Below the pieces are notes generated by a model. The model searched no databases and was not told the DNA's origin. It saw nothing but the letters and a program-made list of their open reading frames with translations. From positions 1 to 62,634 of the forward strand of contig JABIUA010000017.1 in assembly GCA_018667575.1 (NCBI GenBank): DNA of 62,634 bases. Direction: 5' to 3'. Positions 1-62,634 of the stretch are shown here, piece by piece (position 1 is the first letter of the stretch; each line of letters begins with the position of its first letter). This DNA is from Methanobacteriota archaeon (GTDB lineage: Archaea; Thermoplasmatota; Poseidoniia; Poseidoniales; Poseidoniaceae). The position numbers and the translations under genes were made by a program.

Positions 1-488
1 CTTCTAGCGAAGTTAGAATTATTACACTTAGGACAATCCCAGTCGCCATCATTTGAGTCATTTCTTCCTCGATTACCTCTGTCGAAATTCCCACGGCCCC
101 CGTCTCTGGAGCCTCTATCGAAATTCCCACGGCCACCGTCTCTGCGACCACCATCTCTGGAGCCTCTGTCGAAATTTCCACTGCCACCGTCTCTACGGCC
201 ATCGCCTCTAGAATCTCTATCTCTAGATGATGGGTATCTTTCTTCTCGTGGCTTTTTAGCACGGATATTAACTTCTTCACCAACTAGTGAGTTCAAATCT
301 AATTTACGATCGATGTGCCCAACGTGGGCCATTGGCGAATCTGTATTCCCCAGTACACCGTCAATTTTACCGATATAAATCCCATCTGAGGCTCTAATAA
401 TGATTGAGTCAAGAGCAGGCGAAGAGCCTCCAAAGGAAAGTAGTAAGCCACCTTCGTGGCTCATAGAATCTATAGTACCGGAAAACAT
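1..488 (-). CDS. Gar1-like H/ACA RNP protein with C-terminal RGG repeats and the start of a RanBP2-type zinc finger (3' end runs off the window)
   Basis: Absent from the ORF track because it is truncated by the window edge. Reverse-strand ATG at 488-486, open to position 1. The N-terminal ~85 aa (MFSGTIDSMSHEGGLLLSF..PALDS..IGKIDGVLGNTDSPMAHV..LVGEEVNI) follow the archaeal Gar1 pattern G.v.h...G.L....P.L....iG.v.dV.G....P...V....vGE. RDGGRGNFDRGS repeats follow. The last visible residues are GDWDCPKCNNSNFARR (W-x-C-x2-C-x3-N-F). Confidence 0.55.
   Translation of the reverse strand, partial: MFSGTIDSMSHEGGLLLSFGGSSPALDSIIIRASDGIYIGKIDGVLGNTDSPMAHVGHIDRKLDLNSLVGEEVNIRAKKPREERYPSSRDRDSRGDGRRDGGSGNFDRGSRDGGRRDGGRGNFDRGSRDGGRGNFDRGNRGRNDSNDGDWDCPKCNNSNFAR
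81..232 (-). repeat. Imperfect tandem coding repeats encoding GNFDRGSRDGG(R) units
   Basis: Three copies of tcgaaatt(c/t)cca(c/g)(g/t)gcc(a/c)ccgtctct... start near 81, 118 and 169. They translate on the minus strand to GNFDRGSRDGGR repeats inside the Gar1-like CDS. Confidence 0.7.
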
Positions 489-521
489 GTTAATCACTTT
501 TATTATTGGGAGGTTGCGAAA

Positions 522-2465
522 TCATTCTTCTTGCTTTCTTAGAGCAAACGCAGCCCCTAGAAGAGTGACAGTCAGAGTTGCCATCAAAGAAACACCGGGT
601 AATCCTGAGCTTTCAGAATCTCCGTTATCACTGTCAGTTGTTGATTGCGAGTCGTCATCATTTGCATAAGGGTCCTTTACCATCACGCTAAGAGTGCTTA
701 TGACGCCAGATTCATCAGTTGCAGAGATTGTGACATCGTAATCAGTAATTCCTTGTTGAACACATGTAGCGATTGAAACATCGATTTCCCAGTTCTTTCC
801 AACTTTAGTGAAATCAGATGCCTGTGAGCCACACAATGCCAGTGAAAGAGTTACTGCTTCACCATCAGGGTCGATTACTTCACCTTTCAAAGTGAATTTC
901 AATCCACTGGCATCCCAAGTTCCATTCTTTCCTTCGAAGTTAACTTTAATTTCTAGGACAGGAGGTAAACTTACCTTTTCTAGACCGAAGTCTAGCATAA
1001 AGTCGAAATTCAACATATTGCTGTTTTGAGCGCTACCCATAACCATTACACTACCAGGTCTAAGTCCTTCCATAGGTAGTGATATTGTCACAGGTGCGTT
1101 GGTTATTGAAGCAGACCGCATGGTCCCCATTATCTGCATTTGATGCGCATGTGCTGCTACACTTAATTCACTTACCAGTCCGGTAGGAGTTACTGTGAAG
1201 TCAACATTTTCACCATCGGTAATTTCTGCAGTCGCAGTGAATGGCTGTCCAAATGTGAATGTGAGTGTATCATTGTTTTGAGCGCCAAATGGGTCCTTAA
1301 TTGCACATTCAGCAGTAGTTATAGCAGTTCCAGAAGGCGATGTTACTAGGAGGTCGCCATCTTGATTTTGTCTTGAAGACCAACCCACATCAGCGAATGT
1401 ACACTCTAGATTCCAACCATTTGTGTCGCTAGCCCATGTGCTAATTTCATCTCCTAATACAGCGGAGTATTCTCCACCATTCATTATTGGAATGATTGTA
1501 TTATCGCTTGGAGCAGCGCCAGTCCATTGTGGAATATCATTAGATTCTGGTGCATCAGTGGTGAAATCAATAAAGAGATTTCTTCCAATTGGCCAGTCCG
1601 CCTTATCATAGTTTACTTTTTGACTGACTCTTAGTCGTCCATCCGGAAGATAAATTTCTTCTGGTTCGAATGAACTTATCTCGACACCATCATCTCTCAT
1701 GCTAAAATTAGCAATTCTAAGGCCTTGAAGTACAGGGAAAGTTAGCATTAGCTCTGCATTTGTCATATTTGTTACATTTAATGCTAGAGTAAAGTTAGAG
1801 TCACCTTGGTTTGGTAGTTGATCGAATCTTAAATTATTAGATTCTCCATTTTTAACGAATAGTGAAATTTGGAGGTCGTCAGTAACACTAACTGGAACTT
1901 CTGTACAGTTGGATGATGCCAGTAGATTTTGACAGTTACGTTCTTCAGAGTTGCCCTCAGGTACTAAGTCAACTTCGTCTAGAGCAATTCCTTCTTCAAC
2001 AAATTCAAAGTCATTCCAATCAACACCACCACGGTGAGGTATTCCTTCACGGAGTCCGAGCCTTGTATCCATATCTTCAATACACTTTGGCCCAATTTCT
2101 CTTACTGCTTCTCTTTCATCGGTACTAATCCATGAGTTGTTTCCACCGGGTGCTCCATCGAAGAGTCCGTCGAGATTTTCTCTAACTGTTGCTGAGTTAC
2201 TTCCGTTGACATATGCTGTAGCGCTCATACTCGAAGTAGCCCAGTCATCTTCGATATCTATGTCGAATAGAGCAAAGTTATAGTCGAATAAGTCTTCAAA
2301 TGTTAAACCTGAACAATCAACATCATCCAGTTGTCTTCCGCTTGCTTCCATTACCTTCTTTTCGTCTAGTTGGGACTCTTCAGCCAGTGGCGTAAGGGTC
2401 ATCATAATCATCAAGATAATTAGTCCGATTGCGGTCGAATGTACAGTGAAACGGTTTCCTGCCAT
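522..2465 (-). CDS. Secreted surface protein with N-terminal signal anchor and PGF-CTERM-like C-terminal anchor
   Basis: 647 aa ORF. N-terminal hydrophobic stretch AIGLIILMIMMTLTPLA. Acidic Ser/Asp-rich linker, then ...SSGLPGVSLMATLTVTLLGAAFALRKQEE at the C-terminus. Many N-x-S/T sequons. Confidence 0.6.
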   Translation of the reverse strand: MAGNRFTVHSTAIGLIILMIMMTLTPLAEESQLDEKKVMEASGRQLDDVDCSGLTFEDLFDYNFALFDIDIEDDWATSSMSATAYVNGSNSATVRENLDGLFDGAPGGNNSWISTDEREAVREIGPKCIEDMDTRLGLREGIPHRGGVDWNDFEFVEEGIALDEVDLVPEGNSEERNCQNLLASSNCTEVPVSVTDDLQISLFVKNGESNNLRFDQLPNQGDSNFTLALNVTNMTNAELMLTFPVLQGLRIANFSMRDDGVEISSFEPEEIYLPDGRLRVSQKVNYDKADWPIGRNLFIDFTTDAPESNDIPQWTGAAPSDNTIIPIMNGGEYSAVLGDEISTWASDTNGWNLECTFADVGWSSRQNQDGDLLVTSPSGTAITTAECAIKDPFGAQNNDTLTFTFGQPFTATAEITDGENVDFTVTPTGLVSELSVAAHAHQMQIMGTMRSASITNAPVTISLPMEGLRPGSVMVMGSAQNSNMLNFDFMLDFGLEKVSLPPVLEIKVNFEGKNGTWDASGLKFTLKGEVIDPDGEAVTLSLALCGSQASDFTKVGKNWEIDVSIATCVQQGITDYDVTISATDESGVISTLSVMVKDPYANDDDSQSTTDSDNGDSESSGLPGVSLMATLTVTLLGAAFALRKQEE

Positions 2466-2525
2466 ATCGTTGCCTATTCTCCGCTCGTCTAATACTCTTC
2501 GGCCTCTTGAAGTATAAATTTCAGT

Positions 2526-3356
2526 TTATGGCTGTATTATTTTCATTCTAGAATTGAACCAATACCACGGTACGAGAGACCAAATCAAAGCAACAAACCA
2601 CGAGATTAGCGGTGAAACTCCTCTTTCTACACCAGTTAATCGCGTTTCAAGTAAATGATGGAATACTCCATTGGGGGAAAATAAGTCCAGTACCCCCTCT
2701 AAATCTATCCATTTGGGGTCATTTTCTTCTCCAATTGAAACTCCAGATGCAAATGCCACCATGGTAGTCACTAGAGCCCAAAGGAAAGTAAATAGGAACC
2801 ATACACCAACTCCAAAAGCAATTGATGTGCCCTGTTCTCTAGCGTGTGATGAAGCGATTAGTGAGAACAGAACATACCATAACAAGATCAATGCTACAGA
2901 GATGAAGGATGTTAATGCATCTATAATACTCGGCCAATCACCCATACGATAGTTTACGATGACATAGGAAATAGCCCATAAAATCCATGTTGGTATGAGT
3001 ATCGCTAGCCAATGTCCAACCACCAAAGACAAAGACTGATGCGAACGTTGCATAGGTTGTGAGAGTTTGATTTCTAAAACTCCGCTTGCTCTATCTTTAC
3101 TGATCCCATCAAAAGATAGTAGAACTGCACACATAGTGGCTCCAAATACAATCCCTAAACTGGTATAGAACATCACTTCAGTTGCCGAAGATGGAGTTAT
3201 CCCTCCAGGTAACATGACTTTAGGGTCTGAAAATCCCCATGCCATGCCTGGTATGAACAGAATTAGTATTGGTAACATTATCGCCATTCTAGCAGAGAAG
3301 AGTCGATTTGAAAGATGCGCTATTGTGACGCTTCGAACCTTCTTGTAACTACTCAT
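2526..3356 (-). CDS. ABC-2 type transporter permease
   Basis: 276 aa with about 6 hydrophobic spans. Its ATG overlaps the stop of the upstream ABC ATPase (ATGA at 3353-3356). Confidence 0.7.
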   Translation of the reverse strand: MSSYKKVRSVTIAHLSNRLFSARMAIMLPILILFIPGMAWGFSDPKVMLPGGITPSSATEVMFYTSLGIVFGATMCAVLLSFDGISKDRASGVLEIKLSQPMQRSHQSLSLVVGHWLAILIPTWILWAISYVIVNYRMGDWPSIIDALTSFISVALILLWYVLFSLIASSHAREQGTSIAFGVGVWFLFTFLWALVTTMVAFASGVSIGEENDPKWIDLEGVLDLFSPNGVFHHLLETRLTGVERGVSPLISWFVALIWSLVPWYWFNSRMKIIQP

Positions 3357-4381
3357 TCCTCCTCACCTCTAGTTTTGTAAGGCATCATTGTTGAAGATAC
3401 TACGTTAAACCCGATTTCCTCCAATTCAAGACCTGTAGCAGAACATATCATTTCCACTATATCTGTATCTTTGGATTTCCAAGTATTAATCTTAATATTA
3501 GATGATACTAACTTGTTTAGTAAATTATCATCTTTATCTCTAACCACAACAGTCCAGCCAAGCTCTGTATGCTGAGATTGTAATATAGAATTAGAATCTG
3601 TGATTATTTTTTCAAAGTTAGGCATCTTACCAGGTCCTTGAATTTCTATACGATTATCCAATTCAAATTCGCTTTCGATGTCTTTTAATGTTCCCTCAAT
3701 TAGTAATTGACCCTTGTGAAGCAATGCGAGTCTGTCGACTATATGCACCATTCCAGCAACTCTGTGCGATGATATAATAATTGAAACTCCTTTCATAGCC
3801 AACTCATTTAATAATTTTTCAAATGCCCTAATTGCTACGGGGTCTAAGCCGTTGAATGGTTCATCTAGTAAGAGAATTTTTGGTGAACCAAGTAATGCGG
3901 TTGCTAGAGTTAACCTTTGACGCATTCCTTGACTGAGTTGGTCTAACTCTGAGTCCTTCATTTCAGATAGTCCGACCATAGTTAGAATTCCATCTACTCG
4001 AAATGCGACTCCTCGCATTTCAGCAATATCTTCCAATGCTCTTTTCACGGTTGTTTTACCCTGCCATCGAACTTGCTCAGGCATGTGACCAACTACAGAG
4101 CGAAGTTCCATTTCAGAGATTGATGATAGATTATTTGATTTTGATTTATTATATTTTATCTTGCCTTTTTGAATTGGATAAATTCCTGCTAAAATTCGCA
4201 TCAAAGTAGTCTTACCAGCACCATTAGGTCCTACTAATCCCAATATTTGACCTCGGCGAAGTTTAAGATTGAGCGAAAAAATACCGGAGCCTTGTGTTTT
4301 TCCAAATGGTTTGGACAAACTCCGTGAAGAGATTGAATGCCTAAATGCGGCATCCTCCAACTCTAGCACCACATCCGACAT
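3353..4381 (-). CDS. ABC transporter ATP-binding protein with ~110 aa C-terminal extension
   Basis: Walker A GPNGAGKTT, signature LSQGMRQRL, Walker B LLLDEPFNGLD, H-loop SSHR. Confidence 0.9.
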   Translation of the reverse strand: MSDVVLELEDAAFRHSISSRSLSKPFGKTQGSGIFSLNLKLRRGQILGLVGPNGAGKTTLMRILAGIYPIQKGKIKYNKSKSNNLSSISEMELRSVVGHMPEQVRWQGKTTVKRALEDIAEMRGVAFRVDGILTMVGLSEMKDSELDQLSQGMRQRLTLATALLGSPKILLLDEPFNGLDPVAIRAFEKLLNELAMKGVSIIISSHRVAGMVHIVDRLALLHKGQLLIEGTLKDIESEFELDNRIEIQGPGKMPNFEKIITDSNSILQSQHTELGWTVVVRDKDDNLLNKLVSSNIKINTWKSKDTDIVEMICSATGLELEEIGFNVVSSTMMPYKTRGEEE

Positions 4382-4480
4382 GGTTTGGCCTTGAAGTTAT
4401 CATTTGACAATCTACCGTTCGATGCTGGATATTACGAAAGCCTCTTTCAATATGACATATGTCCAGTGTCGAGGGTCGAA

Positions 4481-5377
4481 ATGTTTGGCGGTGTAATTAC
4501 AACACTCCTTCTTTTGGCACTAGTTGCAGGTCTTGTTATTTACAACAAGAAGAAAATAGAATCTGAAGGGCGTGATTTTGATAGAAATGAGATAATCGGT
4601 GAATATGGAATTGAGGTTTTAGCCATCTCAATTTTACTTTTATGGATCGTACCATGGGGATTATTCATAATAATTCCAGTAATTTTACTTATTTCTTCAG
4701 TCAGTCCGGCGGGTAGACATTCATGGAAACAATTTACTAGAACACGAATCTATGTTATTCTGTCTCTATGTATGGTTTTGATGGCTGGAGGTTTCATTCC
4801 AGTATCAGAACCAATTTCTCCATCACAATGGGGAGAACCTATTCTCAAAGAGAACCCAAATGCTCCAATCTATCCTTCGGGTAATCAATATACATGGGTA
4901 ATGCTTCCATCAGATGGAGGATTAAATGTAGAAATTGTGCAATCGTTAAAATTACGTATTCCTCATCAATTCAGTCAATTAGCATCAGCTTCAACATCTC
5001 TTAATCTAGCGGATATTTTCAATATGGAGCAATCTAGATTGAAGCAGGCTGTGGAATTATTAGATGAACAAATAGTGCTGAATTTAGATTCAGATGAAAT
5101 GAATTTAGTAGAGATAATATCTGCAGATAAACATAATTACGTCGATTCAGCGACAGGAAATGAGTATAATTTAGATATTCGGCTCTATGAATTGAGAAGT
5201 CTAACATTGAGTTCAGATATTGATGGATTTAAGGTCGGTGAGGTACTTTGTGCAGCATCAGGTACATGGGGTGGTGAACTAGACTTGTTAGTAATAGTTA
5301 GACCAATAAGTCATTCAGGTATTCAACAAGACCGGTTTGCTGAGACTCTTGTATCACAATGGATTTCCTCTAGATAG
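4481..5377 (+). CDS. Hypothetical membrane protein
   Basis: The ORF track starts at a TTG at 4385, only 3 nt from the divergent ATPase start. I prefer the in-frame ATG at 4481 (MFGGVITTLLLLALVAGLVIYNKKK). Three or four predicted TM spans are followed by a soluble domain. Confidence 0.5.
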   Translation: MFGGVITTLLLLALVAGLVIYNKKKIESEGRDFDRNEIIGEYGIEVLAISILLLWIVPWGLFIIIPVILLISSVSPAGRHSWKQFTRTRIYVILSLCMVLMAGGFIPVSEPISPSQWGEPILKENPNAPIYPSGNQYTWVMLPSDGGLNVEIVQSLKLRIPHQFSQLASASTSLNLADIFNMEQSRLKQAVELLDEQIVLNLDSDEMNLVEIISADKHNYVDSATGNEYNLDIRLYELRSLTLSSDIDGFKVGEVLCAASGTWGGELDLLVIVRPISHSGIQQDRFAETLVSQWISSR

Positions 5378-5436
5378 AGAAATTTGTATAAATTTCGTAT
5401 ACATATTATTGATAATGAATAATTAAACCGACTATC

Positions 5437-5940
5437 ATGGGCGAGCGTCTTTTGACTGTTGATTCAGTAGTCGAAAAGTATTGCATCTCCAGTAATAGAG
5501 TCAAGAGTATCATTTACCAGTCCCTCGGTTCACTATTCACATTATTTGCTTTTATTGGCATATTCATTCCGGGTTGGCCTACTGTATCTTGGGCTGTTCC
5601 GGCTGCTTTCTTATTTTCCTTGTCAAATGAAAAATTGTTTAGATGGTCATTAACAAACAAATTCTTTGGTAAGAAAATGTTTGAATATTATGCTACTGGT
5701 AAATCATTGCCTAATCATGTAAAATATATTATCATGGCAATGGTTGGCGTAATGACAACTATTTCAGCATACTTAGTTTGGTATGTTTCTACTAAAGGTG
5801 ACGGTACATTATTCGAAACCGATTCATGGAATGGTGCGGACAAGTATGCTATGGGCTCTATTACAATTTTATTTATTGGCCTACTAGGCATGATTTATAT
5901 CAAATATTTTGTAAATACACGTAACTTCAGCCAAAGTTGA
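5437..5940 (+). CDS. YbaN/DUF454-like small inner-membrane protein
   Basis: FAFIGIFIPGWPTVSWAVPAAFLFSLSNEKLFRWSL resembles the DUF454 N-terminal motif. About 4 TM spans in total. Confidence 0.5.
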   Translation: MGERLLTVDSVVEKYCISSNRVKSIIYQSLGSLFTLFAFIGIFIPGWPTVSWAVPAAFLFSLSNEKLFRWSLTNKFFGKKMFEYYATGKSLPNHVKYIIMAMVGVMTTISAYLVWYVSTKGDGTLFETDSWNGADKYAMGSITILFIGLLGMIYIKYFVNTRNFSQS

Positions 5941-5960
5941 AGTTTTTAGGGCAACCAAAG

Positions 5961-5968
5961 TTTATAAT
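5961..5968 (+). promoter_or_regulatory. Candidate archaeal TATA box for a near-leaderless transcript
   Basis: tttataat lies about 25 nt upstream of the ATG at 5990. No SD-like motif lies in between. Confidence 0.3.
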
Positions 5969-5989
5969 TCACAGAAGAGCCCCAATATC

Positions 5990-6910
5990 ATGTCTAGTTG
6001 GTTGAAGAGGCTCCTAGCCGGGGTTTTGGTTGTATTGCTCATTGGAGGTAGCGCTTGGTATTTCTTAGTGTCCAATTATTCAGCAGAGTTGACCACAGAG
6101 AATGAAATTTTATCCGAGGATCACCCCGATAAGGTTTCAAATCAAACTTCTGATAACTTGCTCCAACTTTCATTTTCATATGGAGAAGATAACCTTGATT
6201 GGTCTAAGTTGGCTATGTCAGTTAGTGATGGTGTAAATACCTATGATTGTACTAAAAGCGGTCTTACCTCTAGTATAATTCATGATGGCGTCATACAAAC
6301 CAAACTAAACTCGGATGGTAATAGTTTTACGATTGAGGCCAACTCCGATTCAGATGATTTTGTATCCCTAAGTTTCTCCGATATGCAACAGACCAACGAT
6401 AGCAATTACAGTATCAGTTTTTCTAAAACTGACATATTTCTAGGAGAAAAGGTCTCCGGATATGTTTCAGATGAAGAATTTCAAAATGTAAATACGGTCC
6501 CTACTGGAGAGCCGACTGAATCATCCGATTCTAGATTAGAATGGTACGATTATGATATTTCAGTTCATCGAGTCATACCCAAGGAAATAACTTACATCGT
6601 GAACGAAAGTAATATTTTTTACAAAATACAATTCCTAAGTTACTATAATTCGAATGATGAATCACGGTATATTTCTTTTATTATTTCAACCATTGGAGAC
6701 GATGATTCTCCCGCTCTTAGTAACGAAGATTTGACTAAGGAGTCACATTGTATTATCTCTTCTACCAATGATACAGTTTGGAAATATGATGAAGTAATTT
6801 CACTATCCGAGAATAGTTTTGATATCTGTAGTATGTCTTGTTCGTTAGAAGTCCATGTTCGCTACCTAAACCAAGTAGTGAAAGGAATTAGTGAACTTGA
6901 AGTCGAGTGA
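5990..6910 (+). CDS. Hypothetical membrane-anchored extracellular protein
   Basis: 306 aa. N-terminal anchor LLAGVLVVLLIGGSAWYFLV, then a Ser/Asp/Asn-rich sequence. No family recognised. Confidence 0.5.
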   Translation: MSSWLKRLLAGVLVVLLIGGSAWYFLVSNYSAELTTENEILSEDHPDKVSNQTSDNLLQLSFSYGEDNLDWSKLAMSVSDGVNTYDCTKSGLTSSIIHDGVIQTKLNSDGNSFTIEANSDSDDFVSLSFSDMQQTNDSNYSISFSKTDIFLGEKVSGYVSDEEFQNVNTVPTGEPTESSDSRLEWYDYDISVHRVIPKEITYIVNESNIFYKIQFLSYYNSNDESRYISFIISTIGDDDSPALSNEDLTKESHCIISSTNDTVWKYDEVISLSENSFDICSMSCSLEVHVRYLNQVVKGISELEVE

Positions 6911-6992
6911 GGAAAGTGTATTTCTGATTTTTTAGGGGGGCCTAATAATTATATATCAGCCACTTTTCGGCCACCCTAAAAGAGTGATTAAA

Positions 6993-9200
6993 ATGTGGAA
7001 AACAAAACTTGCGAAATCGAGCCTAATGGTACTATTGATGTTGACAACAGCTATGGCTGGATGTATTGGTGGGGATGATGAATCATCTTCTTCAAGTGAT
7101 AACTGTACTGGCGATGAATTGAAAATCGCATATGAAATTAAAGAAGACCTGATTGATACTGAACTATCAAACCCCCAACAAATAGCGGATTATCTTTGTG
7201 AAAAGTTAGATATGGACGTATCTCTGTATGATGTTGGAAGTTCAGGAATTGCTATGGAAGCACTTCGTTTTGGAAATGCTGACATTGCCATGAATATCGA
7301 TGGCGGACCTGCTTGGGTTGGCTGGAATGCATATGGCCTAGATGTTATGGCTGCAGATACCAAAAGTGATGGTCGTGCTTACTATGATGCCCATGCTTGG
7401 GTCAAATCAGACTCTGATGTAGCAGCTGCCCATTTGGACAATGATGACTCAACCGATCCATTTTCTCTACTTTCTGGTAAGACTTCTTGTCACACTGGCT
7501 GGTTAAAGTCTGCTGGAATGTTGATGCCCATGGGTTATCTAATTGGCAATGGTTATGTCACAGTTCAGGGAGATATGTCGGATACTGAGACACTCAGAAC
7601 TACAATTAATGATTACTTTGATGGAAGTACGAGTTCTGGCAATCCTGCTTCGATTCCAGAAAGTGGAGCATTGTATTCAGGATATGACGGAGCAATTGAA
7701 TGCTTGAGTTCTGGATATGGAGATGTGGCTTTTGTAAAGGATTCGACACCAGGTTCATATTGTGCCAATGAAGATACTACACTGAATCAAGCATGGTGTT
7801 TAGATATGACTCAATATGTCGCATTACCGAAATTTGGTTCTTCTCCTAGTCACTCTGTTATGTACAACAGTGATGTACTTGCAGCAGATAAAGTGACTCT
7901 TATCCAAGATGCTCTTGTAGCGATGAAGGACGATTCAAGTGGTTTAGATATCCTAAGCAATGTACTAGGTACAGAAGCTATGATTTCTACAGACACGGAA
8001 ACTCACTTGGGAACCTACGGAGATGCGCTTCAAAACATCCCTGGTATTTCTAGTAAGTATGGAAATGCTTTCACAAATGGCTCTCAAACAGCTCCAATAA
8101 AATCTACAATTAATGTTGCATATTATTTGGCTGATGACGCAAGTGCAAATGCTGATGCTCAAGGTATGGCAGACAGACTCGCCTCTGACCTTGGAGTGAA
8201 TGTCAACTTGTATGACGTGTCCTCTGAAGGAATGATAATACAAGCTTTGAGGTTTGGAAATGCTGATATTGGATTTATGGAAGGTGGTCCAGCATGGATT
8301 GGTTGGAAGCAGTATGGTCTGTCGGTATTGGCGGTTGAAACAACCACAATGTACGGCGATACTCATTACAATGCCTCTGCATGGGTCCTAAATGGTTCAG
8401 ATATTGCGAATGCTCACTTAGATGGCGACGAATCAACGGACCCCTTCGCATTAATGGCTGGTAAAACTTCATGCCACACTGGATGGCTCAAATCCGCTGG
8501 GATGCTGATGCCTATGGGTTATCTCATCAAGAATGGTTACGTGACTGCAGTTGGCGACGACTCTGATATCAATTCCCTTCGCACAACAATAGACACTCAT
8601 TTCGATGGTTCAACAAGTAATGGAAACCCAGCATCAATACCTGATTCTGGTGCTTTATACTCTGGATATGGTGGAGCCATTGAGTGCTTAAGTGCTGGAT
8701 ATGGTGATGTAGCCTTTGCTAAAGGTGATGATTTTAGTACTCCTGAAAAGTATTGTGGAGATGACGATGCATCAGAAAATGAAGATTGGTGCCTTGCAAT
8801 GGATCAATACATCCAATTGCCATCATTTGGACAATCTCCAAGCCACCCTGTAATGTATAACCCAGATAAGTTAGATATCCATACTCGCAATGCAATTTTG
8901 AATGCAATGTTGAGTTGGAACGATGAAATGTGGATTGAGGACTACCCTATGGGCGGCCAAAATTATACTGGATGTTACAACATAGTGACCCACCAAGTTG
9001 CTGATATTCCTATGAATCAATGTGGTGGAGAGATTCTATCTTCAGTTACTTCTAAGGGTTATGGATTAAAAGCAGGAAACAGTCAAAATCATTTGGCTAG
9101 CTATTCCGACCTTTTAGGCTCGGTACCTGGACTTTCCGAATATTACCATTCTGCAGATAAGTACGGCATCACTGATGCTGAAACTTCTGAACAGGAATGA
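6993..9200 (+). CDS. Bilobal transferrin-like substrate-binding lipoprotein (PhnD/transferrin superfamily)
   Basis: Signal peptide plus lipobox LTTAMAGC. Two homologous ~330 aa lobes. Each carries FGNADI..(D/E)GGPAW, YYDAHAWV/HYNASAWV, GKTSCHTGWLKSAGMLMPMGYLI, LYSGY.GAIECLS.GYGDVAF.K and PSHSVMYN/PSHPVMYN. These parallel the serotransferrin motifs [56 protein letters not shown] and VPSHTVVAR. Confidence 0.75.
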   Translation: MWKTKLAKSSLMVLLMLTTAMAGCIGGDDESSSSSDNCTGDELKIAYEIKEDLIDTELSNPQQIADYLCEKLDMDVSLYDVGSSGIAMEALRFGNADIAMNIDGGPAWVGWNAYGLDVMAADTKSDGRAYYDAHAWVKSDSDVAAAHLDNDDSTDPFSLLSGKTSCHTGWLKSAGMLMPMGYLIGNGYVTVQGDMSDTETLRTTINDYFDGSTSSGNPASIPESGALYSGYDGAIECLSSGYGDVAFVKDSTPGSYCANEDTTLNQAWCLDMTQYVALPKFGSSPSHSVMYNSDVLAADKVTLIQDALVAMKDDSSGLDILSNVLGTEAMISTDTETHLGTYGDALQNIPGISSKYGNAFTNGSQTAPIKSTINVAYYLADDASANADAQGMADRLASDLGVNVNLYDVSSEGMIIQALRFGNADIGFMEGGPAWIGWKQYGLSVLAVETTTMYGDTHYNASAWVLNGSDIANAHLDGDESTDPFALMAGKTSCHTGWLKSAGMLMPMGYLIKNGYVTAVGDDSDINSLRTTIDTHFDGSTSNGNPASIPDSGALYSGYGGAIECLSAGYGDVAFAKGDDFSTPEKYCGDDDASENEDWCLAMDQYIQLPSFGQSPSHPVMYNPDKLDIHTRNAILNAMLSWNDEMWIEDYPMGGQNYTGCYNIVTHQVADIPMNQCGGEILSSVTSKGYGLKAGNSQNHLASYSDLLGSVPGLSEYYHSADKYGITDAETSEQE

Positions 9201-9297
9201 CCTGCTTGCTCTAAATAGAATAATTCTACGGAGTCATGGTGTTGGTTGCTTGGTAGTCGAAAATCCCCCCTCCCGAGGCGGTGATAATGTTCAAAAG

Positions 9298-9966
9298 TTG
9301 GACTCTGAAAGTATCACTCTTAGAGGTCTAACTGTTGGCTATGATGAGGCATTGGTCCTTGATATCAACAAGACAATATATCCCGGAGATACAATAGCAA
9401 TATTGGGTGCTTCAGGTATTGGAAAAACCACTTTGATGAGAACTATTGCCGGTTTAATTCGGCCATTATCGGGGGAGATTTTTCACGATTATCCTAGGAG
9501 AGGAGGAATTGGCTACATTCCTCAAAGATTAGGCCTAGTTAGACATTCTTCAGTTCGAAGTAATATTACTTTAGGCGCAAGAACGAGGAGATCAAAATGG
9601 TACCCATCGTGGTATCCTCTTGATAGTTCTCTAAAGGAAGACGTAGATAACGCAATGAAGGCATTGAAAATTGAAGATATTGCTGATGAGCCAGTTAGAA
9701 TTCTTTCCGGTGGTCAGCAAAGACGTGTGGCAATAGCAAGAACCCTTGTCCAAAGACCTAGAATAATACTTGCAGATGAGTTCTTAGGAGAACTGGATAA
9801 AGACAATGTAAAATCTATAATTACAGCAACTAAGAAAATAGTTGATGAAATTGGGGCCACATTAGTATTGATAGAGCATCACGAAGAGAGGGCTATTGAA
9901 ATCGCTGATAGAATTTGGAGAATAGTTGATAAAAAATTGATTGAAGAAGGTGATTCCAATCAATAA
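9298..9966 (+). CDS. phnC: ABC transporter ATP-binding protein, PhnC-like
   Basis: Walker A GASGIGKTT, signature LSGGQQRRV, Walker B ILADEFLGELD, H-loop IEHH. The ORF is open from 9175, but that stretch overlaps the preceding gene. An in-frame TTG at 9298 sits 13 nt downstream of gaggcggtga. The start is uncertain. Confidence 0.8.
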   Translation: MDSESITLRGLTVGYDEALVLDINKTIYPGDTIAILGASGIGKTTLMRTIAGLIRPLSGEIFHDYPRRGGIGYIPQRLGLVRHSSVRSNITLGARTRRSKWYPSWYPLDSSLKEDVDNAMKALKIEDIADEPVRILSGGQQRRVAIARTLVQRPRIILADEFLGELDKDNVKSIITATKKIVDEIGATLVLIEHHEERAIEIADRIWRIVDKKLIEEGDSNQ

Positions 9967-10882
9967 GAAATTAATTTTCTCAGGAATCTTATTGATTCTC
10001 ATCGCTTGGGTATTTATAGATGATTTAGTAGATGATTGGGGTCAGGTAGAAGGAGCTCCTGAGAAGTTGCAGACGTTTTTCACAGAAGATCTACTACCTC
10101 CAGATTGGTCAGTTTTAGAGGCTGAAGAGTGGTCTGATGGTTCATTACACAAACCCAATGGGGATATTTGTGATGAAAATTTTGAATTATTTTGTTCCAA
10201 GGCATGGACTGGAATGGTAGTGACAATTAAGATGGCTTTTGTTGCTACACTCGTGGGGTTTTTCTTTTCCATTCCACTCGCATCTTTAGCGGCAACAAAT
10301 ATGGCTCCACTTCCTATTGCAATACCCGCAAGAGTTGTACTTGCAGGACTTAGAAGCCTCCCAAGTATAATATGGGCTTTATTATTTGCAATTGCTTTAG
10401 GTTTTGGACCATTACCAGGAATTCTAGCAATGACGTTGTATACTATTGGTTACTTAGGAAAATTACAGTATGAAGCAATGGAAGGAGTTCATAATGCACC
10501 TTTAGAGTCTGGAATGGCAATGGGTCTTACTCATTCTGAACAATTATTCCATGTTGTAATTCCTGAGTCGAGTAATCATTTACTCAGTCAATTACTGTTT
10601 ATGTTCGAGTATAACGTAAGGCACGGAGCAGTGCTTGGATTAGTTGGTGCAGGCGGAATAGGAATGTATATCGACAATTACATCAATCCTCCATTTGATT
10701 ATAATAAGGCATTTGCATTACTAATTGTAGTATTCGTTGTAGTCGTAATTATTGATTTAATCTCTATGATGATTCGTTCCTTTGTTACCGAAGAAGGAGA
10801 TGTCAAGAGGCCTAAATGGTGGAGCGTAATATTACCACCTTCCATGGCAGTTGAAATGTACTCTGAATCAGAGGAAGAGTGA
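9941..10882 (+). CDS. phnE: ABC transporter permease, PhnE-like
   Basis: 313 aa. YEAMEGV..PLESGMAMGL...FHVVIPES and the GLVGAGGIG motif are typical of PhnE-family permeases. The start (TTG 9941 or GTG 9950) overlaps the ATPase gene end. Confidence 0.8.
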   Translation: MKKVIPINKKLIFSGILLILIAWVFIDDLVDDWGQVEGAPEKLQTFFTEDLLPPDWSVLEAEEWSDGSLHKPNGDICDENFELFCSKAWTGMVVTIKMAFVATLVGFFFSIPLASLAATNMAPLPIAIPARVVLAGLRSLPSIIWALLFAIALGFGPLPGILAMTLYTIGYLGKLQYEAMEGVHNAPLESGMAMGLTHSEQLFHVVIPESSNHLLSQLLFMFEYNVRHGAVLGLVGAGGIGMYIDNYINPPFDYNKAFALLIVVFVVVVIIDLISMMIRSFVTEEGDVKRPKWWSVILPPSMAVEMYSESEEE

Positions 10883-10885
10883 AAA

Positions 10886-11146
10886 TTATTCTGCAGCAAT
10901 ATGCAGAGTTCCTTCTTTGTAGAATACTTGAATTCGGTCAGGGACCTTCTTTGTTAAGGCAGCCACTGCTTCATATATTTCGTCTTTTTTTACCTTGAAC
11001 GCCTTTGCAGCATCAGAGGTTGACCAAGGCATTGTGTGGAAATCAGATTGTCTAATCCATTCGAATAAGCGTGCCTCCAGTTCGCTTAACTCCTCCGCCA
11101 TGTGAGTGGGGATGTAGTTCCCCCTCAAAATAACACCGACTGTCAA
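10886..11146 (-). CDS. Small hypothetical protein, possibly winged-helix
   Basis: 86 aa from a TTG start, or 71 aa from the ATG at 11101. The segment STSDAAKAFKVKKDEIYEAVAALTKK looks like an HTH. No family recognised. Confidence 0.4.
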   Translation of the reverse strand: MTVGVILRGNYIPTHMAEELSELEARLFEWIRQSDFHTMPWSTSDAAKAFKVKKDEIYEAVAALTKKVPDRIQVFYKEGTLHIAAE

Positions 11147-11149
11147 TTT

Positions 11150-12172
11150 CTAATTCAGAGCGACAATTCTTCGACAACATTCTTCAGCATCTATGTCGCC
11201 ATCCAGTAAAGTATTGATGGCTTTTGTGAATGGCGTACTAATATTCTCATCCTCAGCACGTCGAATAAACATTCTAGCAGCTCTGACTCCTTCGGCAACC
11301 ATGTGCATTTCTTCCAAGGCTTGTTCTAGTGTCAGTCCAGTTCCTAATTTTTCACCCATGCTTCTATTTCTTCCATAGGGGGATGTCGCTGTAACATAGA
11401 GGTCACCAAGTCCAGCAGGTCCGAAAGCAACTTCCGCTTTTGCACCTAGCAGAGGTAGTAAAATACAGCCTTCTTTGAATCCAGCCATGAAAATAGCAGC
11501 TTTCAGGTTGTCTCCTCCAAGACTTCCTTTGGCCTTTAGACCGTCTACTAAGCCACAAGTTAGTGCGACAACATTCTTGAAAGCACCCCACAATTCAGCA
11601 CCGGCAGGATCAGAGGCTGGGTGAAGAATAAAAGTTTGAGTAGTCAGAGTTTCAGCTAATTTCTCAGCAACAGATTCATCTTCACTGGCAACTAGTGCAG
11701 TAGTCATTACACCACTTGCAGCTTCAGGAGCAATTGTTGGACCAGTCACAACGGCGAGAGGATTGTTCATATTTGCTTCTTTCAACTTCGTATTGATCGC
11801 TTCAGATATCAATCTCTTACCAGGGGCAAGTCCCTTCGCTAAATCAATTAATACATGGCCAGGTCGCAAATGAGGCAATACGTCATCCATAACATCCAAG
11901 ATGACAGATGAAGGAACTGCAAGTACGACAATTTCCACACCCTCGAGAGCTTCATTGATGTGCATGGTCACTTCAAGTCCTTCAACAGAGTGCTCAGGTA
12001 AATATTTCTTATTTATCTGGTCCATCGTTATAGATTCGTAAACTTCTTGTTCGATAGTCCAACCTTTTACTTTGTGACCATCAAGTAACCACATTCTTGC
12101 AACCGCTGTACCCCAGTTGCCCAATCCCAAAATCGCAATATGTGCCATATGACCAAGCCTTACGCTAATCAC
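11150..12172 (-). CDS. gpsA: NAD(P)H-dependent sn-glycerol-3-phosphate dehydrogenase
   Basis: Rossmann motif IAILGLGNWGTAVA. GpsA-like length (340 aa) and overall pattern (GPTIAPE, WGAFKNVVAL, GLGDLYVT..S..GRN). Confidence 0.85.
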   Translation of the reverse strand: MISVRLGHMAHIAILGLGNWGTAVARMWLLDGHKVKGWTIEQEVYESITMDQINKKYLPEHSVEGLEVTMHINEALEGVEIVVLAVPSSVILDVMDDVLPHLRPGHVLIDLAKGLAPGKRLISEAINTKLKEANMNNPLAVVTGPTIAPEAASGVMTTALVASEDESVAEKLAETLTTQTFILHPASDPAGAELWGAFKNVVALTCGLVDGLKAKGSLGGDNLKAAIFMAGFKEGCILLPLLGAKAEVAFGPAGLGDLYVTATSPYGRNRSMGEKLGTGLTLEQALEEMHMVAEGVRAARMFIRRAEDENISTPFTKAINTLLDGDIDAEECCRRIVALN

Positions 12173-12244
12173 TTCACTTATGTTAGTTGCCGATGATTAG
12201 AAGAAAATATTGGTAGTTTGGAGGTCGAATGGGAAGTGCGATGC

Positions 12245-13402
12245 TCAAAACAAGTCGTCATCATCTTCTTCGAAATCGAAAACATCACTATTTTCTTCTT
12301 TCTTCTTGCCGTCAGCCTTTTTCTTAGATTTTGAATCTTTTTTGGCTGGTTTTTCGACCACTTTTTCTTCAACTTTTGGAGTTTCCTCGACAGGAGTCTC
12401 TTCTTTGACTGCGCTGAGTTTTGCCTGTTCAACTTCATTACCAGCAATTCCCTCAAAGGATTTACCGGCTTGAGCAGATAGAGACCTTCGACGATCTTCT
12501 CGGGCTTTACGCTCAAGTTGCTTATGTCTTGACTTTTCGATATTTTGTAACATATACATAGCATCGTGCTCGAGAAGAGGTGAATCTGAAATCAAAGTAA
12601 TGTCTAACCATCCACCATCTTCGACAATAAATTCTGCCAAAGGTTCGAAATTTAGGTCGGACTTCTTGATTTGAGTATAATGCATTGCATTACCAGTTCG
12701 ATGCTCGACACCAGAAAAGTGACAATAGAATTCTTTGGTTCCAATAGTTTCCCTAACTTGGTCAAATAACTCTCCATAATCTTCGGAGGTACGCATTTTC
12801 CCGTGTCCCCTAGAATGTATATGGGCGATATTTAGCACAGGGATAGTTCCTTCTACGTGATTTACAACTTCTAGTACTTCTTCTAGACTTCCCCATAATT
12901 CTTGTCGGCCAGATGTTTCGATACCTATTTTAGATGGAGTTCCATCTTTTAGCCAAGGAAATACTGGATAAATATCCTCATCATCATGCCAAATTTCGGC
13001 AACTCTGTCAACAATTCCAGAGAATACATTGGCTAATTGCTCATTTGCATCTCGGCCACGGCCCATCTCTCCATAATGTCCGGCATGCAGAGTGATGTGT
13101 CTAGCATTGATGGTTTTAGCAGCCTGAAGAGTTGATTCAATTTTTGTTAATGAGCGTCCTCTTTCCACTTTATTCCCCAATAGTTCTGAGTAGTAAGGTC
13201 CGTGGATATTCATTTCGAAGTTTGTTTTATTGGCTAATACTCCTGCTTGCCAATATTGTTCAAAGTGCTGTGGTGCAATCATACGGACTGTTTGGACTTC
13301 CATAGTCTCTAGTCCTAGGGAGATAATATCGTCCATTCCTTCAACAATCGTTCTTCCTTTACAAGATAAAGGAATACCGGCTGGACCTAATTTAACTGGC
13401 AT
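12245..13402 (-). CDS. Endonuclease IV-like / xylose-isomerase-like TIM-barrel protein with Lys/Glu-rich C-terminal tail
   Basis: NIHGPYYSELLG, ITLHAGHYG, IGIETSGRQ, LNIAHIHSRGHG and CHFSGVEH parallel the metal-ligand motifs of AP endonuclease family 2. The last ~85 aa are a low-complexity K/E-rich tail ending DVFDFEEDDDDLF. Confidence 0.6.
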   Translation of the reverse strand: MPVKLGPAGIPLSCKGRTIVEGMDDIISLGLETMEVQTVRMIAPQHFEQYWQAGVLANKTNFEMNIHGPYYSELLGNKVERGRSLTKIESTLQAAKTINARHITLHAGHYGEMGRGRDANEQLANVFSGIVDRVAEIWHDDEDIYPVFPWLKDGTPSKIGIETSGRQELWGSLEEVLEVVNHVEGTIPVLNIAHIHSRGHGKMRTSEDYGELFDQVRETIGTKEFYCHFSGVEHRTGNAMHYTQIKKSDLNFEPLAEFIVEDGGWLDITLISDSPLLEHDAMYMLQNIEKSRHKQLERKAREDRRRSLSAQAGKSFEGIAGNEVEQAKLSAVKEETPVEETPKVEEKVVEKPAKKDSKSKKKADGKKKEENSDVFDFEEDDDDLF

Positions 13403-13545
13403 TCACAACCCCCCGCAGGTTCAACCCAAGGGTCGTCCTATCATAACACCTTTCCGTCGAATGCTCAAAAAAACCTCTGAAATTCATTATTATCGTATTA
13501 TGAATATATGCGACAGTTCATGAAGAAGTTATACGACCGATAGAC

Positions 13546-14259
13546 ATGAGCGATGAAATTTCTGCTGCAATTGAAGCCTTTTCCAAAGGTCTTCCAGTTT
13601 GTCTATTTGATTCAGAAAAGAGGGAAGGAGAGACCGACCTTCTATTCTCCGGGCAGTATGCTCAGCCTAGTACCATGAGGCAATTAAGGCAAGAATGTGG
13701 TGGATTACTTTTCTTAGCGATTGGAGATGAAGTTGGTGAACTGTATTCTCTTCCATTTTTACAAGATTTACACACTCATCCGGAATTGACTAATCAATAC
13801 ACGGTTTTGAAGCAACTTATCACCAATGATTTACAATATGACGCTCGTTCAGCCTTCACCTTATCAATAAACCATAGAGATACATACACAGGAATTACTG
13901 ATAAAGATAGGGCGTTAACCACAAGGAGATTTGCCGAACTGACTAAAGAGTTATTACTATCTCAGGTGAGTCTTGCTGATGCTCAAAAATCCCTCGGTGA
14001 AGAGTTTAGAACCCCAGGGCATATACCGGTTTGTAGAGAAGCAAAAGGTGGGCTCAGTGTCCGTCAAGGACATACCGAATTAGCAGTCGGACTAGCTAGA
14101 CTTTCCGGTACTACTCCTGTCGTTATCGGGGCAGAGATGTTACAATCAGATGGGGATAATGCTCTTTCTGTTGAAGACGCTAGAACTTGGGCCGAGCAAA
14201 GAGGGATTCCTTTTCTACACGGAATTGATATTATCAACGCGCTGAATAATGATAACTAA
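13546..14259 (+). CDS. ribB: 3,4-dihydroxy-2-butanone 4-phosphate synthase
   Basis: REGETDLLF, RTPGHIPV and GHTELAV motifs. 237 aa. Confidence 0.85.
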   Translation: MSDEISAAIEAFSKGLPVCLFDSEKREGETDLLFSGQYAQPSTMRQLRQECGGLLFLAIGDEVGELYSLPFLQDLHTHPELTNQYTVLKQLITNDLQYDARSAFTLSINHRDTYTGITDKDRALTTRRFAELTKELLLSQVSLADAQKSLGEEFRTPGHIPVCREAKGGLSVRQGHTELAVGLARLSGTTPVVIGAEMLQSDGDNALSVEDARTWAEQRGIPFLHGIDIINALNNDN

Positions 14260-14310
14260 CTTCCGACAAGATGATGTGTAATATTAGAATCAGAGATTTG
14301 GGGTGGGAAC

Positions 14311-14745
14311 ATGAAGCGAATTATGGCAGTTGGTGTTTTTGATTTACTCCATGCTGGGCATCTTCATTATCTCGAGCAGGCTAAAGCGCTTGGTCATCAC
14401 CTTACAGTAGTAATTGCTCATGATGATACAGTACGTGTCAGAAAACACGAACCAGTAACAAATCATGATCTAAGACGGCGTATGGTAGAAGGATTGAAGC
14501 CAGTAGACGATGCAATTATCGGTAACCCTCCAGAAGTTCCAATTTTTGATATTCTACCCATTGTAAAGCCAGATATAATCGCTCTTGGTTATGACCAAGA
14601 GCATGCCGAAGAATCAATTAATAGAAAATTGGAAAAACTAGGCTACCAAGAAATCCAAGTTGTAAGAGTAGAAGGATTATCTGAAGATTTAGATGGAACA
14701 AGGAAAATTATCGCAAGAATTCTAGACTTGTCGCAAAAGAAGTGA
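14311..14745 (+). CDS. ribL: Archaeal FAD synthetase (FMN adenylyltransferase), cytidylyltransferase fold
   Basis: GVFDLLHAGHLHYL nucleotidyltransferase (HxGH) motif. 144 aa. Sits inside the riboflavin cluster. Confidence 0.8.
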   Translation: MKRIMAVGVFDLLHAGHLHYLEQAKALGHHLTVVIAHDDTVRVRKHEPVTNHDLRRRMVEGLKPVDDAIIGNPPEVPIFDILPIVKPDIIALGYDQEHAEESINRKLEKLGYQEIQVVRVEGLSEDLDGTRKIIARILDLSQKK

Positions 14746-14754
14746 GTTGAAAAT

Positions 14755-15354
14755 ATGTTTACTGGAATCGTTCAAGGCACTGGTAAAATTATCGAAGTTA
14801 TTGAAGGCGAGACTATCAGGAGTTTCAAAATCCAAGTGCCAAATACAGAATCACTTGAAATTGGCGCCAGTATTTCAGTAGATGGTGTTTGCTTGACAGC
14901 AACATCAATTGAAAATAAAATAGTCTCATTCGATGTAATTCAAGAGACTCTTAAACGGACTACTTTGGGTCAACTTGAGGTAGGTGAAACAGTAAATATC
15001 GAGCGTTCGCTAAAATTTGGTGATGAAATTGGAGGTCATCTATTATCTGGACACATTATGGCAACAGGAATTGTTAATGAAAAATCAGAATCTGGAGAAG
15101 GAATGGATTTTACTATATTAGCGCCTCTTTCTATAGAAAAATACCTACTCGAAAAAGGGTATGTGGCAATCGATGGAATCTCTTTGACAATAGGTGACGT
15201 AAACAATTCAAGATTTAATCTACATATAATCCCTGAGACCATGCGCCAAACTACGATTGCCTCTAAGCAAGTAGGAGATGCTGTAAATATTGAGATTGAT
15301 TCTACCACTCAAACGATAGTTTCAACAGTAGAAAGAATGACCAGGAAAAATTGA
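14755..15354 (+). CDS. ribE: Riboflavin synthase, bacterial/eukaryotic-type alpha chain
   Basis: Begins MFTGIVQGTGKI. Internal duplication of the lumazine-binding repeat (SVDGVCLT / AIDGISLT). Confidence 0.9.
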   Translation: MFTGIVQGTGKIIEVIEGETIRSFKIQVPNTESLEIGASISVDGVCLTATSIENKIVSFDVIQETLKRTTLGQLEVGETVNIERSLKFGDEIGGHLLSGHIMATGIVNEKSESGEGMDFTILAPLSIEKYLLEKGYVAIDGISLTIGDVNNSRFNLHIIPETMRQTTIASKQVGDAVNIEIDSTTQTIVSTVERMTRKN

Positions 15355-15368
15355 ACAGAGATGATACG

Positions 15369-15767
15369 ATGAATAGTAGAATTGCGGTTATATGTGGCTC
15401 TTTCCATAATAAAGAAATGAAGCAAATGCTTGCTTGGGCTAAAGAAGAAGCCAAGAATCACTCTCTTGAATTACTTGAAGAGATATGGGTTCCAGGTTCC
15501 ATGGAAGTGCCTCTCGCACTAGAACGAAATTGCCTTTTATCAGATGTTGATGGTGCCATTTGTCTTGGAATTATCGAGAAGGGAGAAACTAAGCATGGTT
15601 TGGCTATGGGTCAAGCAGTCATCAAGAGTATCATAGAGATACAATTGAAACATAACAAACCAATCGGACTAGGCATTATTGGACCAGGTGCTGAGCCAAA
15701 GCATATCCAGCCACGTCTTGAATCACATGCTAGGGCAGCAGTTTCGGCGGTTGCAAAAATGCTTTAA
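15369..15767 (+). CDS. ribH: 6,7-dimethyl-8-ribityllumazine synthase
   Basis: RIAVICGSFH...VPGSMEVP...ETKHG pattern. I prefer the ATG at 15369. The ORF is open from a TTG at 15351 that overlaps the ribE stop. Confidence 0.8.
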   Translation: MNSRIAVICGSFHNKEMKQMLAWAKEEAKNHSLELLEEIWVPGSMEVPLALERNCLLSDVDGAICLGIIEKGETKHGLAMGQAVIKSIIEIQLKHNKPIGLGIIGPGAEPKHIQPRLESHARAAVSAVAKML

Positions 15768-15852
15768 TTTATTTAATTTTTATAAATTTTATAATTTTTT
15801 GATGTAAATGTTCAAGAGGCTTGTTCTGCCTGTTTAGCATGTGGGCGATAAA

Positions 15853-16782
15853 ATGTCAGATGTACGTAACGTGATTATCATTGGTTCGGGTCCAGCCGGT
15901 TATACTGCTGGATTATATGCAGCCAGAGCTATGCTTGAACCTCTAATGTTTGGAGGATATTTGACTGGTGGTCAACTAATGCTAACTTCAGATATTGAAA
16001 ATTTCCCTGGCTACCCACAAGGAATAGGTGGCCCGGAAATGATGATTCAACTTAGAGAGCAAGCAGAAAGGTTTGGATTAGAAGTTCAAGACCGTAATGT
16101 AGAATCTGTTGATCTTTCTCAAAGACCTTACAAGGTAACTGTAGAAGGTGAAGAGTTCCTGGCCCACTCAATTATTATTTCAACAGGCGCCGAATCAATT
16201 TGGCTGAATGCTGAAGGAGAAGCGGAACAAAAAGGCCGTGGAATCTCAACATGTGCTACCTGTGATGGAGCATTCTTTAGAGATGAAGAGGTATTGGTCA
16301 TTGGCGGTGGAGATTCTGCTTGTGAGGAAGCCACTTTCCTCACTAGGTTTGCATCAAAAGTTACATTACTTCACCGCAGGGATGTTTTCAAGGCATCGAC
16401 AATAATGTATGATAGAGCGGCTAACAATGATAAAATAGAGATTAAAACCTTCCGTCAAGTTAAGAAATGGCTCTCCGATGAAAAGGGATTAACTGGTGCA
16501 ATTATAGAAGACCCAAGAGATGGTTCAACAGAGGAGATTAGTGCTACTGGGGCATTTATTGCTATAGGACATAAACCGATGACATCATTTTTGGGCGACC
16601 AGATTGAAACAGACAAAGAAGGCTATATAGTGCATAAAAAGCATACAATGACTTCCGTTGAAGGTGTTTTTGCTGCCGGAGATGTTGTTGATACCCGATA
16701 CAAGCAAGCCATTACTGCTGCCGGAATGGGTTGCCAAGCAGCAATGGATGCTGAAAAGTGGCTTGAAGAGAACGCCCATTGA
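15853..16782 (+). CDS. trxB: Thioredoxin reductase
   Basis: GSGPAGYTAGLYAARA FAD motif, redox-active CATCDG, second Rossmann motif VIGGGDSACEEA. Confidence 0.9.
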   Translation: MSDVRNVIIIGSGPAGYTAGLYAARAMLEPLMFGGYLTGGQLMLTSDIENFPGYPQGIGGPEMMIQLREQAERFGLEVQDRNVESVDLSQRPYKVTVEGEEFLAHSIIISTGAESIWLNAEGEAEQKGRGISTCATCDGAFFRDEEVLVIGGGDSACEEATFLTRFASKVTLLHRRDVFKASTIMYDRAANNDKIEIKTFRQVKKWLSDEKGLTGAIIEDPRDGSTEEISATGAFIAIGHKPMTSFLGDQIETDKEGYIVHKKHTMTSVEGVFAAGDVVDTRYKQAITAAGMGCQAAMDAEKWLEENAH

Positions 16783-16832
16783 TTAACGATTTTAGCCGGC
16801 GCTTTGATGAAATAGCGCCCTCTGGGTTGTAC

Positions 16833-17999
16833 ATGGTCGACATAAATCGCTATGCAAGGCATATTTCTTTGCCGCAAATAGGTTTGGAAGGCCAAAAAAC
16901 CATTTCAGGCTCGAAGGTTTTAGTCATTGGAGCAGGTGGTTTAGGTAGCCCTGTAATATTGTATCTTGCAGCGGCAGGCGTTGGTAAGATCGGAATCATT
17001 GATTTTGATAATGTAGATATTTCTAATCTTCAAAGACAGGTCATACATTCTACTTCCGAAGTAGGTCAGAATAAGGCTGAGTCCGCCAAAATGCGCGTTA
17101 CAGCACTTAATCCAGAAGTTGAAGTAGAGATTTGGAAAGACCGCCTCACTCCTGAAAATGGTATGGAAATTTTTGGAGGAAACTGGGATATTATTGTTGA
17201 TGGAACTGATAATCTTCCAACTAGGTACTTGATTGACGACCTTTGTAGCATTTTGAATATCCCGTGGGTCTATGGTTCAATATATCGTTTTGAGGGCCAA
17301 GTGAGTGTCTTTAATTTCAATGATGGCCCAAATTATAGGGATTTATTCCCCGAGGCTCCGCCATCAGAAAGTATACCTTCTTGTGCAGAAGGTGGAGTAT
17401 TAGGAGTATTACCCGGTGTTATCGGTTCAATTCAAGCCACTGAAGCGATTAAAGCCATTACAGGAGTGGGGTCAATATTATCGGGAAAGTTACTAATTTA
17501 CGATGCTGAAAATATGGATTTTAATAGATTGAACTTCCAAAAATCGGATGATAGAATTATAATTCAAGACTTATCTTTAGCTATGGAAATGTTTGTCGAC
17601 GAAGGTTGGTGTCAGAGCGGTTCGCAACAGAATGACCGAGAAATTCAAGAACTAAGTTCTACTGAGCAGAACAGTATGTTCCAAAATATTACTCCAGCAG
17701 AATGCGTGAAAAGACGCAATGAAGGGTGGACTCCATTTCTATTAGATGTTCGATCGGACCTCGAATATGAACAGGTTAGAATTTCTTTTACCGACATGCA
17801 AATAGCCCATGATGAGGTATTATCCATTGCTTCATCATTACCTAAAGATAGAGAGATCTTACTCTTATGCAGAAGCGGTATGCGTTCACAAATAGCCGCA
17901 TTATTTTTGATAGATTCCGGTTTTGACGGGAGTAAATTATTCAATATAGAAGGAGGAATTCTTTCATGGAGCCAAACTTCACCTTCGGATATAGAATAA
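16833..17999 (+). CDS. MoeB/ThiF-family E1-like adenylyltransferase fused to a C-terminal rhodanese domain
   Basis: RYARHISLPQIGLEGQ..VLVIGAGGLGSP..DFDNVDISNLQRQ. The C-terminal domain has the active-site loop LLCRSGMRS. The ORF is open from a TTG at 16779 that overlaps the trxB stop. Confidence 0.85.
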   Translation: MVDINRYARHISLPQIGLEGQKTISGSKVLVIGAGGLGSPVILYLAAAGVGKIGIIDFDNVDISNLQRQVIHSTSEVGQNKAESAKMRVTALNPEVEVEIWKDRLTPENGMEIFGGNWDIIVDGTDNLPTRYLIDDLCSILNIPWVYGSIYRFEGQVSVFNFNDGPNYRDLFPEAPPSESIPSCAEGGVLGVLPGVIGSIQATEAIKAITGVGSILSGKLLIYDAENMDFNRLNFQKSDDRIIIQDLSLAMEMFVDEGWCQSGSQQNDREIQELSSTEQNSMFQNITPAECVKRRNEGWTPFLLDVRSDLEYEQVRISFTDMQIAHDEVLSIASSLPKDREILLLCRSGMRSQIAALFLIDSGFDGSKLFNIEGGILSWSQTSPSDIE

Positions 18000-18094
18000 T
18001 CCGTTATTCATTACCATCCGAATTTTACGGCCCATTAGGTTCGAATTATACATGAGGTTCAAATGTTTAAGGCATTTATGACAACTATCGGGGG

Positions 18095-19219
18095 GTGGAG
18101 ATTGTGGCCAAGGTAATAGTTGCTGATGAAAACGAAGGCAGGCGTACATTGTTAGCAAACACTCTGGAAAGAGAAGGTTTTGATATCACCCGAGCCGGTA
18201 CATTGAGGCAAGCAGAAGGTACTGCATTAGCGATAATGCCAGAAATTGTTTTGATGGATGGGGACTGGAAATCTGGTGATGCTATCGATGCCTCACAACG
18301 TCTTATGTCAGACCCTGAATTTGCGTTTAAATGTCGAATAGTTATCCTTTCAAGGAGTTCTGGTCAAGAGTATCTCACTTCAGCCGCACAAGCTGGAGTC
18401 TCAGAAGTAATTACAAAGCCGATTGATATGTCATTGTTAATCGAACAACTAAACAAACATGCTCGTAAGCAGTTTGTACCTCCTCCTGCAGAGGTGGCAG
18501 GGCCAAATAGTGGAGGTGGTAGTTTTGATGTTTCCATGCTTATGGGCGATTCCACATGGGCATTACCTATGCTGAAAGGTTTGGTAAGTCCAGAAAAAAT
18601 AAATCCAGGATTCATTGATGAAATTTTAGTTCAAATGGATGAAGAAGGATTAGAAGTCAACGACACATTTGATACATCAATGATGGCGAATATGCTTAGA
18701 ATTGCACTCAATCACCTTGTTCAAGATGTCTCTCCTGAAGATATACCTACAGAAACGATACCGACTCAAGAAGGTGATACATCTCAACAGAAGGAAGAAT
18801 TGCCTTCATTTGGAAATATGTCACGTGGAAGAACACTTGGTAGTGGTTCTGGCCCTTCTAAACCGAGGAAACCTCGGATGACTTCTATGGAAGAAATTCT
18901 AGAGAAACAAGCAGATTCAATTGGTGATGAAGTAGTTTCGAAAATGGATGAAATCTTAGATGAAATGCCTGATTTAGTGGCATTGAATAGAGATGAAGAT
19001 TTATTTGGAATAGATTTAGAGGTATTAAAATTAACAAAATTGACCACAGAAGTGGTTCATGATTTGATGTGGAATCTAGGAAGACCCGGGGCAGTATCGG
19101 ATGTAACTTTGATTACTCAAATAGAAGATGCAGCACAGATGTTATCAGATGTTTTGGATGCTTTACCAGAGGTAGAAGATGAGACTGAGGGCAAAGAGAA
19201 TAATTCTGAAGAGGAATGA
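18095..19219 (+). CDS. Response-regulator receiver (CheY-like) domain protein with long acidic C-terminal region
   Basis: VIVADENEGRR...IVLMDGDW...ILSRSS...ITKP matches the REC acidic pocket, phospho-Asp, Ser/Thr and Lys positions. About 250 aa of unrecognised acidic sequence follow. GTG start. Confidence 0.6.
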   Translation: MEIVAKVIVADENEGRRTLLANTLEREGFDITRAGTLRQAEGTALAIMPEIVLMDGDWKSGDAIDASQRLMSDPEFAFKCRIVILSRSSGQEYLTSAAQAGVSEVITKPIDMSLLIEQLNKHARKQFVPPPAEVAGPNSGGGSFDVSMLMGDSTWALPMLKGLVSPEKINPGFIDEILVQMDEEGLEVNDTFDTSMMANMLRIALNHLVQDVSPEDIPTETIPTQEGDTSQQKEELPSFGNMSRGRTLGSGSGPSKPRKPRMTSMEEILEKQADSIGDEVVSKMDEILDEMPDLVALNRDEDLFGIDLEVLKLTKLTTEVVHDLMWNLGRPGAVSDVTLITQIEDAAQMLSDVLDALPEVEDETEGKENNSEEE

Positions 19220-19956
19220 GAGCAATGTCATTACTTAAGCAGGATAAGATTACTATTGACGATAGTAAAGTTGTGAAATTGAGGCTTGCTCTCAGCATCG
19301 CTATTTTTATTGTTTGGTCTGTAATAATTATCTGGATATTCCAAGACATCTCTTTCTTCTTGGAGTGGTTTGAAGATCTCGGTGCACTCGCTCCAATACT
19401 TTTCACATTGATGTTAATTACAGGTGTTATAATTCTTGCACCCACACCTATAATGAAAGTGACAGCAGGTGCATTATTTCCTTATTGGATTGCAGTTGCC
19501 ATTAATTTTACCGCTTCGATAGTTGGAGGACTACTTGCTTTTCTACTTGGAAGGTGGCTTTTTAGAGAGTCGATAGCCAAAACAGTGGCCAGTGATAAGC
19601 GACTTCAAAATATCGAGACAGCCATCGGCGAAGAAGCCATGAGAATTTCAGTTTTGGTTAGATTATCTCCGCTAATACCTGATGAATGGCTAAATTACAT
19701 CATGGCATCTGGTCCGGTTACCTCAAGGATTTTCTTTATGTCTAATCTTTCAAGTATAGTTTATTCTCTCGCTTATGCTTACTTCGGACACGCTGTTGGT
19801 AAAATCGCATTGAGTTCTAATGGTATGGATGGCTTCAAACAATCTCCTTTAGGCCTAGCATTATTGATTATGGGTCTTGTAGCAACAGTATTTGCAACTA
19901 TTATAGTGACTAAGGTTACAATGAAGGCTCTAAATAATGCCATCGAAGAAGAATGA
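19216..19956 (+). CDS. TVP38/TMEM64 (DedA-related, SNARE-associated) family membrane protein
   Basis: TGALFPYWIAVAINFTASIVGGLLAFLLGRWLFRE and RLSPLIPDEWLNY motifs. ATGA overlap with the upstream gene. Confidence 0.65.
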   Translation: MRAMSLLKQDKITIDDSKVVKLRLALSIAIFIVWSVIIIWIFQDISFFLEWFEDLGALAPILFTLMLITGVIILAPTPIMKVTAGALFPYWIAVAINFTASIVGGLLAFLLGRWLFRESIAKTVASDKRLQNIETAIGEEAMRISVLVRLSPLIPDEWLNYIMASGPVTSRIFFMSNLSSIVYSLAYAYFGHAVGKIALSSNGMDGFKQSPLGLALLIMGLVATVFATIIVTKVTMKALNNAIEEE

Positions 19957-20006
19957 TAGTTAAAATCTCCCGTTGCGTTTGTATGTAGGCTACATGTGGG
20001 GCTGCT

Positions 20007-22607
20007 ATGGCCCAAGGTGAAGCACCCGAGATTTTCGGATTGGATTGGTCTCCTAGTGGGCCATTGAAGTTTGTACAACCGCTTCATAGCGACGCTGCGC
20101 GCCAAGAAGTTCTTCTGTTTATTGCTCAAAGGCATGAATCGAGAATTGCTCTGGTCTGTGATATTTGGGATCATGTTATTGAATCAGAGCCTAAACAATT
20201 TGAAGGCCCCTCTTGGAATAAATTCAGTAGTAGACTACTCGAGTCATTAGAAAGGGCTGTTATTGCTCAAATAGAGGAAAAAATGGAAAAGGAAAAAGAT
20301 ATGGAAGTAATTCCTCGTCGTAATCTCTCACAATATGTTCAGCGTAGAGCGTCACATTTCATAGTCGATGTGAAACTTATGCTTAGGAGACTTGCTCACT
20401 ACATGTCGGTTACTATTGAGCAAAGAATGGAATGGCAAAGATTGATGACCCGTACCAGATATCTAGATGAAGTACTGAAAGATATTTATTCTGATGGAAT
20501 TGAAACACCTGATGGTTCTAAATTTGGTGGTAAAGGATTTCGTTCAACTTGGCAAGAAGGTGTTGTTGCGGTTGCTACAGCACTAGAAAGAGACCTAAAT
20601 GCAGATGCCAATGCAACTCCAGGGAATGGTTACGATGGAGATTTGGTTGCTCCTATGATTCGAGATGTAGGACTTGCACTAGCAATGGGAGATACTCCAA
20701 TTGGAGTTATGTCGGCAAACTTAGGAAAGGTTGGTTCTAATCAAAATGGCGGATGGGAAGATGCTGGTGGAAGGGATTTACATATCGGTGCTTGGAATGT
20801 TGGGGTTTTGCCACCTACTGCCCCCCTGCCAATTGCAAGCGTCACCATGACTGGTCTAGCATTTGCGGCTTGGAGAAAGAATCTAGAAAGATTTCATGTC
20901 GCATGTATTGGAGAAGGTGCCTCTTCTTCAGGAGAGTTCTGGGAAGCAATGAATTTTGCAGGTACAAGAGGACTTCCCATCACTTACATACTTCAAAACA
21001 ATCAGATTGCATTGGACACATCTCCTAAGAATCAATCCGGAGTCGAGGTTTGGGCAGATAAGGCAGTGGCAATGGGATTCCCAAGTTGGACTATCGATGG
21101 CTCAGACCCGGCGGCTTGGCATGCTAGTGTTGCTTGTGCTCGTGAATTTTCTTTAGAAGGCGGAGGACCGACGTTAATTCATGTTGAAACTATGAGAGGC
21201 TGTGGCCATGCCCATCATCATGATGATTTGTATTTGGGGAGTCAGTCAGGAACTCCTCCAGGCTATGTAGACAGAGACTTACTTACATACTGGGAAGCCA
21301 AGGATCCCTTGCCAACTCATAGAGAATTGTTGCTAAACCTTGGTGTTGATGAACAACAGATAATCGATATTGAGGATGAAGAAAAGTCTCTTATTGAACA
21401 AGACCATAAGATTCTATTGGAAATGGACTGGCCAAAACCAGAAACAGTAACCAAGGGAGTTACTACCCTTAATGATGCAGATACCCATTCACAACACCTT
21501 GAAAGATTGAAAGGTAAAGAACACCAATTTTCTTCATCTCCCCTAGAGGCTGGTGAGTTGAGTATCCAGTATGCTCAATCCGGAGGATGGACATATGCAA
21601 GGGCAATTCAGCAAGCTATGGCTGATATCGCTGATAGATACGGAGATGATTGTGTCTTTATTGGTGAAGATATGGAAGTCGCTGGTGCATTTGGTATGAA
21701 TATCTCTTTGAAGAATGCAGGGCACTCAGATAAATTGGTAGATATGCCGCTTTGTGAAGCTGTAATTGTCCATACAGGAACTGGAGCAGCTTTATCTGGT
21801 ATGCGCCCAATGGTTGAAATTCAGTTTGGCGGATTTGCCGCTTTAGGATATAATGCGATGATAAATAATGCCGCAATGCTTCGATGGCGTTGGGGTGCTG
21901 ATTGTCCAATGACGATTAGAATTCCACTCGGCGCCAAAACTCGTTCGGGACCTTTCCACGCCAATATGATAGAATCATGGTTCGCTAACGACCCTGGATT
22001 GATTGTTCTTGCACCAGGAACTCCTCAAGATGCTTATGACCTTCTTGTAGAGGCTGCAGAGTTGAACGACCCTGTGATTATGTTAGAACACATTGGGTTA
22101 TACGGACTTAGAGGGGGATTAACAGGTTGGGGTCAAAATATTAATCAAAAAGTTGATACCAAATCTGTTAACGATTCAATAGAGAAAAAAGAACGCTATA
22201 AAATTGGTAAGGCTGAAGTTATTCGTGGAGGGAGAGATGTCACTTTGGTCACTTGGGGTGCTATGGTTCATGTTGCGATACAAGCAGCCGAAGAAATGAG
22301 TAAACAGGATATTGAAGTTGAGATTATTGATTTAAGGACGCTATTACCTTTTGATTCTCAAACTTGTATAGATTCAGTGATTAGGACTGGAAGGCTAGTT
22401 GTTCTACAAGAGGGTCAATGGAACGGTGGATTAGGGCATACAATCCAAAGTCGAATTTTAGAATCATGTTTCTATGCTTTAGAATCTACTCCCGCTGTAA
22501 TAGGCGCTCTTGATACACCAGTTCCGTTTTCGCCACCGCTAGAAGATCATACAGTTCCATCGATGGAGCATATAATCGATGTTTTATCAGTAGTTGTGAA
22601 TTCTTAA
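20007..22607 (+). CDS. Fused alpha/beta E1 component of a 2-oxoacid dehydrogenase (TPP-dependent)
   Basis: 866 aa. TPP-binding region CIGEGASSSGEFWEAMNFAG..LPITYILQNNQIALDT (E1 alpha part), then a transketolase-like Pyr domain (FIGEDMEVAGAFG...) and a C-terminal domain (E1 beta part). N-terminal extension of about 140 aa. Confidence 0.8.
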   Translation: MAQGEAPEIFGLDWSPSGPLKFVQPLHSDAARQEVLLFIAQRHESRIALVCDIWDHVIESEPKQFEGPSWNKFSSRLLESLERAVIAQIEEKMEKEKDMEVIPRRNLSQYVQRRASHFIVDVKLMLRRLAHYMSVTIEQRMEWQRLMTRTRYLDEVLKDIYSDGIETPDGSKFGGKGFRSTWQEGVVAVATALERDLNADANATPGNGYDGDLVAPMIRDVGLALAMGDTPIGVMSANLGKVGSNQNGGWEDAGGRDLHIGAWNVGVLPPTAPLPIASVTMTGLAFAAWRKNLERFHVACIGEGASSSGEFWEAMNFAGTRGLPITYILQNNQIALDTSPKNQSGVEVWADKAVAMGFPSWTIDGSDPAAWHASVACAREFSLEGGGPTLIHVETMRGCGHAHHHDDLYLGSQSGTPPGYVDRDLLTYWEAKDPLPTHRELLLNLGVDEQQIIDIEDEEKSLIEQDHKILLEMDWPKPETVTKGVTTLNDADTHSQHLERLKGKEHQFSSSPLEAGELSIQYAQSGGWTYARAIQQAMADIADRYGDDCVFIGEDMEVAGAFGMNISLKNAGHSDKLVDMPLCEAVIVHTGTGAALSGMRPMVEIQFGGFAALGYNAMINNAAMLRWRWGADCPMTIRIPLGAKTRSGPFHANMIESWFANDPGLIVLAPGTPQDAYDLLVEAAELNDPVIMLEHIGLYGLRGGLTGWGQNINQKVDTKSVNDSIEKKERYKIGKAEVIRGGRDVTLVTWGAMVHVAIQAAEEMSKQDIEVEIIDLRTLLPFDSQTCIDSVIRTGRLVVLQEGQWNGGLGHTIQSRILESCFYALESTPAVIGALDTPVPFSPPLEDHTVPSMEHIIDVLSVVVNS

Positions 22608-22924
22608 TTCTCAACTATTTTTTGTATCTTAAAACTTTGTCCATAGTGGCCCCAGTTTACTGAACCAGGTTCTGTAAAAATGAAATATTTAGTTTGAAAT
22701 TCCTTACCTAATTCAGGATGCTTTTTTTCCAATAAAATATTAATTCTTGTACTATATCCTCCAAGACACCCTACGCAGGCAATACCCTTGATATCATCCA
22801 CTAGTACTGGATGTCTTTCAGATAATTGCTTTGGAGGGTTTTCATCAAATGGATTTATATCGTCTTCCAAAGATAGATTCTCTTCAGTAGCAGGAACAGT
22901 TCGGTAATTATTTTTAGTAGTCAT
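22604..22924 (-). CDS. Hypothetical small protein with CVGC motif
   Basis: 106 aa ORF convergent with, and overlapping by 4 nt, the E1 gene end. No family recognised. Confidence 0.35.
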   Translation of the reverse strand: MTTKNNYRTVPATEENLSLEDDINPFDENPPKQLSERHPVLVDDIKGIACVGCLGGYSTRINILLEKKHPELGKEFQTKYFIFTEPGSVNWGHYGQSFKIQKIVEN

Positions 22925-23026
22925 AAGGAGTAATAATGTCGAGGTAATATAAACAATCTCATGCTAAGTAAATTAGCAAATAATATTGGGGTTTTATTCA
23001 TTTACCTGTGACCTTTGGCAGAAGCC

Positions 23027-24208
23027 ATGAGGGACTACCGTATTGCGATTTTGCCCGGTGATGGAACAGGACGGGAAGTGGCTCTTGAGGCGTCCAAGAT
23101 ACTCGACACTATAGCTGCTAATACCAACTTTGGTTTTGAGCAAATGGAAATAGCATGCGGCGGTCAATTATACAAGGAGACTGGTAAAGAATGGGAAGAA
23201 GGCTCATTTGAATTGTGTCGCGATGAAGCAGATGCGGTTTTCCTTGGAGCGATAGGCCACCCTGGTTCCTATTTACCGAATGGAGATTTAGCCGGTGGTT
23301 CAGTAATTCTAGGCATGAGAAGCGGTCTTGACTTGTATGCAAACGTCAGACCAGTGAAACTATTCCAAGGAGTGCTTCACAAGGTTCACGGTAGGTTTAC
23401 ACAAATTTGGCAACCAGACATGGTTGATATGACAATTCTTAGAGAAAATACAGAAGGATTGTATTATTCATTATTGAAGAGAGCGTCCAATAGAGCACAA
23501 GGCTTGGAAGATTATACTATTCCAGATATGGAATTCCCAGATTTGAAGGGAGAAGTTGCGTATGACCCAAGGCCTATCTCTTCTCATGGTACAGAAAGAC
23601 TAGTAAAGATGGGATTTGATATTGCTCAAACAAGAAATGGGGCTCCAGCAGATGGAGTAAGTAAGGTTTCATGTATCGATAAGAGTAACGTTACCCGTGG
23701 TTGCCAATTATTTAGAAGAACATTTGATCAAGTTGCTAGTAACTATCCATCAATAACTACTGACTATGGATACATTGATGCATTCACTCAATGGATTACA
23801 AGAAACCCCGAGCATTACGATGTCGTTGTCACTTCCAATATGTTTGGAGATATTGCAACTGATTTAGCATCTATTTTACAAGGTGGAATGGGAATGGCAG
23901 GTTCCGGAAATATAGGAGATGACCACGCGTTTTTCGAACCTGTTCATGGTTCTTCACCAAAATATGCTGGCATGAATAAGGTCAATCCTATCGCTTCCAT
24001 CAATTCGATTCAAATGATGACTGACTGGTTGGGTCGCAGAAATCAAGACGAGAAGTTACTAGAGGTTTCCAAACTTATTGAGCAGAGTGTGGAAGACCAT
24101 CTTAAGGAAGGCAAAATGTTGACCTATGATCTGGGTGGAAATGCATCATGTAGTGATGTTGGTGATGCTATTGCTAGTACATTAGCAGCAAAGTTATCAG
24201 AACTTTGA
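23027..24208 (+). CDS. Isocitrate/isopropylmalate/tartrate dehydrogenase family enzyme
   Basis: IAILPGDGTGREV, LRENTEGLY and NMFGDIATDLAS motifs. I prefer the ATG at 23027 to the TTG at 23015. Confidence 0.85.
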   Translation: MRDYRIAILPGDGTGREVALEASKILDTIAANTNFGFEQMEIACGGQLYKETGKEWEEGSFELCRDEADAVFLGAIGHPGSYLPNGDLAGGSVILGMRSGLDLYANVRPVKLFQGVLHKVHGRFTQIWQPDMVDMTILRENTEGLYYSLLKRASNRAQGLEDYTIPDMEFPDLKGEVAYDPRPISSHGTERLVKMGFDIAQTRNGAPADGVSKVSCIDKSNVTRGCQLFRRTFDQVASNYPSITTDYGYIDAFTQWITRNPEHYDVVVTSNMFGDIATDLASILQGGMGMAGSGNIGDDHAFFEPVHGSSPKYAGMNKVNPIASINSIQMMTDWLGRRNQDEKLLEVSKLIEQSVEDHLKEGKMLTYDLGGNASCSDVGDAIASTLAAKLSEL

Positions 24209-24210
24209 AA

Positions 24211-24465
24211 CTAGAATTTCTGCTTGACTGTCACCGAGGAAGTGTTTTCCAAGTCGATAATCTCGTCTTCTTCCTCAACAATAACTTCTATCTCATCTTC
24301 TGCTTGTGAACGTGAGCCTTTCTTTACCTCTAATTTAGAGATTTGAGTTTGAAGAAGTTCAAATTCAATTTCAAGGTCTTCCATGATGTCTCTAACGGTT
24401 TCCATTTGGCCGTTAATTCTTGAAGCGAGTTTTTTCATCTTTCTCAAGACGCGCTTTTCGGACAT
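24211..24465 (-). CDS. Small coiled-coil hypothetical protein
   Basis: 84 aa. Heptad-like charged sequence with an acidic C-terminal half. It fills an otherwise empty gap. Confidence 0.35.
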   Translation of the reverse strand: MSEKRVLRKMKKLASRINGQMETVRDIMEDLEIEFELLQTQISKLEVKKGSRSQAEDEIEVIVEEEDEIIDLENTSSVTVKQKF

Positions 24466-24513
24466 AAATCCCCTATTGGCCGGTCATTTATCAATTGATA
24501 CCCTATGAAATAT

Positions 24514-25125
24514 TCAATTATCACTTGATTTTTTAATTAAGTTATGACAATGCGAAGCGAGTACTGCGCCTATAATTGTCGAAACGAAATAAATTGGAAT
24601 TGAACTTATTTGTCCAGAAATAATATTCGGCCCGAATGTCCTTGCAGGATTCATAGATGCTCCTGTAAATGAACCAAAAAGGAATGCTAATACCGCGACA
24701 ACTGATCCAACCCATAACGCGACTATTCGGGTATCATCGGTTTTGAAAATAATGAAATAAATACTAAGCATTAGTAAAAAGGTGATAATGATTTCAATAA
24801 AAATCCCCATTCCTATATTTACATTGAAATCGGTATATCCATACTGGCCAATCATTGAAGCTCCCACTAAAGCACCTAAAAGTTGTGCTAAAATATAGGG
24901 CAGTAAGGCCTTTCTTTCTAAGTGCCCAGTTCTATAGAATGCTATGCTAACTGCGGGATTTATATGGGCTCCACTAGTGTTTCGTAAAAGAAGTATGGCA
25001 ATAAAGACAGCCGCTCCAAAAGTAAAAGAAATCCATAAACTGGACCATTCTAATTTGATACTTAGGCAGCCCAATGAAACCATCATCCCGGTTCCTAAAA
25101 ATTCCGCACCCAAGCGCTTGAGCAT
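24514..25125 (-). CDS. Aquaporin / MIP-family channel
   Basis: Two NPA boxes (HINPAVS and SMNPART). Begins LGAEFLGTG. 203 aa. Confidence 0.85.
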   Translation of the reverse strand: MLKRLGAEFLGTGMMVSLGCLSIKLEWSSLWISFTFGAAVFIAILLLRNTSGAHINPAVSIAFYRTGHLERKALLPYILAQLLGALVGASMIGQYGYTDFNVNIGMGIFIEIIITFLLMLSIYFIIFKTDDTRIVALWVGSVVAVLAFLFGSFTGASMNPARTFGPNIISGQISSIPIYFVSTIIGAVLASHCHNLIKKSSDN

Positions 25126-25217
25126 GGTCTTGGGTCTCGAATCCGTTTAATGCCTTTTTCTAAAGATTCTAACATTTCCATAATAACCGTGAATAAGTAA
25201 GCCTACTTCGTTAAGCC

Positions 25218-26336
25218 ATGGGCGAGGGTCAGAAAGAGATGGGAATCCCCCAACTTTTACAATTCAACACCCTTCTTATCTTAGCAGCCCTATTTATCGG
25301 GATTATTGGAAGTCAGGCATTATCCTCTAATTATGGTTCCAATAGTTTCCCAATTACTCTGTTTATTTTAGCCTTAGCACTAAGTTTGCTTGTTGTTTCT
25401 GCGGATTTCTTTATCGAGGGTGCTAAAGGATTAGCAAGAAGAGGGGGAATTCCCGAAGTTGTCATTGGCCTAACTATTGTTTCCATCGGAACTTCTCTAC
25501 CTGAAATACTGGTTACGAGTACAGCAGCAATGGATTCCTCAACAAATCCAGAGATTGCAGATTTTGCAATTGGGGGTATTCTTGGCTCAATTTTAGTTCA
25601 AATTACATTGATTCTTGGAATTGTCTCCTTGTCTCGAGGTTTAGAAATTAGACCTTCATGGCTTAGAAGAGATGGACAAGTTATGATGTTGTCTTTGTTA
25701 TTGCTTTCTTTATTCTTACTTACAGACTATAGTTTGTCACGTTTAGAAGGCGTTTTCCTCTCGTTTAGCTACTTCTTTTACATCACTTGGTTACTGTACA
25801 ATAGAAAAGTAATCCAAAAAGAAGAAGATGAAGGCAGAGAACACGAATTAAAAGGAATCAGTTGGACTGGTACAGCATATTTCGTCATGATACTAATCGG
25901 ACTATCATTAGCTGTTTTCGCCGCGCATCATCTGGTCGAATACGCCAGCGATATTGCTTACAAATTAAATGTCCCTCACTCGGTGATAGGTACAACTGTT
26001 TCAGGCCTTGGTACTTCATTACCAGAGTTAACAATTGCATTGATGGCTGCTAGGAAAAGCCAAGGTGTGGCAATTGGGACTCTAATCGGTTCAAATATCA
26101 CAGACCCATTACTTTCTATCGGTTCGGCTGCAATGGTTAGTCCATTGACAATAACGCCAGAGGGAGTTAATATGATTATTTACTTCATTCTTCCTTCTAC
26201 AGTTATCTGTACTTTAGCAGCGCTATTATTGATGCGTACTTCATTTAAATTCAAACGTTGGGAAGGTATGGTACTCATTACATTTTATCTAATTTTCTTA
26301 GCCTTATGTGAGTATCTAAGGCGCACAGGTTTCTGA
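25218..26336 (+). CDS. Na+/Ca2+ exchanger (CaCA / YrbG-type) membrane protein
   Basis: Two alpha-repeat motifs (GTSLPEILVT and GTSLPELTIA) separated by a charged loop. Confidence 0.8.
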   Translation: MGEGQKEMGIPQLLQFNTLLILAALFIGIIGSQALSSNYGSNSFPITLFILALALSLLVVSADFFIEGAKGLARRGGIPEVVIGLTIVSIGTSLPEILVTSTAAMDSSTNPEIADFAIGGILGSILVQITLILGIVSLSRGLEIRPSWLRRDGQVMMLSLLLLSLFLLTDYSLSRLEGVFLSFSYFFYITWLLYNRKVIQKEEDEGREHELKGISWTGTAYFVMILIGLSLAVFAAHHLVEYASDIAYKLNVPHSVIGTTVSGLGTSLPELTIALMAARKSQGVAIGTLIGSNITDPLLSIGSAAMVSPLTITPEGVNMIIYFILPSTVICTLAALLLMRTSFKFKRWEGMVLITFYLIFLALCEYLRRTGF

Positions 26337-26386
26337 AATAAACTTTCAAACCATTAAATCTTAACCTACTCCCCCTTCGGCATTAC

Positions 26387-27535
26387 ATGGTCAACTTTCA
26401 GTTAGATGAAATGCAAGAGATGTTGAAGGAACTTGCACATGAATTTTCAGTTGAAGAAGTTAGACCACACGCTGAACATTGGGATAATGAGGCCTTATAT
26501 CCAAAAGAAGCCATTATGAAAGCCCATGAGATGGGATTATTGAATTTACATATTCCTGAAGCATACGGTGGGCCTGGTTTAGGTTGTATGGAAGAGGTAC
26601 TTGTCAATGAGGAATTAGCATGGGGTGACCCTGGTTTTGCTACGGCCGCATATGCAACTTCTCTAGCCTGCGCTCCAATAATCACTGGTGGTACAGAAAG
26701 TCAGAAGCAGAAATGGCTCGGCATGGTGGCAAAAGAGGGTGCATTAGCATCTTATGCGGTTACTGAGCCTGGAGCAGGTTCAGATGTTGCAGCGTGCAAG
26801 ACTACGGCAATTAGAGATGGAGAGCATTACATCATCAATGGAGAAAAAATGTGGATTACCGGTGCGGGACATTCTGACTTCTTTTTCGTTCTAGCAAAAA
26901 CAGACCCTGATGCAGGTTATCGTGGAATGTCAGGATTCATTGTCGAAAAAGACGCTGAAGGTTTTTCTTTAGGTAAGAAAGAAACCAATATGGGGCAGAG
27001 ATGTTCAGATACTAGATCAATAGTTTTCGATAATGTAAGAGTTCCTGCTGACCAGTTAATTGGAGAAACAGAATCCGGAGGATGGATGAATGCAATGAGG
27101 GCATTTGACTTAAGCAGACCAAATATTGCTGCTCATGCAACCGGTTTATCGCGAGCATCCTACGAGCATGCTCTACAGTACTCAAATGAGAGAATGACTT
27201 TTGGAAAGCCTTTACACAAGCATCAAGCAATACAATTTATGCTTGCAGATATGAAAACTAAGATCGAAGCTTCTCGAATGCTGACTTGGTTATCCGCATC
27301 ACAATCTGATTCAGATATCAAAAATACAGAATCAGCTGCACATGCTAAGAGGTTCGCTGCAGATACTGCAATGGAGGTTTCAACAGATGCTGTTCAGGTG
27401 TTTGGAGGGTATGGGTACTCAGAAGAATATCCAGTTTCGAGATTAATGAGGGGTGCTAAGGTAATGCAGATTTATGAAGGCTCCTCGCAGGTACAGAGGA
27501 TGATTATTGGAAGAGAGATAACTAAGGATTTCTAA
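26387..27535 (+). CDS. Acyl-CoA dehydrogenase
   Basis: YAVTEPGAGSD, KMWITGAG, and a catalytic-base region IYEGSSQVQR that resembles medium-chain ACADs. Confidence 0.9.
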   Translation: MVNFQLDEMQEMLKELAHEFSVEEVRPHAEHWDNEALYPKEAIMKAHEMGLLNLHIPEAYGGPGLGCMEEVLVNEELAWGDPGFATAAYATSLACAPIITGGTESQKQKWLGMVAKEGALASYAVTEPGAGSDVAACKTTAIRDGEHYIINGEKMWITGAGHSDFFFVLAKTDPDAGYRGMSGFIVEKDAEGFSLGKKETNMGQRCSDTRSIVFDNVRVPADQLIGETESGGWMNAMRAFDLSRPNIAAHATGLSRASYEHALQYSNERMTFGKPLHKHQAIQFMLADMKTKIEASRMLTWLSASQSDSDIKNTESAAHAKRFAADTAMEVSTDAVQVFGGYGYSEEYPVSRLMRGAKVMQIYEGSSQVQRMIIGREITKDF

Positions 27536-28275
27536 TCTTTTTTCTCTTCATGGCGCTTGTCATCCTGTCTTTCCCAAGTATCAATGTAATCTTCAACATC
27601 GAGTAAGTCCTTGTTGTCTATTTCTTGTTTTGCTTCATGAAGTCTATTTTGCCAATCAGTCCACATTTGTTCATCAATGTCGGGAAGATCTAGGTATTGT
27701 TCGTCAAAATTATTGAAAGGGGGATTTTCGCAAACATAATTTTCCTGCTCCTCATTAATCTCTTCTCTTCTCCAATCATCTGGCTCCTGCTGATAGAAAT
27801 CTTCCATATTTTGCATATCAATTTCGGTCATTATTCCTTCTTCTTGAAAAACAATTACTTCTTGGAGAAAATTCCTTTTACAAACTAGAAATTGGGCCAA
27901 TAGAGGAACACTCATTGCTGTTCTTCTATCGTTTCTCAAGGATAGTGCTAAGGATGCTAGTCTGTCTCCGATAGGCATTTTCTTGCCATGTCCATTAGTA
28001 TTGATACAAATATCAGCATTGAACTTATTATTACGAATTATATCATTCTTATTAGCGGCTCCTCTAACTTCAATATGCCAAATTTCAGTATCAAATGGGC
28101 TCAAAATGGCCTCATCCTTTAATTTGGCATGGGCGTGATACCAACGTCTTGATTCACCATTTATTCTCATTGAAATGTAGTTTGGTAGGCTGAAGTTTAC
28201 ATTTAGCCAATTATTTTCTTTAGCGATATCTCTTAGTAACTCTATTGAACGACTTTCAGGGTCTTGTTTGGCCAT
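27532..28275 (-). CDS. Hypothetical protein with acidic Trp-rich C-terminal region
   Basis: 247 aa ORF convergent with the ACAD gene (4 nt overlap). No family recognised. Confidence 0.45.
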   Translation of the reverse strand: MAKQDPESRSIELLRDIAKENNWLNVNFSLPNYISMRINGESRRWYHAHAKLKDEAILSPFDTEIWHIEVRGAANKNDIIRNNKFNADICINTNGHGKKMPIGDRLASLALSLRNDRRTAMSVPLLAQFLVCKRNFLQEVIVFQEEGIMTEIDMQNMEDFYQQEPDDWRREEINEEQENYVCENPPFNNFDEQYLDLPDIDEQMWTDWQNRLHEAKQEIDNKDLLDVEDYIDTWERQDDKRHEEKKD

Positions 28276-28321
28276 ATAATTTCAGTTTTTCAACACTTTA
28301 TTAAGGATTAACGATAGACAA

Positions 28322-28939
28322 ATGAACCGGTCACTCCCTAATGTGATTATGGCCGCTAGTATTCCAGCAATTATCATTGCGGCGGGGCTAAGTAAAAGAT
28401 TAGGCCGTCCCAAGGCCTTTGTCGAAATTGCAGGTAAGACACTGCTGCAGCACTCTATTTCTAAACTACAATCATTAAATTGTAATCCAATTATCATAGT
28501 TACTAATCAAGACTGCTTATTTCAGGCCACTGTGGAATCGAATGGTGCCAAAGTTTGTTTGAATAATAATCCGGATGACGGTAGGACTGGGACAATTCAG
28601 ATCGGTTTATCTGACTTAATCGATGAGATGGGTAGAATGCCTAGAAAGTTGATTTTAGCTCCTGTGGATAGGCCCGGTTGGAAGTCAGAAAGTATAGTCA
28701 AATTATTCGAATCAAACACCAGTTCTTGCCTATCTTCAAATGGCACTAGTGGCCACCCTGTAGTCCTAGTAAACAATGACTTACACAAAATTTTGATGGC
28801 TGATAAAACCACACCGCTTAGAGATATCATTTCCTTTGAAAAAGTTCTAGTCGATGAACCATTACTCGGGCTGAATATTGATACAGAAGAAGACTTAGAA
28901 TTACTCCAATCACATTCAGAATTCTTTGAAGCGCTTTAA
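28322..28939 (+). CDS. MobA-like NTP transferase (molybdenum cofactor cytidylyl/guanylyltransferase, MocA-like)
   Basis: IIIAAGLSKRLGRPKAFVEIAGKTLLQH nucleotide-binding motif. 205 aa. Confidence 0.7.
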   Translation: MNRSLPNVIMAASIPAIIIAAGLSKRLGRPKAFVEIAGKTLLQHSISKLQSLNCNPIIIVTNQDCLFQATVESNGAKVCLNNNPDDGRTGTIQIGLSDLIDEMGRMPRKLILAPVDRPGWKSESIVKLFESNTSSCLSSNGTSGHPVVLVNNDLHKILMADKTTPLRDIISFEKVLVDEPLLGLNIDTEEDLELLQSHSEFFEAL

Positions 28940-28976
28940 TCACAAAAAGTATGTGTGAAGAACTCTAGCCCTAACC

Positions 28977-29843
28977 ATGACAGCAACCGTTCTACGCTGG
29001 GCGCTAAAGTGTCTAGAGAGGCGTAAAGCGGTAGTCATAGCAACTGTGATTGAAACAACGGGTAGCGTTCCAGGTAAAGTAGGAGCCAGAATCGCTATGA
29101 GTGAATCAGGTAATGCTTGGGTTGGTACTGTTGGTGGAGCAGGCCTTGAGATGAAGGTACTAAATCGCTGTAGAGAATTAATTAATGATACTTCAAAACC
29201 CTATGGGGAGGTCAAAACCTTCGGACTTAACAAAGGGGCGAAGGGCTATGAAGTACAACCACTTGATTCATTATGCGGGGGCAAAGTTACTTTGTCTCTG
29301 GAGGTAATGATTCCGATGCCACACATTCTTTTAATCGGTGGAGGACACTGTGCTCAAGCTTTAGCACAGAGTATTGACTTACTCGGATGGACATTCTCAG
29401 TTCACGACACTCGCAAGGAATTTTGTAATAGCGAATTATATCCTTCAGCAGATAAATTATATCACTTGGAAGTTTCAGAATTCCTCAAATCAATTGAAGG
29501 TGAAGATGCCTCAGAGTTTTCAGATATTCTTTTGCTTGGCCATGATTGGAGTGAAGACCAAAATAGATTACTCGGTCTATTAGAACTGTATTCTAATCAG
29601 AATTTAGAATTAGACGGCTCCTTAGCGCCTCGAATAGGGGTGATTGGAAGCCGTTCGAAATGGCAAGAATTTGAAAAGCAAGGTCTCGCTAAAGGAATCA
29701 GTCAAGAAATCTTGGATAGTGTAATTTGCCCAATTGGTCTGAATATCGGCGCCCAATCTCCTGAGGAGATAGCAATAGCAGTACTTGCTCAAATAATGTC
29801 AAATTTCAAGAATATCGATCCTGACAAACCTAGTTGGAGATAA
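28977..29843 (+). CDS. XdhC/CoxI-family molybdoenzyme maturation protein
   Basis: ATVIETTGSVPGKVGARIAM N-terminal domain and Rossmann-like LIGGGHCAQALA. Confidence 0.75.
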   Translation: MTATVLRWALKCLERRKAVVIATVIETTGSVPGKVGARIAMSESGNAWVGTVGGAGLEMKVLNRCRELINDTSKPYGEVKTFGLNKGAKGYEVQPLDSLCGGKVTLSLEVMIPMPHILLIGGGHCAQALAQSIDLLGWTFSVHDTRKEFCNSELYPSADKLYHLEVSEFLKSIEGEDASEFSDILLLGHDWSEDQNRLLGLLELYSNQNLELDGSLAPRIGVIGSRSKWQEFEKQGLAKGISQEILDSVICPIGLNIGAQSPEEIAIAVLAQIMSNFKNIDPDKPSWR

Positions 29844-29844
29844 T

Positions 29845-30384
29845 TCATTTGAACACTTTACTTCTAAAGTAATCTAACTCTTCCACAGATTCAATGATAT
29901 CATCGAGAGCCAAATGTGCTCCTTTCTTAGGATACTTATCCACTTCAGGGTACCATCTTCTTGCTAATTCTTTGACGGTTGAAACATCAATCATCCGGTA
30001 GTGTAAATATTCTGCAACCAGAGGCATTTCTTTTTCCAAGAATCTTCTATCATTCCATACACTATTTCCACATAGAGGTGCAGTATTAGGGTCGACCCAT
30101 TCCTTCAAGAAATCAAGTGTCATATTTTCCGCTTCCGATAAATCCACCCCTTGTTCCCTAATTCTCTTTACCAGTCCACTATCGAAATGATGGGTAGTGT
30201 TCCACTCATCCATTCCTTCAATCAGAGATTCATCTACAGTTATTGCCACATTAGGCCCATGTGCAAGTATATTCAATTCACCGTCAGTAATAATTGTTGC
30301 AATCTCGATGATGGATTCCTTTTCAATATCCAATCCAGTCATCTCAAGGTCAATCCAAACCATACGCTGTTCCCTATCTGCCAT
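29845..30384 (-). CDS. orn: Oligoribonuclease (DEDDh 3'-5' exoribonuclease)
   Basis: Near-colinear with E. coli Orn over its full length: VWIDLEMTGLD..IIEIATIITD, CGNSV..DRRFL, DVSTVKELARRW, H..LDDIIESV. Confidence 0.9.
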   Translation of the reverse strand: MADREQRMVWIDLEMTGLDIEKESIIEIATIITDGELNILAHGPNVAITVDESLIEGMDEWNTTHHFDSGLVKRIREQGVDLSEAENMTLDFLKEWVDPNTAPLCGNSVWNDRRFLEKEMPLVAEYLHYRMIDVSTVKELARRWYPEVDKYPKKGAHLALDDIIESVEELDYFRSKVFK

Positions 30385-30454
30385 ATACTATCCAAATACT
30401 ATTGACATTTCAAATGGGCGTAGTGTTGATGTATTACCCCATAGAGGAGACATC

Positions 30455-31789
30455 ATGTCCGAGGTTTTGGAGGCTGAGTTGATGCCAGCGGCCAGTAATG
30501 CCAAAATGGCTATTGCTATTTCGATAGCACTTCTTATTTTAGGTGCCATTTTTGTTGTTCTAAGCAATAACGAAGAAGTCTCCCAAGAGGTTGAACAACA
30601 GTCCAGCATCGAGCAAGGTTGGCGTCCTTTTTCTGTTATTGCCCCAATCGATACAGGAATTAACGTTTATCATGACCACTTTAGAACCAATGAAACATAC
30701 CCAGACTGGTTACTTGACGAACTTGGGGTCAACAAAGTCTGTGATTTGACATTCAATGGTTCATGGCAAGAGCGATATGACGCAGATAGGTCATCTTGTT
30801 GGGATTCTTTGAACGCTTCAGATATTGTATATTTCCCTGGTACTAAGATTATCGGTGCATCTCCAGATGGAGACAGTGAGATATTAATTTTGGATGACCC
30901 AAGTGACGGTCACGGCTCTGCAGTGACCGGTGCTGTACTAAATGCTAATCCTAATGCAGTTATTTTCTTTGTCGAAGGTTTCAGTTCTGAAGCGGTTTTA
31001 GCCGCTGCTAACCAACCGCTTGTCGATGTGATAACAACATCCTTCGGCGCCATCGGTTCAATTCCTGTTCCAGGAATTGAAGATGCTACCAAGGTAGCGG
31101 TCACAGAGAAAAACAAGTTGCATACTGGGGCTGCAGATAATTCACCGTCCCCAGCAGTTCAAGACGCTACTGCAGGACCGCCTTGGTCTATTGGAATTGC
31201 AGGCTATGCTGAAGAAGGTGATGACCAAAAAGAGATTATGTCGGGTTCTTATCCAGATATTTCTGCAGATTGGACTCAAGTACTACCCAATCACGATGAT
31301 ATCGACGGTTATCATGAAACATCAGGTACATCCTTCGCAACTCCTCGAACTGCCGGCTTAATTTCGTTCGTACTAGAGAATTTGAGAGAAGAGTTTGGAG
31401 ATTCTGGCTCAGGTGCTTCTGGCGATAGAGATGGTTTTCTGGTTAATGGAAATAATATGACTATCTCAAATTCACAAGTTCGAGAAGCACTCAATCTTTC
31501 TGCTTGGTATCCAAACCTAGGCTGGGACCCTACTTCGGGAACTATGCCAATCTCTCCAGTTCTACCTTGTACACAAACCGGATGGGGATTGGTGAATCTA
31601 TCTAATGTTGAACCGATGATAAAGCATCTTAACGGGACTGAAAGTTTATCTCAGAGGGCGGCAGACGTAGTCGCTTGTATGCAGGTTAATCAAGATGCGA
31701 GAGAAGCATATTGGGGTGCTTACCCTAGTCTTGAAATAGCAAGTGAATATTCTGTTTTTGGGGCTGAAGGAACATTGATTAGGGATTAA
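30455..31789 (+). CDS. Membrane-anchored subtilisin-like serine protease (S8 family)
   Basis: Catalytic triad motifs IDTGINV (Asp), DGHGSAVTG (His) and SGTSFATPRTAG (Ser). N-terminal anchor IAISIALLILGAIFVVL. The track ORF from 30197 is an antisense read-through of orn, and the ATG at 30455 is the plausible start. Confidence 0.75.
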   Translation: MSEVLEAELMPAASNAKMAIAISIALLILGAIFVVLSNNEEVSQEVEQQSSIEQGWRPFSVIAPIDTGINVYHDHFRTNETYPDWLLDELGVNKVCDLTFNGSWQERYDADRSSCWDSLNASDIVYFPGTKIIGASPDGDSEILILDDPSDGHGSAVTGAVLNANPNAVIFFVEGFSSEAVLAAANQPLVDVITTSFGAIGSIPVPGIEDATKVAVTEKNKLHTGAADNSPSPAVQDATAGPPWSIGIAGYAEEGDDQKEIMSGSYPDISADWTQVLPNHDDIDGYHETSGTSFATPRTAGLISFVLENLREEFGDSGSGASGDRDGFLVNGNNMTISNSQVREALNLSAWYPNLGWDPTSGTMPISPVLPCTQTGWGLVNLSNVEPMIKHLNGTESLSQRAADVVACMQVNQDAREAYWGAYPSLEIASEYSVFGAEGTLIRD

Positions 31790-31866
31790 ATATCTCTTTT
31801 GAGTAATTTCACATTCTCACAATGGGTTGAAAAAGTGTTACACTTTGCAGTAGTTAAGGCGATACT

Positions 31867-33789
31867 ATGATATTCAATCGTGCAACAATGTCTGTTTTCT
31901 GTTTGACAATACTGGTTTTACCTATGCTTGCATTTGCAGCACCCGTTTCTGCTGTTGAAAATACAGATGAACCAGAAGGCTGGTGGGTAAACACCACGGT
32001 CGATAAAAATGGAAATGGGATTGGTGATATGGTTGAACTGCACAAAGATAATCCTATTTTCCTTGATGATGACAATACATTGCCACTGATAATAGACTTC
32101 GACCACACTCCTGGAGAGGAAGAAGTTGCTTTATTGGAAAAAGAAGTAAACTATCAGCATCAATGGACTTTAGAAGGTATAGATGCACTAGCAGGCAGAA
32201 TCCCATTGAACAAAATTTGGGATACATCTGAACTTCCAGGCGTAGTGATGATTGAACTCGATGGAATTCTAACCACTGTAAATGGTGATGCTGCAGCACT
32301 TCATGGTGTCGATTCGGTTTGGGCTGATACTGGATATGATGGTGCAGGTTCTACGGTCGCAATTATCGATACCGGTATAGACGGTTCTCACGTCGGATTA
32401 GATGACTTGGACGATGATAATTCAACAAATGATCCTAAAATTATAGGTTTTTATGACCCAGTAAATAATCCTGATAAGGTCAATGGAACAGAAGTTTTCC
32501 CATATGATGACCAAGGCCATGGTTCCCATTGTGCAGGTACTACTGCAGGAACAGGAGCACCAACATACGAGCACAAAGGGATGGCTCCTCAAGCATTCCT
32601 TGTAGGCGTTAAAGTGTTAGATTCCGAAGGCTCTGGGTCTTTTGCAACAGTTATGGCTGGAATGGAATGGACAGTCGAGAACCGTTACAAATTCAATATT
32701 AGAGCAGCCTCAATGAGTCTTGGAGGTCCTGGGGCAATCGAATGGACTTCTTCAGAAGAAGACAGTGTGAACCGATATGCAAACGAAATGATGGCAGCAG
32801 GTATTGCAATATTCATTGCCGCAGGAAATACCGCAGTGTCCGCTCAAATAGGTACGCCAGGTTCAGCAGAAGACGCAATCACTGTCGGAGCATTAGATAA
32901 GGATAGTACAATTGCAGAGTACTCAAGTCAGGGCCCAACAGAAGAAGGTAGAGTAAAGCCTAATATCGCTTATGTAGGGTCAAATGTAATGTCTGTAGCG
33001 TTCAATTCTGGTGATGGTTATACCGACATGTCTGGAACTTCTATGGCTACTCCTGGGGCAGCTGGAGTTGCTGCGTTAATGTATCAGGCTAATCCAGACT
33101 TAAGTCCGTTCGACATTCGTAATATCATGCAAGAGACCGCTACTTACCGTTGGTGCACTTACCCATTGAGCCCTGAACAAGTCGCCCTAATGGGTAACGA
33201 ACCTTGCCCTGAAGACCTTATACCAAAAAACCGTCAAAACAACGTATATGGGCATGGTGAAGTTCGAGCCCTTGATGCTGTATTTGAAGCGGCAGAGAGA
33301 GATTATGATTTTGATGATTCAATGGAATTAGGATTAACAACCGAAGTTGGAATGGATAATAGAATTCACATGTTACCTACTGATGGTTTAGAGTTTGAAA
33401 TTTCAGGTTCTAGTGCCAGTAGTGTACACACTGTTCAATGGCGCAGTAACCATCTCAGAGATGATTGGTCAAATCTCCACAGTTATGAGCATGGAAGTGA
33501 TACAGGAGAACTATCGGCAATCGATATTATTCATCAACTTGAACACCTTCCTGGAATCACTATTGAAGGAAATCATACTGTTTCCTTTAGGGCATTGAAG
33601 TATAATTCCACTGGAGAATATTCATCCTCGCCTTTGACATCGACCAATATCATGCTAATGGATACAGCAAGTGCTTTTGATGATTCAGGAGACTCTGAAG
33701 ATACACCTGGATTTACTTTGTTTGTAGCATCTGCTGCTATCGCAATGGCTGCATTCATCAGTACTCGTAAAGAAGAAACAGAAGAGTGA
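31867..33789 (+). CDS. Secreted subtilisin-like serine protease (S8) with PGF-CTERM anchor
   Basis: VAIIDTGID, HGSHCAGT and SGTSMATPGAAG motifs. Signal peptide. C-terminus DTPGFTLFVASAAIAMAAFISTRKEETEE. Confidence 0.85.
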   Translation: MIFNRATMSVFCLTILVLPMLAFAAPVSAVENTDEPEGWWVNTTVDKNGNGIGDMVELHKDNPIFLDDDNTLPLIIDFDHTPGEEEVALLEKEVNYQHQWTLEGIDALAGRIPLNKIWDTSELPGVVMIELDGILTTVNGDAAALHGVDSVWADTGYDGAGSTVAIIDTGIDGSHVGLDDLDDDNSTNDPKIIGFYDPVNNPDKVNGTEVFPYDDQGHGSHCAGTTAGTGAPTYEHKGMAPQAFLVGVKVLDSEGSGSFATVMAGMEWTVENRYKFNIRAASMSLGGPGAIEWTSSEEDSVNRYANEMMAAGIAIFIAAGNTAVSAQIGTPGSAEDAITVGALDKDSTIAEYSSQGPTEEGRVKPNIAYVGSNVMSVAFNSGDGYTDMSGTSMATPGAAGVAALMYQANPDLSPFDIRNIMQETATYRWCTYPLSPEQVALMGNEPCPEDLIPKNRQNNVYGHGEVRALDAVFEAAERDYDFDDSMELGLTTEVGMDNRIHMLPTDGLEFEISGSSASSVHTVQWRSNHLRDDWSNLHSYEHGSDTGELSAIDIIHQLEHLPGITIEGNHTVSFRALKYNSTGEYSSSPLTSTNIMLMDTASAFDDSGDSEDTPGFTLFVASAAIAMAAFISTRKEETEE

Positions 33790-34009
33790 TTAAAGAGCTT
33801 CAATAATCGCTTGACCTGTGCTATTATTCGTCCTTTATAATTCTAATAATTCGTATTCCACAAATGTAATTTTTCTAAATCAACAAAGTTATGCTAATGA
33901 CCTAGACTCTCCGGTTTGAGTCGAAGGACAGAGTATTTGGGATGGTAAAAAGTAGTTTTGATGTCGATGTAGGCGGTGTAATAATCAATGAGAACTGCAA
34001 CCGTCGAAC

Positions 34010-35599
34010 ATGGGATGGTTGAAAGACCCAAGCGGTAACAATCATCCTAGAATGGGATTTACTTACCGAATGATGCGTAGATTTACGCGTTCTTTGATGA
34101 GTGTCTGGTTCCGTGAATTAGATATTGTAGACAATGAAAATCTACCCCCTGAAGGTGGATTGATGTTCATCGCTTGGCATCCTAGCGGACTCATCGACCC
34201 AATGTTATTGCACGCTTCTCTACCGGGTAGATTATCGATGCTGGCTAAACACACCTTGTTTAAAATACCAATTTTAGGTAGGTTGATACGCTCAGCAGGT
34301 GGCTTACCAATTGAACGTTCAAGTGATAGTTCCAACAAGGAAGAATCACGCACTAAAAATGCAAAAATGGTATCTAGAGTTGGAAGTGAGATAGCCGGAG
34401 GGGGGCGTTTACTACTATTCCCAGAAGGGAAAACTCACGCTGATTCATCAGTATCACGGGCTCGTTCCGGTGCTGCTAGAATAATGCTTCATGCCATTAG
34501 AGAAGCAGTGAAAAAGGATGAACCAGTACCTAGAATAATCCCAGTCGGCCTTCATTATTCAAACTCCAATAAATTTAGAGAAAGAGGGGCTGTTATTTTG
34601 GAGCGACCAATGGAGTTGCCTCCTATACCACATATGGCGGAGGATATATCGACTCAAGACTTAGCAGACCGTGAGTGGATCAAAGAAGTAACCAATGCAA
34701 TAGACTCAGAACTGAATAGAGCCAGCCACTCTAAGACCTCGTGGGAAGACAGACATTTGATTTGGAAAGCAAGAAGTGTTGTTTATGCTGAAAGGATAAA
34801 ACAGAGTGGTAGTAAACTGAAAAAACCGAGTTATTCTGAATCAGTATATGGTGCAAGAAGGATGCGAGCGGGATGGGAATTCATTTCTAAAAATGAACCT
34901 GAAAAATCCGAATCTTTGGTATCAGATTCTATAGAACACTTTGCAGAACTAGATTCAATCGGTCTAACTCCTTTTGATGTTGCTGCAAAACCCGAGAAAC
35001 CATCTTTCTTGGGTTATATCAAAGCACTTTCCATTTGGATTTGGTCAGCTGCATGGATGTTGGGTTTAGTTACTTGGAGTGCTATAATCGGCAATGTGCC
35101 GCCTTACCAAGCAAATTACCTATTGATGTGGTATTTGAAAAAGGGTAAAATTTCGGAATCGATACTTGGTACAATGAAAATAATGTCTTCAATCATATTA
35201 TTTCCACTTTGGTGGGTCATCTCCTCCTTGTCTCTGACATGGCTCTTATTATCTAGTTCCAGTCCAGTATTCTCTTTGCTTAACATGCACTGGCTATTGG
35301 CTAGATTAACACTACTAAATCCGATTTTAGTATTCCTAATTTTACTTGTATGGTGGCCTATCTCAGGTAAAATGCATTTGAAACTATATGCTAGATTAGT
35401 CCAAAGTTGGAGGATGCTTAAGCGTTGGAGAATGTGGAGAAATGACAAGCATGATTGGTCTACACTTCAACAAAGACAGGATTCCATCGGTGAGCAGTTG
35501 ATCAATTTAGGTGATAGTTTGATACTTCCTGGTGATCCCGATTGGGTTGAACCTAATACAGGTTCAGATGATATTTTGAGTGTCAAATACAGGACTTGA
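34010..35599 (+). CDS. PlsC-family (lysophospholipid/glycerol-phosphate) acyltransferase with C-terminal multi-TM domain
   Basis: FIAWHPSGLIDP (an HX4D-like motif with one extra residue), LFPEGKTH, IIPVGLHY. The C-terminal ~190 aa contain 4-5 hydrophobic spans. Confidence 0.6.
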   Translation: MGWLKDPSGNNHPRMGFTYRMMRRFTRSLMSVWFRELDIVDNENLPPEGGLMFIAWHPSGLIDPMLLHASLPGRLSMLAKHTLFKIPILGRLIRSAGGLPIERSSDSSNKEESRTKNAKMVSRVGSEIAGGGRLLLFPEGKTHADSSVSRARSGAARIMLHAIREAVKKDEPVPRIIPVGLHYSNSNKFRERGAVILERPMELPPIPHMAEDISTQDLADREWIKEVTNAIDSELNRASHSKTSWEDRHLIWKARSVVYAERIKQSGSKLKKPSYSESVYGARRMRAGWEFISKNEPEKSESLVSDSIEHFAELDSIGLTPFDVAAKPEKPSFLGYIKALSIWIWSAAWMLGLVTWSAIIGNVPPYQANYLLMWYLKKGKISESILGTMKIMSSIILFPLWWVISSLSLTWLLLSSSSPVFSLLNMHWLLARLTLLNPILVFLILLVWWPISGKMHLKLYARLVQSWRMLKRWRMWRNDKHDWSTLQQRQDSIGEQLINLGDSLILPGDPDWVEPNTGSDDILSVKYRT

Positions 35600-35662
35600 A
35601 AATGTGCCAACTGAACCCTATATTGATATGCATCTTTCCCTACGTCGATATAGGCGAGGGCT

Positions 35663-36265
35663 ATGGTAGGCACTGAATATGTTTCAATGACCCCTAAAGC
35701 GGCTAAAGAAATTTGGTCTGCAAAGGTCAACGGTGAGTCTGTTGAAGAACTGATTACCTCTAATGCTATCCTACTTGATGTGTTGAGAGACCAAGTTGGA
35801 ACTCTTGGAGTCAAGAGGGGATGTGACTTGGGAACTTGCGGTTGCTGTACAGTTATTATCGACGGTGATGCTAGACTATCTTGCTTATGTCTTGCTGGTC
35901 AAGTATCAGATAGTGAAATCACAACAGTTGAAGGTCTTTCAGAAGGCGCTCACTTGGCTCCTATTCAAACATGTTTTGCAGAGCATGGAGGTTCACAGTG
36001 TGGTTTTTGTACTCCTGGGTTTTTACTCAGTGCCCAAGCATTACTGGAAGAAAACGACTCCCCCACCGATGAAGAAATTTCATGTGCCATTGAAGGTAAT
36101 TTGTGCCGTTGTACTGGATACCAACAAATCGTAGATTCAATAAAGGCTGCAGCAGAGATACATAGAGGTGAATCAGAACCTGTTCCGCCAGCAAGTAACC
36201 CTCATCCTAATCCACATCCCGATGGTCCTGAAGAACCATCAATGCCTCCAGGTCATGCAAGGTGA
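35663..36265 (+). CDS. [2Fe-2S]-binding small subunit of a xanthine dehydrogenase/CO dehydrogenase-family molybdoenzyme
   Basis: GCDLGTCGCCTV, CGFCTPGF and CRCTGYQ cluster motifs. Pro/His-rich tail NPHPNPHPDGPEEP. Confidence 0.9.
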   Translation: MVGTEYVSMTPKAAKEIWSAKVNGESVEELITSNAILLDVLRDQVGTLGVKRGCDLGTCGCCTVIIDGDARLSCLCLAGQVSDSEITTVEGLSEGAHLAPIQTCFAEHGGSQCGFCTPGFLLSAQALLEENDSPTDEEISCAIEGNLCRCTGYQQIVDSIKAAAEIHRGESEPVPPASNPHPNPHPDGPEEPSMPPGHAR

Positions 36266-36269
36266 TTTT

Positions 36270-39074
36270 ATGTCAGGAGGATATCGTCAACAACCCAATT
36301 CAGCGCGTAAAGATGGCAAGCGCGTAGCGGGTAAGCAGGTATTCCCTCCTCCAGGGGCTGGCGGTTCAGACCCGGTTATGAAAGAAAGGGATTTGAATTT
36401 CATACCAGAATCGGTCGGCGGTAAAGAACCTCAACCTGCCGGTTCCCATATTCATGATAGAATAAGAACAGGCACTATAGTCGGTAAGCCACTGCCGCTC
36501 GTAGATTCTAATGCCAAGGTTACAGGTCAAGCTTGGTACGGTGATGATGTTAGATTAGCCAATGAATCGATTGGAAAGATATTACGTTCACCTCACCATT
36601 ATGCAAAGATAATTTCTATTGATACCTCGAAAGTCGAGGCTCTCCCAGGAGTAATTGCTGTAGCAACGGGGGCAGATTCTCCTAATAGTTTTGGAGTTTT
36701 GCCAGTTACAAAAGATGAACATGCAATGGCTGTTGAGAAAGTTCGCCACATGGGAGACTTGGTTGCCTGTGTTAGTGCAATTGATGAAGCAACGGCGATT
36801 GAAGCACTGGGTCTCTTTGAGATTGAATGGGAGATTTTAGAACCAGTATTTGACCCAAAAAAGGGGCTGGAAGACACCGATGAACCCATACACTGGAGAG
36901 GTAAGTACCACCTTGCAAAAACCAATGTACAAAAAAGAGTATTCCAAGAATTTGGCGATCGTTCTTTGGTTGAAAATCCATTTTCTTCTTCTCATGGTAA
37001 GTGGACTATGGCCGGAGTCCACCACGGTTTTACAGAACCACATGCAGTAGTTGCTCACTGGGACCCAAATGGCCGTTTACAGTTATACACGCCTCAACAA
37101 GTCCCCCATTATACTCATAGAGCACTATCTACAGTTCTAGATGTCCCTATGCATCAAATAAACGTCATACGAACATTTGTTGGCGGTGGATTTGGTGGAA
37201 AGTCTGACCCCTTCCCTCACGAAATGTGTGCAGCAATCCTTGCAAGAAAATCAGGTCGGCCAGTACGAATTACATTTGATAGAGAAGAAGTTTATTGGAT
37301 AAATCGTGGTCGTCACCCGAGTAATATCGAAGTGAAAATGTCAGCAGACAAAGAAGGTAGAATTTCAGGATTTGATATTGATGCTTTGATTGATGGAGGT
37401 GGCTTTGCTTCCTTTGGACACGTCACCTCTTATTACAACGGAGTTTTAGCAACCGCACCTTATGAATTAGGTTCTTTTCACTATACAGGTGCAAGAGTTT
37501 GGACCAATAAGCCAGCATCTGGTGCTATGCGAGGCCACGGTGCAGTCAATACTCGTTGTGCGGTTGAGGTTGGCCTTGATGAAATGGCTGAACAGATGAA
37601 TGTAGATCCAATTGACCTCAGACTGGCTAACCTGTTACCACCACACAGTAGGACAATTACAGGATTTAGAATCACCTCTAATGGGATGAGAGAAGCCCTT
37701 GAGAGAGTCAGAGAAGGTTCAGATTGGGACAATAAATTCCGTAAATTACCATTAGGAAAAGGAATTGGAATCGGTTGTGGATTTTTCATTTCAGGATCAG
37801 GATTACCTATTCACTGGGACCCAAATCGATTCCCTCACGCAACAGTCCACATTCAGGTTGATATGGACGGTGGCGTAACAGTTCACACTGGTGCAGCAGA
37901 TATCGGTCAAGGTTCTACAACAGCCGTTGCACAAGTCGTATCAGAAGTATTAGCACTTCCAATAGAGATGATTCATGTAAGAAGTCACGAAAGTGATACA
38001 TCTCCTGTGGACTTAGGTTCTTATTCGAGTCGAGTAACTTTCATGAATGCTAACGCAGCGATAAGAGCGGCGCTTGACATTAGGGAGAAATTACTTGATG
38101 CTGCATGGGATATTCTAGGATATCATCCAAATACTCTTATTATTAACGACAGAAGAATTTACTACAAGCATGACCCTGCAATTGGAGTTTCTTATCTCCA
38201 AGCATTACATAAGGCCCAAGAAGACAAAGGCGCTCTAATTTCTAGTGGCTCTTACCGCTCACCTCCAATGGGTGGAGTTCACAAGGGAGCAGCAGCAGGG
38301 CTAGCTCCAGCATATTCATTCTCGGCTTATGTTGCTGAAGTCGATGTAGATATCGAATTAGGTCTAATCAAGTGTACCAACGTATGGGCAGCCCACGATT
38401 GTGGTAAAGCGCTTAACCCATTGGCAGTCAAAGGCCAAATAATCGGCTCTTGCCACATGGGGCTAGGACAAGTTCTTTCAGAAAAGATGGTTTATGGAAG
38501 AACTGGTCATTTACAGAATGCAAATCTACTCGAGTATAAGATTCCTTCAATTCATGAGATGCCTCATGTTGAACCAATTATCGTTGAATCTAGTGACCCT
38601 GAAGGCCCATTTGGTGCTAAAGAAGCGGGAGAAGGTCCTCTTCTCCCAATATTACCTGCAGTGGTAAATGCTGTATATGATGCAATTGGAATTAGATACA
38701 ATGATCTACCTCTTACTCCTGATATAGTTTTCAAAGGCGTGGAGAAGAAGAGAAAGAAGTTAAACTTAGAAGAGGCAACAGACCTCCCATCTCCAAGATT
38801 CACTCATGGTCCAAAGAGTATTGAACTTCAAAAAGCACTTGTCAAGCGTTCGGAAGAGCACAAAAAGAGGGACCTAGCAAGACAGAAGACAGAAGATACT
38901 TCACCGTATGTCAACGGAGTATTATTCGGCTTTGACCCAAATATTCCATTAGAAGACCAAGTTGAAGGCTGGCGTATGGCTACAGAGCCTGACCCGGAGC
39001 AACTTGCTGAACTTGGTCTTGCAGGTAAGGCTTGGCTGAAGAAAGAGCAGAGACACATGGGAGGCGAAGAATAA
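36270..39074 (+). CDS. Molybdopterin-binding large subunit of a xanthine dehydrogenase-family enzyme
   Basis: VGGGFGGKSD, aldehyde oxidase/XDH hammerhead and Moco domains (GQG..T, AKEAGEGP). The ATG at 36270 lies just after the small-subunit stop. Extensions of ~90 aa (N-terminal) and ~150 aa (charged, C-terminal). Confidence 0.9.
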   Translation: MSGGYRQQPNSARKDGKRVAGKQVFPPPGAGGSDPVMKERDLNFIPESVGGKEPQPAGSHIHDRIRTGTIVGKPLPLVDSNAKVTGQAWYGDDVRLANESIGKILRSPHHYAKIISIDTSKVEALPGVIAVATGADSPNSFGVLPVTKDEHAMAVEKVRHMGDLVACVSAIDEATAIEALGLFEIEWEILEPVFDPKKGLEDTDEPIHWRGKYHLAKTNVQKRVFQEFGDRSLVENPFSSSHGKWTMAGVHHGFTEPHAVVAHWDPNGRLQLYTPQQVPHYTHRALSTVLDVPMHQINVIRTFVGGGFGGKSDPFPHEMCAAILARKSGRPVRITFDREEVYWINRGRHPSNIEVKMSADKEGRISGFDIDALIDGGGFASFGHVTSYYNGVLATAPYELGSFHYTGARVWTNKPASGAMRGHGAVNTRCAVEVGLDEMAEQMNVDPIDLRLANLLPPHSRTITGFRITSNGMREALERVREGSDWDNKFRKLPLGKGIGIGCGFFISGSGLPIHWDPNRFPHATVHIQVDMDGGVTVHTGAADIGQGSTTAVAQVVSEVLALPIEMIHVRSHESDTSPVDLGSYSSRVTFMNANAAIRAALDIREKLLDAAWDILGYHPNTLIINDRRIYYKHDPAIGVSYLQALHKAQEDKGALISSGSYRSPPMGGVHKGAAAGLAPAYSFSAYVAEVDVDIELGLIKCTNVWAAHDCGKALNPLAVKGQIIGSCHMGLGQVLSEKMVYGRTGHLQNANLLEYKIPSIHEMPHVEPIIVESSDPEGPFGAKEAGEGPLLPILPAVVNAVYDAIGIRYNDLPLTPDIVFKGVEKKRKKLNLEEATDLPSPRFTHGPKSIELQKALVKRSEEHKKRDLARQKTEDTSPYVNGVLFGFDPNIPLEDQVEGWRMATEPDPEQLAELGLAGKAWLKKEQRHMGGEE

Positions 39075-40042
39075 TGCTAATGCCTCCGTTTATCCTACAT
39101 CATCCAAGTTCGGTTGAAGAGGCTTGTAGTATTGCTTCTGAATTGATTGAGAGGGGTGAAGACTTTGATTGGGTCTCGGGTGGTACTGATTTATTGGCCA
39201 ATTATAAATGGCGAATTAATACTAAACCAAATGTCATCTCTTTATCCAAGATACCAGGTATTGATACCGTTTCAGATTTAGAAATTGGATGCATGGCTCG
39301 ATTATCAAATTTAGAAGGTTCAAATGTACATCCAATGATCGCTGAGGCAGCTGGAAAAGTCGCTTCATCATTAATTCGTAAAAGCGCAACTTTGGGAGGT
39401 AATCTCTGCCTTGATACCAGATGCTTTTGGTATAACCAAAGCGAGGACTGGCGTCGCTCGATTGAATGGTGTCATAAAGCAGATTGTGGGACTGGTGCGG
39501 ACTGTCGAGTGATTCCAAATCAAAACACTTTGTGTGTAGCTACTTACCAAGGCGATATAGCGCCTGTTTTGATGGTACTCGGTGCTTCTGTACACTTGAT
39601 TGGTCCTAACGGTGAAAGAGTAATTCCGTTGTCCGAATTTTATCAGTTAGATGGAATGAAGAAGAACGTACTTGAGAATGGCGAATTTTTACTCAAAGTA
39701 TCTCTTCCAGAGGATTCTCTAAGCAGAGTAGGCTCATATCAGAAGTTGAGGGTTAGAGACTCATGGGACTTCCCGGAAGCAGGTGTTGCCGCATCATGGA
39801 TTGAAGGAGATAGAAGTTCAATAAAGGTGGCCACAACTGCTCTTGAATCAATTCCAAGAATCCACACAGAGGAAGTGAGTCAAATTATTGAGCAAGGGTG
39901 GGATGATGAGAAGTCTGTAAAATCCTTGGCAGGTGTAATTAGAAAAAGTGTTAAGCCAGTGAACAACACTGCTTTACCCCCTAATTATCGTCGCTCAGTG
40001 GTACGAGTTTTGATAAAAAGAGCATTTTCACAAATGAAATGA
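39074..40042 (+). CDS. FAD-binding medium subunit of the molybdoenzyme, with a Cys-rich insertion
   Basis: GGTDLL FAD motif. TAATG stop/start overlap with the large subunit. Insertion CLDTRCFWYNQSEDWRRSIEWCHKADCGTGADCRVIPNQNTLC (Cys112/117/133/138/144/154). Confidence 0.85.
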   Translation: MLMPPFILHHPSSVEEACSIASELIERGEDFDWVSGGTDLLANYKWRINTKPNVISLSKIPGIDTVSDLEIGCMARLSNLEGSNVHPMIAEAAGKVASSLIRKSATLGGNLCLDTRCFWYNQSEDWRRSIEWCHKADCGTGADCRVIPNQNTLCVATYQGDIAPVLMVLGASVHLIGPNGERVIPLSEFYQLDGMKKNVLENGEFLLKVSLPEDSLSRVGSYQKLRVRDSWDFPEAGVAASWIEGDRSSIKVATTALESIPRIHTEEVSQIIEQGWDDEKSVKSLAGVIRKSVKPVNNTALPPNYRRSVVRVLIKRAFSQMK

Positions 40043-40051
40043 GTTGATTTA

Positions 40052-40999
40052 ATGAAGTTTAAAGTAGGTTTGATAATTATCTTATTCTTGTTACCAATTA
40101 CAGCATTGTCAGTTGGTGCCCAAGATCAACTACAAATGCCATCCTGGGAATTGGGTTGGGATGAGGATATGGACGGTACTCATACGCTAAAATTAGTAAA
40201 TGGAGACGAGATTGAAGATGAATTGATTATTTTCATAGATAATCAACGAATGTCGGATTTGAATATTGAGTTGACAGTTGAGTGGGATTCTAGTGATATA
40301 CCTATTGAACTGGACTATCAAGAGAGCATTACAATTAGTGGCTCGACCAATGAAACTATTACTATCACTCTAAAAAATGAGAATGGATATGTGTATGAGA
40401 GGTCGCCTAATAGCACTATGGTTATTTCAGTTACTGCAGACGAAGTAGCCTTAGAACAAAGCACTAGCAATCAAAATATCGAGGCAGATGTCGAAATTCC
40501 AGAAGTCTATGATTTAGTAGTGGGAGCTACCAGCCGAGGCGAAAACTTGTTTGCAGGCTCATTTATCGAATATGATTTCAATATCGAGAATATGGGTAAC
40601 TCAGATGATGCTGTTGACAATCCTATGGTGAGTATTAGGTCATGTCCAAATTTAGATGTTGAAAACTTTGATGATTTAGATGGTCAAGTAATCGCAGTGG
40701 GCCAAAACTTTCAAACCAAATTGAAATTAATCGCTTCTACGGCACATCCAGATAGAACCTGTGAAGTTACTCTTTCGATTGATTCTTCGGGTAATCAACT
40801 AACTAGTAGCATCACTATCGAAATCGAAGTTACAGCAGTCGATAGTACGGCAGATGATTCGGATCAAAATAATAATGATAATTCGCAATCTGATGAGTCT
40901 ACAGAACTTACAGAATCTAGTTCCCTTCCATTCCTATCTTTTGTTGAATTTATTTCAGTTACATTAGTGGCAAATTCGATATTCCTACGCCGTAAATAA
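40052..40999 (+). CDS. Secreted hypothetical protein with PGF-CTERM-like anchor
   Basis: Signal peptide LIIILFLLPITALSVGA. Acidic Asp/Asn/Ser linker, then SSLPFLSFVEFISVTLVANSIFLRRK. Confidence 0.55.
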   Translation: MKFKVGLIIILFLLPITALSVGAQDQLQMPSWELGWDEDMDGTHTLKLVNGDEIEDELIIFIDNQRMSDLNIELTVEWDSSDIPIELDYQESITISGSTNETITITLKNENGYVYERSPNSTMVISVTADEVALEQSTSNQNIEADVEIPEVYDLVVGATSRGENLFAGSFIEYDFNIENMGNSDDAVDNPMVSIRSCPNLDVENFDDLDGQVIAVGQNFQTKLKLIASTAHPDRTCEVTLSIDSSGNQLTSSITIEIEVTAVDSTADDSDQNNNDNSQSDESTELTESSSLPFLSFVEFISVTLVANSIFLRRK

Positions 41000-41183
41000 G
41001 CAACTGTTATTTTTGTACCTACAGGCTGGTACAACCATTGTTTTTAGCGTAGCAGCCGAATGCTTTTATTCTTAAAAACCGTTGTATTAACTCGCCCATT
41101 GATGGACAAGCATTATGAGTGGAGAGAAGTTCCGCCGTTTATTGGTGTGTATTATTAGCGCTTAGTTAGGGAAGGGATTGATT

Positions 41184-42776
41184 ATGGCAGAAGAAATAAA
41201 AACCAAAATTAGCCTCGAAACCTGGCTGAAAGTTGGATTTATGTCTTCTCTTTTACTTTCAATAATCGTCATCAGTTTAGTCAGTTTAAACAAGGAAACT
41301 GTATTTTCACCTTATGAGGAAAGTTTAGAATTATCGAATCTGCAATTGACTGAGATGAGAAATACTCTCGGTTCGGATGGAGAGGGATATTCAATTGCCA
41401 ATACTATGTCTACTCCTATGCTGGTGAATGATTGGAAAGATCCACACCGAACTATGCTAGTTATTGCCGCACCAGAGAAACCCTTTGATGCAGCTGAGGC
41501 TTCATCGATATTTGATTTTGTAACAAACAAGGGCGGTAAGGTTATTCTTGCAGCAAACTCTACCAATGCTCAACTAGTTGCTTCAGAGTTCGGCGTCAAA
41601 TATTTCGATGCACCCGTAGTTGACCCATTTCAGTATTACGAAGTAGTAGATGAAAATGAGGAAGTTCTAATGCCAGACCAGAGAAAACTTTGGGCTGCAG
41701 CAAGTATCAACAGGGATGTTACTGAGATGGGTGATGAAAGGTCAATTCCGTGCTCAGAAAATAATATTGCAAATTCTCAAGTCGAAAATTGTAGAATGCC
41801 TGTTCTTTTCCACAGAGCAACAGCGATTCAAGTATTAGATGACGATGTAGATGAAGATAGAGAAGTAAAGGTTCTTGCTCATGCATCAACACCTGCATTT
41901 GTGGCAAGATATGATATGGATGTCAATAATAGAAATAATCCAGTTCTTGGTGAAGGTAAAACCGGACTAATAATTAGAATCGATTACCCAGTAAAGGATG
42001 TACTAGATGAGCAACCAAACAATGATTACGGTAAAGTCGATGTTACTGGTTCAATTGTTTTTGTTTCAGATCACTCCGTTTTAGCAAATCATCTATGGGA
42101 TGAGCAGTTGGGTCTTGAAACTGGAAAGCAACAATGTAATTCTCAATATTACTCATCAAATAAATTAGAGGAATCACACTCCTGCTGGGATTCTTCAAAT
42201 GGTCTTTCCTCGACATACGGAGATACCACATGGAGAGGGAATAGTCAATATTTCTCTGCATTAATTTATGATATGATGGAATTTGACAATAAGGAGATTT
42301 CCACTACTGTTACTAGATTCCCATCTGAATTTAATATGGTCTTTGATGAAAGCAGACACGTATCTAGTGCTTTGTCTTCACCTTTCACTGAAGCAATAGG
42401 TGCTATTGTTCTCTTGACTAGCGACAATGTGCTAAAATGGTTAATCATTCTCAATCTATTCGCATTGTTGGCAATTGCCATAATGGTTGTCCCAGAGAAA
42501 GAAAACTGGCGTCATGTGTTTGATTTGACACGTTTTAGAGAGAGGCCAAAGAAGATAGATTCTTCTCAATACCAACTTAGAACCAAAGAGGCATTTTTAT
42601 CCAAAGTGCGTCAATTCAATGACTTGACAAGAGATGAATTTGTTAGAAAAACCCCAGCGGAAATAATGCACATGGTGCGTGACCCGCGACTCGTCGAACT
42701 AATCAGTTCGAACCGTTCCTACTCCAACGAAGAATTAAGGGAAATAATCCCACAGATTCGGCGTTGGGGCAATTGA
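41184..42776 (+). CDS. Membrane protein, DUF4350-like (first gene of the MoxR module)
   Basis: N-terminal TM. TMLVIAAPEKPFDAAEASSIFDFVTNKGGKVILAANSTN resembles the DUF4350/GldG-like pattern. A second TM lies near the C-terminus. Confidence 0.45.
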   Translation: MAEEIKTKISLETWLKVGFMSSLLLSIIVISLVSLNKETVFSPYEESLELSNLQLTEMRNTLGSDGEGYSIANTMSTPMLVNDWKDPHRTMLVIAAPEKPFDAAEASSIFDFVTNKGGKVILAANSTNAQLVASEFGVKYFDAPVVDPFQYYEVVDENEEVLMPDQRKLWAAASINRDVTEMGDERSIPCSENNIANSQVENCRMPVLFHRATAIQVLDDDVDEDREVKVLAHASTPAFVARYDMDVNNRNNPVLGEGKTGLIIRIDYPVKDVLDEQPNNDYGKVDVTGSIVFVSDHSVLANHLWDEQLGLETGKQQCNSQYYSSNKLEESHSCWDSSNGLSSTYGDTTWRGNSQYFSALIYDMMEFDNKEISTTVTRFPSEFNMVFDESRHVSSALSSPFTEAIGAIVLLTSDNVLKWLIILNLFALLAIAIMVVPEKENWRHVFDLTRFRERPKKIDSSQYQLRTKEAFLSKVRQFNDLTRDEFVRKTPAEIMHMVRDPRLVELISSNRSYSNEELREIIPQIRRWGN

Positions 42777-42783
42777 AAATAAT

Positions 42784-42790
42784 AGGAGGA
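42784..42790 (+). promoter_or_regulatory. Shine-Dalgarno-like ribosome-binding site for the MoxR gene
   Basis: aggagga lies 7 nt upstream of the ATG at 42798. Confidence 0.5.
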
Positions 42791-42797
42791 AATAGAC

Positions 42798-43976
42798 ATG
42801 CAACCAGCCCCCCCACACCAGCCCGCGCCAGCGCAACCAGGAATGCCAGCACCACCAATGCCAGCAGCACCAATGCCAGCAGCACCTGCAGCACCAATGC
42901 CAGCAGCACCTGCAGCACCAATGCCAGCAGCACCTGCAGCACCAATGCCAGCAGCACCAATGCCAGCAGCACCTGTAGCACCGGCCGCTCCGGCCCAGCC
43001 GAAGCACCAGAGTACACCCGAGGTCCGAGAACGCCTTTCCGCCGTAGGTGCGATTGCTCAAGCAATCAGCGCCGAGGTCCAGAAAGTAATTATCGGTAAG
43101 GTCCACGTTATTGAAAACGTGATGATCAACATCCTTTCCGGCGGTAACCTTCTGTTCGAAGATTATCCTGGTTTGGCTAAGACTCTGATGACTAACACAT
43201 TCGCCGATGCACTCGGTTGCGATTTCAAGCGTGTTCAATTTACGCCTGACTTGCTACCGGCTGATATCACTGGTACAAACATCTATGATGCTAAGAAAGG
43301 AGAATTTACTTTCAAGCCAGGGCCATTGTTCTGTAACCTTCTACTAGCTGACGAGATTAACCGTGCTCCGCCAAAGACTCAAGCTGCTTTGCTTGAGGCT
43401 ATGCAAGAGAAGCAAGTTACAATCGGTACTGTTACACACAAATTACCAGCACCGTTCCTTGTTATGGCAACTCAAAATCCTGTCGAGCAAGAAGGTACCT
43501 ATCCACTTCCTGAAGCGCAACTTGATCGATTTATGTTCAAGATGTCTGTAGGATATCCTGACAGAGCTGATGAAGACGAAATTCTAGCACGACGTATTTC
43601 TCGTGGTAAAGATGCTGTTGATGTAGATGTTATTACTGACCCACAGAGAGTTATTGCAATGCAACAAGCTTGTGAAGATGTATATGTTGACCCAGCAATT
43701 AGAATGTATATGGTAGAAGTAGTATCTCGTACAAGAGAAGACCCACGAGTTCTAGTTGGTTCTTCTCCTCGTGGTTCTCAGGCTCTACTAAAGACAGCTC
43801 GTGCTGCTGCTGCCCTAAGAGGTCGCGACTTCGTCACACCAGATGATGTCAAACAAATTGCAGAACTTGCGCTAGCTCACAGAATCATTCTAAAGCCGGA
43901 ACATCAAATCAAGGGATTAGAGTCCGGAGAAGTTATTCAAACAATTCTTCGTGAAGTTCCAGTTCCTACAGTTTGA
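42798..43976 (+). CDS. MoxR-family AAA+ ATPase with Pro/Ala-rich N-terminal extension
   Basis: Walker A-like YPGLAKT, Walker B LLADEINRAPPKTQAALLEAMQE, ATQNP..EGTYPLPEAQLDRF. The N-terminal ~70 aa are PMPAAPAA repeats. Confidence 0.9.
   Translation: MQPAPPHQPAPAQPGMPAPPMPAAPMPAAPAAPMPAAPAAPMPAAPAAPMPAAPMPAAPVAPAAPAQPKHQSTPEVRERLSAVGAIAQAISAEVQKVIIGKVHVIENVMINILSGGNLLFEDYPGLAKTLMTNTFADALGCDFKRVQFTPDLLPADITGTNIYDAKKGEFTFKPGPLFCNLLLADEINRAPPKTQAALLEAMQEKQVTIGTVTHKLPAPFLVMATQNPVEQEGTYPLPEAQLDRFMFKMSVGYPDRADEDEILARRISRGKDAVDVDVITDPQRVIAMQQACEDVYVDPAIRMYMVEVVSRTREDPRVLVGSSPRGSQALLKTARAAAALRGRDFVTPDDVKQIAELALAHRIILKPEHQIKGLESGEVIQTILREVPVPTV
42842..42982 (+). repeat. GC-rich tandem coding repeat (units ccaatgccagcagcacc(tgcagca))
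   Basis: Six to seven copies of aatgccagcagcacc, with or without tgcagcacc, encoding (A)PMPAAP(AAP). This region creates the stop-free antisense ORFs in the track. Confidence 0.85.
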
Positions 43977-44000
43977 GAGAAATTTCAGGAGTTTTAGCCT

Positions 44001-45314
44001 ATGTGGAGCCGTAAATCAGCGATGTTGGGTAGTTTAGCCGTGGCAATGTATTTGCTTGGGCTCACTCTACGTAACGAACAATTGGTTACAATTGCAGTCG
44101 TTGTGTTTGTTTTCTTGACATGGGCAGCACTATTTGGAGGCCATGCTGATGTTGCATCATCAGGCCGACGAGCTGAGGAATGGAGTGGAGAAGAAGGACT
44201 GGCACTGAGTAGTGTCTCAGCAATGAGAAAGCTTTCTAGCGCTAGGTTGTTCGAAGATGGCGAACTCAGTGTCACACTGAGAATGCAGAATGAATCTCCG
44301 TTACCTAAGATTTTAGAAGTTAAAGACAGAGTACCAGAAGTTATGAGAATTAAGGAAGGTTCTAACTATATTCTTATGGAACTTGGACCTAGAAGAGAGA
44401 CATTCATTGAATATACATTAGAATGTCCTCTTAGAGGATTTTACAGTATAGGTCCAGTTGCAGTTAGAATTCAAGATCCATTCGGTTTATTCCACAAGGA
44501 AAAAGAAATGCATGTCTACGACGATTTCCTTGTCTTCCCTAAGATGGAAGATTTGAAAGACACCTTTGTCAAGTCTAGAGTTCCTAAGATTTTCACTGGT
44601 GCAGTCAACATACGTCAACCTGGTCCAGGTTCGGAATTTTATTCTCTAAGAGAATACTTTGATGGTGATTCATTTAGAGCGATTAACTGGGCTGCTTATG
44701 CAAGGTCTGGTAAATTGATGGTTAACGAAAGAGAGAGAGATGCAGTATCCGATGTAATTATCATCGTAGATTCCAGGGCAGTTGCAGAAACAGGTCCAGT
44801 CTCTAGGAATGCTCTGGTTTATTCTACTAGAGCAGCAGCCTCACTCGCTAAGTTTTTCCTTGGTCGACGTGACTCCGTTGGAGTAGTAGTTTATGGGGAT
44901 GAAGTTGTGAGTGTCGACAGAGATACAGGTAAGAAGCAGCTATATGTTATTTTGACCAAGTTGGCAGGCGCTGTTGCTAGAGGAAATATTCCTCTTCAAG
45001 TTGTGGTAAACAGAATACTTCCTCACATCAATAAGGGTAGTCCGATAATTTTCTTGTCTAACCTAGAAGATGACCCTACAATTGTCAATGCTCTAAGAGA
45101 CTTTAGGGCTAGAGACTTTGATGTTACAGTTCTATCACCATCTTCACTCGAATTTGAATTCGATGCAAAGAGAATTGATAGGACCGGATATGAAGTGATG
45201 AAGACAGAGAGAGATGTTTTGATTAGTGAACTTCGTGGTCTAGGGGTTAATATCATGGATTGGGAGCCAGATATGCTCCTGTCAACCGCCCTTGCAGGTG
45301 CAAGAGGATTCTGA
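44001..45314 (+). CDS. DUF58-domain protein (vWA-like partner of MoxR)
   Basis: Two N-terminal TM spans. FYSLREYFDGDSFRAINWAAYARSGKLMVNERE matches the DUF58 signature (R.Y..GD..r.I.W.a.Ar...l.v.e.e). Confidence 0.8.
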   Translation: MWSRKSAMLGSLAVAMYLLGLTLRNEQLVTIAVVVFVFLTWAALFGGHADVASSGRRAEEWSGEEGLALSSVSAMRKLSSARLFEDGELSVTLRMQNESPLPKILEVKDRVPEVMRIKEGSNYILMELGPRRETFIEYTLECPLRGFYSIGPVAVRIQDPFGLFHKEKEMHVYDDFLVFPKMEDLKDTFVKSRVPKIFTGAVNIRQPGPGSEFYSLREYFDGDSFRAINWAAYARSGKLMVNERERDAVSDVIIIVDSRAVAETGPVSRNALVYSTRAAASLAKFFLGRRDSVGVVVYGDEVVSVDRDTGKKQLYVILTKLAGAVARGNIPLQVVVNRILPHINKGSPIIFLSNLEDDPTIVNALRDFRARDFDVTVLSPSSLEFEFDAKRIDRTGYEVMKTERDVLISELRGLGVNIMDWEPDMLLSTALAGARGF

Positions 45315-45325
45315 GGTGATTATGT

Positions 45326-46249
45326 ATGACAATGAATAAACCATCTGGAGATACAAGTCATCTATATGATGGAAAGACTGTTCGTTCCTCTGCTCCTTCG
45401 AGAAAGAAGCTTGCAGGTCAAGCAGGCTTAGGCAGTGAAATTCCTAAAGATGCAATTCCTAAAGTTGAAATCCCTAGTTTTATTGAGAGTTTACTGGGTG
45501 GACCACTTGTCACTAAGATGAAATTCCTAGCACCAGATAGAATGGTACAAAATTTACAACTAGGAGTCTATGGAGTTCTAGTTGCATTATCTCTGATGAC
45601 TTACATGGTGTCTCCTCCAGAAGGAACCATTTGGTATATGGTTACAGGGAATTTAGCAATCGCTTTTATTATGCAATTATTGATTATTGCAGTTGCTGCA
45701 GGTACAGGTTTTTGGGGTACATTCCAAAGAGATGGAAGATATACCCTTATCAGTAATTTATTATTCATATTAGCAATTCTCAGATTTGCGGCTTCCAAGG
45801 TTTCCTTGGCAAGCGATCCATTTGGATTACAGGATAGCGCTACAATGCTAAATATTTTGGTTGTTGTTTACGCAGTATTATTGGTTATGTACTTCGAATT
45901 GGCTAACGGTGTAATTAGGTATTCAATGCTTGATACAAGTATTAGAACAAATGAAGTTTATGTCATGAATCCTAAGAAAATAGTTAGTAAATATCATCGC
46001 TCATTAATCATCAATCCAATAGTTGCTGGTGTACTTGCAATTATTGTTCTATCAGCAAATACAATTCTACCATTGATTGTTGGTATTTTCTCATCAGATA
46101 CTGCCTTGAGAATGGAGGAATCAGTCGAACTTATCTCTGTTTATGGAGTTGCTTTGGGAACTTTCTTTGTATTCTGCATCGTAGGCGGATTATTTGCTCT
46201 TAACCTTCCTAATCATCTTCAAAGATTCCGTGAGAAGAGAGCAGATTGA
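45326..46249 (+). CDS. Polytopic membrane protein (last gene of the MoxR module)
   Basis: 307 aa with about 6 hydrophobic spans. Starts 11 nt after the DUF58 stop. No family recognised. Confidence 0.5.
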   Translation: MTMNKPSGDTSHLYDGKTVRSSAPSRKKLAGQAGLGSEIPKDAIPKVEIPSFIESLLGGPLVTKMKFLAPDRMVQNLQLGVYGVLVALSLMTYMVSPPEGTIWYMVTGNLAIAFIMQLLIIAVAAGTGFWGTFQRDGRYTLISNLLFILAILRFAASKVSLASDPFGLQDSATMLNILVVVYAVLLVMYFELANGVIRYSMLDTSIRTNEVYVMNPKKIVSKYHRSLIINPIVAGVLAIIVLSANTILPLIVGIFSSDTALRMEESVELISVYGVALGTFFVFCIVGGLFALNLPNHLQRFREKRAD

Positions 46250-47575
46250 TTACAATCTAATCCTTTTAGATTCAACAAGGCTCGATAACTGAGTTAATAC
46301 ATCAGATATATTCTCATTTACACATAGTAATTGTATTGAGTGAGGCGTTTGAGATAATACCGAAATATCATTTTTCAGAGTTATTATAGAATCTAACTTT
46401 ACCTTGAAACTTTCTAGTTTTAAATTTCCAATCAGAGATATCAAGGCCGGGAAGTCATCAACTCGAATTTGAGGGAATAGTGAAGTGATTATTTGCTCAG
46501 CAGCAGTGAAATCATTTTGTGAAATTACGATATCTATTTTACCGGGTAAATAATTTAGTGACCAGCATGTAATATTATTATTATTTAAGAGAATTAATAA
46601 CTCACCAAGAATTTTACTTGAATTAGTGATATTATCAGTTTTAATTTCGATTCTTGAAACACTTCGTAAGCATCCAATTGCTTTGATATTATTTTCTTGA
46701 ACTATATCAGGGCCGATAGTTGTGGGCGCATTTCCGCCTTCATTTGCATATAAATGACGTATTTCGATGGGTATTCCAAGTTCGTGAATCGGTTCCATAG
46801 TTGATGGATGTATGATTGGAGCATCCATTCGGGTTAACTCCTTGGCTTCCTCATAACCAAGATATGAAATCGCCTTTGTTTCTATTCCCCAGCGAGGATT
46901 TATCGCTAAAACACCTTCAATATCTTTCCAAAGAATAACCTTTTGAGCATCTAATAATCTCGCAATGGCAGTGGCAGAATGATCGCTACCTCCACGGCTA
47001 AGTAATGCAATCTCTCCATCTTTGCCTTCTCCAAACCAACCGGTAATCACCGGTATTCCATTTAGAGATTGGTAGTCTAGATTTTTACTTGAATACTCTA
47101 TGTCCACAGATTGTGCTTGGCCTATACCATCCAGGTGTAGACCTATATCTTCTGAGCCGACAGGGTGTGCATCAATACCAGATTCTCTCAAATGATAAGA
47201 TACAACCAATGCCGATAATCTCTCTCCAGCTGCTAATAGTGTGTTAGTGTGATAGTGTTGGTCAAGCTTTTTTGAGATTTCAGTAAGGGATTTTTCTATT
47301 CCTGATAGCACAGATTCAAACATAGCCCCAAATTCTGAAGTTTCAATATTTGGTGCAAATCTGATGTGTTGTCTTCTAAGGTCGTCTACTAGCCTAGTTG
47401 CATATTTCGGTTCGTTAGATGCACGCATTAAACGGTCAGTAGTTCCCCATAAGGCTGATACAACAATTACAGGGCGGCCGGAAAAAGTACGAATAATTTT
47501 GGAAATTTGTTCTAAATCCGCATTGTCTCTGAGGCATGAACCACCAAATTTGTGAACTATAGTAGAATTATTCAT
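46250..47575 (-). CDS. Aspartate kinase
   Basis: VHKFGGSCL...VVSALWGTTDRL amino-acid-kinase N-terminus. The C-terminal ~130 aa could be ACT domains, though I recognised no ACT motif. 8 nt overlap with aroC. Confidence 0.8.
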   Translation of the reverse strand: MNNSTIVHKFGGSCLRDNADLEQISKIIRTFSGRPVIVVSALWGTTDRLMRASNEPKYATRLVDDLRRQHIRFAPNIETSEFGAMFESVLSGIEKSLTEISKKLDQHYHTNTLLAAGERLSALVVSYHLRESGIDAHPVGSEDIGLHLDGIGQAQSVDIEYSSKNLDYQSLNGIPVITGWFGEGKDGEIALLSRGGSDHSATAIARLLDAQKVILWKDIEGVLAINPRWGIETKAISYLGYEEAKELTRMDAPIIHPSTMEPIHELGIPIEIRHLYANEGGNAPTTIGPDIVQENNIKAIGCLRSVSRIEIKTDNITNSSKILGELLILLNNNNITCWSLNYLPGKIDIVISQNDFTAAEQIITSLFPQIRVDDFPALISLIGNLKLESFKVKLDSIITLKNDISVLSQTPHSIQLLCVNENISDVLTQLSSLVESKRIRL

Positions 47576-48668
47576 TAAAAAACCCCCCTCTAATTATTAA
47601 ATCACAAACTACCAATTTAGCCATAGCTTCAACCACAGAAACCGCTCTAGGCCCTAAAACAGGGTCATGTCGTCCACGAACTGCCAAAATTTCTTTCTTG
47701 TTCGTTTTGAGATTCAATGTTAATTGTTCTTTAGCAATGCTAGAAGGCGGCTTAAATGCTACAGAGCAAAGCAAATCAGAACCAGTCGCCAGTCCTGCTA
47801 AAGCCCCATCTGGATTTTCTCCCTCTAATATTGGTTTCTCATTAGTTCCGCCCCACGCACTATTATGCTCGCTACCACTCATTTTTACGACTTCAAAACC
47901 ATGTCCGAATGAGACTCCTCTAGCCGCAGGTATCGCCATCATGGCTCTAGAAAGGGCAGGTTCTACCCCATCAAACCATGGTTCTCCTAGCCCTAAAGGT
48001 AGTCCAGAGATACAAAGTTCAACTTTACTACCTATAGAATCAAGACTCTTTCTCTGGCTTTGAATAAGTTCAATCATAGATTCTGCGACATCAGGATCTT
48101 GACATCTTATCTCTTGACAACTCTCAGATGCCCATTTTTCAGGACATTGATTAATTGGTCTTGCTTCTACGCCGCCAATTGCACTGACGTGTGCCTCCAT
48201 TTTTATTCCTAATTTAGATAATATAGGCTCGATTATTGCAGCAGCAGCAACTATCGGTGCAGTGAGTCTAGCACTGGAAGTTCCACCACCTCTAAGGTCA
48301 GCCTCTCCATTTGTCCTCTTCAGCATGACCATGTCTTGGTGCCCTGGACGCGGATGGTCAGGAATGAATGAGTAATCAGAAGAGCGAGCATCTTTATTCT
48401 TTATAGAAATCTCAATTTTTTCTCCATTGGTAGTTTCTTGGGAAATTCCAGTTCGTAATTCTACATTATCAGATTCCTTACGCTTACTGGCGAATTTTCC
48501 TCCAGGCTTCCTTTTATCCATCGCCTTTTGGATTTCATCTCTATCTATTTTGATACCTTTTGGGACGCCTTCAAGATATGCGCCTACCAAAGGTCCATGA
48601 CTAGTTCCAAACAGAGTCAATTGTAGGTGTTCCCCCAATGTCATCTGCATGTGTATCATACTACCCAA
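47568..48668 (-). CDS. aroC: Chorismate synthase
   Basis: LTLFGTSHGPLVGAYLEGVPKG, RPGH and GGGTSSAR motifs. The start may be one of several in-frame ATGs within the first 9 codons. Confidence 0.9.
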   Translation of the reverse strand: MGSMIHMQMTLGEHLQLTLFGTSHGPLVGAYLEGVPKGIKIDRDEIQKAMDKRKPGGKFASKRKESDNVELRTGISQETTNGEKIEISIKNKDARSSDYSFIPDHPRPGHQDMVMLKRTNGEADLRGGGTSSARLTAPIVAAAAIIEPILSKLGIKMEAHVSAIGGVEARPINQCPEKWASESCQEIRCQDPDVAESMIELIQSQRKSLDSIGSKVELCISGLPLGLGEPWFDGVEPALSRAMMAIPAARGVSFGHGFEVVKMSGSEHNSAWGGTNEKPILEGENPDGALAGLATGSDLLCSVAFKPPSSIAKEQLTLNLKTNKKEILAVRGRHDPVLGPRAVSVVEAMAKLVVCDLIIRGGFFNE

Positions 48669-48696
48669 GCGCTATTCATTGATGAAGTTGTGCAAA

Positions 48697-49605
48697 TCAG
48701 TCAGAGTCTGCATCTTCGCCTTCTGAATTGAGGAATTTTGTTTCAATAATTGTTGTATTTTTGCCTTTTCCACTAAGTATTTGTTTCATTCTGTTGACCG
48801 TCTGCGGAGTAATAGACGGAGATAATATCACAACTGCAGGGCCTGAACCACTAATTCCAGAGGCTCTTGCTCCATTTACGAATGCATCATTGGATATTCT
48901 TCTACCATCATAATCGTTTAGAACGCCGCTCATTGCACGACCATTCCAAGTTATTGCATTTAGGAGATCTCCTTCTTGTATTGCGCTTAATGCTTGTTGA
49001 AAGTCATTGAAATATGGCTGGAAATCTTCTAATTTTGGATATTCGGTACGTTTCTCTCTAGAAACTATAAGGACAAACCAATCATCACTTTCCGGACCTC
49101 TTCCTTCCATAATAACTCCTGCTTCTATAGATTCTGCGTTAACATCAATCAATTTCCATCCTTCTGTAGCACATGCCCAAGCATCATCTATTGAGCCGGT
49201 GAGAGATACTCCTGCATCAAATTGCGATAGAGCAGATAACTCGACCAATCTGTGTATTGGCAATTCATTATCAGTGGCATCACATAAACTTCGTAATGCC
49301 GCTATTGAAACTGCTGCACTTGATTTCAAACCTTGCTTAGGAGGGATTTTTGATGCGACTGCCCAGAATACTTGTTCAGGCTCCAAATCATTTGGTAGAG
49401 CATATCCATTTTCAATCCAGATTTTAACCACTGAATCAAGCAGTCCATCGGGGTCGTCTAAATCTCTTTTACTAGGCCTGTCCAATAATCGAACAGCTAC
49501 CGGTAAGTCAAGAGCAATGCTTGAACCGTAGCCGGTTCCCGCTGCATGAAGCAAACTACATGCGCCGTGAGATTGTCCACTGCCAAGTATTGCCAAGTAA
49601 ATCAC
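48697..49605 (-). CDS. Archaeal-type shikimate kinase (GHMP kinase family)
   Basis: AAGTGYGSSIALDLPV and GLKSSAAVSIA (GHMP motif II-like). Position between aroB' and aroC. Confidence 0.7.
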   Translation of the reverse strand: MIYLAILGSGQSHGACSLLHAAGTGYGSSIALDLPVAVRLLDRPSKRDLDDPDGLLDSVVKIWIENGYALPNDLEPEQVFWAVASKIPPKQGLKSSAAVSIAALRSLCDATDNELPIHRLVELSALSQFDAGVSLTGSIDDAWACATEGWKLIDVNAESIEAGVIMEGRGPESDDWFVLIVSREKRTEYPKLEDFQPYFNDFQQALSAIQEGDLLNAITWNGRAMSGVLNDYDGRRISNDAFVNGARASGISGSGPAVVILSPSITPQTVNRMKQILSGKGKNTTIIETKFLNSEGEDADSD

Positions 49606-50627
49606 CTTTCTTCGACCTTGCTACTAATCGATTCTCCGATATGTCTAGAACCTTCTCCAGACCAGCCAAGAATAATATCTCCAACCTTAATCGAGGTTAC
49701 AGAAATTAGTTCCCCAGAGGAATTTATCAATCGCACAGTCTCCGCCTGTTGTAGGAATATGGAAGACGGCTTATCAAAAAGATTATGCCAATAAAAGGTC
49801 AAAAAGGGTCTTTTTTCTATTTTCAAACGGCCAATTGTTGCAGTTCTTGTCTCTCCTTGGAGGTTAGAAATGAGTACCGAATCATTAGATTTTAATTCTG
49901 AAATATATTTCGTAGATCTATCTGCCATCATTACGTAAGAGTGTGGAGGCCCAGCATTTACTCTAAATGGTCGCTGTGGGACAAATTCTGAATCTAATGT
50001 TTCCCCATGAACAAGTGCTAGACTGGATGCAGAAGAACCAATTAACATACCTTCGCCAACTGAAAGAAGTGAAGTCAAATCAATACAGTATCTCTCTCCA
50101 ACGCCTCCTTGTTCGATCGATTTGATTTCATGCTTGGTAATATCGAGTATTCCAGATTCCGTACTTTCTACAACTTCTCCAACGACTCTTTCGCCTCTTT
50201 GCGACTTTACTATGAAGGCAGCCTCAATCAAATCGGGGTCATCTCCTACAATCAATGCATCGACGCCAGTTTCTAGCGCAAAACCTGCTCCTTGTGCTTC
50301 TTCAGGATTTCTTATTTTGGCAGCAATTTTTGTTGGAGTATCTTGTGATGCTGCAACAAGATTCTCGATCGGTATCATCGACCAATCATCAAATTCTAAA
50401 ATTACCCAAGCAACACTACCAACGAATTGTTTGGCATTACTTTGCGAATTGGAATCAGAGATTCGAACCTTTTTACCGATTAGTTTTTGGTCTAAATATA
50501 GCGCTTCATCAGACATAGTAAGTGTCTTTTGATTCTCAATTATCTCAGTAGCGATTACTTTGTCAAAACTGTGATCATGGAATAAACCACTATTTTGTGA
50601 ATGGCGGTAGTCGAGCCATACTTCCAT
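49602..50627 (-). CDS. 3-dehydroquinate synthase II (archaeal type)
   Basis: 341 aa. Immediately downstream of the ADH synthase gene, with a 4 nt overlap to the shikimate kinase gene. The call rests on size and operon context. Confidence 0.65.
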   Translation of the reverse strand: MEVWLDYRHSQNSGLFHDHSFDKVIATEIIENQKTLTMSDEALYLDQKLIGKKVRISDSNSQSNAKQFVGSVAWVILEFDDWSMIPIENLVAASQDTPTKIAAKIRNPEEAQGAGFALETGVDALIVGDDPDLIEAAFIVKSQRGERVVGEVVESTESGILDITKHEIKSIEQGGVGERYCIDLTSLLSVGEGMLIGSSASSLALVHGETLDSEFVPQRPFRVNAGPPHSYVMMADRSTKYISELKSNDSVLISNLQGETRTATIGRLKIEKRPFLTFYWHNLFDKPSSIFLQQAETVRLINSSGELISVTSIKVGDIILGWSGEGSRHIGESISSKVEER

Positions 50628-50636
50628 ATAAGCACC

Positions 50637-51434
50637 TCACAAAGAACATTGGTTCATCGCTTCATCAACAGAAGCATCTTGGTGTACAAGCATGACAATT
50701 GCCTTGGCAATTGACTCTACATTTGGGTGTCCAAAGACTTGTCTTCCCATACATACTCCAGATGCCCCGGAATCTAGAGCATCACGAATCATGGAAAGGA
50801 TGGCTCGCGTATCACCAGTTGATGGTCCTCCAGCAACAAGAATTGGTATTGGTACAGCGTTTGCTATCTCAGAAAAACTCTCTTTGTCACCAGTCCAAAC
50901 AGTCTTAGCAGCGTCACAGCCCAATTCAAATGCAAGTCTAACGGCATGTGCATTTCCTTTAGTGATATCATTTTCCAAAATGTTCAAGTTTGGCCCTCTA
51001 GCATAAACCATACCAAACATGGGTAGCCCATCTATGAGTGCCTGGCGACTTATTTCACCCATTCTTTCCATCATTTCAGGCTCTCTTTCACTTCCCATAT
51101 TGACTTGACATGAGACGCCAATTCCACCTCTTTCTCTAACTTCGTCAACTCCACCAACTAGCACCTTGTTAGAGGATTCTAAGCCTCCGTGCCGAGTGGA
51201 TGCTGATAGGTGAATTACCATACTAGTATTTGTGTTTTCACACAACTTATTGTAGTGTCCAACAACACCTTTGTGCGCTATAATTGCATCGACTCCTGCA
51301 GAGATAAGTGATTTAATAGTATCTTCAGTATTTGTTAAACCTTCAACAGGATAGTCTGAAACTCCGTGGTCAATTGGTATCCAAACACCGCGACCACCAG
51401 GAAGTAACTTAGACAACAGTTCGTCTTTGCCCAT
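50637..51434 (-). CDS. 2-amino-3,7-dideoxy-D-threo-hept-6-ulosonate (ADH) synthase, DhnA-type class I aldolase
   Basis: IPIDHGVSDYPVEGL, AIIAHKGV, DAAKT and VAGGP motifs typical of the archaeal aldolase/AroA' family. Confidence 0.75.
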   Translation of the reverse strand: MGKDELLSKLLPGGRGVWIPIDHGVSDYPVEGLTNTEDTIKSLISAGVDAIIAHKGVVGHYNKLCENTNTSMVIHLSASTRHGGLESSNKVLVGGVDEVRERGGIGVSCQVNMGSEREPEMMERMGEISRQALIDGLPMFGMVYARGPNLNILENDITKGNAHAVRLAFELGCDAAKTVWTGDKESFSEIANAVPIPILVAGGPSTGDTRAILSMIRDALDSGASGVCMGRQVFGHPNVESIAKAIVMLVHQDASVDEAMNQCSL

Positions 51435-51537
51435 GCTAATGCGAAAAGTTCCTCCCTCTCAATCCTTTGCTTTGTGTAATAGGATAAATCTCATGGATTG
51501 ATATTAAATTATCATGTAAAGTAATCCATTTCCTGCC

Positions 51538-51550
51538 TTAAAATATATAC
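51538..51550 (+). promoter_or_regulatory. Candidate TATA box upstream of the ER/K-repeat protein gene
   Basis: ttaaaatatatac lies about 45-55 nt upstream of the ATG at 51594, in a divergent intergenic region. Confidence 0.25.
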
Positions 51551-51593
51551 TTTTGACCGATGCTTCAATAGACAAGTTCGATATGGGGTCAAC

Positions 51594-53360
51594 ATGGATA
51601 CGGCTGCTTTGGGTGTAATGGCTCTCATGGGTGGCGGATTTTTACTCGGTATGTGGTATATTTTAGTCAGAAAAGACGCCAAATTGAATATGCGTCCAGG
51701 AATGACTGCTGAAGGTCTTAGGCAAGGCAGTGGGGCTCCAAGTTTTGGTCAAACTAAGCAAGAGATCGATAGAAAATTAGCATTGGTTGAAAATCGAAGG
51801 CGCCGTCAGCAAATCATAGATTCTCGTTTAGCAGTTCAAGAGGCAGAACTCATAGCTGCCCAACAGTCAAGATTACTTGAAGAAGAAGCGGAAAGGGAAA
51901 GACTTCGACGTGAAGAACAACGAAGACTTGCTGAAGAAGCAGAAAACCGCAGACGTGAGGAAGAATCCCGCCAGCGCGATGAAGCAGAGGAGTCCGAGCG
52001 TATGCGAGTTGAAGAAGATGCGAGACTCACAAGAGTAAGAGCAGAAGAAGAATCTCGATTGGAGGCGGAAAGAGAAGAACTTCGCCAACTTGAAATGGCA
52101 GCGACTGAAGAACAAAGGTTGGCTGAATTAGAAGCCGCTAGGCTGCAAGAAGAGATGGAATCAAGAGCTGCAGCCGAGGCTGCCATGTCAGAATTACAGG
52201 CAAGACTTTCAAGAGAAGGTGCAAAGAGTGGAGATGTCCAAATTTCTCTTATGTGGGAGAATTATAATGATTTAGACCTCCACGTTGTCTGCCCTTCAGG
52301 GGAAAGAGTTCACGGTGGAAACAAAATTTCAGAATGTGGAGGTGAACTTGACGTTGATGCCAATGTTAGGGCAGAGACCAAGAAGCCTGTTGAGAATGTA
52401 GTATGGGAAGGCACTACTGCATCGCCAGGTACCTACCAAGTTTATGTCCATCATTACAAGAAGCACAGAAAGCGAAGAACTCGTGACCCAACTAAATTCC
52501 AAATTATAATCAATAATGTTGGCGACTTTAGGGAATTTCATGGTGAGTTAACTCACGGCGATCCAATCAAACTGGTCTGTCAATTTGATGTGCCTGAGCG
52601 TGATGGACAAGAAGATTATGCCAAGAGGCAGATGGAACTTAAGATGCGCCAAGAAGCCGAAGAATCTGAAAGATTAGAAAATGAGCGTGCTGAAGAAGAG
52701 CGACAAAGACAATCTGAAATGGCTGCAGTCGAGGAACAAAGACTTGCAGAGGTTGAACTGGCTAGGCAGCAAGAGGAAATGGAATCAAGACAAGCAGCAG
52801 AGAATGCCATGTCTGAATTGCAACAGAGGCTGGACAGAGAAGGCGCACGTTCAGGTGACGTTCAAGTTTCATTGATGTGGAATAACTACAATGATTTAGA
52901 TTTACATGTAGTATGTCCTTCAGGAGAGAGAATCCACGGTGGAAATAAAATCTCTGAATGTGGCGGTGAATTAGATGTTGACGCAAATGTTAGGCCAGAT
53001 ACTAAGAAACCAGTAGAAAATGTCGTATGGGATGATGATACTGCTAAACCTGGTATGTACCAAGTTTACGTTCATCATTACAAGAAGCATAACAAGAGAC
53101 GTTCAAAGGACCCGACAAAATTCCAAGTAATTGTAAACAATATTGGTGATTTGCTAGAATTCAATGGATCTCTAACTCACGGCGATCCAATCAAATTAGT
53201 TGCTCAATTTGAAGTACCTTCTGCTGAGGAAAGAAGAGTAAGGCTTGAGTCCATTAGAGCCCAATTAGATCAGATATCTAAGGGTGGTTCTGAAGACTCT
53301 GAGGAAGAGTTAGAAGAAGTAGAAGTTCGATTAGAAGAAGATGGCGAACTTGGAAATTGA
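51594..53360 (+). CDS. Membrane-anchored protein: TM, ER/K-rich helix and a duplicated DLDLHV-motif domain (DUF2135-like)
   Basis: N-terminal TM GVMALMGGGFLLGMWYILV followed by RKDAK. Long Glu/Arg-rich helical segments. Two ~125 aa domains: SGDVQ(I/V)SLMW.NYNDLDLHVVCPSGER(V/I)HGGNKISECGGELDVDANVR...YQVYVHHYKKH...HGDPIKLV.QF(D/E)VP. Confidence 0.7.
   Translation: MDTAALGVMALMGGGFLLGMWYILVRKDAKLNMRPGMTAEGLRQGSGAPSFGQTKQEIDRKLALVENRRRRQQIIDSRLAVQEAELIAAQQSRLLEEEAERERLRREEQRRLAEEAENRRREEESRQRDEAEESERMRVEEDARLTRVRAEEESRLEAEREELRQLEMAATEEQRLAELEAARLQEEMESRAAAEAAMSELQARLSREGAKSGDVQISLMWENYNDLDLHVVCPSGERVHGGNKISECGGELDVDANVRAETKKPVENVVWEGTTASPGTYQVYVHHYKKHRKRRTRDPTKFQIIINNVGDFREFHGELTHGDPIKLVCQFDVPERDGQEDYAKRQMELKMRQEAEESERLENERAEEERQRQSEMAAVEEQRLAEVELARQQEEMESRQAAENAMSELQQRLDREGARSGDVQVSLMWNNYNDLDLHVVCPSGERIHGGNKISECGGELDVDANVRPDTKKPVENVVWDDDTAKPGMYQVYVHHYKKHNKRRSKDPTKFQVIVNNIGDLLEFNGSLTHGDPIKLVAQFEVPSAEERRVRLESIRAQLDQISKGGSEDSEEELEEVEVRLEEDGELGN
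52092..53222 (+). repeat. Internal tandem duplication (unit ~624 nt; copies 52092-52598 and 52716-53222)
   Basis: aa 167-335 and aa 375-543 align colinearly, from EMAA(T/V)EEQRLAE... through ...QF(D/E)VP. Nucleotide similarity is visible, for example ggtggaaacaaaatttcagaatgtggaggtgaacttgacgttgatgccaatgttagg versus ggtggaaataaaatctctgaatgtggcggtgaattagatgttgacgcaaatgttagg. Confidence 0.85.
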
Positions 53361-54473
53361 TTAAGATAAGATTTCCAATAGTCTATCATTCTCACTAGCC
53401 TTCTTAATTGATCTAGCGATTCTTCTTCCAGTAGACATTCTTTCTTCATTAATATCGGAGTAAGGTGAGCCACCGACAAACGGATTTGAACCAGCAACAA
53501 TCCTAGCACTTATCTCGAATACCTTGAACTCTAACTTGTCAGTAACAATAGTTTCTAGACAGAAAGGTCCAATCATCCCTCGACTCCCTTCTTCTAATTC
53601 GAATGAAGCCGCAATAGTTCCCTCTGCCATTTCAAAGGCACGTGGTAGTAATGATTCTCTAATCACAACTGGTTGGTTTCCAGTTACTACAAATGAAGGC
53701 TCAAGGTTCATTTCTCTCAAGTCTCTTAGGGAGCCAAGTTTGTAAAATTCATCAACATTAGACTCATCTCGTCTGTCCATTGAAAGCAATTCTAAGCGTC
53801 CAAGATTTTTTCCAGCGTTAGAATTCTTTCCTTGAACCTGGAAACCATCATCCGCAGTCGGGTCAAAGAAGAAATGTAGATAATATCTGCACCCAAGAAC
53901 ATACTCTTGGATAGTGAATTCTTCTTCTATGTCCACGTTTCTTCTGAAATCCCGATAATCTCTAGCGATAAAGTAGCCTCTACCACCCTTTGCACCGGCA
54001 TATTTGACGATGACAGGCCCGTCGATTTCATGTGGGTCTTCCAATACCTTGGGCATATTACAACCACCATCTTCAAGCCACAACCTTTGACGATGTCTAC
54101 TACTTTCCCAATGAAGAATACCTCTATTTCCAAATGTAGGGACTTGGAGATTTTTATAATTAGTCGCTCCTAGGTATTCTACCAAAGAGCCGTGTGGAAT
54201 TATTATTACGTTTCTCTCTCGAAACCATTCAGCATAGTCCAACATTTCTCTATAATTTTCTAACATTAACCATTCATCTGGTTCTGCTCCAGGGAATGCT
54301 TTGTAGAATCTTCTTCGATTTTCTCCAACCGCAATTCCTAACGTGCGAAAACCCTCTTTTTTAGCACCATGAAGGATTTGTAGTGATGAATGTGAAGCGA
54401 CCACTCCGATAGTGAGTTTATCTTTGTCGTAGCCAGCAAGCCAACTTGCTAGTAAGTCAGTATCTACGCCCAT
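53361..54473 (-). CDS. purP: 5-formaminoimidazole-4-carboxamide ribonucleotide (FAICAR) synthetase, archaeal ATP-grasp
   Basis: IGVVASHSSLQILHGAKKEGFRT is the characteristic PurP N-terminus. 370 aa. Confidence 0.8.
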   Translation of the reverse strand: MGVDTDLLASWLAGYDKDKLTIGVVASHSSLQILHGAKKEGFRTLGIAVGENRRRFYKAFPGAEPDEWLMLENYREMLDYAEWFRERNVIIIPHGSLVEYLGATNYKNLQVPTFGNRGILHWESSRHRQRLWLEDGGCNMPKVLEDPHEIDGPVIVKYAGAKGGRGYFIARDYRDFRRNVDIEEEFTIQEYVLGCRYYLHFFFDPTADDGFQVQGKNSNAGKNLGRLELLSMDRRDESNVDEFYKLGSLRDLREMNLEPSFVVTGNQPVVIRESLLPRAFEMAEGTIAASFELEEGSRGMIGPFCLETIVTDKLEFKVFEISARIVAGSNPFVGGSPYSDINEERMSTGRRIARSIKKASENDRLLEILS

Positions 54474-54608
54474 GTCAACGGGTTTTGTATTACCTCTATG
54501 AGCATTATGTAATTTTTATTGATTTTTCAATAATTTTAGCGGTAAATTTTTCAGTGGAGAAAGACATGTTCACTGAAGAGTTCAAGTCTTAGGAGCCGAT
54601 GCCGTGTC

Positions 54609-55700
54609 ATGGCTGAAGTACCGTCTGGGCAGAGGATGACTTATGGAGGATATCTACGACTCGAAGAATTACTACAATTGCAGGAAGGTCCAGAGGGATA
54701 TCTTCCTCAACCTTGCAATGATGAGAAGCACTTCATAATCGTTCACCAAGCATTTGAATTATGGTTTAAACTAATTATATCAGAATTGAAATGTGCTCAT
54801 GCCATCCTTAATTCCGATAAAGTGGAAGAAAAAGTAATGCCAAAACTTGTTCATCATCTTGAGCGTGTCACTTCAATTTTCAGTTTGATGTCTCAGCAAT
54901 GGAAGGTGATGGAGACCTTGGCGCCTCAAGAGTTTTTAGCATTTAGAGACAGATTAGGTACTTCATCAGGATTTGAGTCATGGCAAATGAGGGAACTGGA
55001 AGTACTACTCGGACTAGAACATGAAACTCACGGAGGTATGAATCCACTAACTCATATGAGAAAATTAGCCGAAGAAGGTAAAGTTTCGAAAAGCGTTCTT
55101 GAAAACTTCGAGAATGTTTCTAGTCAACCATCCATCAGAGAGTCATTGGAAGATTGGCTTTCTAGGACTCCAATCAATGGCTCATTGAGTGGCGATGACA
55201 ATGATTCGGAAGTTGTATCCAAATTTATCGATAGTCACATTTCTGCTATGAAAAAACATTCTGAGCACGTGATATCTCACATTGTTAAAATTGGTCATGG
55301 TGTTGAATCTCAAGTCAGGCCAAGGATGGAAGCTTCAATTACTCAAGCAGAAAGTTTCCTTAGGCCAGAAGGAGTTGTAAATCGATCTAGAGCCGGCCTA
55401 TTATTTATCGAATCATACAGAGAGTTACCTTTACTGTCATGGCCTAGAATTTTAATTGATTCTTTTGTAGAACTTGAACAATCCATGCTATTATTCAGAA
55501 ATTCCCATGCGAGAATGGTTGAACGAATGATAGGACGAAGGATGGGAACTGGTGGTTCAAGCGGTGTTGACTATCTTGATGCAACATTGAAGTACAGAAT
55601 TTTCGTAGATTTGTGGGCTGTACGTACAATACTAATCAAAAGAGATAATCTTAAAGATTTATCAAATCCAGAATATTATGGATTTAATTCAAATAACTGA
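54609..55700 (+). CDS. kynA: Tryptophan 2,3-dioxygenase
   Basis: YGGYLRLEELLQLQ, HFIIVHQAFELWFKL, FRD.LG.SSGF.S and GTGGSSGVDYL are classical TDO motifs. Confidence 0.85.
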   Translation: MAEVPSGQRMTYGGYLRLEELLQLQEGPEGYLPQPCNDEKHFIIVHQAFELWFKLIISELKCAHAILNSDKVEEKVMPKLVHHLERVTSIFSLMSQQWKVMETLAPQEFLAFRDRLGTSSGFESWQMRELEVLLGLEHETHGGMNPLTHMRKLAEEGKVSKSVLENFENVSSQPSIRESLEDWLSRTPINGSLSGDDNDSEVVSKFIDSHISAMKKHSEHVISHIVKIGHGVESQVRPRMEASITQAESFLRPEGVVNRSRAGLLFIESYRELPLLSWPRILIDSFVELEQSMLLFRNSHARMVERMIGRRMGTGGSSGVDYLDATLKYRIFVDLWAVRTILIKRDNLKDLSNPEYYGFNSNN

Positions 55701-55701
55701 A

Positions 55702-55956
55702 TTAGTTTTCGTGAGGGTCGATATCGATTGGTATCAACTCATGCTCGTATTCGAATAGAGCAATTTTCAAAGGATCTAGTACGTATCTAACAGAAGCCTC
55801 CTCAAATCCATATAATGAAATTAATTCTTCCTTGAATGCGTTACGAAGGTCATCTTCACCAGCATATAGTGGTGCTCCCATTCCAATTTGTAAGGCTCTA
55901 GCCCCAATTATTCTAGCACGTTCGAAGCGGGTATGTAGTCTAGCTGGTTTAACCAT
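55702..55956 (-). CDS. rpoK: DNA-directed RNA polymerase subunit K (Rpo6)
   Basis: [20 protein letters not shown] is the Rpo6/RpoK core motif. I prefer the ATG at 55956. The ORF is open to 56001. Confidence 0.85.
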
Positions 55957-56036
55957 AATTTGACACCTGCGAGTGTGAGTCGCATGTAAGCGTGATATCA
56001 ACTGTTTTTGAACCTACCCCATGTCAAAGAGTTAGT

Positions 56037-56996
56037 TTACTCTTGTTCATCAGGTGGATTTTCATCCTCAAATTTTCTCAAACCTTGGAACATAATCAAT
56101 CCCGGAAGAAGTATTGTGAACATGATTAATCCAGTGACTATGGCCAATATTTTTGGATTTAAGGTTGCATCTTTTTCAGTATCATTTTGCTTGTAATCCT
56201 CTTGATTAAAATTAAAATTACCAGTAGGCTGAGTGGATGCTGATGTTAATTCAGCCGAGCCGATGTCCTCAAGCATGAATACTAATCTACCGTCCCAGTC
56301 TTCAATCCATTCAGAAATATTTGCAGACTTATTTCCAGAATGGAATGATAGTAGCGAAGTGGCTAAATTGGGGTGGGAATAATTCTCAAATTCATGCATA
56401 GTATCCTTTAGCATCCAAATGTTGAGATTATATCCCTCGCTTGCATTCCAGAATAGTGTTCCATTTTGATAATTGATATCTGAAATTCCGCTATATGTTC
56501 TATTTTGCTGTTGTAATACTTGACTGATCTCTAATGCTTGACTAGAGCCTGTAAGCAATGATTCCCCGTTTATCACAAGAGATGGAATAAATAGTAGCCT
56601 ATACTGATTTTCAAATTTCATTTTTGATTGACTAAAGAATGTGTTATCGCTTGTAGATGGGTGATGTTGTATTATCACAGACCGGTTTGAGTCAATATTG
56701 CTAATTTCTTGTTCGACTTCCATACAAGGTTCGCACCAATCTGCCCCGAAATACTCGACCAAGTTATCCGGTCTCCATGAGTTACATGATTCTTCATCCT
56801 GGCATGTCGAATCCAGTACATGAACATCTAGCAGAACAGCGGTTTCTTGGGCTTCAACTTGTTCTGCAACAGAGTTATTTGGAAGTAATGCGATAATTAG
56901 AAACAGAGTAAGTACTTTTGTAGATAATTTAGTTCTTGTAAATGTAAATCTGTTCGGGCATGTGTTGAAAAGGGGCGTACCCTTCCGTCTGCCCAT
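56037..56996 (-). CDS. Membrane-anchored thioredoxin-fold protein (WCEPC motif)
   Basis: N-terminal anchor LTLFLIIALL, then VEYFGADWCEPCMEVEQE (CxxC in a thioredoxin-like context), and a C-terminal TM AIVTGLIMFTILLPGLIMF. The ORF is open to 57083. The ATG at 56996 gives a basic N-terminus before the anchor. Confidence 0.55.
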   Translation of the reverse strand: MGRRKGTPLFNTCPNRFTFTRTKLSTKVLTLFLIIALLPNNSVAEQVEAQETAVLLDVHVLDSTCQDEESCNSWRPDNLVEYFGADWCEPCMEVEQEISNIDSNRSVIIQHHPSTSDNTFFSQSKMKFENQYRLLFIPSLVINGESLLTGSSQALEISQVLQQQNRTYSGISDINYQNGTLFWNASEGYNLNIWMLKDTMHEFENYSHPNLATSLLSFHSGNKSANISEWIEDWDGRLVFMLEDIGSAELTSASTQPTGNFNFNQEDYKQNDTEKDATLNPKILAIVTGLIMFTILLPGLIMFQGLRKFEDENPPDEQE

Positions 56997-58062
56997 GGAC
57001 ACTGCTTGGTGGCGACGCCCATCAACATTACCTTTGATTATTTTATCAATGGCTCTTTTGATTATAATTGCAGGAGGCTCCATTAGGATTAATGATGCAG
57101 GCGAATCATGTCCAGATTGGCCAAAGTGTTTTGGTACATACGGGTTTGATGTGTCTCCTGAGGAGCAGGGTCAGTACTGGGAAGAAAATCCGGATGAAAT
57201 TGATTCACGTGGTGAATTCCATAGATACACAGTGTTTGAGATATTCCTCGAATGGGTTCATCGTTTACTAGTTGGAATTATTGCAATTCCCATCATTGCT
57301 AACTTTTTCATATCTAGGAAGAGGATAGAAACTTATGGTAAATCGAATTATTATTCTTCAATATTCATCGGAATTATGTTAGTTATTCAAGCGGCAGCAG
57401 GCGCAACTACAGTATTTTTTGACAATGCGGACTGGACGGTAGCACTACATCTCTCACTCGCATGTATTTTCTCAGCATCTATAATTTGGCAATATTTGCT
57501 GATGCGTGTTAAAGAGGGTGTAAGTTGGACTTTTCTTTCCACATCAAAACAATTTATTGAAGAGAATAAAAAGAGATTTGATGCAATTGCAGGGTCAGTA
57601 CTATTCTTACTTATTCTTGGAGCATGGGTATCTTCTACAGCAGGCGGACAATATAATCAATCATGCTCAGTAGGATTTCCAGATGGATGGCCGAAATGTA
57701 ACGGTTCAATTTTACCATCAATGGATGGTCCCGGTGTACTAATACAAATGATTCATCGTATTGGTGCTCTAGTAATCGGTTTCATTCTACTCGCTTCAAT
57801 AATCAAGGTTAAGAAAGATAATGAAGACTCACCGGAATCAGATATTTTTGTCAAATATATGTATCATACTGGTCAACTTTGGTTGTTAAACTTACTGATT
57901 GGTGCTAGTTATTTGATTTTTGCAAAGGCTGGAGACTTCCCTGAATGGCTTTCTCTGCTTCATTTGGTTGGCGGGGTTTCTTGTTTCCTAGTTTCCCTAG
58001 TTTGTCCGTTTATGATTAGGTTGTCATCACTATCAACAAATATAAACTCGGCAGAGGAGTGA
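56995..58062 (+). CDS. ctaA: Heme A synthase (COX15/CtaA family)
   Basis: GGSIRINDAGESCPDWPKCFG N-terminal motif, about 8 TM spans, conserved His in TM helices (WVHR, MIHR, LLHL). The start is uncertain (GTG 56962, ATG 56995 or ATG 57049). Confidence 0.8.
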   Translation: MDTAWWRRPSTLPLIILSMALLIIIAGGSIRINDAGESCPDWPKCFGTYGFDVSPEEQGQYWEENPDEIDSRGEFHRYTVFEIFLEWVHRLLVGIIAIPIIANFFISRKRIETYGKSNYYSSIFIGIMLVIQAAAGATTVFFDNADWTVALHLSLACIFSASIIWQYLLMRVKEGVSWTFLSTSKQFIEENKKRFDAIAGSVLFLLILGAWVSSTAGGQYNQSCSVGFPDGWPKCNGSILPSMDGPGVLIQMIHRIGALVIGFILLASIIKVKKDNEDSPESDIFVKYMYHTGQLWLLNLLIGASYLIFAKAGDFPEWLSLLHLVGGVSCFLVSLVCPFMIRLSSLSTNINSAEE

Positions 58063-58067
58063 GCCTC

Positions 58068-59093
58068 ATGGACGATACTGTTGCCTTGGATGCCGGTGTC
58101 GAAAGTCATCCAGGATGGATGAGCGTATTTATTCAGTTAATGAAATTACGAGTAATCGTTTTACTTCAAATAACCGCAGTTTGCGCAATATTGATTCACG
58201 ATTTATTATCACGTCACGGGTTGCTAGATATTGAAAGAACTTGGACGGATACTTGTTTTACTATTCTAATTACTTTAATCGGAGGTACATTATCTGCAGG
58301 TGGTTCAAATTCTATCAATATGTGGTATGATTCTGACATAGATGTATTGATGAGAAGAACTCAAAAGAGGCCAATTCCGTTAGGTCATATTTCGCCAGTT
58401 GGTGCGCTTATATTTGGAATAATAATTTCATTATTGGGGTCCTCGGTATTTTTTGTTTTGCACTGGAAGGCAGCCTTTTGGTCCTTCTTTTCTGTGTTCT
58501 TTTATGTTTTGATATATTCTATGTGGTTGAAGAGAAGAACACCTCAAAACATAGTCATTGGAGGAATTGCCGGTGCAACTCCACCTCTAATCGGCTGGGC
58601 AGGAGCTGCAGGAGAATCTTTGAATAATCTAAATCCGTTTGATTTAGGCTCTGCAATCCCTTGGATGCTCTTTGCACTAATCTTCCTATGGACACCTCCA
58701 CATTTTTGGGCACTTGCTCTGTATCGTTCTGGTGAATACGCTAAAGCAGAAGTTCCTATGATGAATGAGGTAAAAGGGGCCGAGTATACTTTGAAACAAT
58801 CAAAAATTTACTGCGTATTACTCTTTCTGCTCAGTATAGTTCCATACTTCTGGCCTGAATCAGGATTGCCAATGTTGTGGATTCCAATTTCAGTTGGACT
58901 TACTATCTGGTATTCTATTTCGGTTTGGAACATTGATCCAAAAGAAGAATTTGATTCTAACGGCCGAATGCCAAAGGCAGCCAAATCATTTTTCCGTTCG
59001 TTATACTATCTTGGTTGGATGTTCATTCTTTTGGTATTGATTTGTATCATTCCACCTGATTTACTGGGTTGGCTGGGTCCATTAGAGTCTTAA
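58068..59093 (+). CDS. ctaB: Protoheme IX farnesyltransferase (heme O synthase), UbiA family
   Basis: NMWYDSDIDVLMRRTQKRPIPLG and PPHFWALA motifs. The ATG at 58068 is preceded by gaggag. An alternative GTG at 58059 overlaps the ctaA stop. Confidence 0.9.
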   Translation: MDDTVALDAGVESHPGWMSVFIQLMKLRVIVLLQITAVCAILIHDLLSRHGLLDIERTWTDTCFTILITLIGGTLSAGGSNSINMWYDSDIDVLMRRTQKRPIPLGHISPVGALIFGIIISLLGSSVFFVLHWKAAFWSFFSVFFYVLIYSMWLKRRTPQNIVIGGIAGATPPLIGWAGAAGESLNNLNPFDLGSAIPWMLFALIFLWTPPHFWALALYRSGEYAKAEVPMMNEVKGAEYTLKQSKIYCVLLFLLSIVPYFWPESGLPMLWIPISVGLTIWYSISVWNIDPKEEFDSNGRMPKAAKSFFRSLYYLGWMFILLVLICIIPPDLLGWLGPLES

Positions 59094-59152
59094 AATCACT
59101 TGATTTCTTGACCGTCATATTCATGACTTAAACGAAAGTGGCGAGGTTTACT

Positions 59153-59239
59153 GCGGCAGTCGCATAGCCTGGCCATTGCGCTGGATTGCTAATCCAGTGG
59201 TGTTTCACCTCGGGAGTTCGAATCTCCCCTGCCGCGCCA
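59153..59239 (+). tRNA. tRNA-Ser (anticodon GCU), class II with long variable arm, encoded CCA
   Basis: Acceptor GCGGCAG/CTGCCGC (7 bp). Anticodon stem CTGGA/TCCAG with loop TTGCTAA (anticodon GCT). Variable arm GGTG-TTT-CACC. T arm GGGAG-TTCGAAT-CTCCC. Discriminator G plus CCA. Confidence 0.9.
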
Positions 59240-59244
59240 TAACG

Positions 59245-62214
59245 TCAGTCAAAGAAGTCATCAAATTCGTCTGCCATTGAGTCAGCCATCTTTTGTCTGT
59301 TTCTAGCATTGATTACTCTATTTAGACGCTTACGCTTCTTGATTATCAGTGGGAGTGCTATGAAGCTAAAACAAATAGTTACTAGTACAACAACCCCTGC
59401 AATTTTAAATTCATCTTGTTCTAAACTATCACTGAAGTTTCCAAGCCATTCATTTCCTAATGGTGGTTCTTCCGGCTCTTCTTCTGCTGGAATTATGTGT
59501 TGGTAATATGACCACCAGTCATCTTCGATGTACACTCTTTCAACATTTTGTGATGGGAATTGGATGACACTCTTTTCATTTCCAACCCAGTCCACTGGTG
59601 TCAAAATATAGTAGTAAGTTCTTTGAGGTCTAATTCCATCATCTTCCCAGCCGTATTCAGTATAGTTCCCTGACTGCATAGGAATTGCTTCCATATCTGC
59701 CAAGATGGGGTTGATCAAAGATATATCAATACCATCAGGATTTTGTTCAATTCGGTATAGGTTCCAAGTGACATTTCCATCAATTTCGTGTTCTGGCCAA
59801 GTCCATGTGAGTTCCACAGAATAGCACATTGACCAATCATTTTCAATCTTGAAGCAGTCGCTACTATTAGTGAACTCCCAAGTGTGTTGGAATTGAATGG
59901 CAGTGGTAGTAGGTGGCTCGTTATCACCACACAGATATGTCCCGTTTCCGCCTTCGTCAGTAGTAACATTTGCTCTTTCGAAATAAGCAGTTCCTTGTCG
60001 GTCCACTGGGACAATGGCATAGGAAGAACATAATCCCTCTTCAAGTTTCAATGGGTCGTTCCATGTACTCTCTTCGATACTTAAGAACGCTCTAAAAGAA
60101 TTTGTTGTTAGGTCATCCCACACCAACTGATTGAATATTTGATTAGATGATGGGAATACAGTTCCTCCAGTTTCAGGTAAACTGATTTGATAGATGTTCC
60201 ATCCTCCGATATAGTCATTGTTTATATCACCAGTAGGGGTCCATTCTAGACTAAATTTGCCTCCCTCTGCTAGCGATGTAGTGAAATTTTCAGCGTAGAC
60301 TTCGGGGGTATTGATTTGTCCTATTATTAGTATAGTAATGGAATTATAAATAGTCAATGATATATTCTCATTTAATGCGTCAAATACAGGTTCTGATGAT
60401 TCAAATATCTCCCATGTAGTATCTTCGAAATTATCCAAACTTCGAATTTCCAATGAATTGAATGGGATGGAATCTAGTAACAAATAGGATGTGTTTAATT
60501 CAATGTTCATCCAGTTTGAGCCTGTGAATAGAGAACTGTTATCCGATTCCCTAATTAAATTAAAAGATAGCATTAGAAGTGGAGATTTACCATTACCCAC
60601 TCCATATGATTCGCCGATAATTGGTAACATAGTCTGTGTTATTATCACAGATTCTTCAGTCGTGACGCCAGATGCGATAAATTCAGGGAAATTATCTTGT
60701 TCGGCATAATAGTATACATTTACAACTTCAAATATATTTTCAGTATTACCAAAAACATCACGAACAGTCAGTCTAATTATGTGCTCTCCAAGTCCCAAGG
60801 AGTTAGAATCGATAATTAGATTTTCACCATATCCTAGATTTATAATTCCAGCATACCACCAAGAGTAATTAATTGGGCCAGGAGCGAATAAGTTAGCATT
60901 ACCTGTTAGACTGATTTGGTCTAGATTTGTATACCATGGTTTTTGATTATTGTTCACTATGTATCCGCTCAATGATGGAATTACAATATCGGTATTTTCT
61001 ATAATTTGATTATTTTCAATAATAGTGTCATTTCCATCTTCAGTGATAACTGGAATAGATACTATCATTTCCAAATATTCTCCGCTCGTAAGAACGTCAA
61101 AATTACAAGCGAATGAATTGCCCGGATGAATTAATTCAACAAAGCAATCATCTAGCGTTTGAGACTCACCTATCGCATTAAACACTTCCATAGTAACAGT
61201 TAGATTGTGTACAGACTTATTCCCGTCATTGGATATTTGTGCGTAAACCATATTTTCTCCAAAGTAATATTCCGAAGATGAGGGGTTGTGAGATGGATTC
61301 ATTTGAAGAAGTACTAAATCAACATCATCATTTATTGTAATTAATTCTTGATTAATATTATTGTCATTCACCATATCATTATTGGGGCTACCGGCCGAGT
61401 TGAACATGCCATAGTGAAGCATAAAATTCCCAGTCGCATTGTGACTGAAATCAGGTAAACTAATCGAAAAGGGTTTGTAATATCCATACTGGGGGAAGGA
61501 TGAATGGTCGGTCAACGATTCAGAGATTTTCTCGCTAGAATCAATATTCCATAACTGCCATCCAATACTTGCATTAATTTGACAAGAACCGCACAAATGG
61601 GAATATCCATTGAATTCGAATGAGTAATTAGTATTAGAATTGATTATCGACTGCCCTTCATAATCTGCAAGATTCTCGGTTTGGTCTAGGATATTTATTT
61701 CGTCATTTATCATTATATCCGTGTAAGTGGTAGTGGAGTTTACTATGAATGAAAATTCATCATTACTTGAATCAAAATCTAATTGGTCGAATTTGTAAAT
61801 AATAGTCATATTTCCATTGTAGCCATTTGGATTGAAGTAGGTAGTTGATTCGAAAGTTTGTTTTATTCCTGGTAGTATTGAACTAATTGTAATACTGCCA
61901 TCTTCTACACTTGAACTGATACAAGTGTTAGTATTCTTGACCCCCTCACAAACGTACCAGTCTAATACTCTTCCAGAAGCGGATGGTGAGGCATGAAAGT
62001 TCTCAATTTCTACCTGCAATAAAATAGAGTCATAAGCTGCTATCCATGTATCTTCTAGCGGATAAACAGTTGAGTTGATGCCCAAGTCTCCTCCTGCTGC
62101 AGCTTCGCTGCTAGGCGCCATTGCTATGCTTGAAAGTGAAGCAAATAGTAGCAAAAAAACAAACGTAAAGCAACTTTTTTGGTTGCCATTTAGCCGCTTA
62201 TTAACCGCACTCAT
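59245..62214 (-). CDS. Large (~990 aa) extracellular protein, single C-terminal TM and short acidic cytoplasmic tail
   Basis: Signal peptide CFTFVFLLLFASLSSIAMA. Asn/Ser/Thr-rich with many N-x-S/T sequons. TM VVVLVTICFSFIALPLII followed by KKRKRLNR...ADEFDDFFD. I prefer the ATG at 62214. The ORF is open to 62229. Confidence 0.65.
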   Translation of the reverse strand: MSAVNKRLNGNQKSCFTFVFLLLFASLSSIAMAPSSEAAAGGDLGINSTVYPLEDTWIAAYDSILLQVEIENFHASPSASGRVLDWYVCEGVKNTNTCISSSVEDGSITISSILPGIKQTFESTTYFNPNGYNGNMTIIYKFDQLDFDSSNDEFSFIVNSTTTYTDIMINDEINILDQTENLADYEGQSIINSNTNYSFEFNGYSHLCGSCQINASIGWQLWNIDSSEKISESLTDHSSFPQYGYYKPFSISLPDFSHNATGNFMLHYGMFNSAGSPNNDMVNDNNINQELITINDDVDLVLLQMNPSHNPSSSEYYFGENMVYAQISNDGNKSVHNLTVTMEVFNAIGESQTLDDCFVELIHPGNSFACNFDVLTSGEYLEMIVSIPVITEDGNDTIIENNQIIENTDIVIPSLSGYIVNNNQKPWYTNLDQISLTGNANLFAPGPINYSWWYAGIINLGYGENLIIDSNSLGLGEHIIRLTVRDVFGNTENIFEVVNVYYYAEQDNFPEFIASGVTTEESVIITQTMLPIIGESYGVGNGKSPLLMLSFNLIRESDNSSLFTGSNWMNIELNTSYLLLDSIPFNSLEIRSLDNFEDTTWEIFESSEPVFDALNENISLTIYNSITILIIGQINTPEVYAENFTTSLAEGGKFSLEWTPTGDINNDYIGGWNIYQISLPETGGTVFPSSNQIFNQLVWDDLTTNSFRAFLSIEESTWNDPLKLEEGLCSSYAIVPVDRQGTAYFERANVTTDEGGNGTYLCGDNEPPTTTAIQFQHTWEFTNSSDCFKIENDWSMCYSVELTWTWPEHEIDGNVTWNLYRIEQNPDGIDISLINPILADMEAIPMQSGNYTEYGWEDDGIRPQRTYYYILTPVDWVGNEKSVIQFPSQNVERVYIEDDWWSYYQHIIPAEEEPEEPPLGNEWLGNFSDSLEQDEFKIAGVVVLVTICFSFIALPLIIKKRKRLNRVINARNRQKMADSMADEFDDFFD

Positions 62215-62337
62215 GCACCTTCCTCTCATTGAACATTCAAAGACTCATCGCTTCCATTTGACAAAAAGTGGCAAAAATCATACCCAATCATGTATGTCAA
62301 TCGGTAACCTCTTGAATCACTCTCACTTACCACTAAC

Positions 62338-62634
62338 ATGCGCAAGCAGTCTCATCATTCTCTTCAAAGAGATGAAACGGCTTTGACCGCAGTTATTGAA
62401 TTTCTTTCAGCCTTCACATTATTTTTGATGATATTGACTGCTTTTCTTTCATTGGCCCAGCTTGAAATGGGTTCGAACGACACATCTGTTGACCGAATTG
62501 ACCGTGCAGCATACAATGGTCTCGATCGAATGACATCAAATAGTGGGTGGTTTGTCCCTATGTCGGATTCGACTTTAGATTATGCAAATGCGACTGCAGA
62601 TTGGCATCAAATCGATGCAAGTGATTTACATCAA
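62338..62634 (+). CDS. Possible pilin-like protein with class III-type signal peptide (5' partial view, runs off window)
   Basis: ATG at 62338, open and in frame to the window end. MRKQSHHSLQRDETALTAVIEFLSAFTLFLMILTAFLSL has a charged N-terminus followed by a hydrophobic helix, as in archaeal type IV pilin / TadE-like N-termini. Confidence 0.3.
   Translation, partial: MRKQSHHSLQRDETALTAVIEFLSAFTLFLMILTAFLSLAQLEMGSNDTSVDRIDRAAYNGLDRMTSNSGWFVPMSDSTLDYANATADWHQIDASDLHQ

What the first reader, a model, noticed from the sequence alone, without database searches (positions are those of the whole stretch)
6993..10882. Two-lobed transferrin-like lipoprotein genetically coupled to a PhnC/PhnE-type ABC importer in an archaeon
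Seen in sequence: the 735 aa product has a lipobox (MAGC) and two homologous lobes. Each lobe reproduces, in order, the motifs that define eukaryotic transferrin lobes.
- NADIAMNIDGGPAW parallels [12 protein letters not shown], which holds the Asp ligand.
- AYYDAHAWVK parallels [10 protein letters not shown], which holds the first Tyr ligand.
- GKTSCHTGWLKSAGMLMPMGYLI parallels [21 protein letters not shown], which holds the Thr/Arg carbonate site at a helix N-terminus.
- LYSGYDGAIECLSSGYGDVAFVKD parallels [20 protein letters not shown], which holds the second Tyr ligand.
- SPSHSVMYN parallels VPSHTVVAR, which holds the His ligand.

The next two genes are a PhnC-like ATPase and a PhnE-like permease (GAGGIG motif).

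Established knowledge: bilobal transferrins are regarded as eukaryotic. It has been proposed that transferrins and phytotransferrins descend from PhnD-type periplasmic binding proteins.

Inference: this could be a prokaryotic bilobal transferrin acting as the receptor of an Fe(III) or Fe(III)-anion ABC importer, or an intermediate form between PhnD and transferrin. Either would be unusual for an archaeon living in iron-poor surface ocean.
Basis: partly seen in the sequence, partly recalled or inferred. Interest (0 to 1): 0.85.

Follow-up and report, generated by a model that had tools for sequence, protein, structure and literature searches.

The report
Archaeal two-lobed transferrin on ABC importer
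A marine archaeon makes a membrane-anchored, two-lobed protein with every hallmark of animal transferrin. It feeds an ABC importer so far read as a "phosphonate transporter", so the system is probably a ferric-iron uptake system and these proteins are the closest prokaryotic relatives of transferrin.

Summary
Window 6993-9200 encodes a 735-aa lipoprotein made of two lobes that are 52% identical. A PhnC-like ATPase and a PhnE-type permease follow it.

**Transferrin signature.** Both lobes pass Pfam Transferrin, and the best solved-structure sequence matches are all eukaryotic transferrins. Both lobes keep the Asp/Glu, Tyr, Tyr and His iron ligands, the Thr-x3-Lys anion site and the SCHTG/xCL cysteine pair. 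These are near-invariant in 120 homologues. They fail NCBI's PhnD models.

**Distribution.** The family is widespread in Thermoplasmatota, above all Marine Group II, as one-, two- and three-lobed forms. The SBP-ATPase-permease order is conserved.

**Link to iron.** One-lobed relatives outside Marine Group II sit next to DtxR-family metalloregulator genes. The promoter carries a palindrome, TTAGG-N4-CCTAA, that is about 840-fold enriched there and matches the DtxR box.

**Phylogeny.** A rough tree groups eukaryotic transferrin lobes in one clade whose nearest prokaryotic relatives are these archaeal proteins. The archaeal lobe duplication is independent of the eukaryotic ones.

**Best reading.** This is an Fe(III) (plus anion) binding receptor of an ABC importer, and the published "phosphonate transport" label is probably wrong. 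Iron binding is inferred, not shown.

The parts
6932..6945 (+). Operator-like palindrome TTAGGGGGGCCTAA (TTAGG-N4-CCTAA), directly upstream of the TATA-like box
   Evidence: It is the only perfect match in the 62.6-kb window. The same palindrome occurs 102 times in the promoter zones of related loci and 4 times in the other 906 kb. It matches positions 1-14 of the DtxR consensus TTAGGTTAGCCTAACCTAA (PMC7762939).
6947..6956 (+). TATA-like box AATTATATAT (inferred archaeal promoter element)
   Evidence: Read directly from the sequence. An A/T-rich box follows the first palindrome in most related loci. This is an inference; no transcript data.
6966..6979 (+). Second palindrome copy TTCGGCCACCCTAA (one mismatch), between the TATA-like box and the start codon
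   Evidence: A second copy just before the start codon is the rule in related loci.
6993..9200 (+). Two-lobed transferrin-like substrate-binding lipoprotein, 735 aa. Signal peptide and lipobox are residues 1-24 (Cys24 = 7062-7064), followed by an acidic Ser-rich linker.
   Evidence: Pfam Transferrin 96.2 bits and Phosphonate-bd 97.7 bits.
7101..8087 (+). Lobe 1 (residues about 37-365), with D103, Y131, SCHTG (C166, T168), K172, Y231, C237, C257, C269 and H287
   Evidence: AF2 lobe model pLDDT 91.7. Foldseek finds transferrin lobes and apo PtxB at E about 1e-14.
8088..9164 (+). Lobe 2 (residues about 366-724), with E430, Y459, T496, K500, Y559 and H618. It has a lobe-2-specific beta-hairpin insert with invariant C661 and C677.
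   Evidence: Across 120 homologues the Asp/Glu position in lobe 2 is D in 90 and E in 30.
9175..9966 (+). ABC transporter ATPase. The start is uncertain: homologues are about 229 aa, so the true start is probably near 9277.
   Evidence: Pfam ABC_tran 102.9 bits. Best NCBIfam match is PhnC at 125.7 bits, below its cut-off of 266.1. It follows the binding-protein gene in nearly every related locus.
9941..10882 (+). PhnE-type ABC permease (a single gene, presumably a homodimer)
   Evidence: TIGR01097 PhnE 224.3 bits, cut-off 216.7. Pfam BPD_transp_1. Its position is conserved.
10886..11146 (-). Conserved small ORF (core of about 70 aa), convergent with the permease gene; a possible winged-helix DNA-binding protein. 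Whether it belongs to the system is uncertain.
   Evidence: Homologues lie at the same position in 41 Marine Group II-type loci. The only family hit is weak: PF0610-like_N, E 0.066.

Best explanation
The gene at 6993-9200 encodes a lipid-anchored, extracellular, two-lobed member of the transferrin family.

**Proposed mechanism.**
- Each lobe is a complete hinged binding domain. It binds one Fe(III) through Asp/Glu, two tyrosinates and His.
- A synergistic oxyanion (carbonate, or possibly phosphate) sits on the Thr-x3-Lys site at the N-terminus of the SCHTG helix.
- The loaded lobe docks on a homodimeric PhnE-type permease. A homodimeric PhnC-like ATPase powers the import of iron.
- A metal-responsive repressor probably switches the operon off when iron is plentiful. 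It would bind two TTAGG-N4-CCTAA palindromes that flank the TATA box and cover the transcription start region.

**What is shown.** Homology to transferrins, conservation of the ligands and cysteines, the operon structure and its conservation, the DtxR genes next to relatives, and the promoter-specific palindrome.

**What is inferred.** Fe(III) as the substrate, the identity of the anion, passage of iron through a PhnE-type permease, the identity of the repressor in Marine Group II, and the archaeal ancestry of eukaryotic transferrins.
For: **Family placement.**
- Pfam Transferrin is well above its cut-off for the whole protein and for each lobe.
- The 60 best PDB sequence hits are all eukaryotic transferrins.
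- The 50 best Foldseek hits of the full-length model are all transferrins.
- A profile search of 1.84 billion representatives returned only 575 proteins. The best 150 were archaeal relatives and eukaryotic transferrins, with only five PhnD-like 'TSG' proteins among them.

**Binding site.**
- D/E, Y, T, K, Y, H and four Cys are about 100% conserved in both lobes of 120 homologues. They are invariant in a 15-sequence alignment that goes down to 54% identity.
- Lys at the 'Arg' position is also the commonest state in eukaryotic lobes: 61 K against 26 R.
- Paralogues that lost these residues lost several at once, as expected for a single functional site.

**Not PhnD.**
- TIGR03431 scores 31.9 against a cut-off of 261.1; TIGR01098 scores 61.1 against 112.05.
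- E. coli PhnD scores 28.6 bits on the lobe profile.
- No phosphonate catabolism gene is found among the window's 51 ORFs of 150 aa or more.

**Link to metal.**
- DtxR-family genes lie directly next to the SBP-ATPase-permease operon in 16 non-redundant Thermoplasmatota loci. These belong to several clusters that are less than 50% identical to each other.
- The palindrome TT[AC]GG-N4-CC[TG]AA has 102 hits in 27 kb of promoter zones and 4 hits in 906 kb elsewhere.
- The only perfect copy in the window is at 6932-6945.
- The motif equals positions 1-14 of the DtxR consensus. Locus L027 carries a near-complete 19-bp DtxR box.
- A three-lobed relative sits beside a Peripla_BP_2/FecCD/ABC iron-chelate-type importer.

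**Operon conservation.**
Against: - No biochemical or expression data exist, so Fe(III) binding is inferred from conserved residues only.
- The permease passes NCBI's PhnE equivalog cut-off, and the best ATPase match is PhnC. No PhnE-type system is known to carry iron.
- Pfam Phosphonate-bd scores as well as Transferrin.
- The confident lobe model matches apo PtxB as well as it matches transferrin lobes, so the fold does not discriminate.
- PhnD-like 'TSG' proteins (for example from Nitrosopumilus) also keep the D, Y, Y, H columns. That tetrad alone may therefore not be specific for iron.
- No DtxR gene lies in the window or within 6 kb of any Marine Group II locus. Short DtxR-family proteins are often Mn sensors; JGI names them Mn-dependent.
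Confidence: 0.65

Rival explanations
1. It is what current annotation says: the binding protein of a phosphonate, phosphite or phosphate ABC importer (PhnCDE-like). The transferrin-like residues would hydrogen-bond an oxyanion rather than ligate a metal.
For: - Pfam Phosphonate-bd scores 97.7 bits and covers almost the whole model.
- The permease passes the TIGR01097 PhnE cut-off, and the best ATPase match is PhnC.
- Apo PtxB is a top structural match, with TM-score 0.81 normalised to the target length.
- JGI and NCBI names, and Tully 2019, list 'transport of phosphonates' as a core trait of Marine Group II.
Against: - The specific PhnD and phosphonate-family NCBIfam models fail by a wide margin.
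- The Ser/Thr-rich anion motif of PhnD-type proteins is replaced by the transferrin SCHTG...K motif with its cysteine pair.
- The regulators next to relatives are DtxR-family metal sensors, not a phosphate-starvation type, and the promoter motif resembles the DtxR box.
- No C-P lyase, phosphonatase or phosphite dehydrogenase genes are in the window.
Confidence: 0.12
2. It is a metal-uptake receptor, but for another hard cation or a metal complex: Mn(II/III), Al, Ti(IV), V, or an Fe-organic chelate. Free Fe(III) with carbonate would not be the substrate.
For: - The neighbouring regulators in most linked loci are the short, roughly 140-aa DtxR form. JGI names these 'Mn-dependent'.
- Transferrin sites are known to accept many hard cations. 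PDB entries among the hits hold Ti, Cr, Yb, Bi, Al and Cu.
- Lobe 2 of the window clade has Glu in place of Asp.
Against: - The Asp/Tyr/Tyr/His set plus the anion site is the classic Fe(III) set. It is conserved exactly as in iron-binding transferrins, whereas Mn(II) binding proteins use softer His/Asp/Glu sets (established knowledge).
- One relative's regulator (P0160 locus) is the long IdeR-like form with a FeoA/SH3 domain.
- Locus L027 has a near-consensus DtxR/IdeR iron box.
Confidence: 0.13
3. The archaeal genes are a recent capture of a eukaryotic transferrin (from algae or protists that Marine Group II feeds on). They would act in iron sequestration or competition at the cell surface rather than in transport.
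For: - The archaeal profile scores very highly on ichthyosporean and green-algal multi-lobed transferrins: Chromosphaera 627 bits, Bryopsis 310 bits.
- The branching order of the archaeal groups and eukaryotes is unresolved, with 27% bootstrap.
Against: - The gene is the first cistron of a conserved SBP-ATPase-permease operon in one-lobed and two-lobed forms across divergent Thermoplasmatota.
- Eukaryotic lobes form one clade (75% bootstrap), while archaeal monophyly gets 5%. This fits archaeal paraphyly better than a recent import.
- A eukaryotic gene would have had to land exactly in the binding-protein slot of the transporter family from which transferrins are thought to derive.
- Archaeal lipobox and archaeal promoter elements are present.
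Confidence: 0.05

Closest known systems
Eukaryotic transferrins (Pfam PF00405), especially the multi-lobed transferrins of ichthyosporeans (Chromosphaera, Creolimax, Amoebidium, Ichthyophonus) and green algae (Bryopsis, Caulerpa), then animal sero-, lacto- and melanotransferrins
   Same: - The lobe fold is the same.
- The Asp, Tyr, Tyr and His ligand columns are shared.
- The Thr plus Lys/Arg anion site on the SCHTG helix is shared.
- The SCHTG/xCL cysteine pair is shared.
- Lobes are repeated in tandem.
- The Pfam model is passed, and transferrins are the top sequence and structure hits.
   Different: - It is an archaeal lipoprotein encoded as the first gene of an ABC-importer operon. It is not a secreted glycoprotein taken up by a receptor and endocytosis.
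- It has about 4 Cys per lobe rather than the many disulfides of animal forms.
- Its lobe duplication is independent.
- Lobe 2 of the window clade has Glu for Asp.
PhnD-family binding proteins (E. coli PhnD; phosphite-binding PtxB, PDB 5o2k; arsenite-binding AioX) with PhnC/PhnE transporters (TC 3.A.1.9)
   Same: - The class II binding-protein fold is the same; the TM-score with apo PtxB is 0.65 normalised to the query and 0.81 normalised to the target.
- The broad Pfam Phosphonate-bd model is passed.
- The gene order is the same, with a PhnE-type permease and a PhnC-like ATPase.
- The first Tyr column and the Thr at the helix N-terminus are shared with E. coli PhnD.
   Different: - It fails the TIGR03431 and TIGR01098 cut-offs. 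E. coli PhnD scores only 28.6 bits on the lobe profile.
- It has SCHTG...K and a cysteine pair in place of the Ser/Thr-rich motif.
- It has two lobes.
- Its regulatory context is DtxR-type rather than phosphate starvation.
FbpA/FutA/SfuA 'bacterial transferrins' of Fe(III) ABC importers (TC 3.A.1.10)
   Same: The proposed job is the same: a binding protein that holds one Fe(III) with two Tyr, a His, a carboxylate and a synergistic anion, and hands it to an ABC importer (established knowledge).
   Different: No detectable sequence relationship: no FbpA-type Pfam or NCBIfam hit for the binding protein. The permease family differs, and FbpA-type proteins have a single lobe.
Phytotransferrin ISIP2a of diatoms
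   Same: It is a marine, surface-anchored Fe(III)-carbonate binding protein. Like transferrin, it is reported to derive from phosphonate-binding periplasmic proteins (McQuaid 2018, as summarised in PMC7676907).
   Different: ISIP2a is a eukaryotic protein that works through endocytosis and is not a PF00405 member. It was not compared directly here.
Tandem substrate-binding domains on ABC importers (for example GlnPQ of Lactococcus)
   Same: Two complete binding domains in one polypeptide serve one importer (established knowledge).
   Different: In GlnPQ the domains are fused to the permease. Here they form a separate lipoprotein.

Membership tests
Transferrin family (Pfam PF00405) | Matches the family profile above the curated cut-off | tested here: met
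   96.2 bits against a cut-off of 20.3. Lobe 1 scores 59.6 and lobe 2 scores 46.5. The best PDB sequence hits are all transferrins.
Transferrin family (Pfam PF00405) | Four iron ligands (Asp, Tyr, Tyr, His) at the aligned positions in a lobe | tested here: met
   Lobe 1 has D103, Y131, Y231, H287; lobe 2 has E430, Y459, Y559, H618. They are about 100% conserved in 120 homologues.
Transferrin family (Pfam PF00405) | Synergistic-anion site: Thr and Arg/Lys at the N-terminus of the helix that follows SCHTG | tested here: met
   T168/K172 and T496/K500 are invariant. Lys is also the majority state in eukaryotic lobes, 61 K against 26 R.
Transferrin family (Pfam PF00405) | Conserved cysteine pair (SCHTG Cys with xCL Cys) | tested here: met
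   C166 and C237 are present in 31 of 31 archaeal lobes. C166 is present in 101 of 101 eukaryotic lobes and C237 in 82 of 101. Both are absent from PhnD-like proteins. Formation of the disulfide bond itself was not testable.
Transferrin family (Pfam PF00405) | Ligand side chains converge on one site; reversible Fe(III) binding with carbonate | not testable with these tools
   Model coordinates are not exposed, so no distances could be measured. No biochemistry is available.
Transferrin family (Pfam PF00405) | Bilobal architecture from the ancestral N/C-lobe duplication of animal transferrins | tested here: not met
   The protein is two-lobed. However, both lobes fall inside the Marine Group II clade together with one-lobed Marine Group II forms (77% bootstrap), so the duplication is separate. 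The tree is a rough neighbour-joining tree.
PhnD phosphonate-binding proteins (TIGR03431, TIGR01098) | Matches the NCBIfam models above their cut-offs | tested here: not met
   TIGR03431 scores 31.9 against 261.1; TIGR01098 scores 61.1 against 112.05. The broad Pfam PF12974 model is passed at 97.7 bits.
PhnD phosphonate-binding proteins (TIGR03431, TIGR01098) | Encoded with PhnC and PhnE | tested here: met
   The permease passes TIGR01097 at 224.3 bits against 216.7. The ATPase's best match is PhnC, but below the cut-off (125.7 against 266.1).
PhnD phosphonate-binding proteins (TIGR03431, TIGR01098) | Ser/Thr-rich phosphonate-binding motif at the helix N-terminus | tested here: not met
   E. 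coli PhnD and the 'TSG'-type relatives carry TSG-like motifs without Cys, His or Lys. This family has SCHTG...K.
PhnD phosphonate-binding proteins (TIGR03431, TIGR01098) | Linked phosphonate or phosphite catabolism genes | tested here: not met
   None is found among the 51 ORFs of 150 aa or more in the 62.6-kb window. The rest of the genome was not seen.
FbpA-type Fe(III) binding proteins | Sequence membership in the FbpA/SfuA/FutA family | tested here: not met
   No such Pfam or NCBIfam hit for the binding protein.
DtxR/IdeR-type metal regulon | Operator resembling the DtxR box in the promoter | tested here: met
   TTAGG-N4-CCTAA at 6932-6945 and a one-mismatch copy at 6966-6979. The motif is about 840-fold enriched in the promoters of the family. 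Consensus taken from PMC7762939. Binding was not tested.
DtxR/IdeR-type metal regulon | DtxR-family regulator encoded with the operon | tested here: inconclusive
   Present next to 16 non-redundant one-lobed Thermoplasmatota loci. Absent from the window and from within 6 kb of Marine Group II loci. Marine Group II loci carry a small, possibly winged-helix ORF instead.

The most novel reading that the evidence does not exclude
Eukaryotic transferrins descend from this Thermoplasmatota lineage of iron-binding ABC receptors. The route would be PhnD-like protein, then archaeal one-lobed transferrin-type binding protein, then transfer into an early eukaryote (holozoan or alga), with lobes multiplying independently in each domain. 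In addition, the 'phosphonate transporter' counted as a core trait of Marine Group II would in fact be the main Fe(III) uptake system of the most abundant surface-ocean archaea.
Probability: 0.35. Interest if true: 0.9.

Novelty: new variant of a known kind. Interest (0 to 1): 0.8.

Why it matters
**Evolution.** Transferrin is a textbook eukaryotic iron carrier, and its prokaryotic origin has been traced only loosely to PhnD-like proteins. These archaeal proteins already carry the full transferrin site and still sit in the ancestral ABC-importer operon. That makes the step from binding protein to transferrin concrete and testable.

**Ocean ecology.** The locus type is published as 'phosphonate transport' in the core genome of Marine Group II (PMC6336850). 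If it imports iron, phosphorus and iron budgets inferred from these genes in metagenomes are mis-assigned. It would also identify an iron-acquisition route in a very abundant, uncultured archaeal group.

**Transport.** It would be the first iron substrate for a PhnE-type transporter, and it offers a natural two-lobed ABC receptor for mechanistic study.

Tried and rejected
- **Literature.** Nine searches found no paper on archaeal or prokaryotic PF00405 transferrins. The first two were polluted because 'transferrin' also matched 'transferring'. McQuaid 2018 is not held, so its claim is cited only through a review.
- **Full-length structure.** The AF2 model was mediocre (pLDDT 70.4), with low confidence at the anion helices. 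Whole-protein TM-scores to transferrins were low (0.25-0.36) because the lobe arrangement differs.
- **Lobe structure.** The lobe-1 model was good (pLDDT 91.7). Foldseek nevertheless ranked apo PtxB level with transferrin lobes, so the fold cannot separate the two readings. Ligand distances could not be measured because coordinates are not returned.
- **Locus search.** The search for related loci with a 9-sequence alignment failed because no stretch was conserved enough. A 6-sequence alignment worked, but it used one peptide pattern (KSAGM[FIL]MP), so relatives lacking that motif, bacterial ones included, would be missed.
- **Regulator search.** A homologue search with the DtxR-like neighbour returned only close Thermoplasmatota relatives and no named Poseidoniales. 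It therefore did not show whether Marine Group II has this regulator.
- **Phylogeny.** No maximum-likelihood tree program was available. The tree is neighbour-joining on Kimura distances with 100 bootstraps, and deep branching is unresolved.
- **Eukaryote-to-archaeon capture.** I considered and set aside the idea that the protein is a recent eukaryotic import (see rivals).
- **ISIP2a and FbpA.** Neither was compared directly by sequence.

Full report
**1. What is there**

The window holds an ORF at 6984/6993..9200 on the + strand. Homologue N-termini and the sequence upstream favour ATG 6993 as the start. That gives a 735-aa product beginning MWKTKLAKSSLMVLLMLTTAMAGC.
- Gly23-Cys24 of the lipobox are invariant in 15 homologues. 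An acidic, Ser-rich linker follows.
- The rest is two homologous lobes that are 52% identical (E 9e-114).
- Downstream, with overlapping or abutting frames, lie an ABC ATPase (9175..9966) and a permease (9941..10882).
- The permease passes NCBI's PhnE model (224.3 bits, cut-off 216.7). The ATPase's best match is PhnC, below its cut-off.

**2. Which family**

Pfam gives two nearly equal hits: Phosphonate-bd (97.7 bits) and Transferrin (96.2 bits, cut-off 20.3). Each lobe alone passes both models. The more specific tests all point one way:
- NCBI's PhnD equivalog and the phosphate/phosphite/phosphonate subfamily model both fail (31.9 against 261.1; 61.1 against 112.05).
- A phmmer search of all PDB sequences returns only eukaryotic lactoferrins, ovotransferrins, serotransferrins and melanotransferrin among the best 60 (best E 1.7e-20).
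- A profile of 15 homologues searched against 1.84 billion representatives finds only 575 proteins at E up to 0.001. The best 150 are archaeal relatives and eukaryotic transferrins.
- A single-lobe profile gives about 100 bits to each lobe of animal transferrins and 28.6 bits to E. coli PhnD.

Structure does not discriminate.
- The full-length model (pLDDT 70.4) hits only transferrins in the top 50.
- The confident lobe-1 model (pLDDT 91.7, pTM 0.88) matches apo transferrin lobes and apo PtxB equally well, both at E about 1e-14.
- The model is in the open form.

**3. The binding site**

The PDB alignments place the residues on the lactoferrin ligands as follows (lactoferrin numbering from the published sequence as I recall it):

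| Role | Window, lobe 1 | Window, lobe 2 | Lactoferrin |
|---|---|---|---|
| Asp ligand | D103 | E430 | D60 / D395 |
| First Tyr ligand | Y131 | Y459 | Y92 |
| Anion-site Thr | T168 | T496 | T117 |
| Anion-site Arg | K172 | K500 | R121 |
| Second Tyr ligand | Y231 | Y559 | Y192 |
| His ligand | H287 | H618 | H253 |

- Across 120 homologues these columns are 99-100% conserved in both lobes. In lobe 2 the first column is Asp in 90 and Glu in 30.
- Lys at the 'Arg' position is also the majority state among eukaryotic lobes, 61 K against 26 R.
- The Cys of SCHTG and the Cys of the xCL motif after the second Tyr are present in all 31 archaeal lobes examined. In eukaryotic lobes the first is in 101 of 101 and the second in 82 of 101. 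Both are absent from PhnD-like proteins.
- Several Marine Group II paralogue clusters (P0122, P0123, P0125, P0127, P0128) have lost several of these residues together. Non-iron-binding transferrin homologues of animals show the same pattern.
- I could not measure side-chain distances, because model coordinates are not returned.

**4. Distribution and context**

- The 120 best-scoring homologues listed are two-lobed proteins, with P0029 (1156 aa, apparently three-lobed) the exception. Those that carry names come from Marine Group II MAGs: Thalassarchaeaceae, Poseidonia, 'Euryarchaeota'.
- The closest named genome is 'Thermoplasmatota archaeon XS_MAG42', at 82% identity.
- A scan of 185,579 species genomes with one family peptide found 128 relatives. 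The 80 listed are Thermoplasmatota or generically labelled archaeal MAGs, apart from three labelled 'uncultured bacterium'.
- One-lobed (317-358 aa), two-lobed and three-lobed (P0029, 1156 aa) forms exist.
- The order SBP-ATPase-PhnE-type permease holds in nearly every locus with downstream sequence. The wider synteny of the window is kept at 55% protein identity.
- Tully 2019 lists 'the transport of phosphonates' as part of the Marine Group II core genome. That is how this locus type is currently read.

**5. Evidence for a metal role**

- One-lobed relatives from three separate clusters, each below 50% identity to the others, have a DtxR-family gene directly beside the operon (Fe_dep_repress plus Fe_dep_repr_C; one also has a FeoA domain).
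- A scan of all fetched loci found this in 16 non-redundant Thermoplasmatota loci outside Marine Group II. It found none within 6 kb in Marine Group II loci, and none in the window.
- Upstream regions show a palindrome, usually in two copies. One abuts the TATA-like box and the other lies just before the start codon.
- The pattern TT[AC]GG-N4-CC[TG]AA occurs 102 times in 27 kb of promoter zones (67 of 91 loci) and 4 times in the other 906 kb. That is about 840-fold enrichment.
- In the window the only perfect copy in 62.6 kb is at 6932-6945, next to AATTATATAT. A one-mismatch copy is at 6966-6979, 14 bases before the ATG.
- The published DtxR consensus TTAGGTTAGCCTAACCTAA (PMC7762939) starts with TTAGG-N4-CCTAA. 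Locus L027 has TTAGGTTAGCCTAACTCAA.
- DtxR-linked loci use the TTCGG/CCGAA variant. Marine Group II loci use TTAGG/CCTAA.
- Marine Group II loci carry a conserved ORF of about 70 aa convergent with the permease (window 10886-11146, 41 loci). It has only a weak winged-helix hint. Which protein binds the palindrome in Marine Group II is open.
- A three-lobed relative lies beside a Peripla_BP_2/FecCD/ABC importer.
- No phosphonate catabolism gene is in the window.

**6. Relationship to eukaryotic transferrins**

- The eukaryotic proteins that score highest on the archaeal profile are multi-lobed proteins from unicellular relatives of animals and from green algae. They include Chromosphaera (1894 aa, 5 lobes, 627 bits), 'Clim' (1524 aa), Amoebidium, Creolimax, Ichthyophonus, Sphaeroforma, Abeoforma, Bryopsis (7 lobes) and Caulerpa. 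Animal proteins follow.
- I built a neighbour-joining tree of 77 lobes (268 columns, 100 bootstraps), rooted on PhnD-like 'TSG' proteins:

| Grouping | Bootstrap |
|---|---|
| Outgroup split | 98% |
| Eukaryotic lobes as one clade | 75% |
| Marine Group II clade (both lobes plus one-lobed Marine Group II forms) | 77% |
| Monophyly of all archaeal sequences | 5% |
| Eukaryotes as sister to one archaeal group | 27% |

- The archaeal lobe duplication is therefore independent of the eukaryotic ones. These archaeal proteins are the nearest prokaryotic relatives of transferrins.
- Archaeal paraphyly, which would mean an archaeal origin of transferrin, is suggested but not established.
- Many lobes were assumed to be eukaryotic without a name check. 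No maximum-likelihood method was available.

**7. Conclusion**

The most likely mechanism is an Fe(III)-plus-anion receptor with two independent binding lobes. It would feed a PhnE/PhnC-type ABC importer under metal-dependent repression. I put this at about 0.65.

The main rivals are:
- a true oxyanion (phosphonate or phosphite) receptor, about 0.12;
- a receptor for a different metal, about 0.13;
- a recent eukaryotic import with a non-transport role, about 0.05.

I found no publication describing archaeal PF00405 transferrins. Automated names ('PhnD/SsuA/transferrin family', and once 'melanoma-associated antigen p97') show that annotation pipelines detected the similarity without interpreting it.

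Noticed in passing
window 10886-11146 (-): A small conserved ORF (core of about 70 aa, pattern ...EFExRLxxWIxxSDFxxVPWSTxRAAxAFxV...) lies convergent with the permease gene. It is found at the same place in 41 Marine Group II-type loci and never in the DtxR-linked loci. The only family hit is a weak winged-helix one (PF0610-like_N, E 0.066). It may be the local regulator.
   Followed up: partly
window 5946-5959 and ORF 5990-6910 (+): A one-mismatch copy of the promoter palindrome (TTAGGGCAACCAAA) lies upstream of the gene just before the binding-protein gene. Its 306-aa membrane-anchored product has a sub-threshold hit to the haem-binding HmuY family (E 0.0037, 17.8 bits against a cut-off of 27).
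   Followed up: no
L004 2018-5488 and 5786-11114 (Tara metagenome contig): A three-lobed relative (P0029, 1156 aa) has no PhnC/PhnE genes after it. It is followed by a 793-aa CarboxypepD_reg-like protein and a Peripla_BP_2/FecCD/ABC_tran iron-chelate-type importer.
   Followed up: partly
proteins P0122, P0123, P0125, P0127, P0128 (Marine Group II paralogue clusters): These two-lobed paralogues have one or both lobes that lost several of the Asp/Tyr/Thr/Lys/Tyr/His positions together while keeping the cysteines. They probably no longer bind the same ligand.
   Followed up: partly
protein cluster P0135/P0272-P0285 (Poseidoniales, 396-409 aa, 185 members): This one-lobed paralogue has a C-terminal transmembrane anchor instead of relying only on a lipobox. 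Its anion-site motif is changed (CHTS...G, with no Lys).
   Followed up: no
proteins P0238, P0246, P0228, P0205, P0250 (P0238 from Nitrosopumilus): These PhnD-like proteins have a TSG-type anion motif and no cysteine pair, yet they keep Asp, Tyr, Tyr and His at the transferrin ligand columns. The tetrad may therefore predate the SCHTG motif. Their ligand is unknown.
   Followed up: no
window about 8916-9050 (lobe 2 residues about 642-686): Lobe 2 has a beta-hairpin insert with two invariant cysteines (C661, C677) that lobe 1 lacks. In homologue P0028 the insert is expanded by about 70 residues with repeated Cys-containing units.
   Followed up: no
proteins P0124, P0129, P0140, P0152, P0181, P0185: Giant eukaryotic proteins carry 4 to 9 transferrin-like lobes or half-lobes: Chromosphaera 1894 aa, Bryopsis 2619 aa, Branchiostoma 2661 aa, and unnamed proteins of 2056 and 2283 aa. 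Most lobes keep the full ligand set.
   Followed up: partly
window 28322-29843 and 35663-40042 (+): A molybdenum hydroxylase cluster (2Fe-2S subunit, molybdopterin-binding large subunit, FAD subunit) sits with XdhC and MobA-like maturation genes nearby. A MoxR AAA ATPase plus DUF58 pair lies at 42798-45314.
   Followed up: no
window 522-2465 (-), 30197-31789 (+), 59245-62229 (-): Three large ORFs (647, 530 and 994 aa) have no Pfam match at the thresholds used.
   Followed up: no
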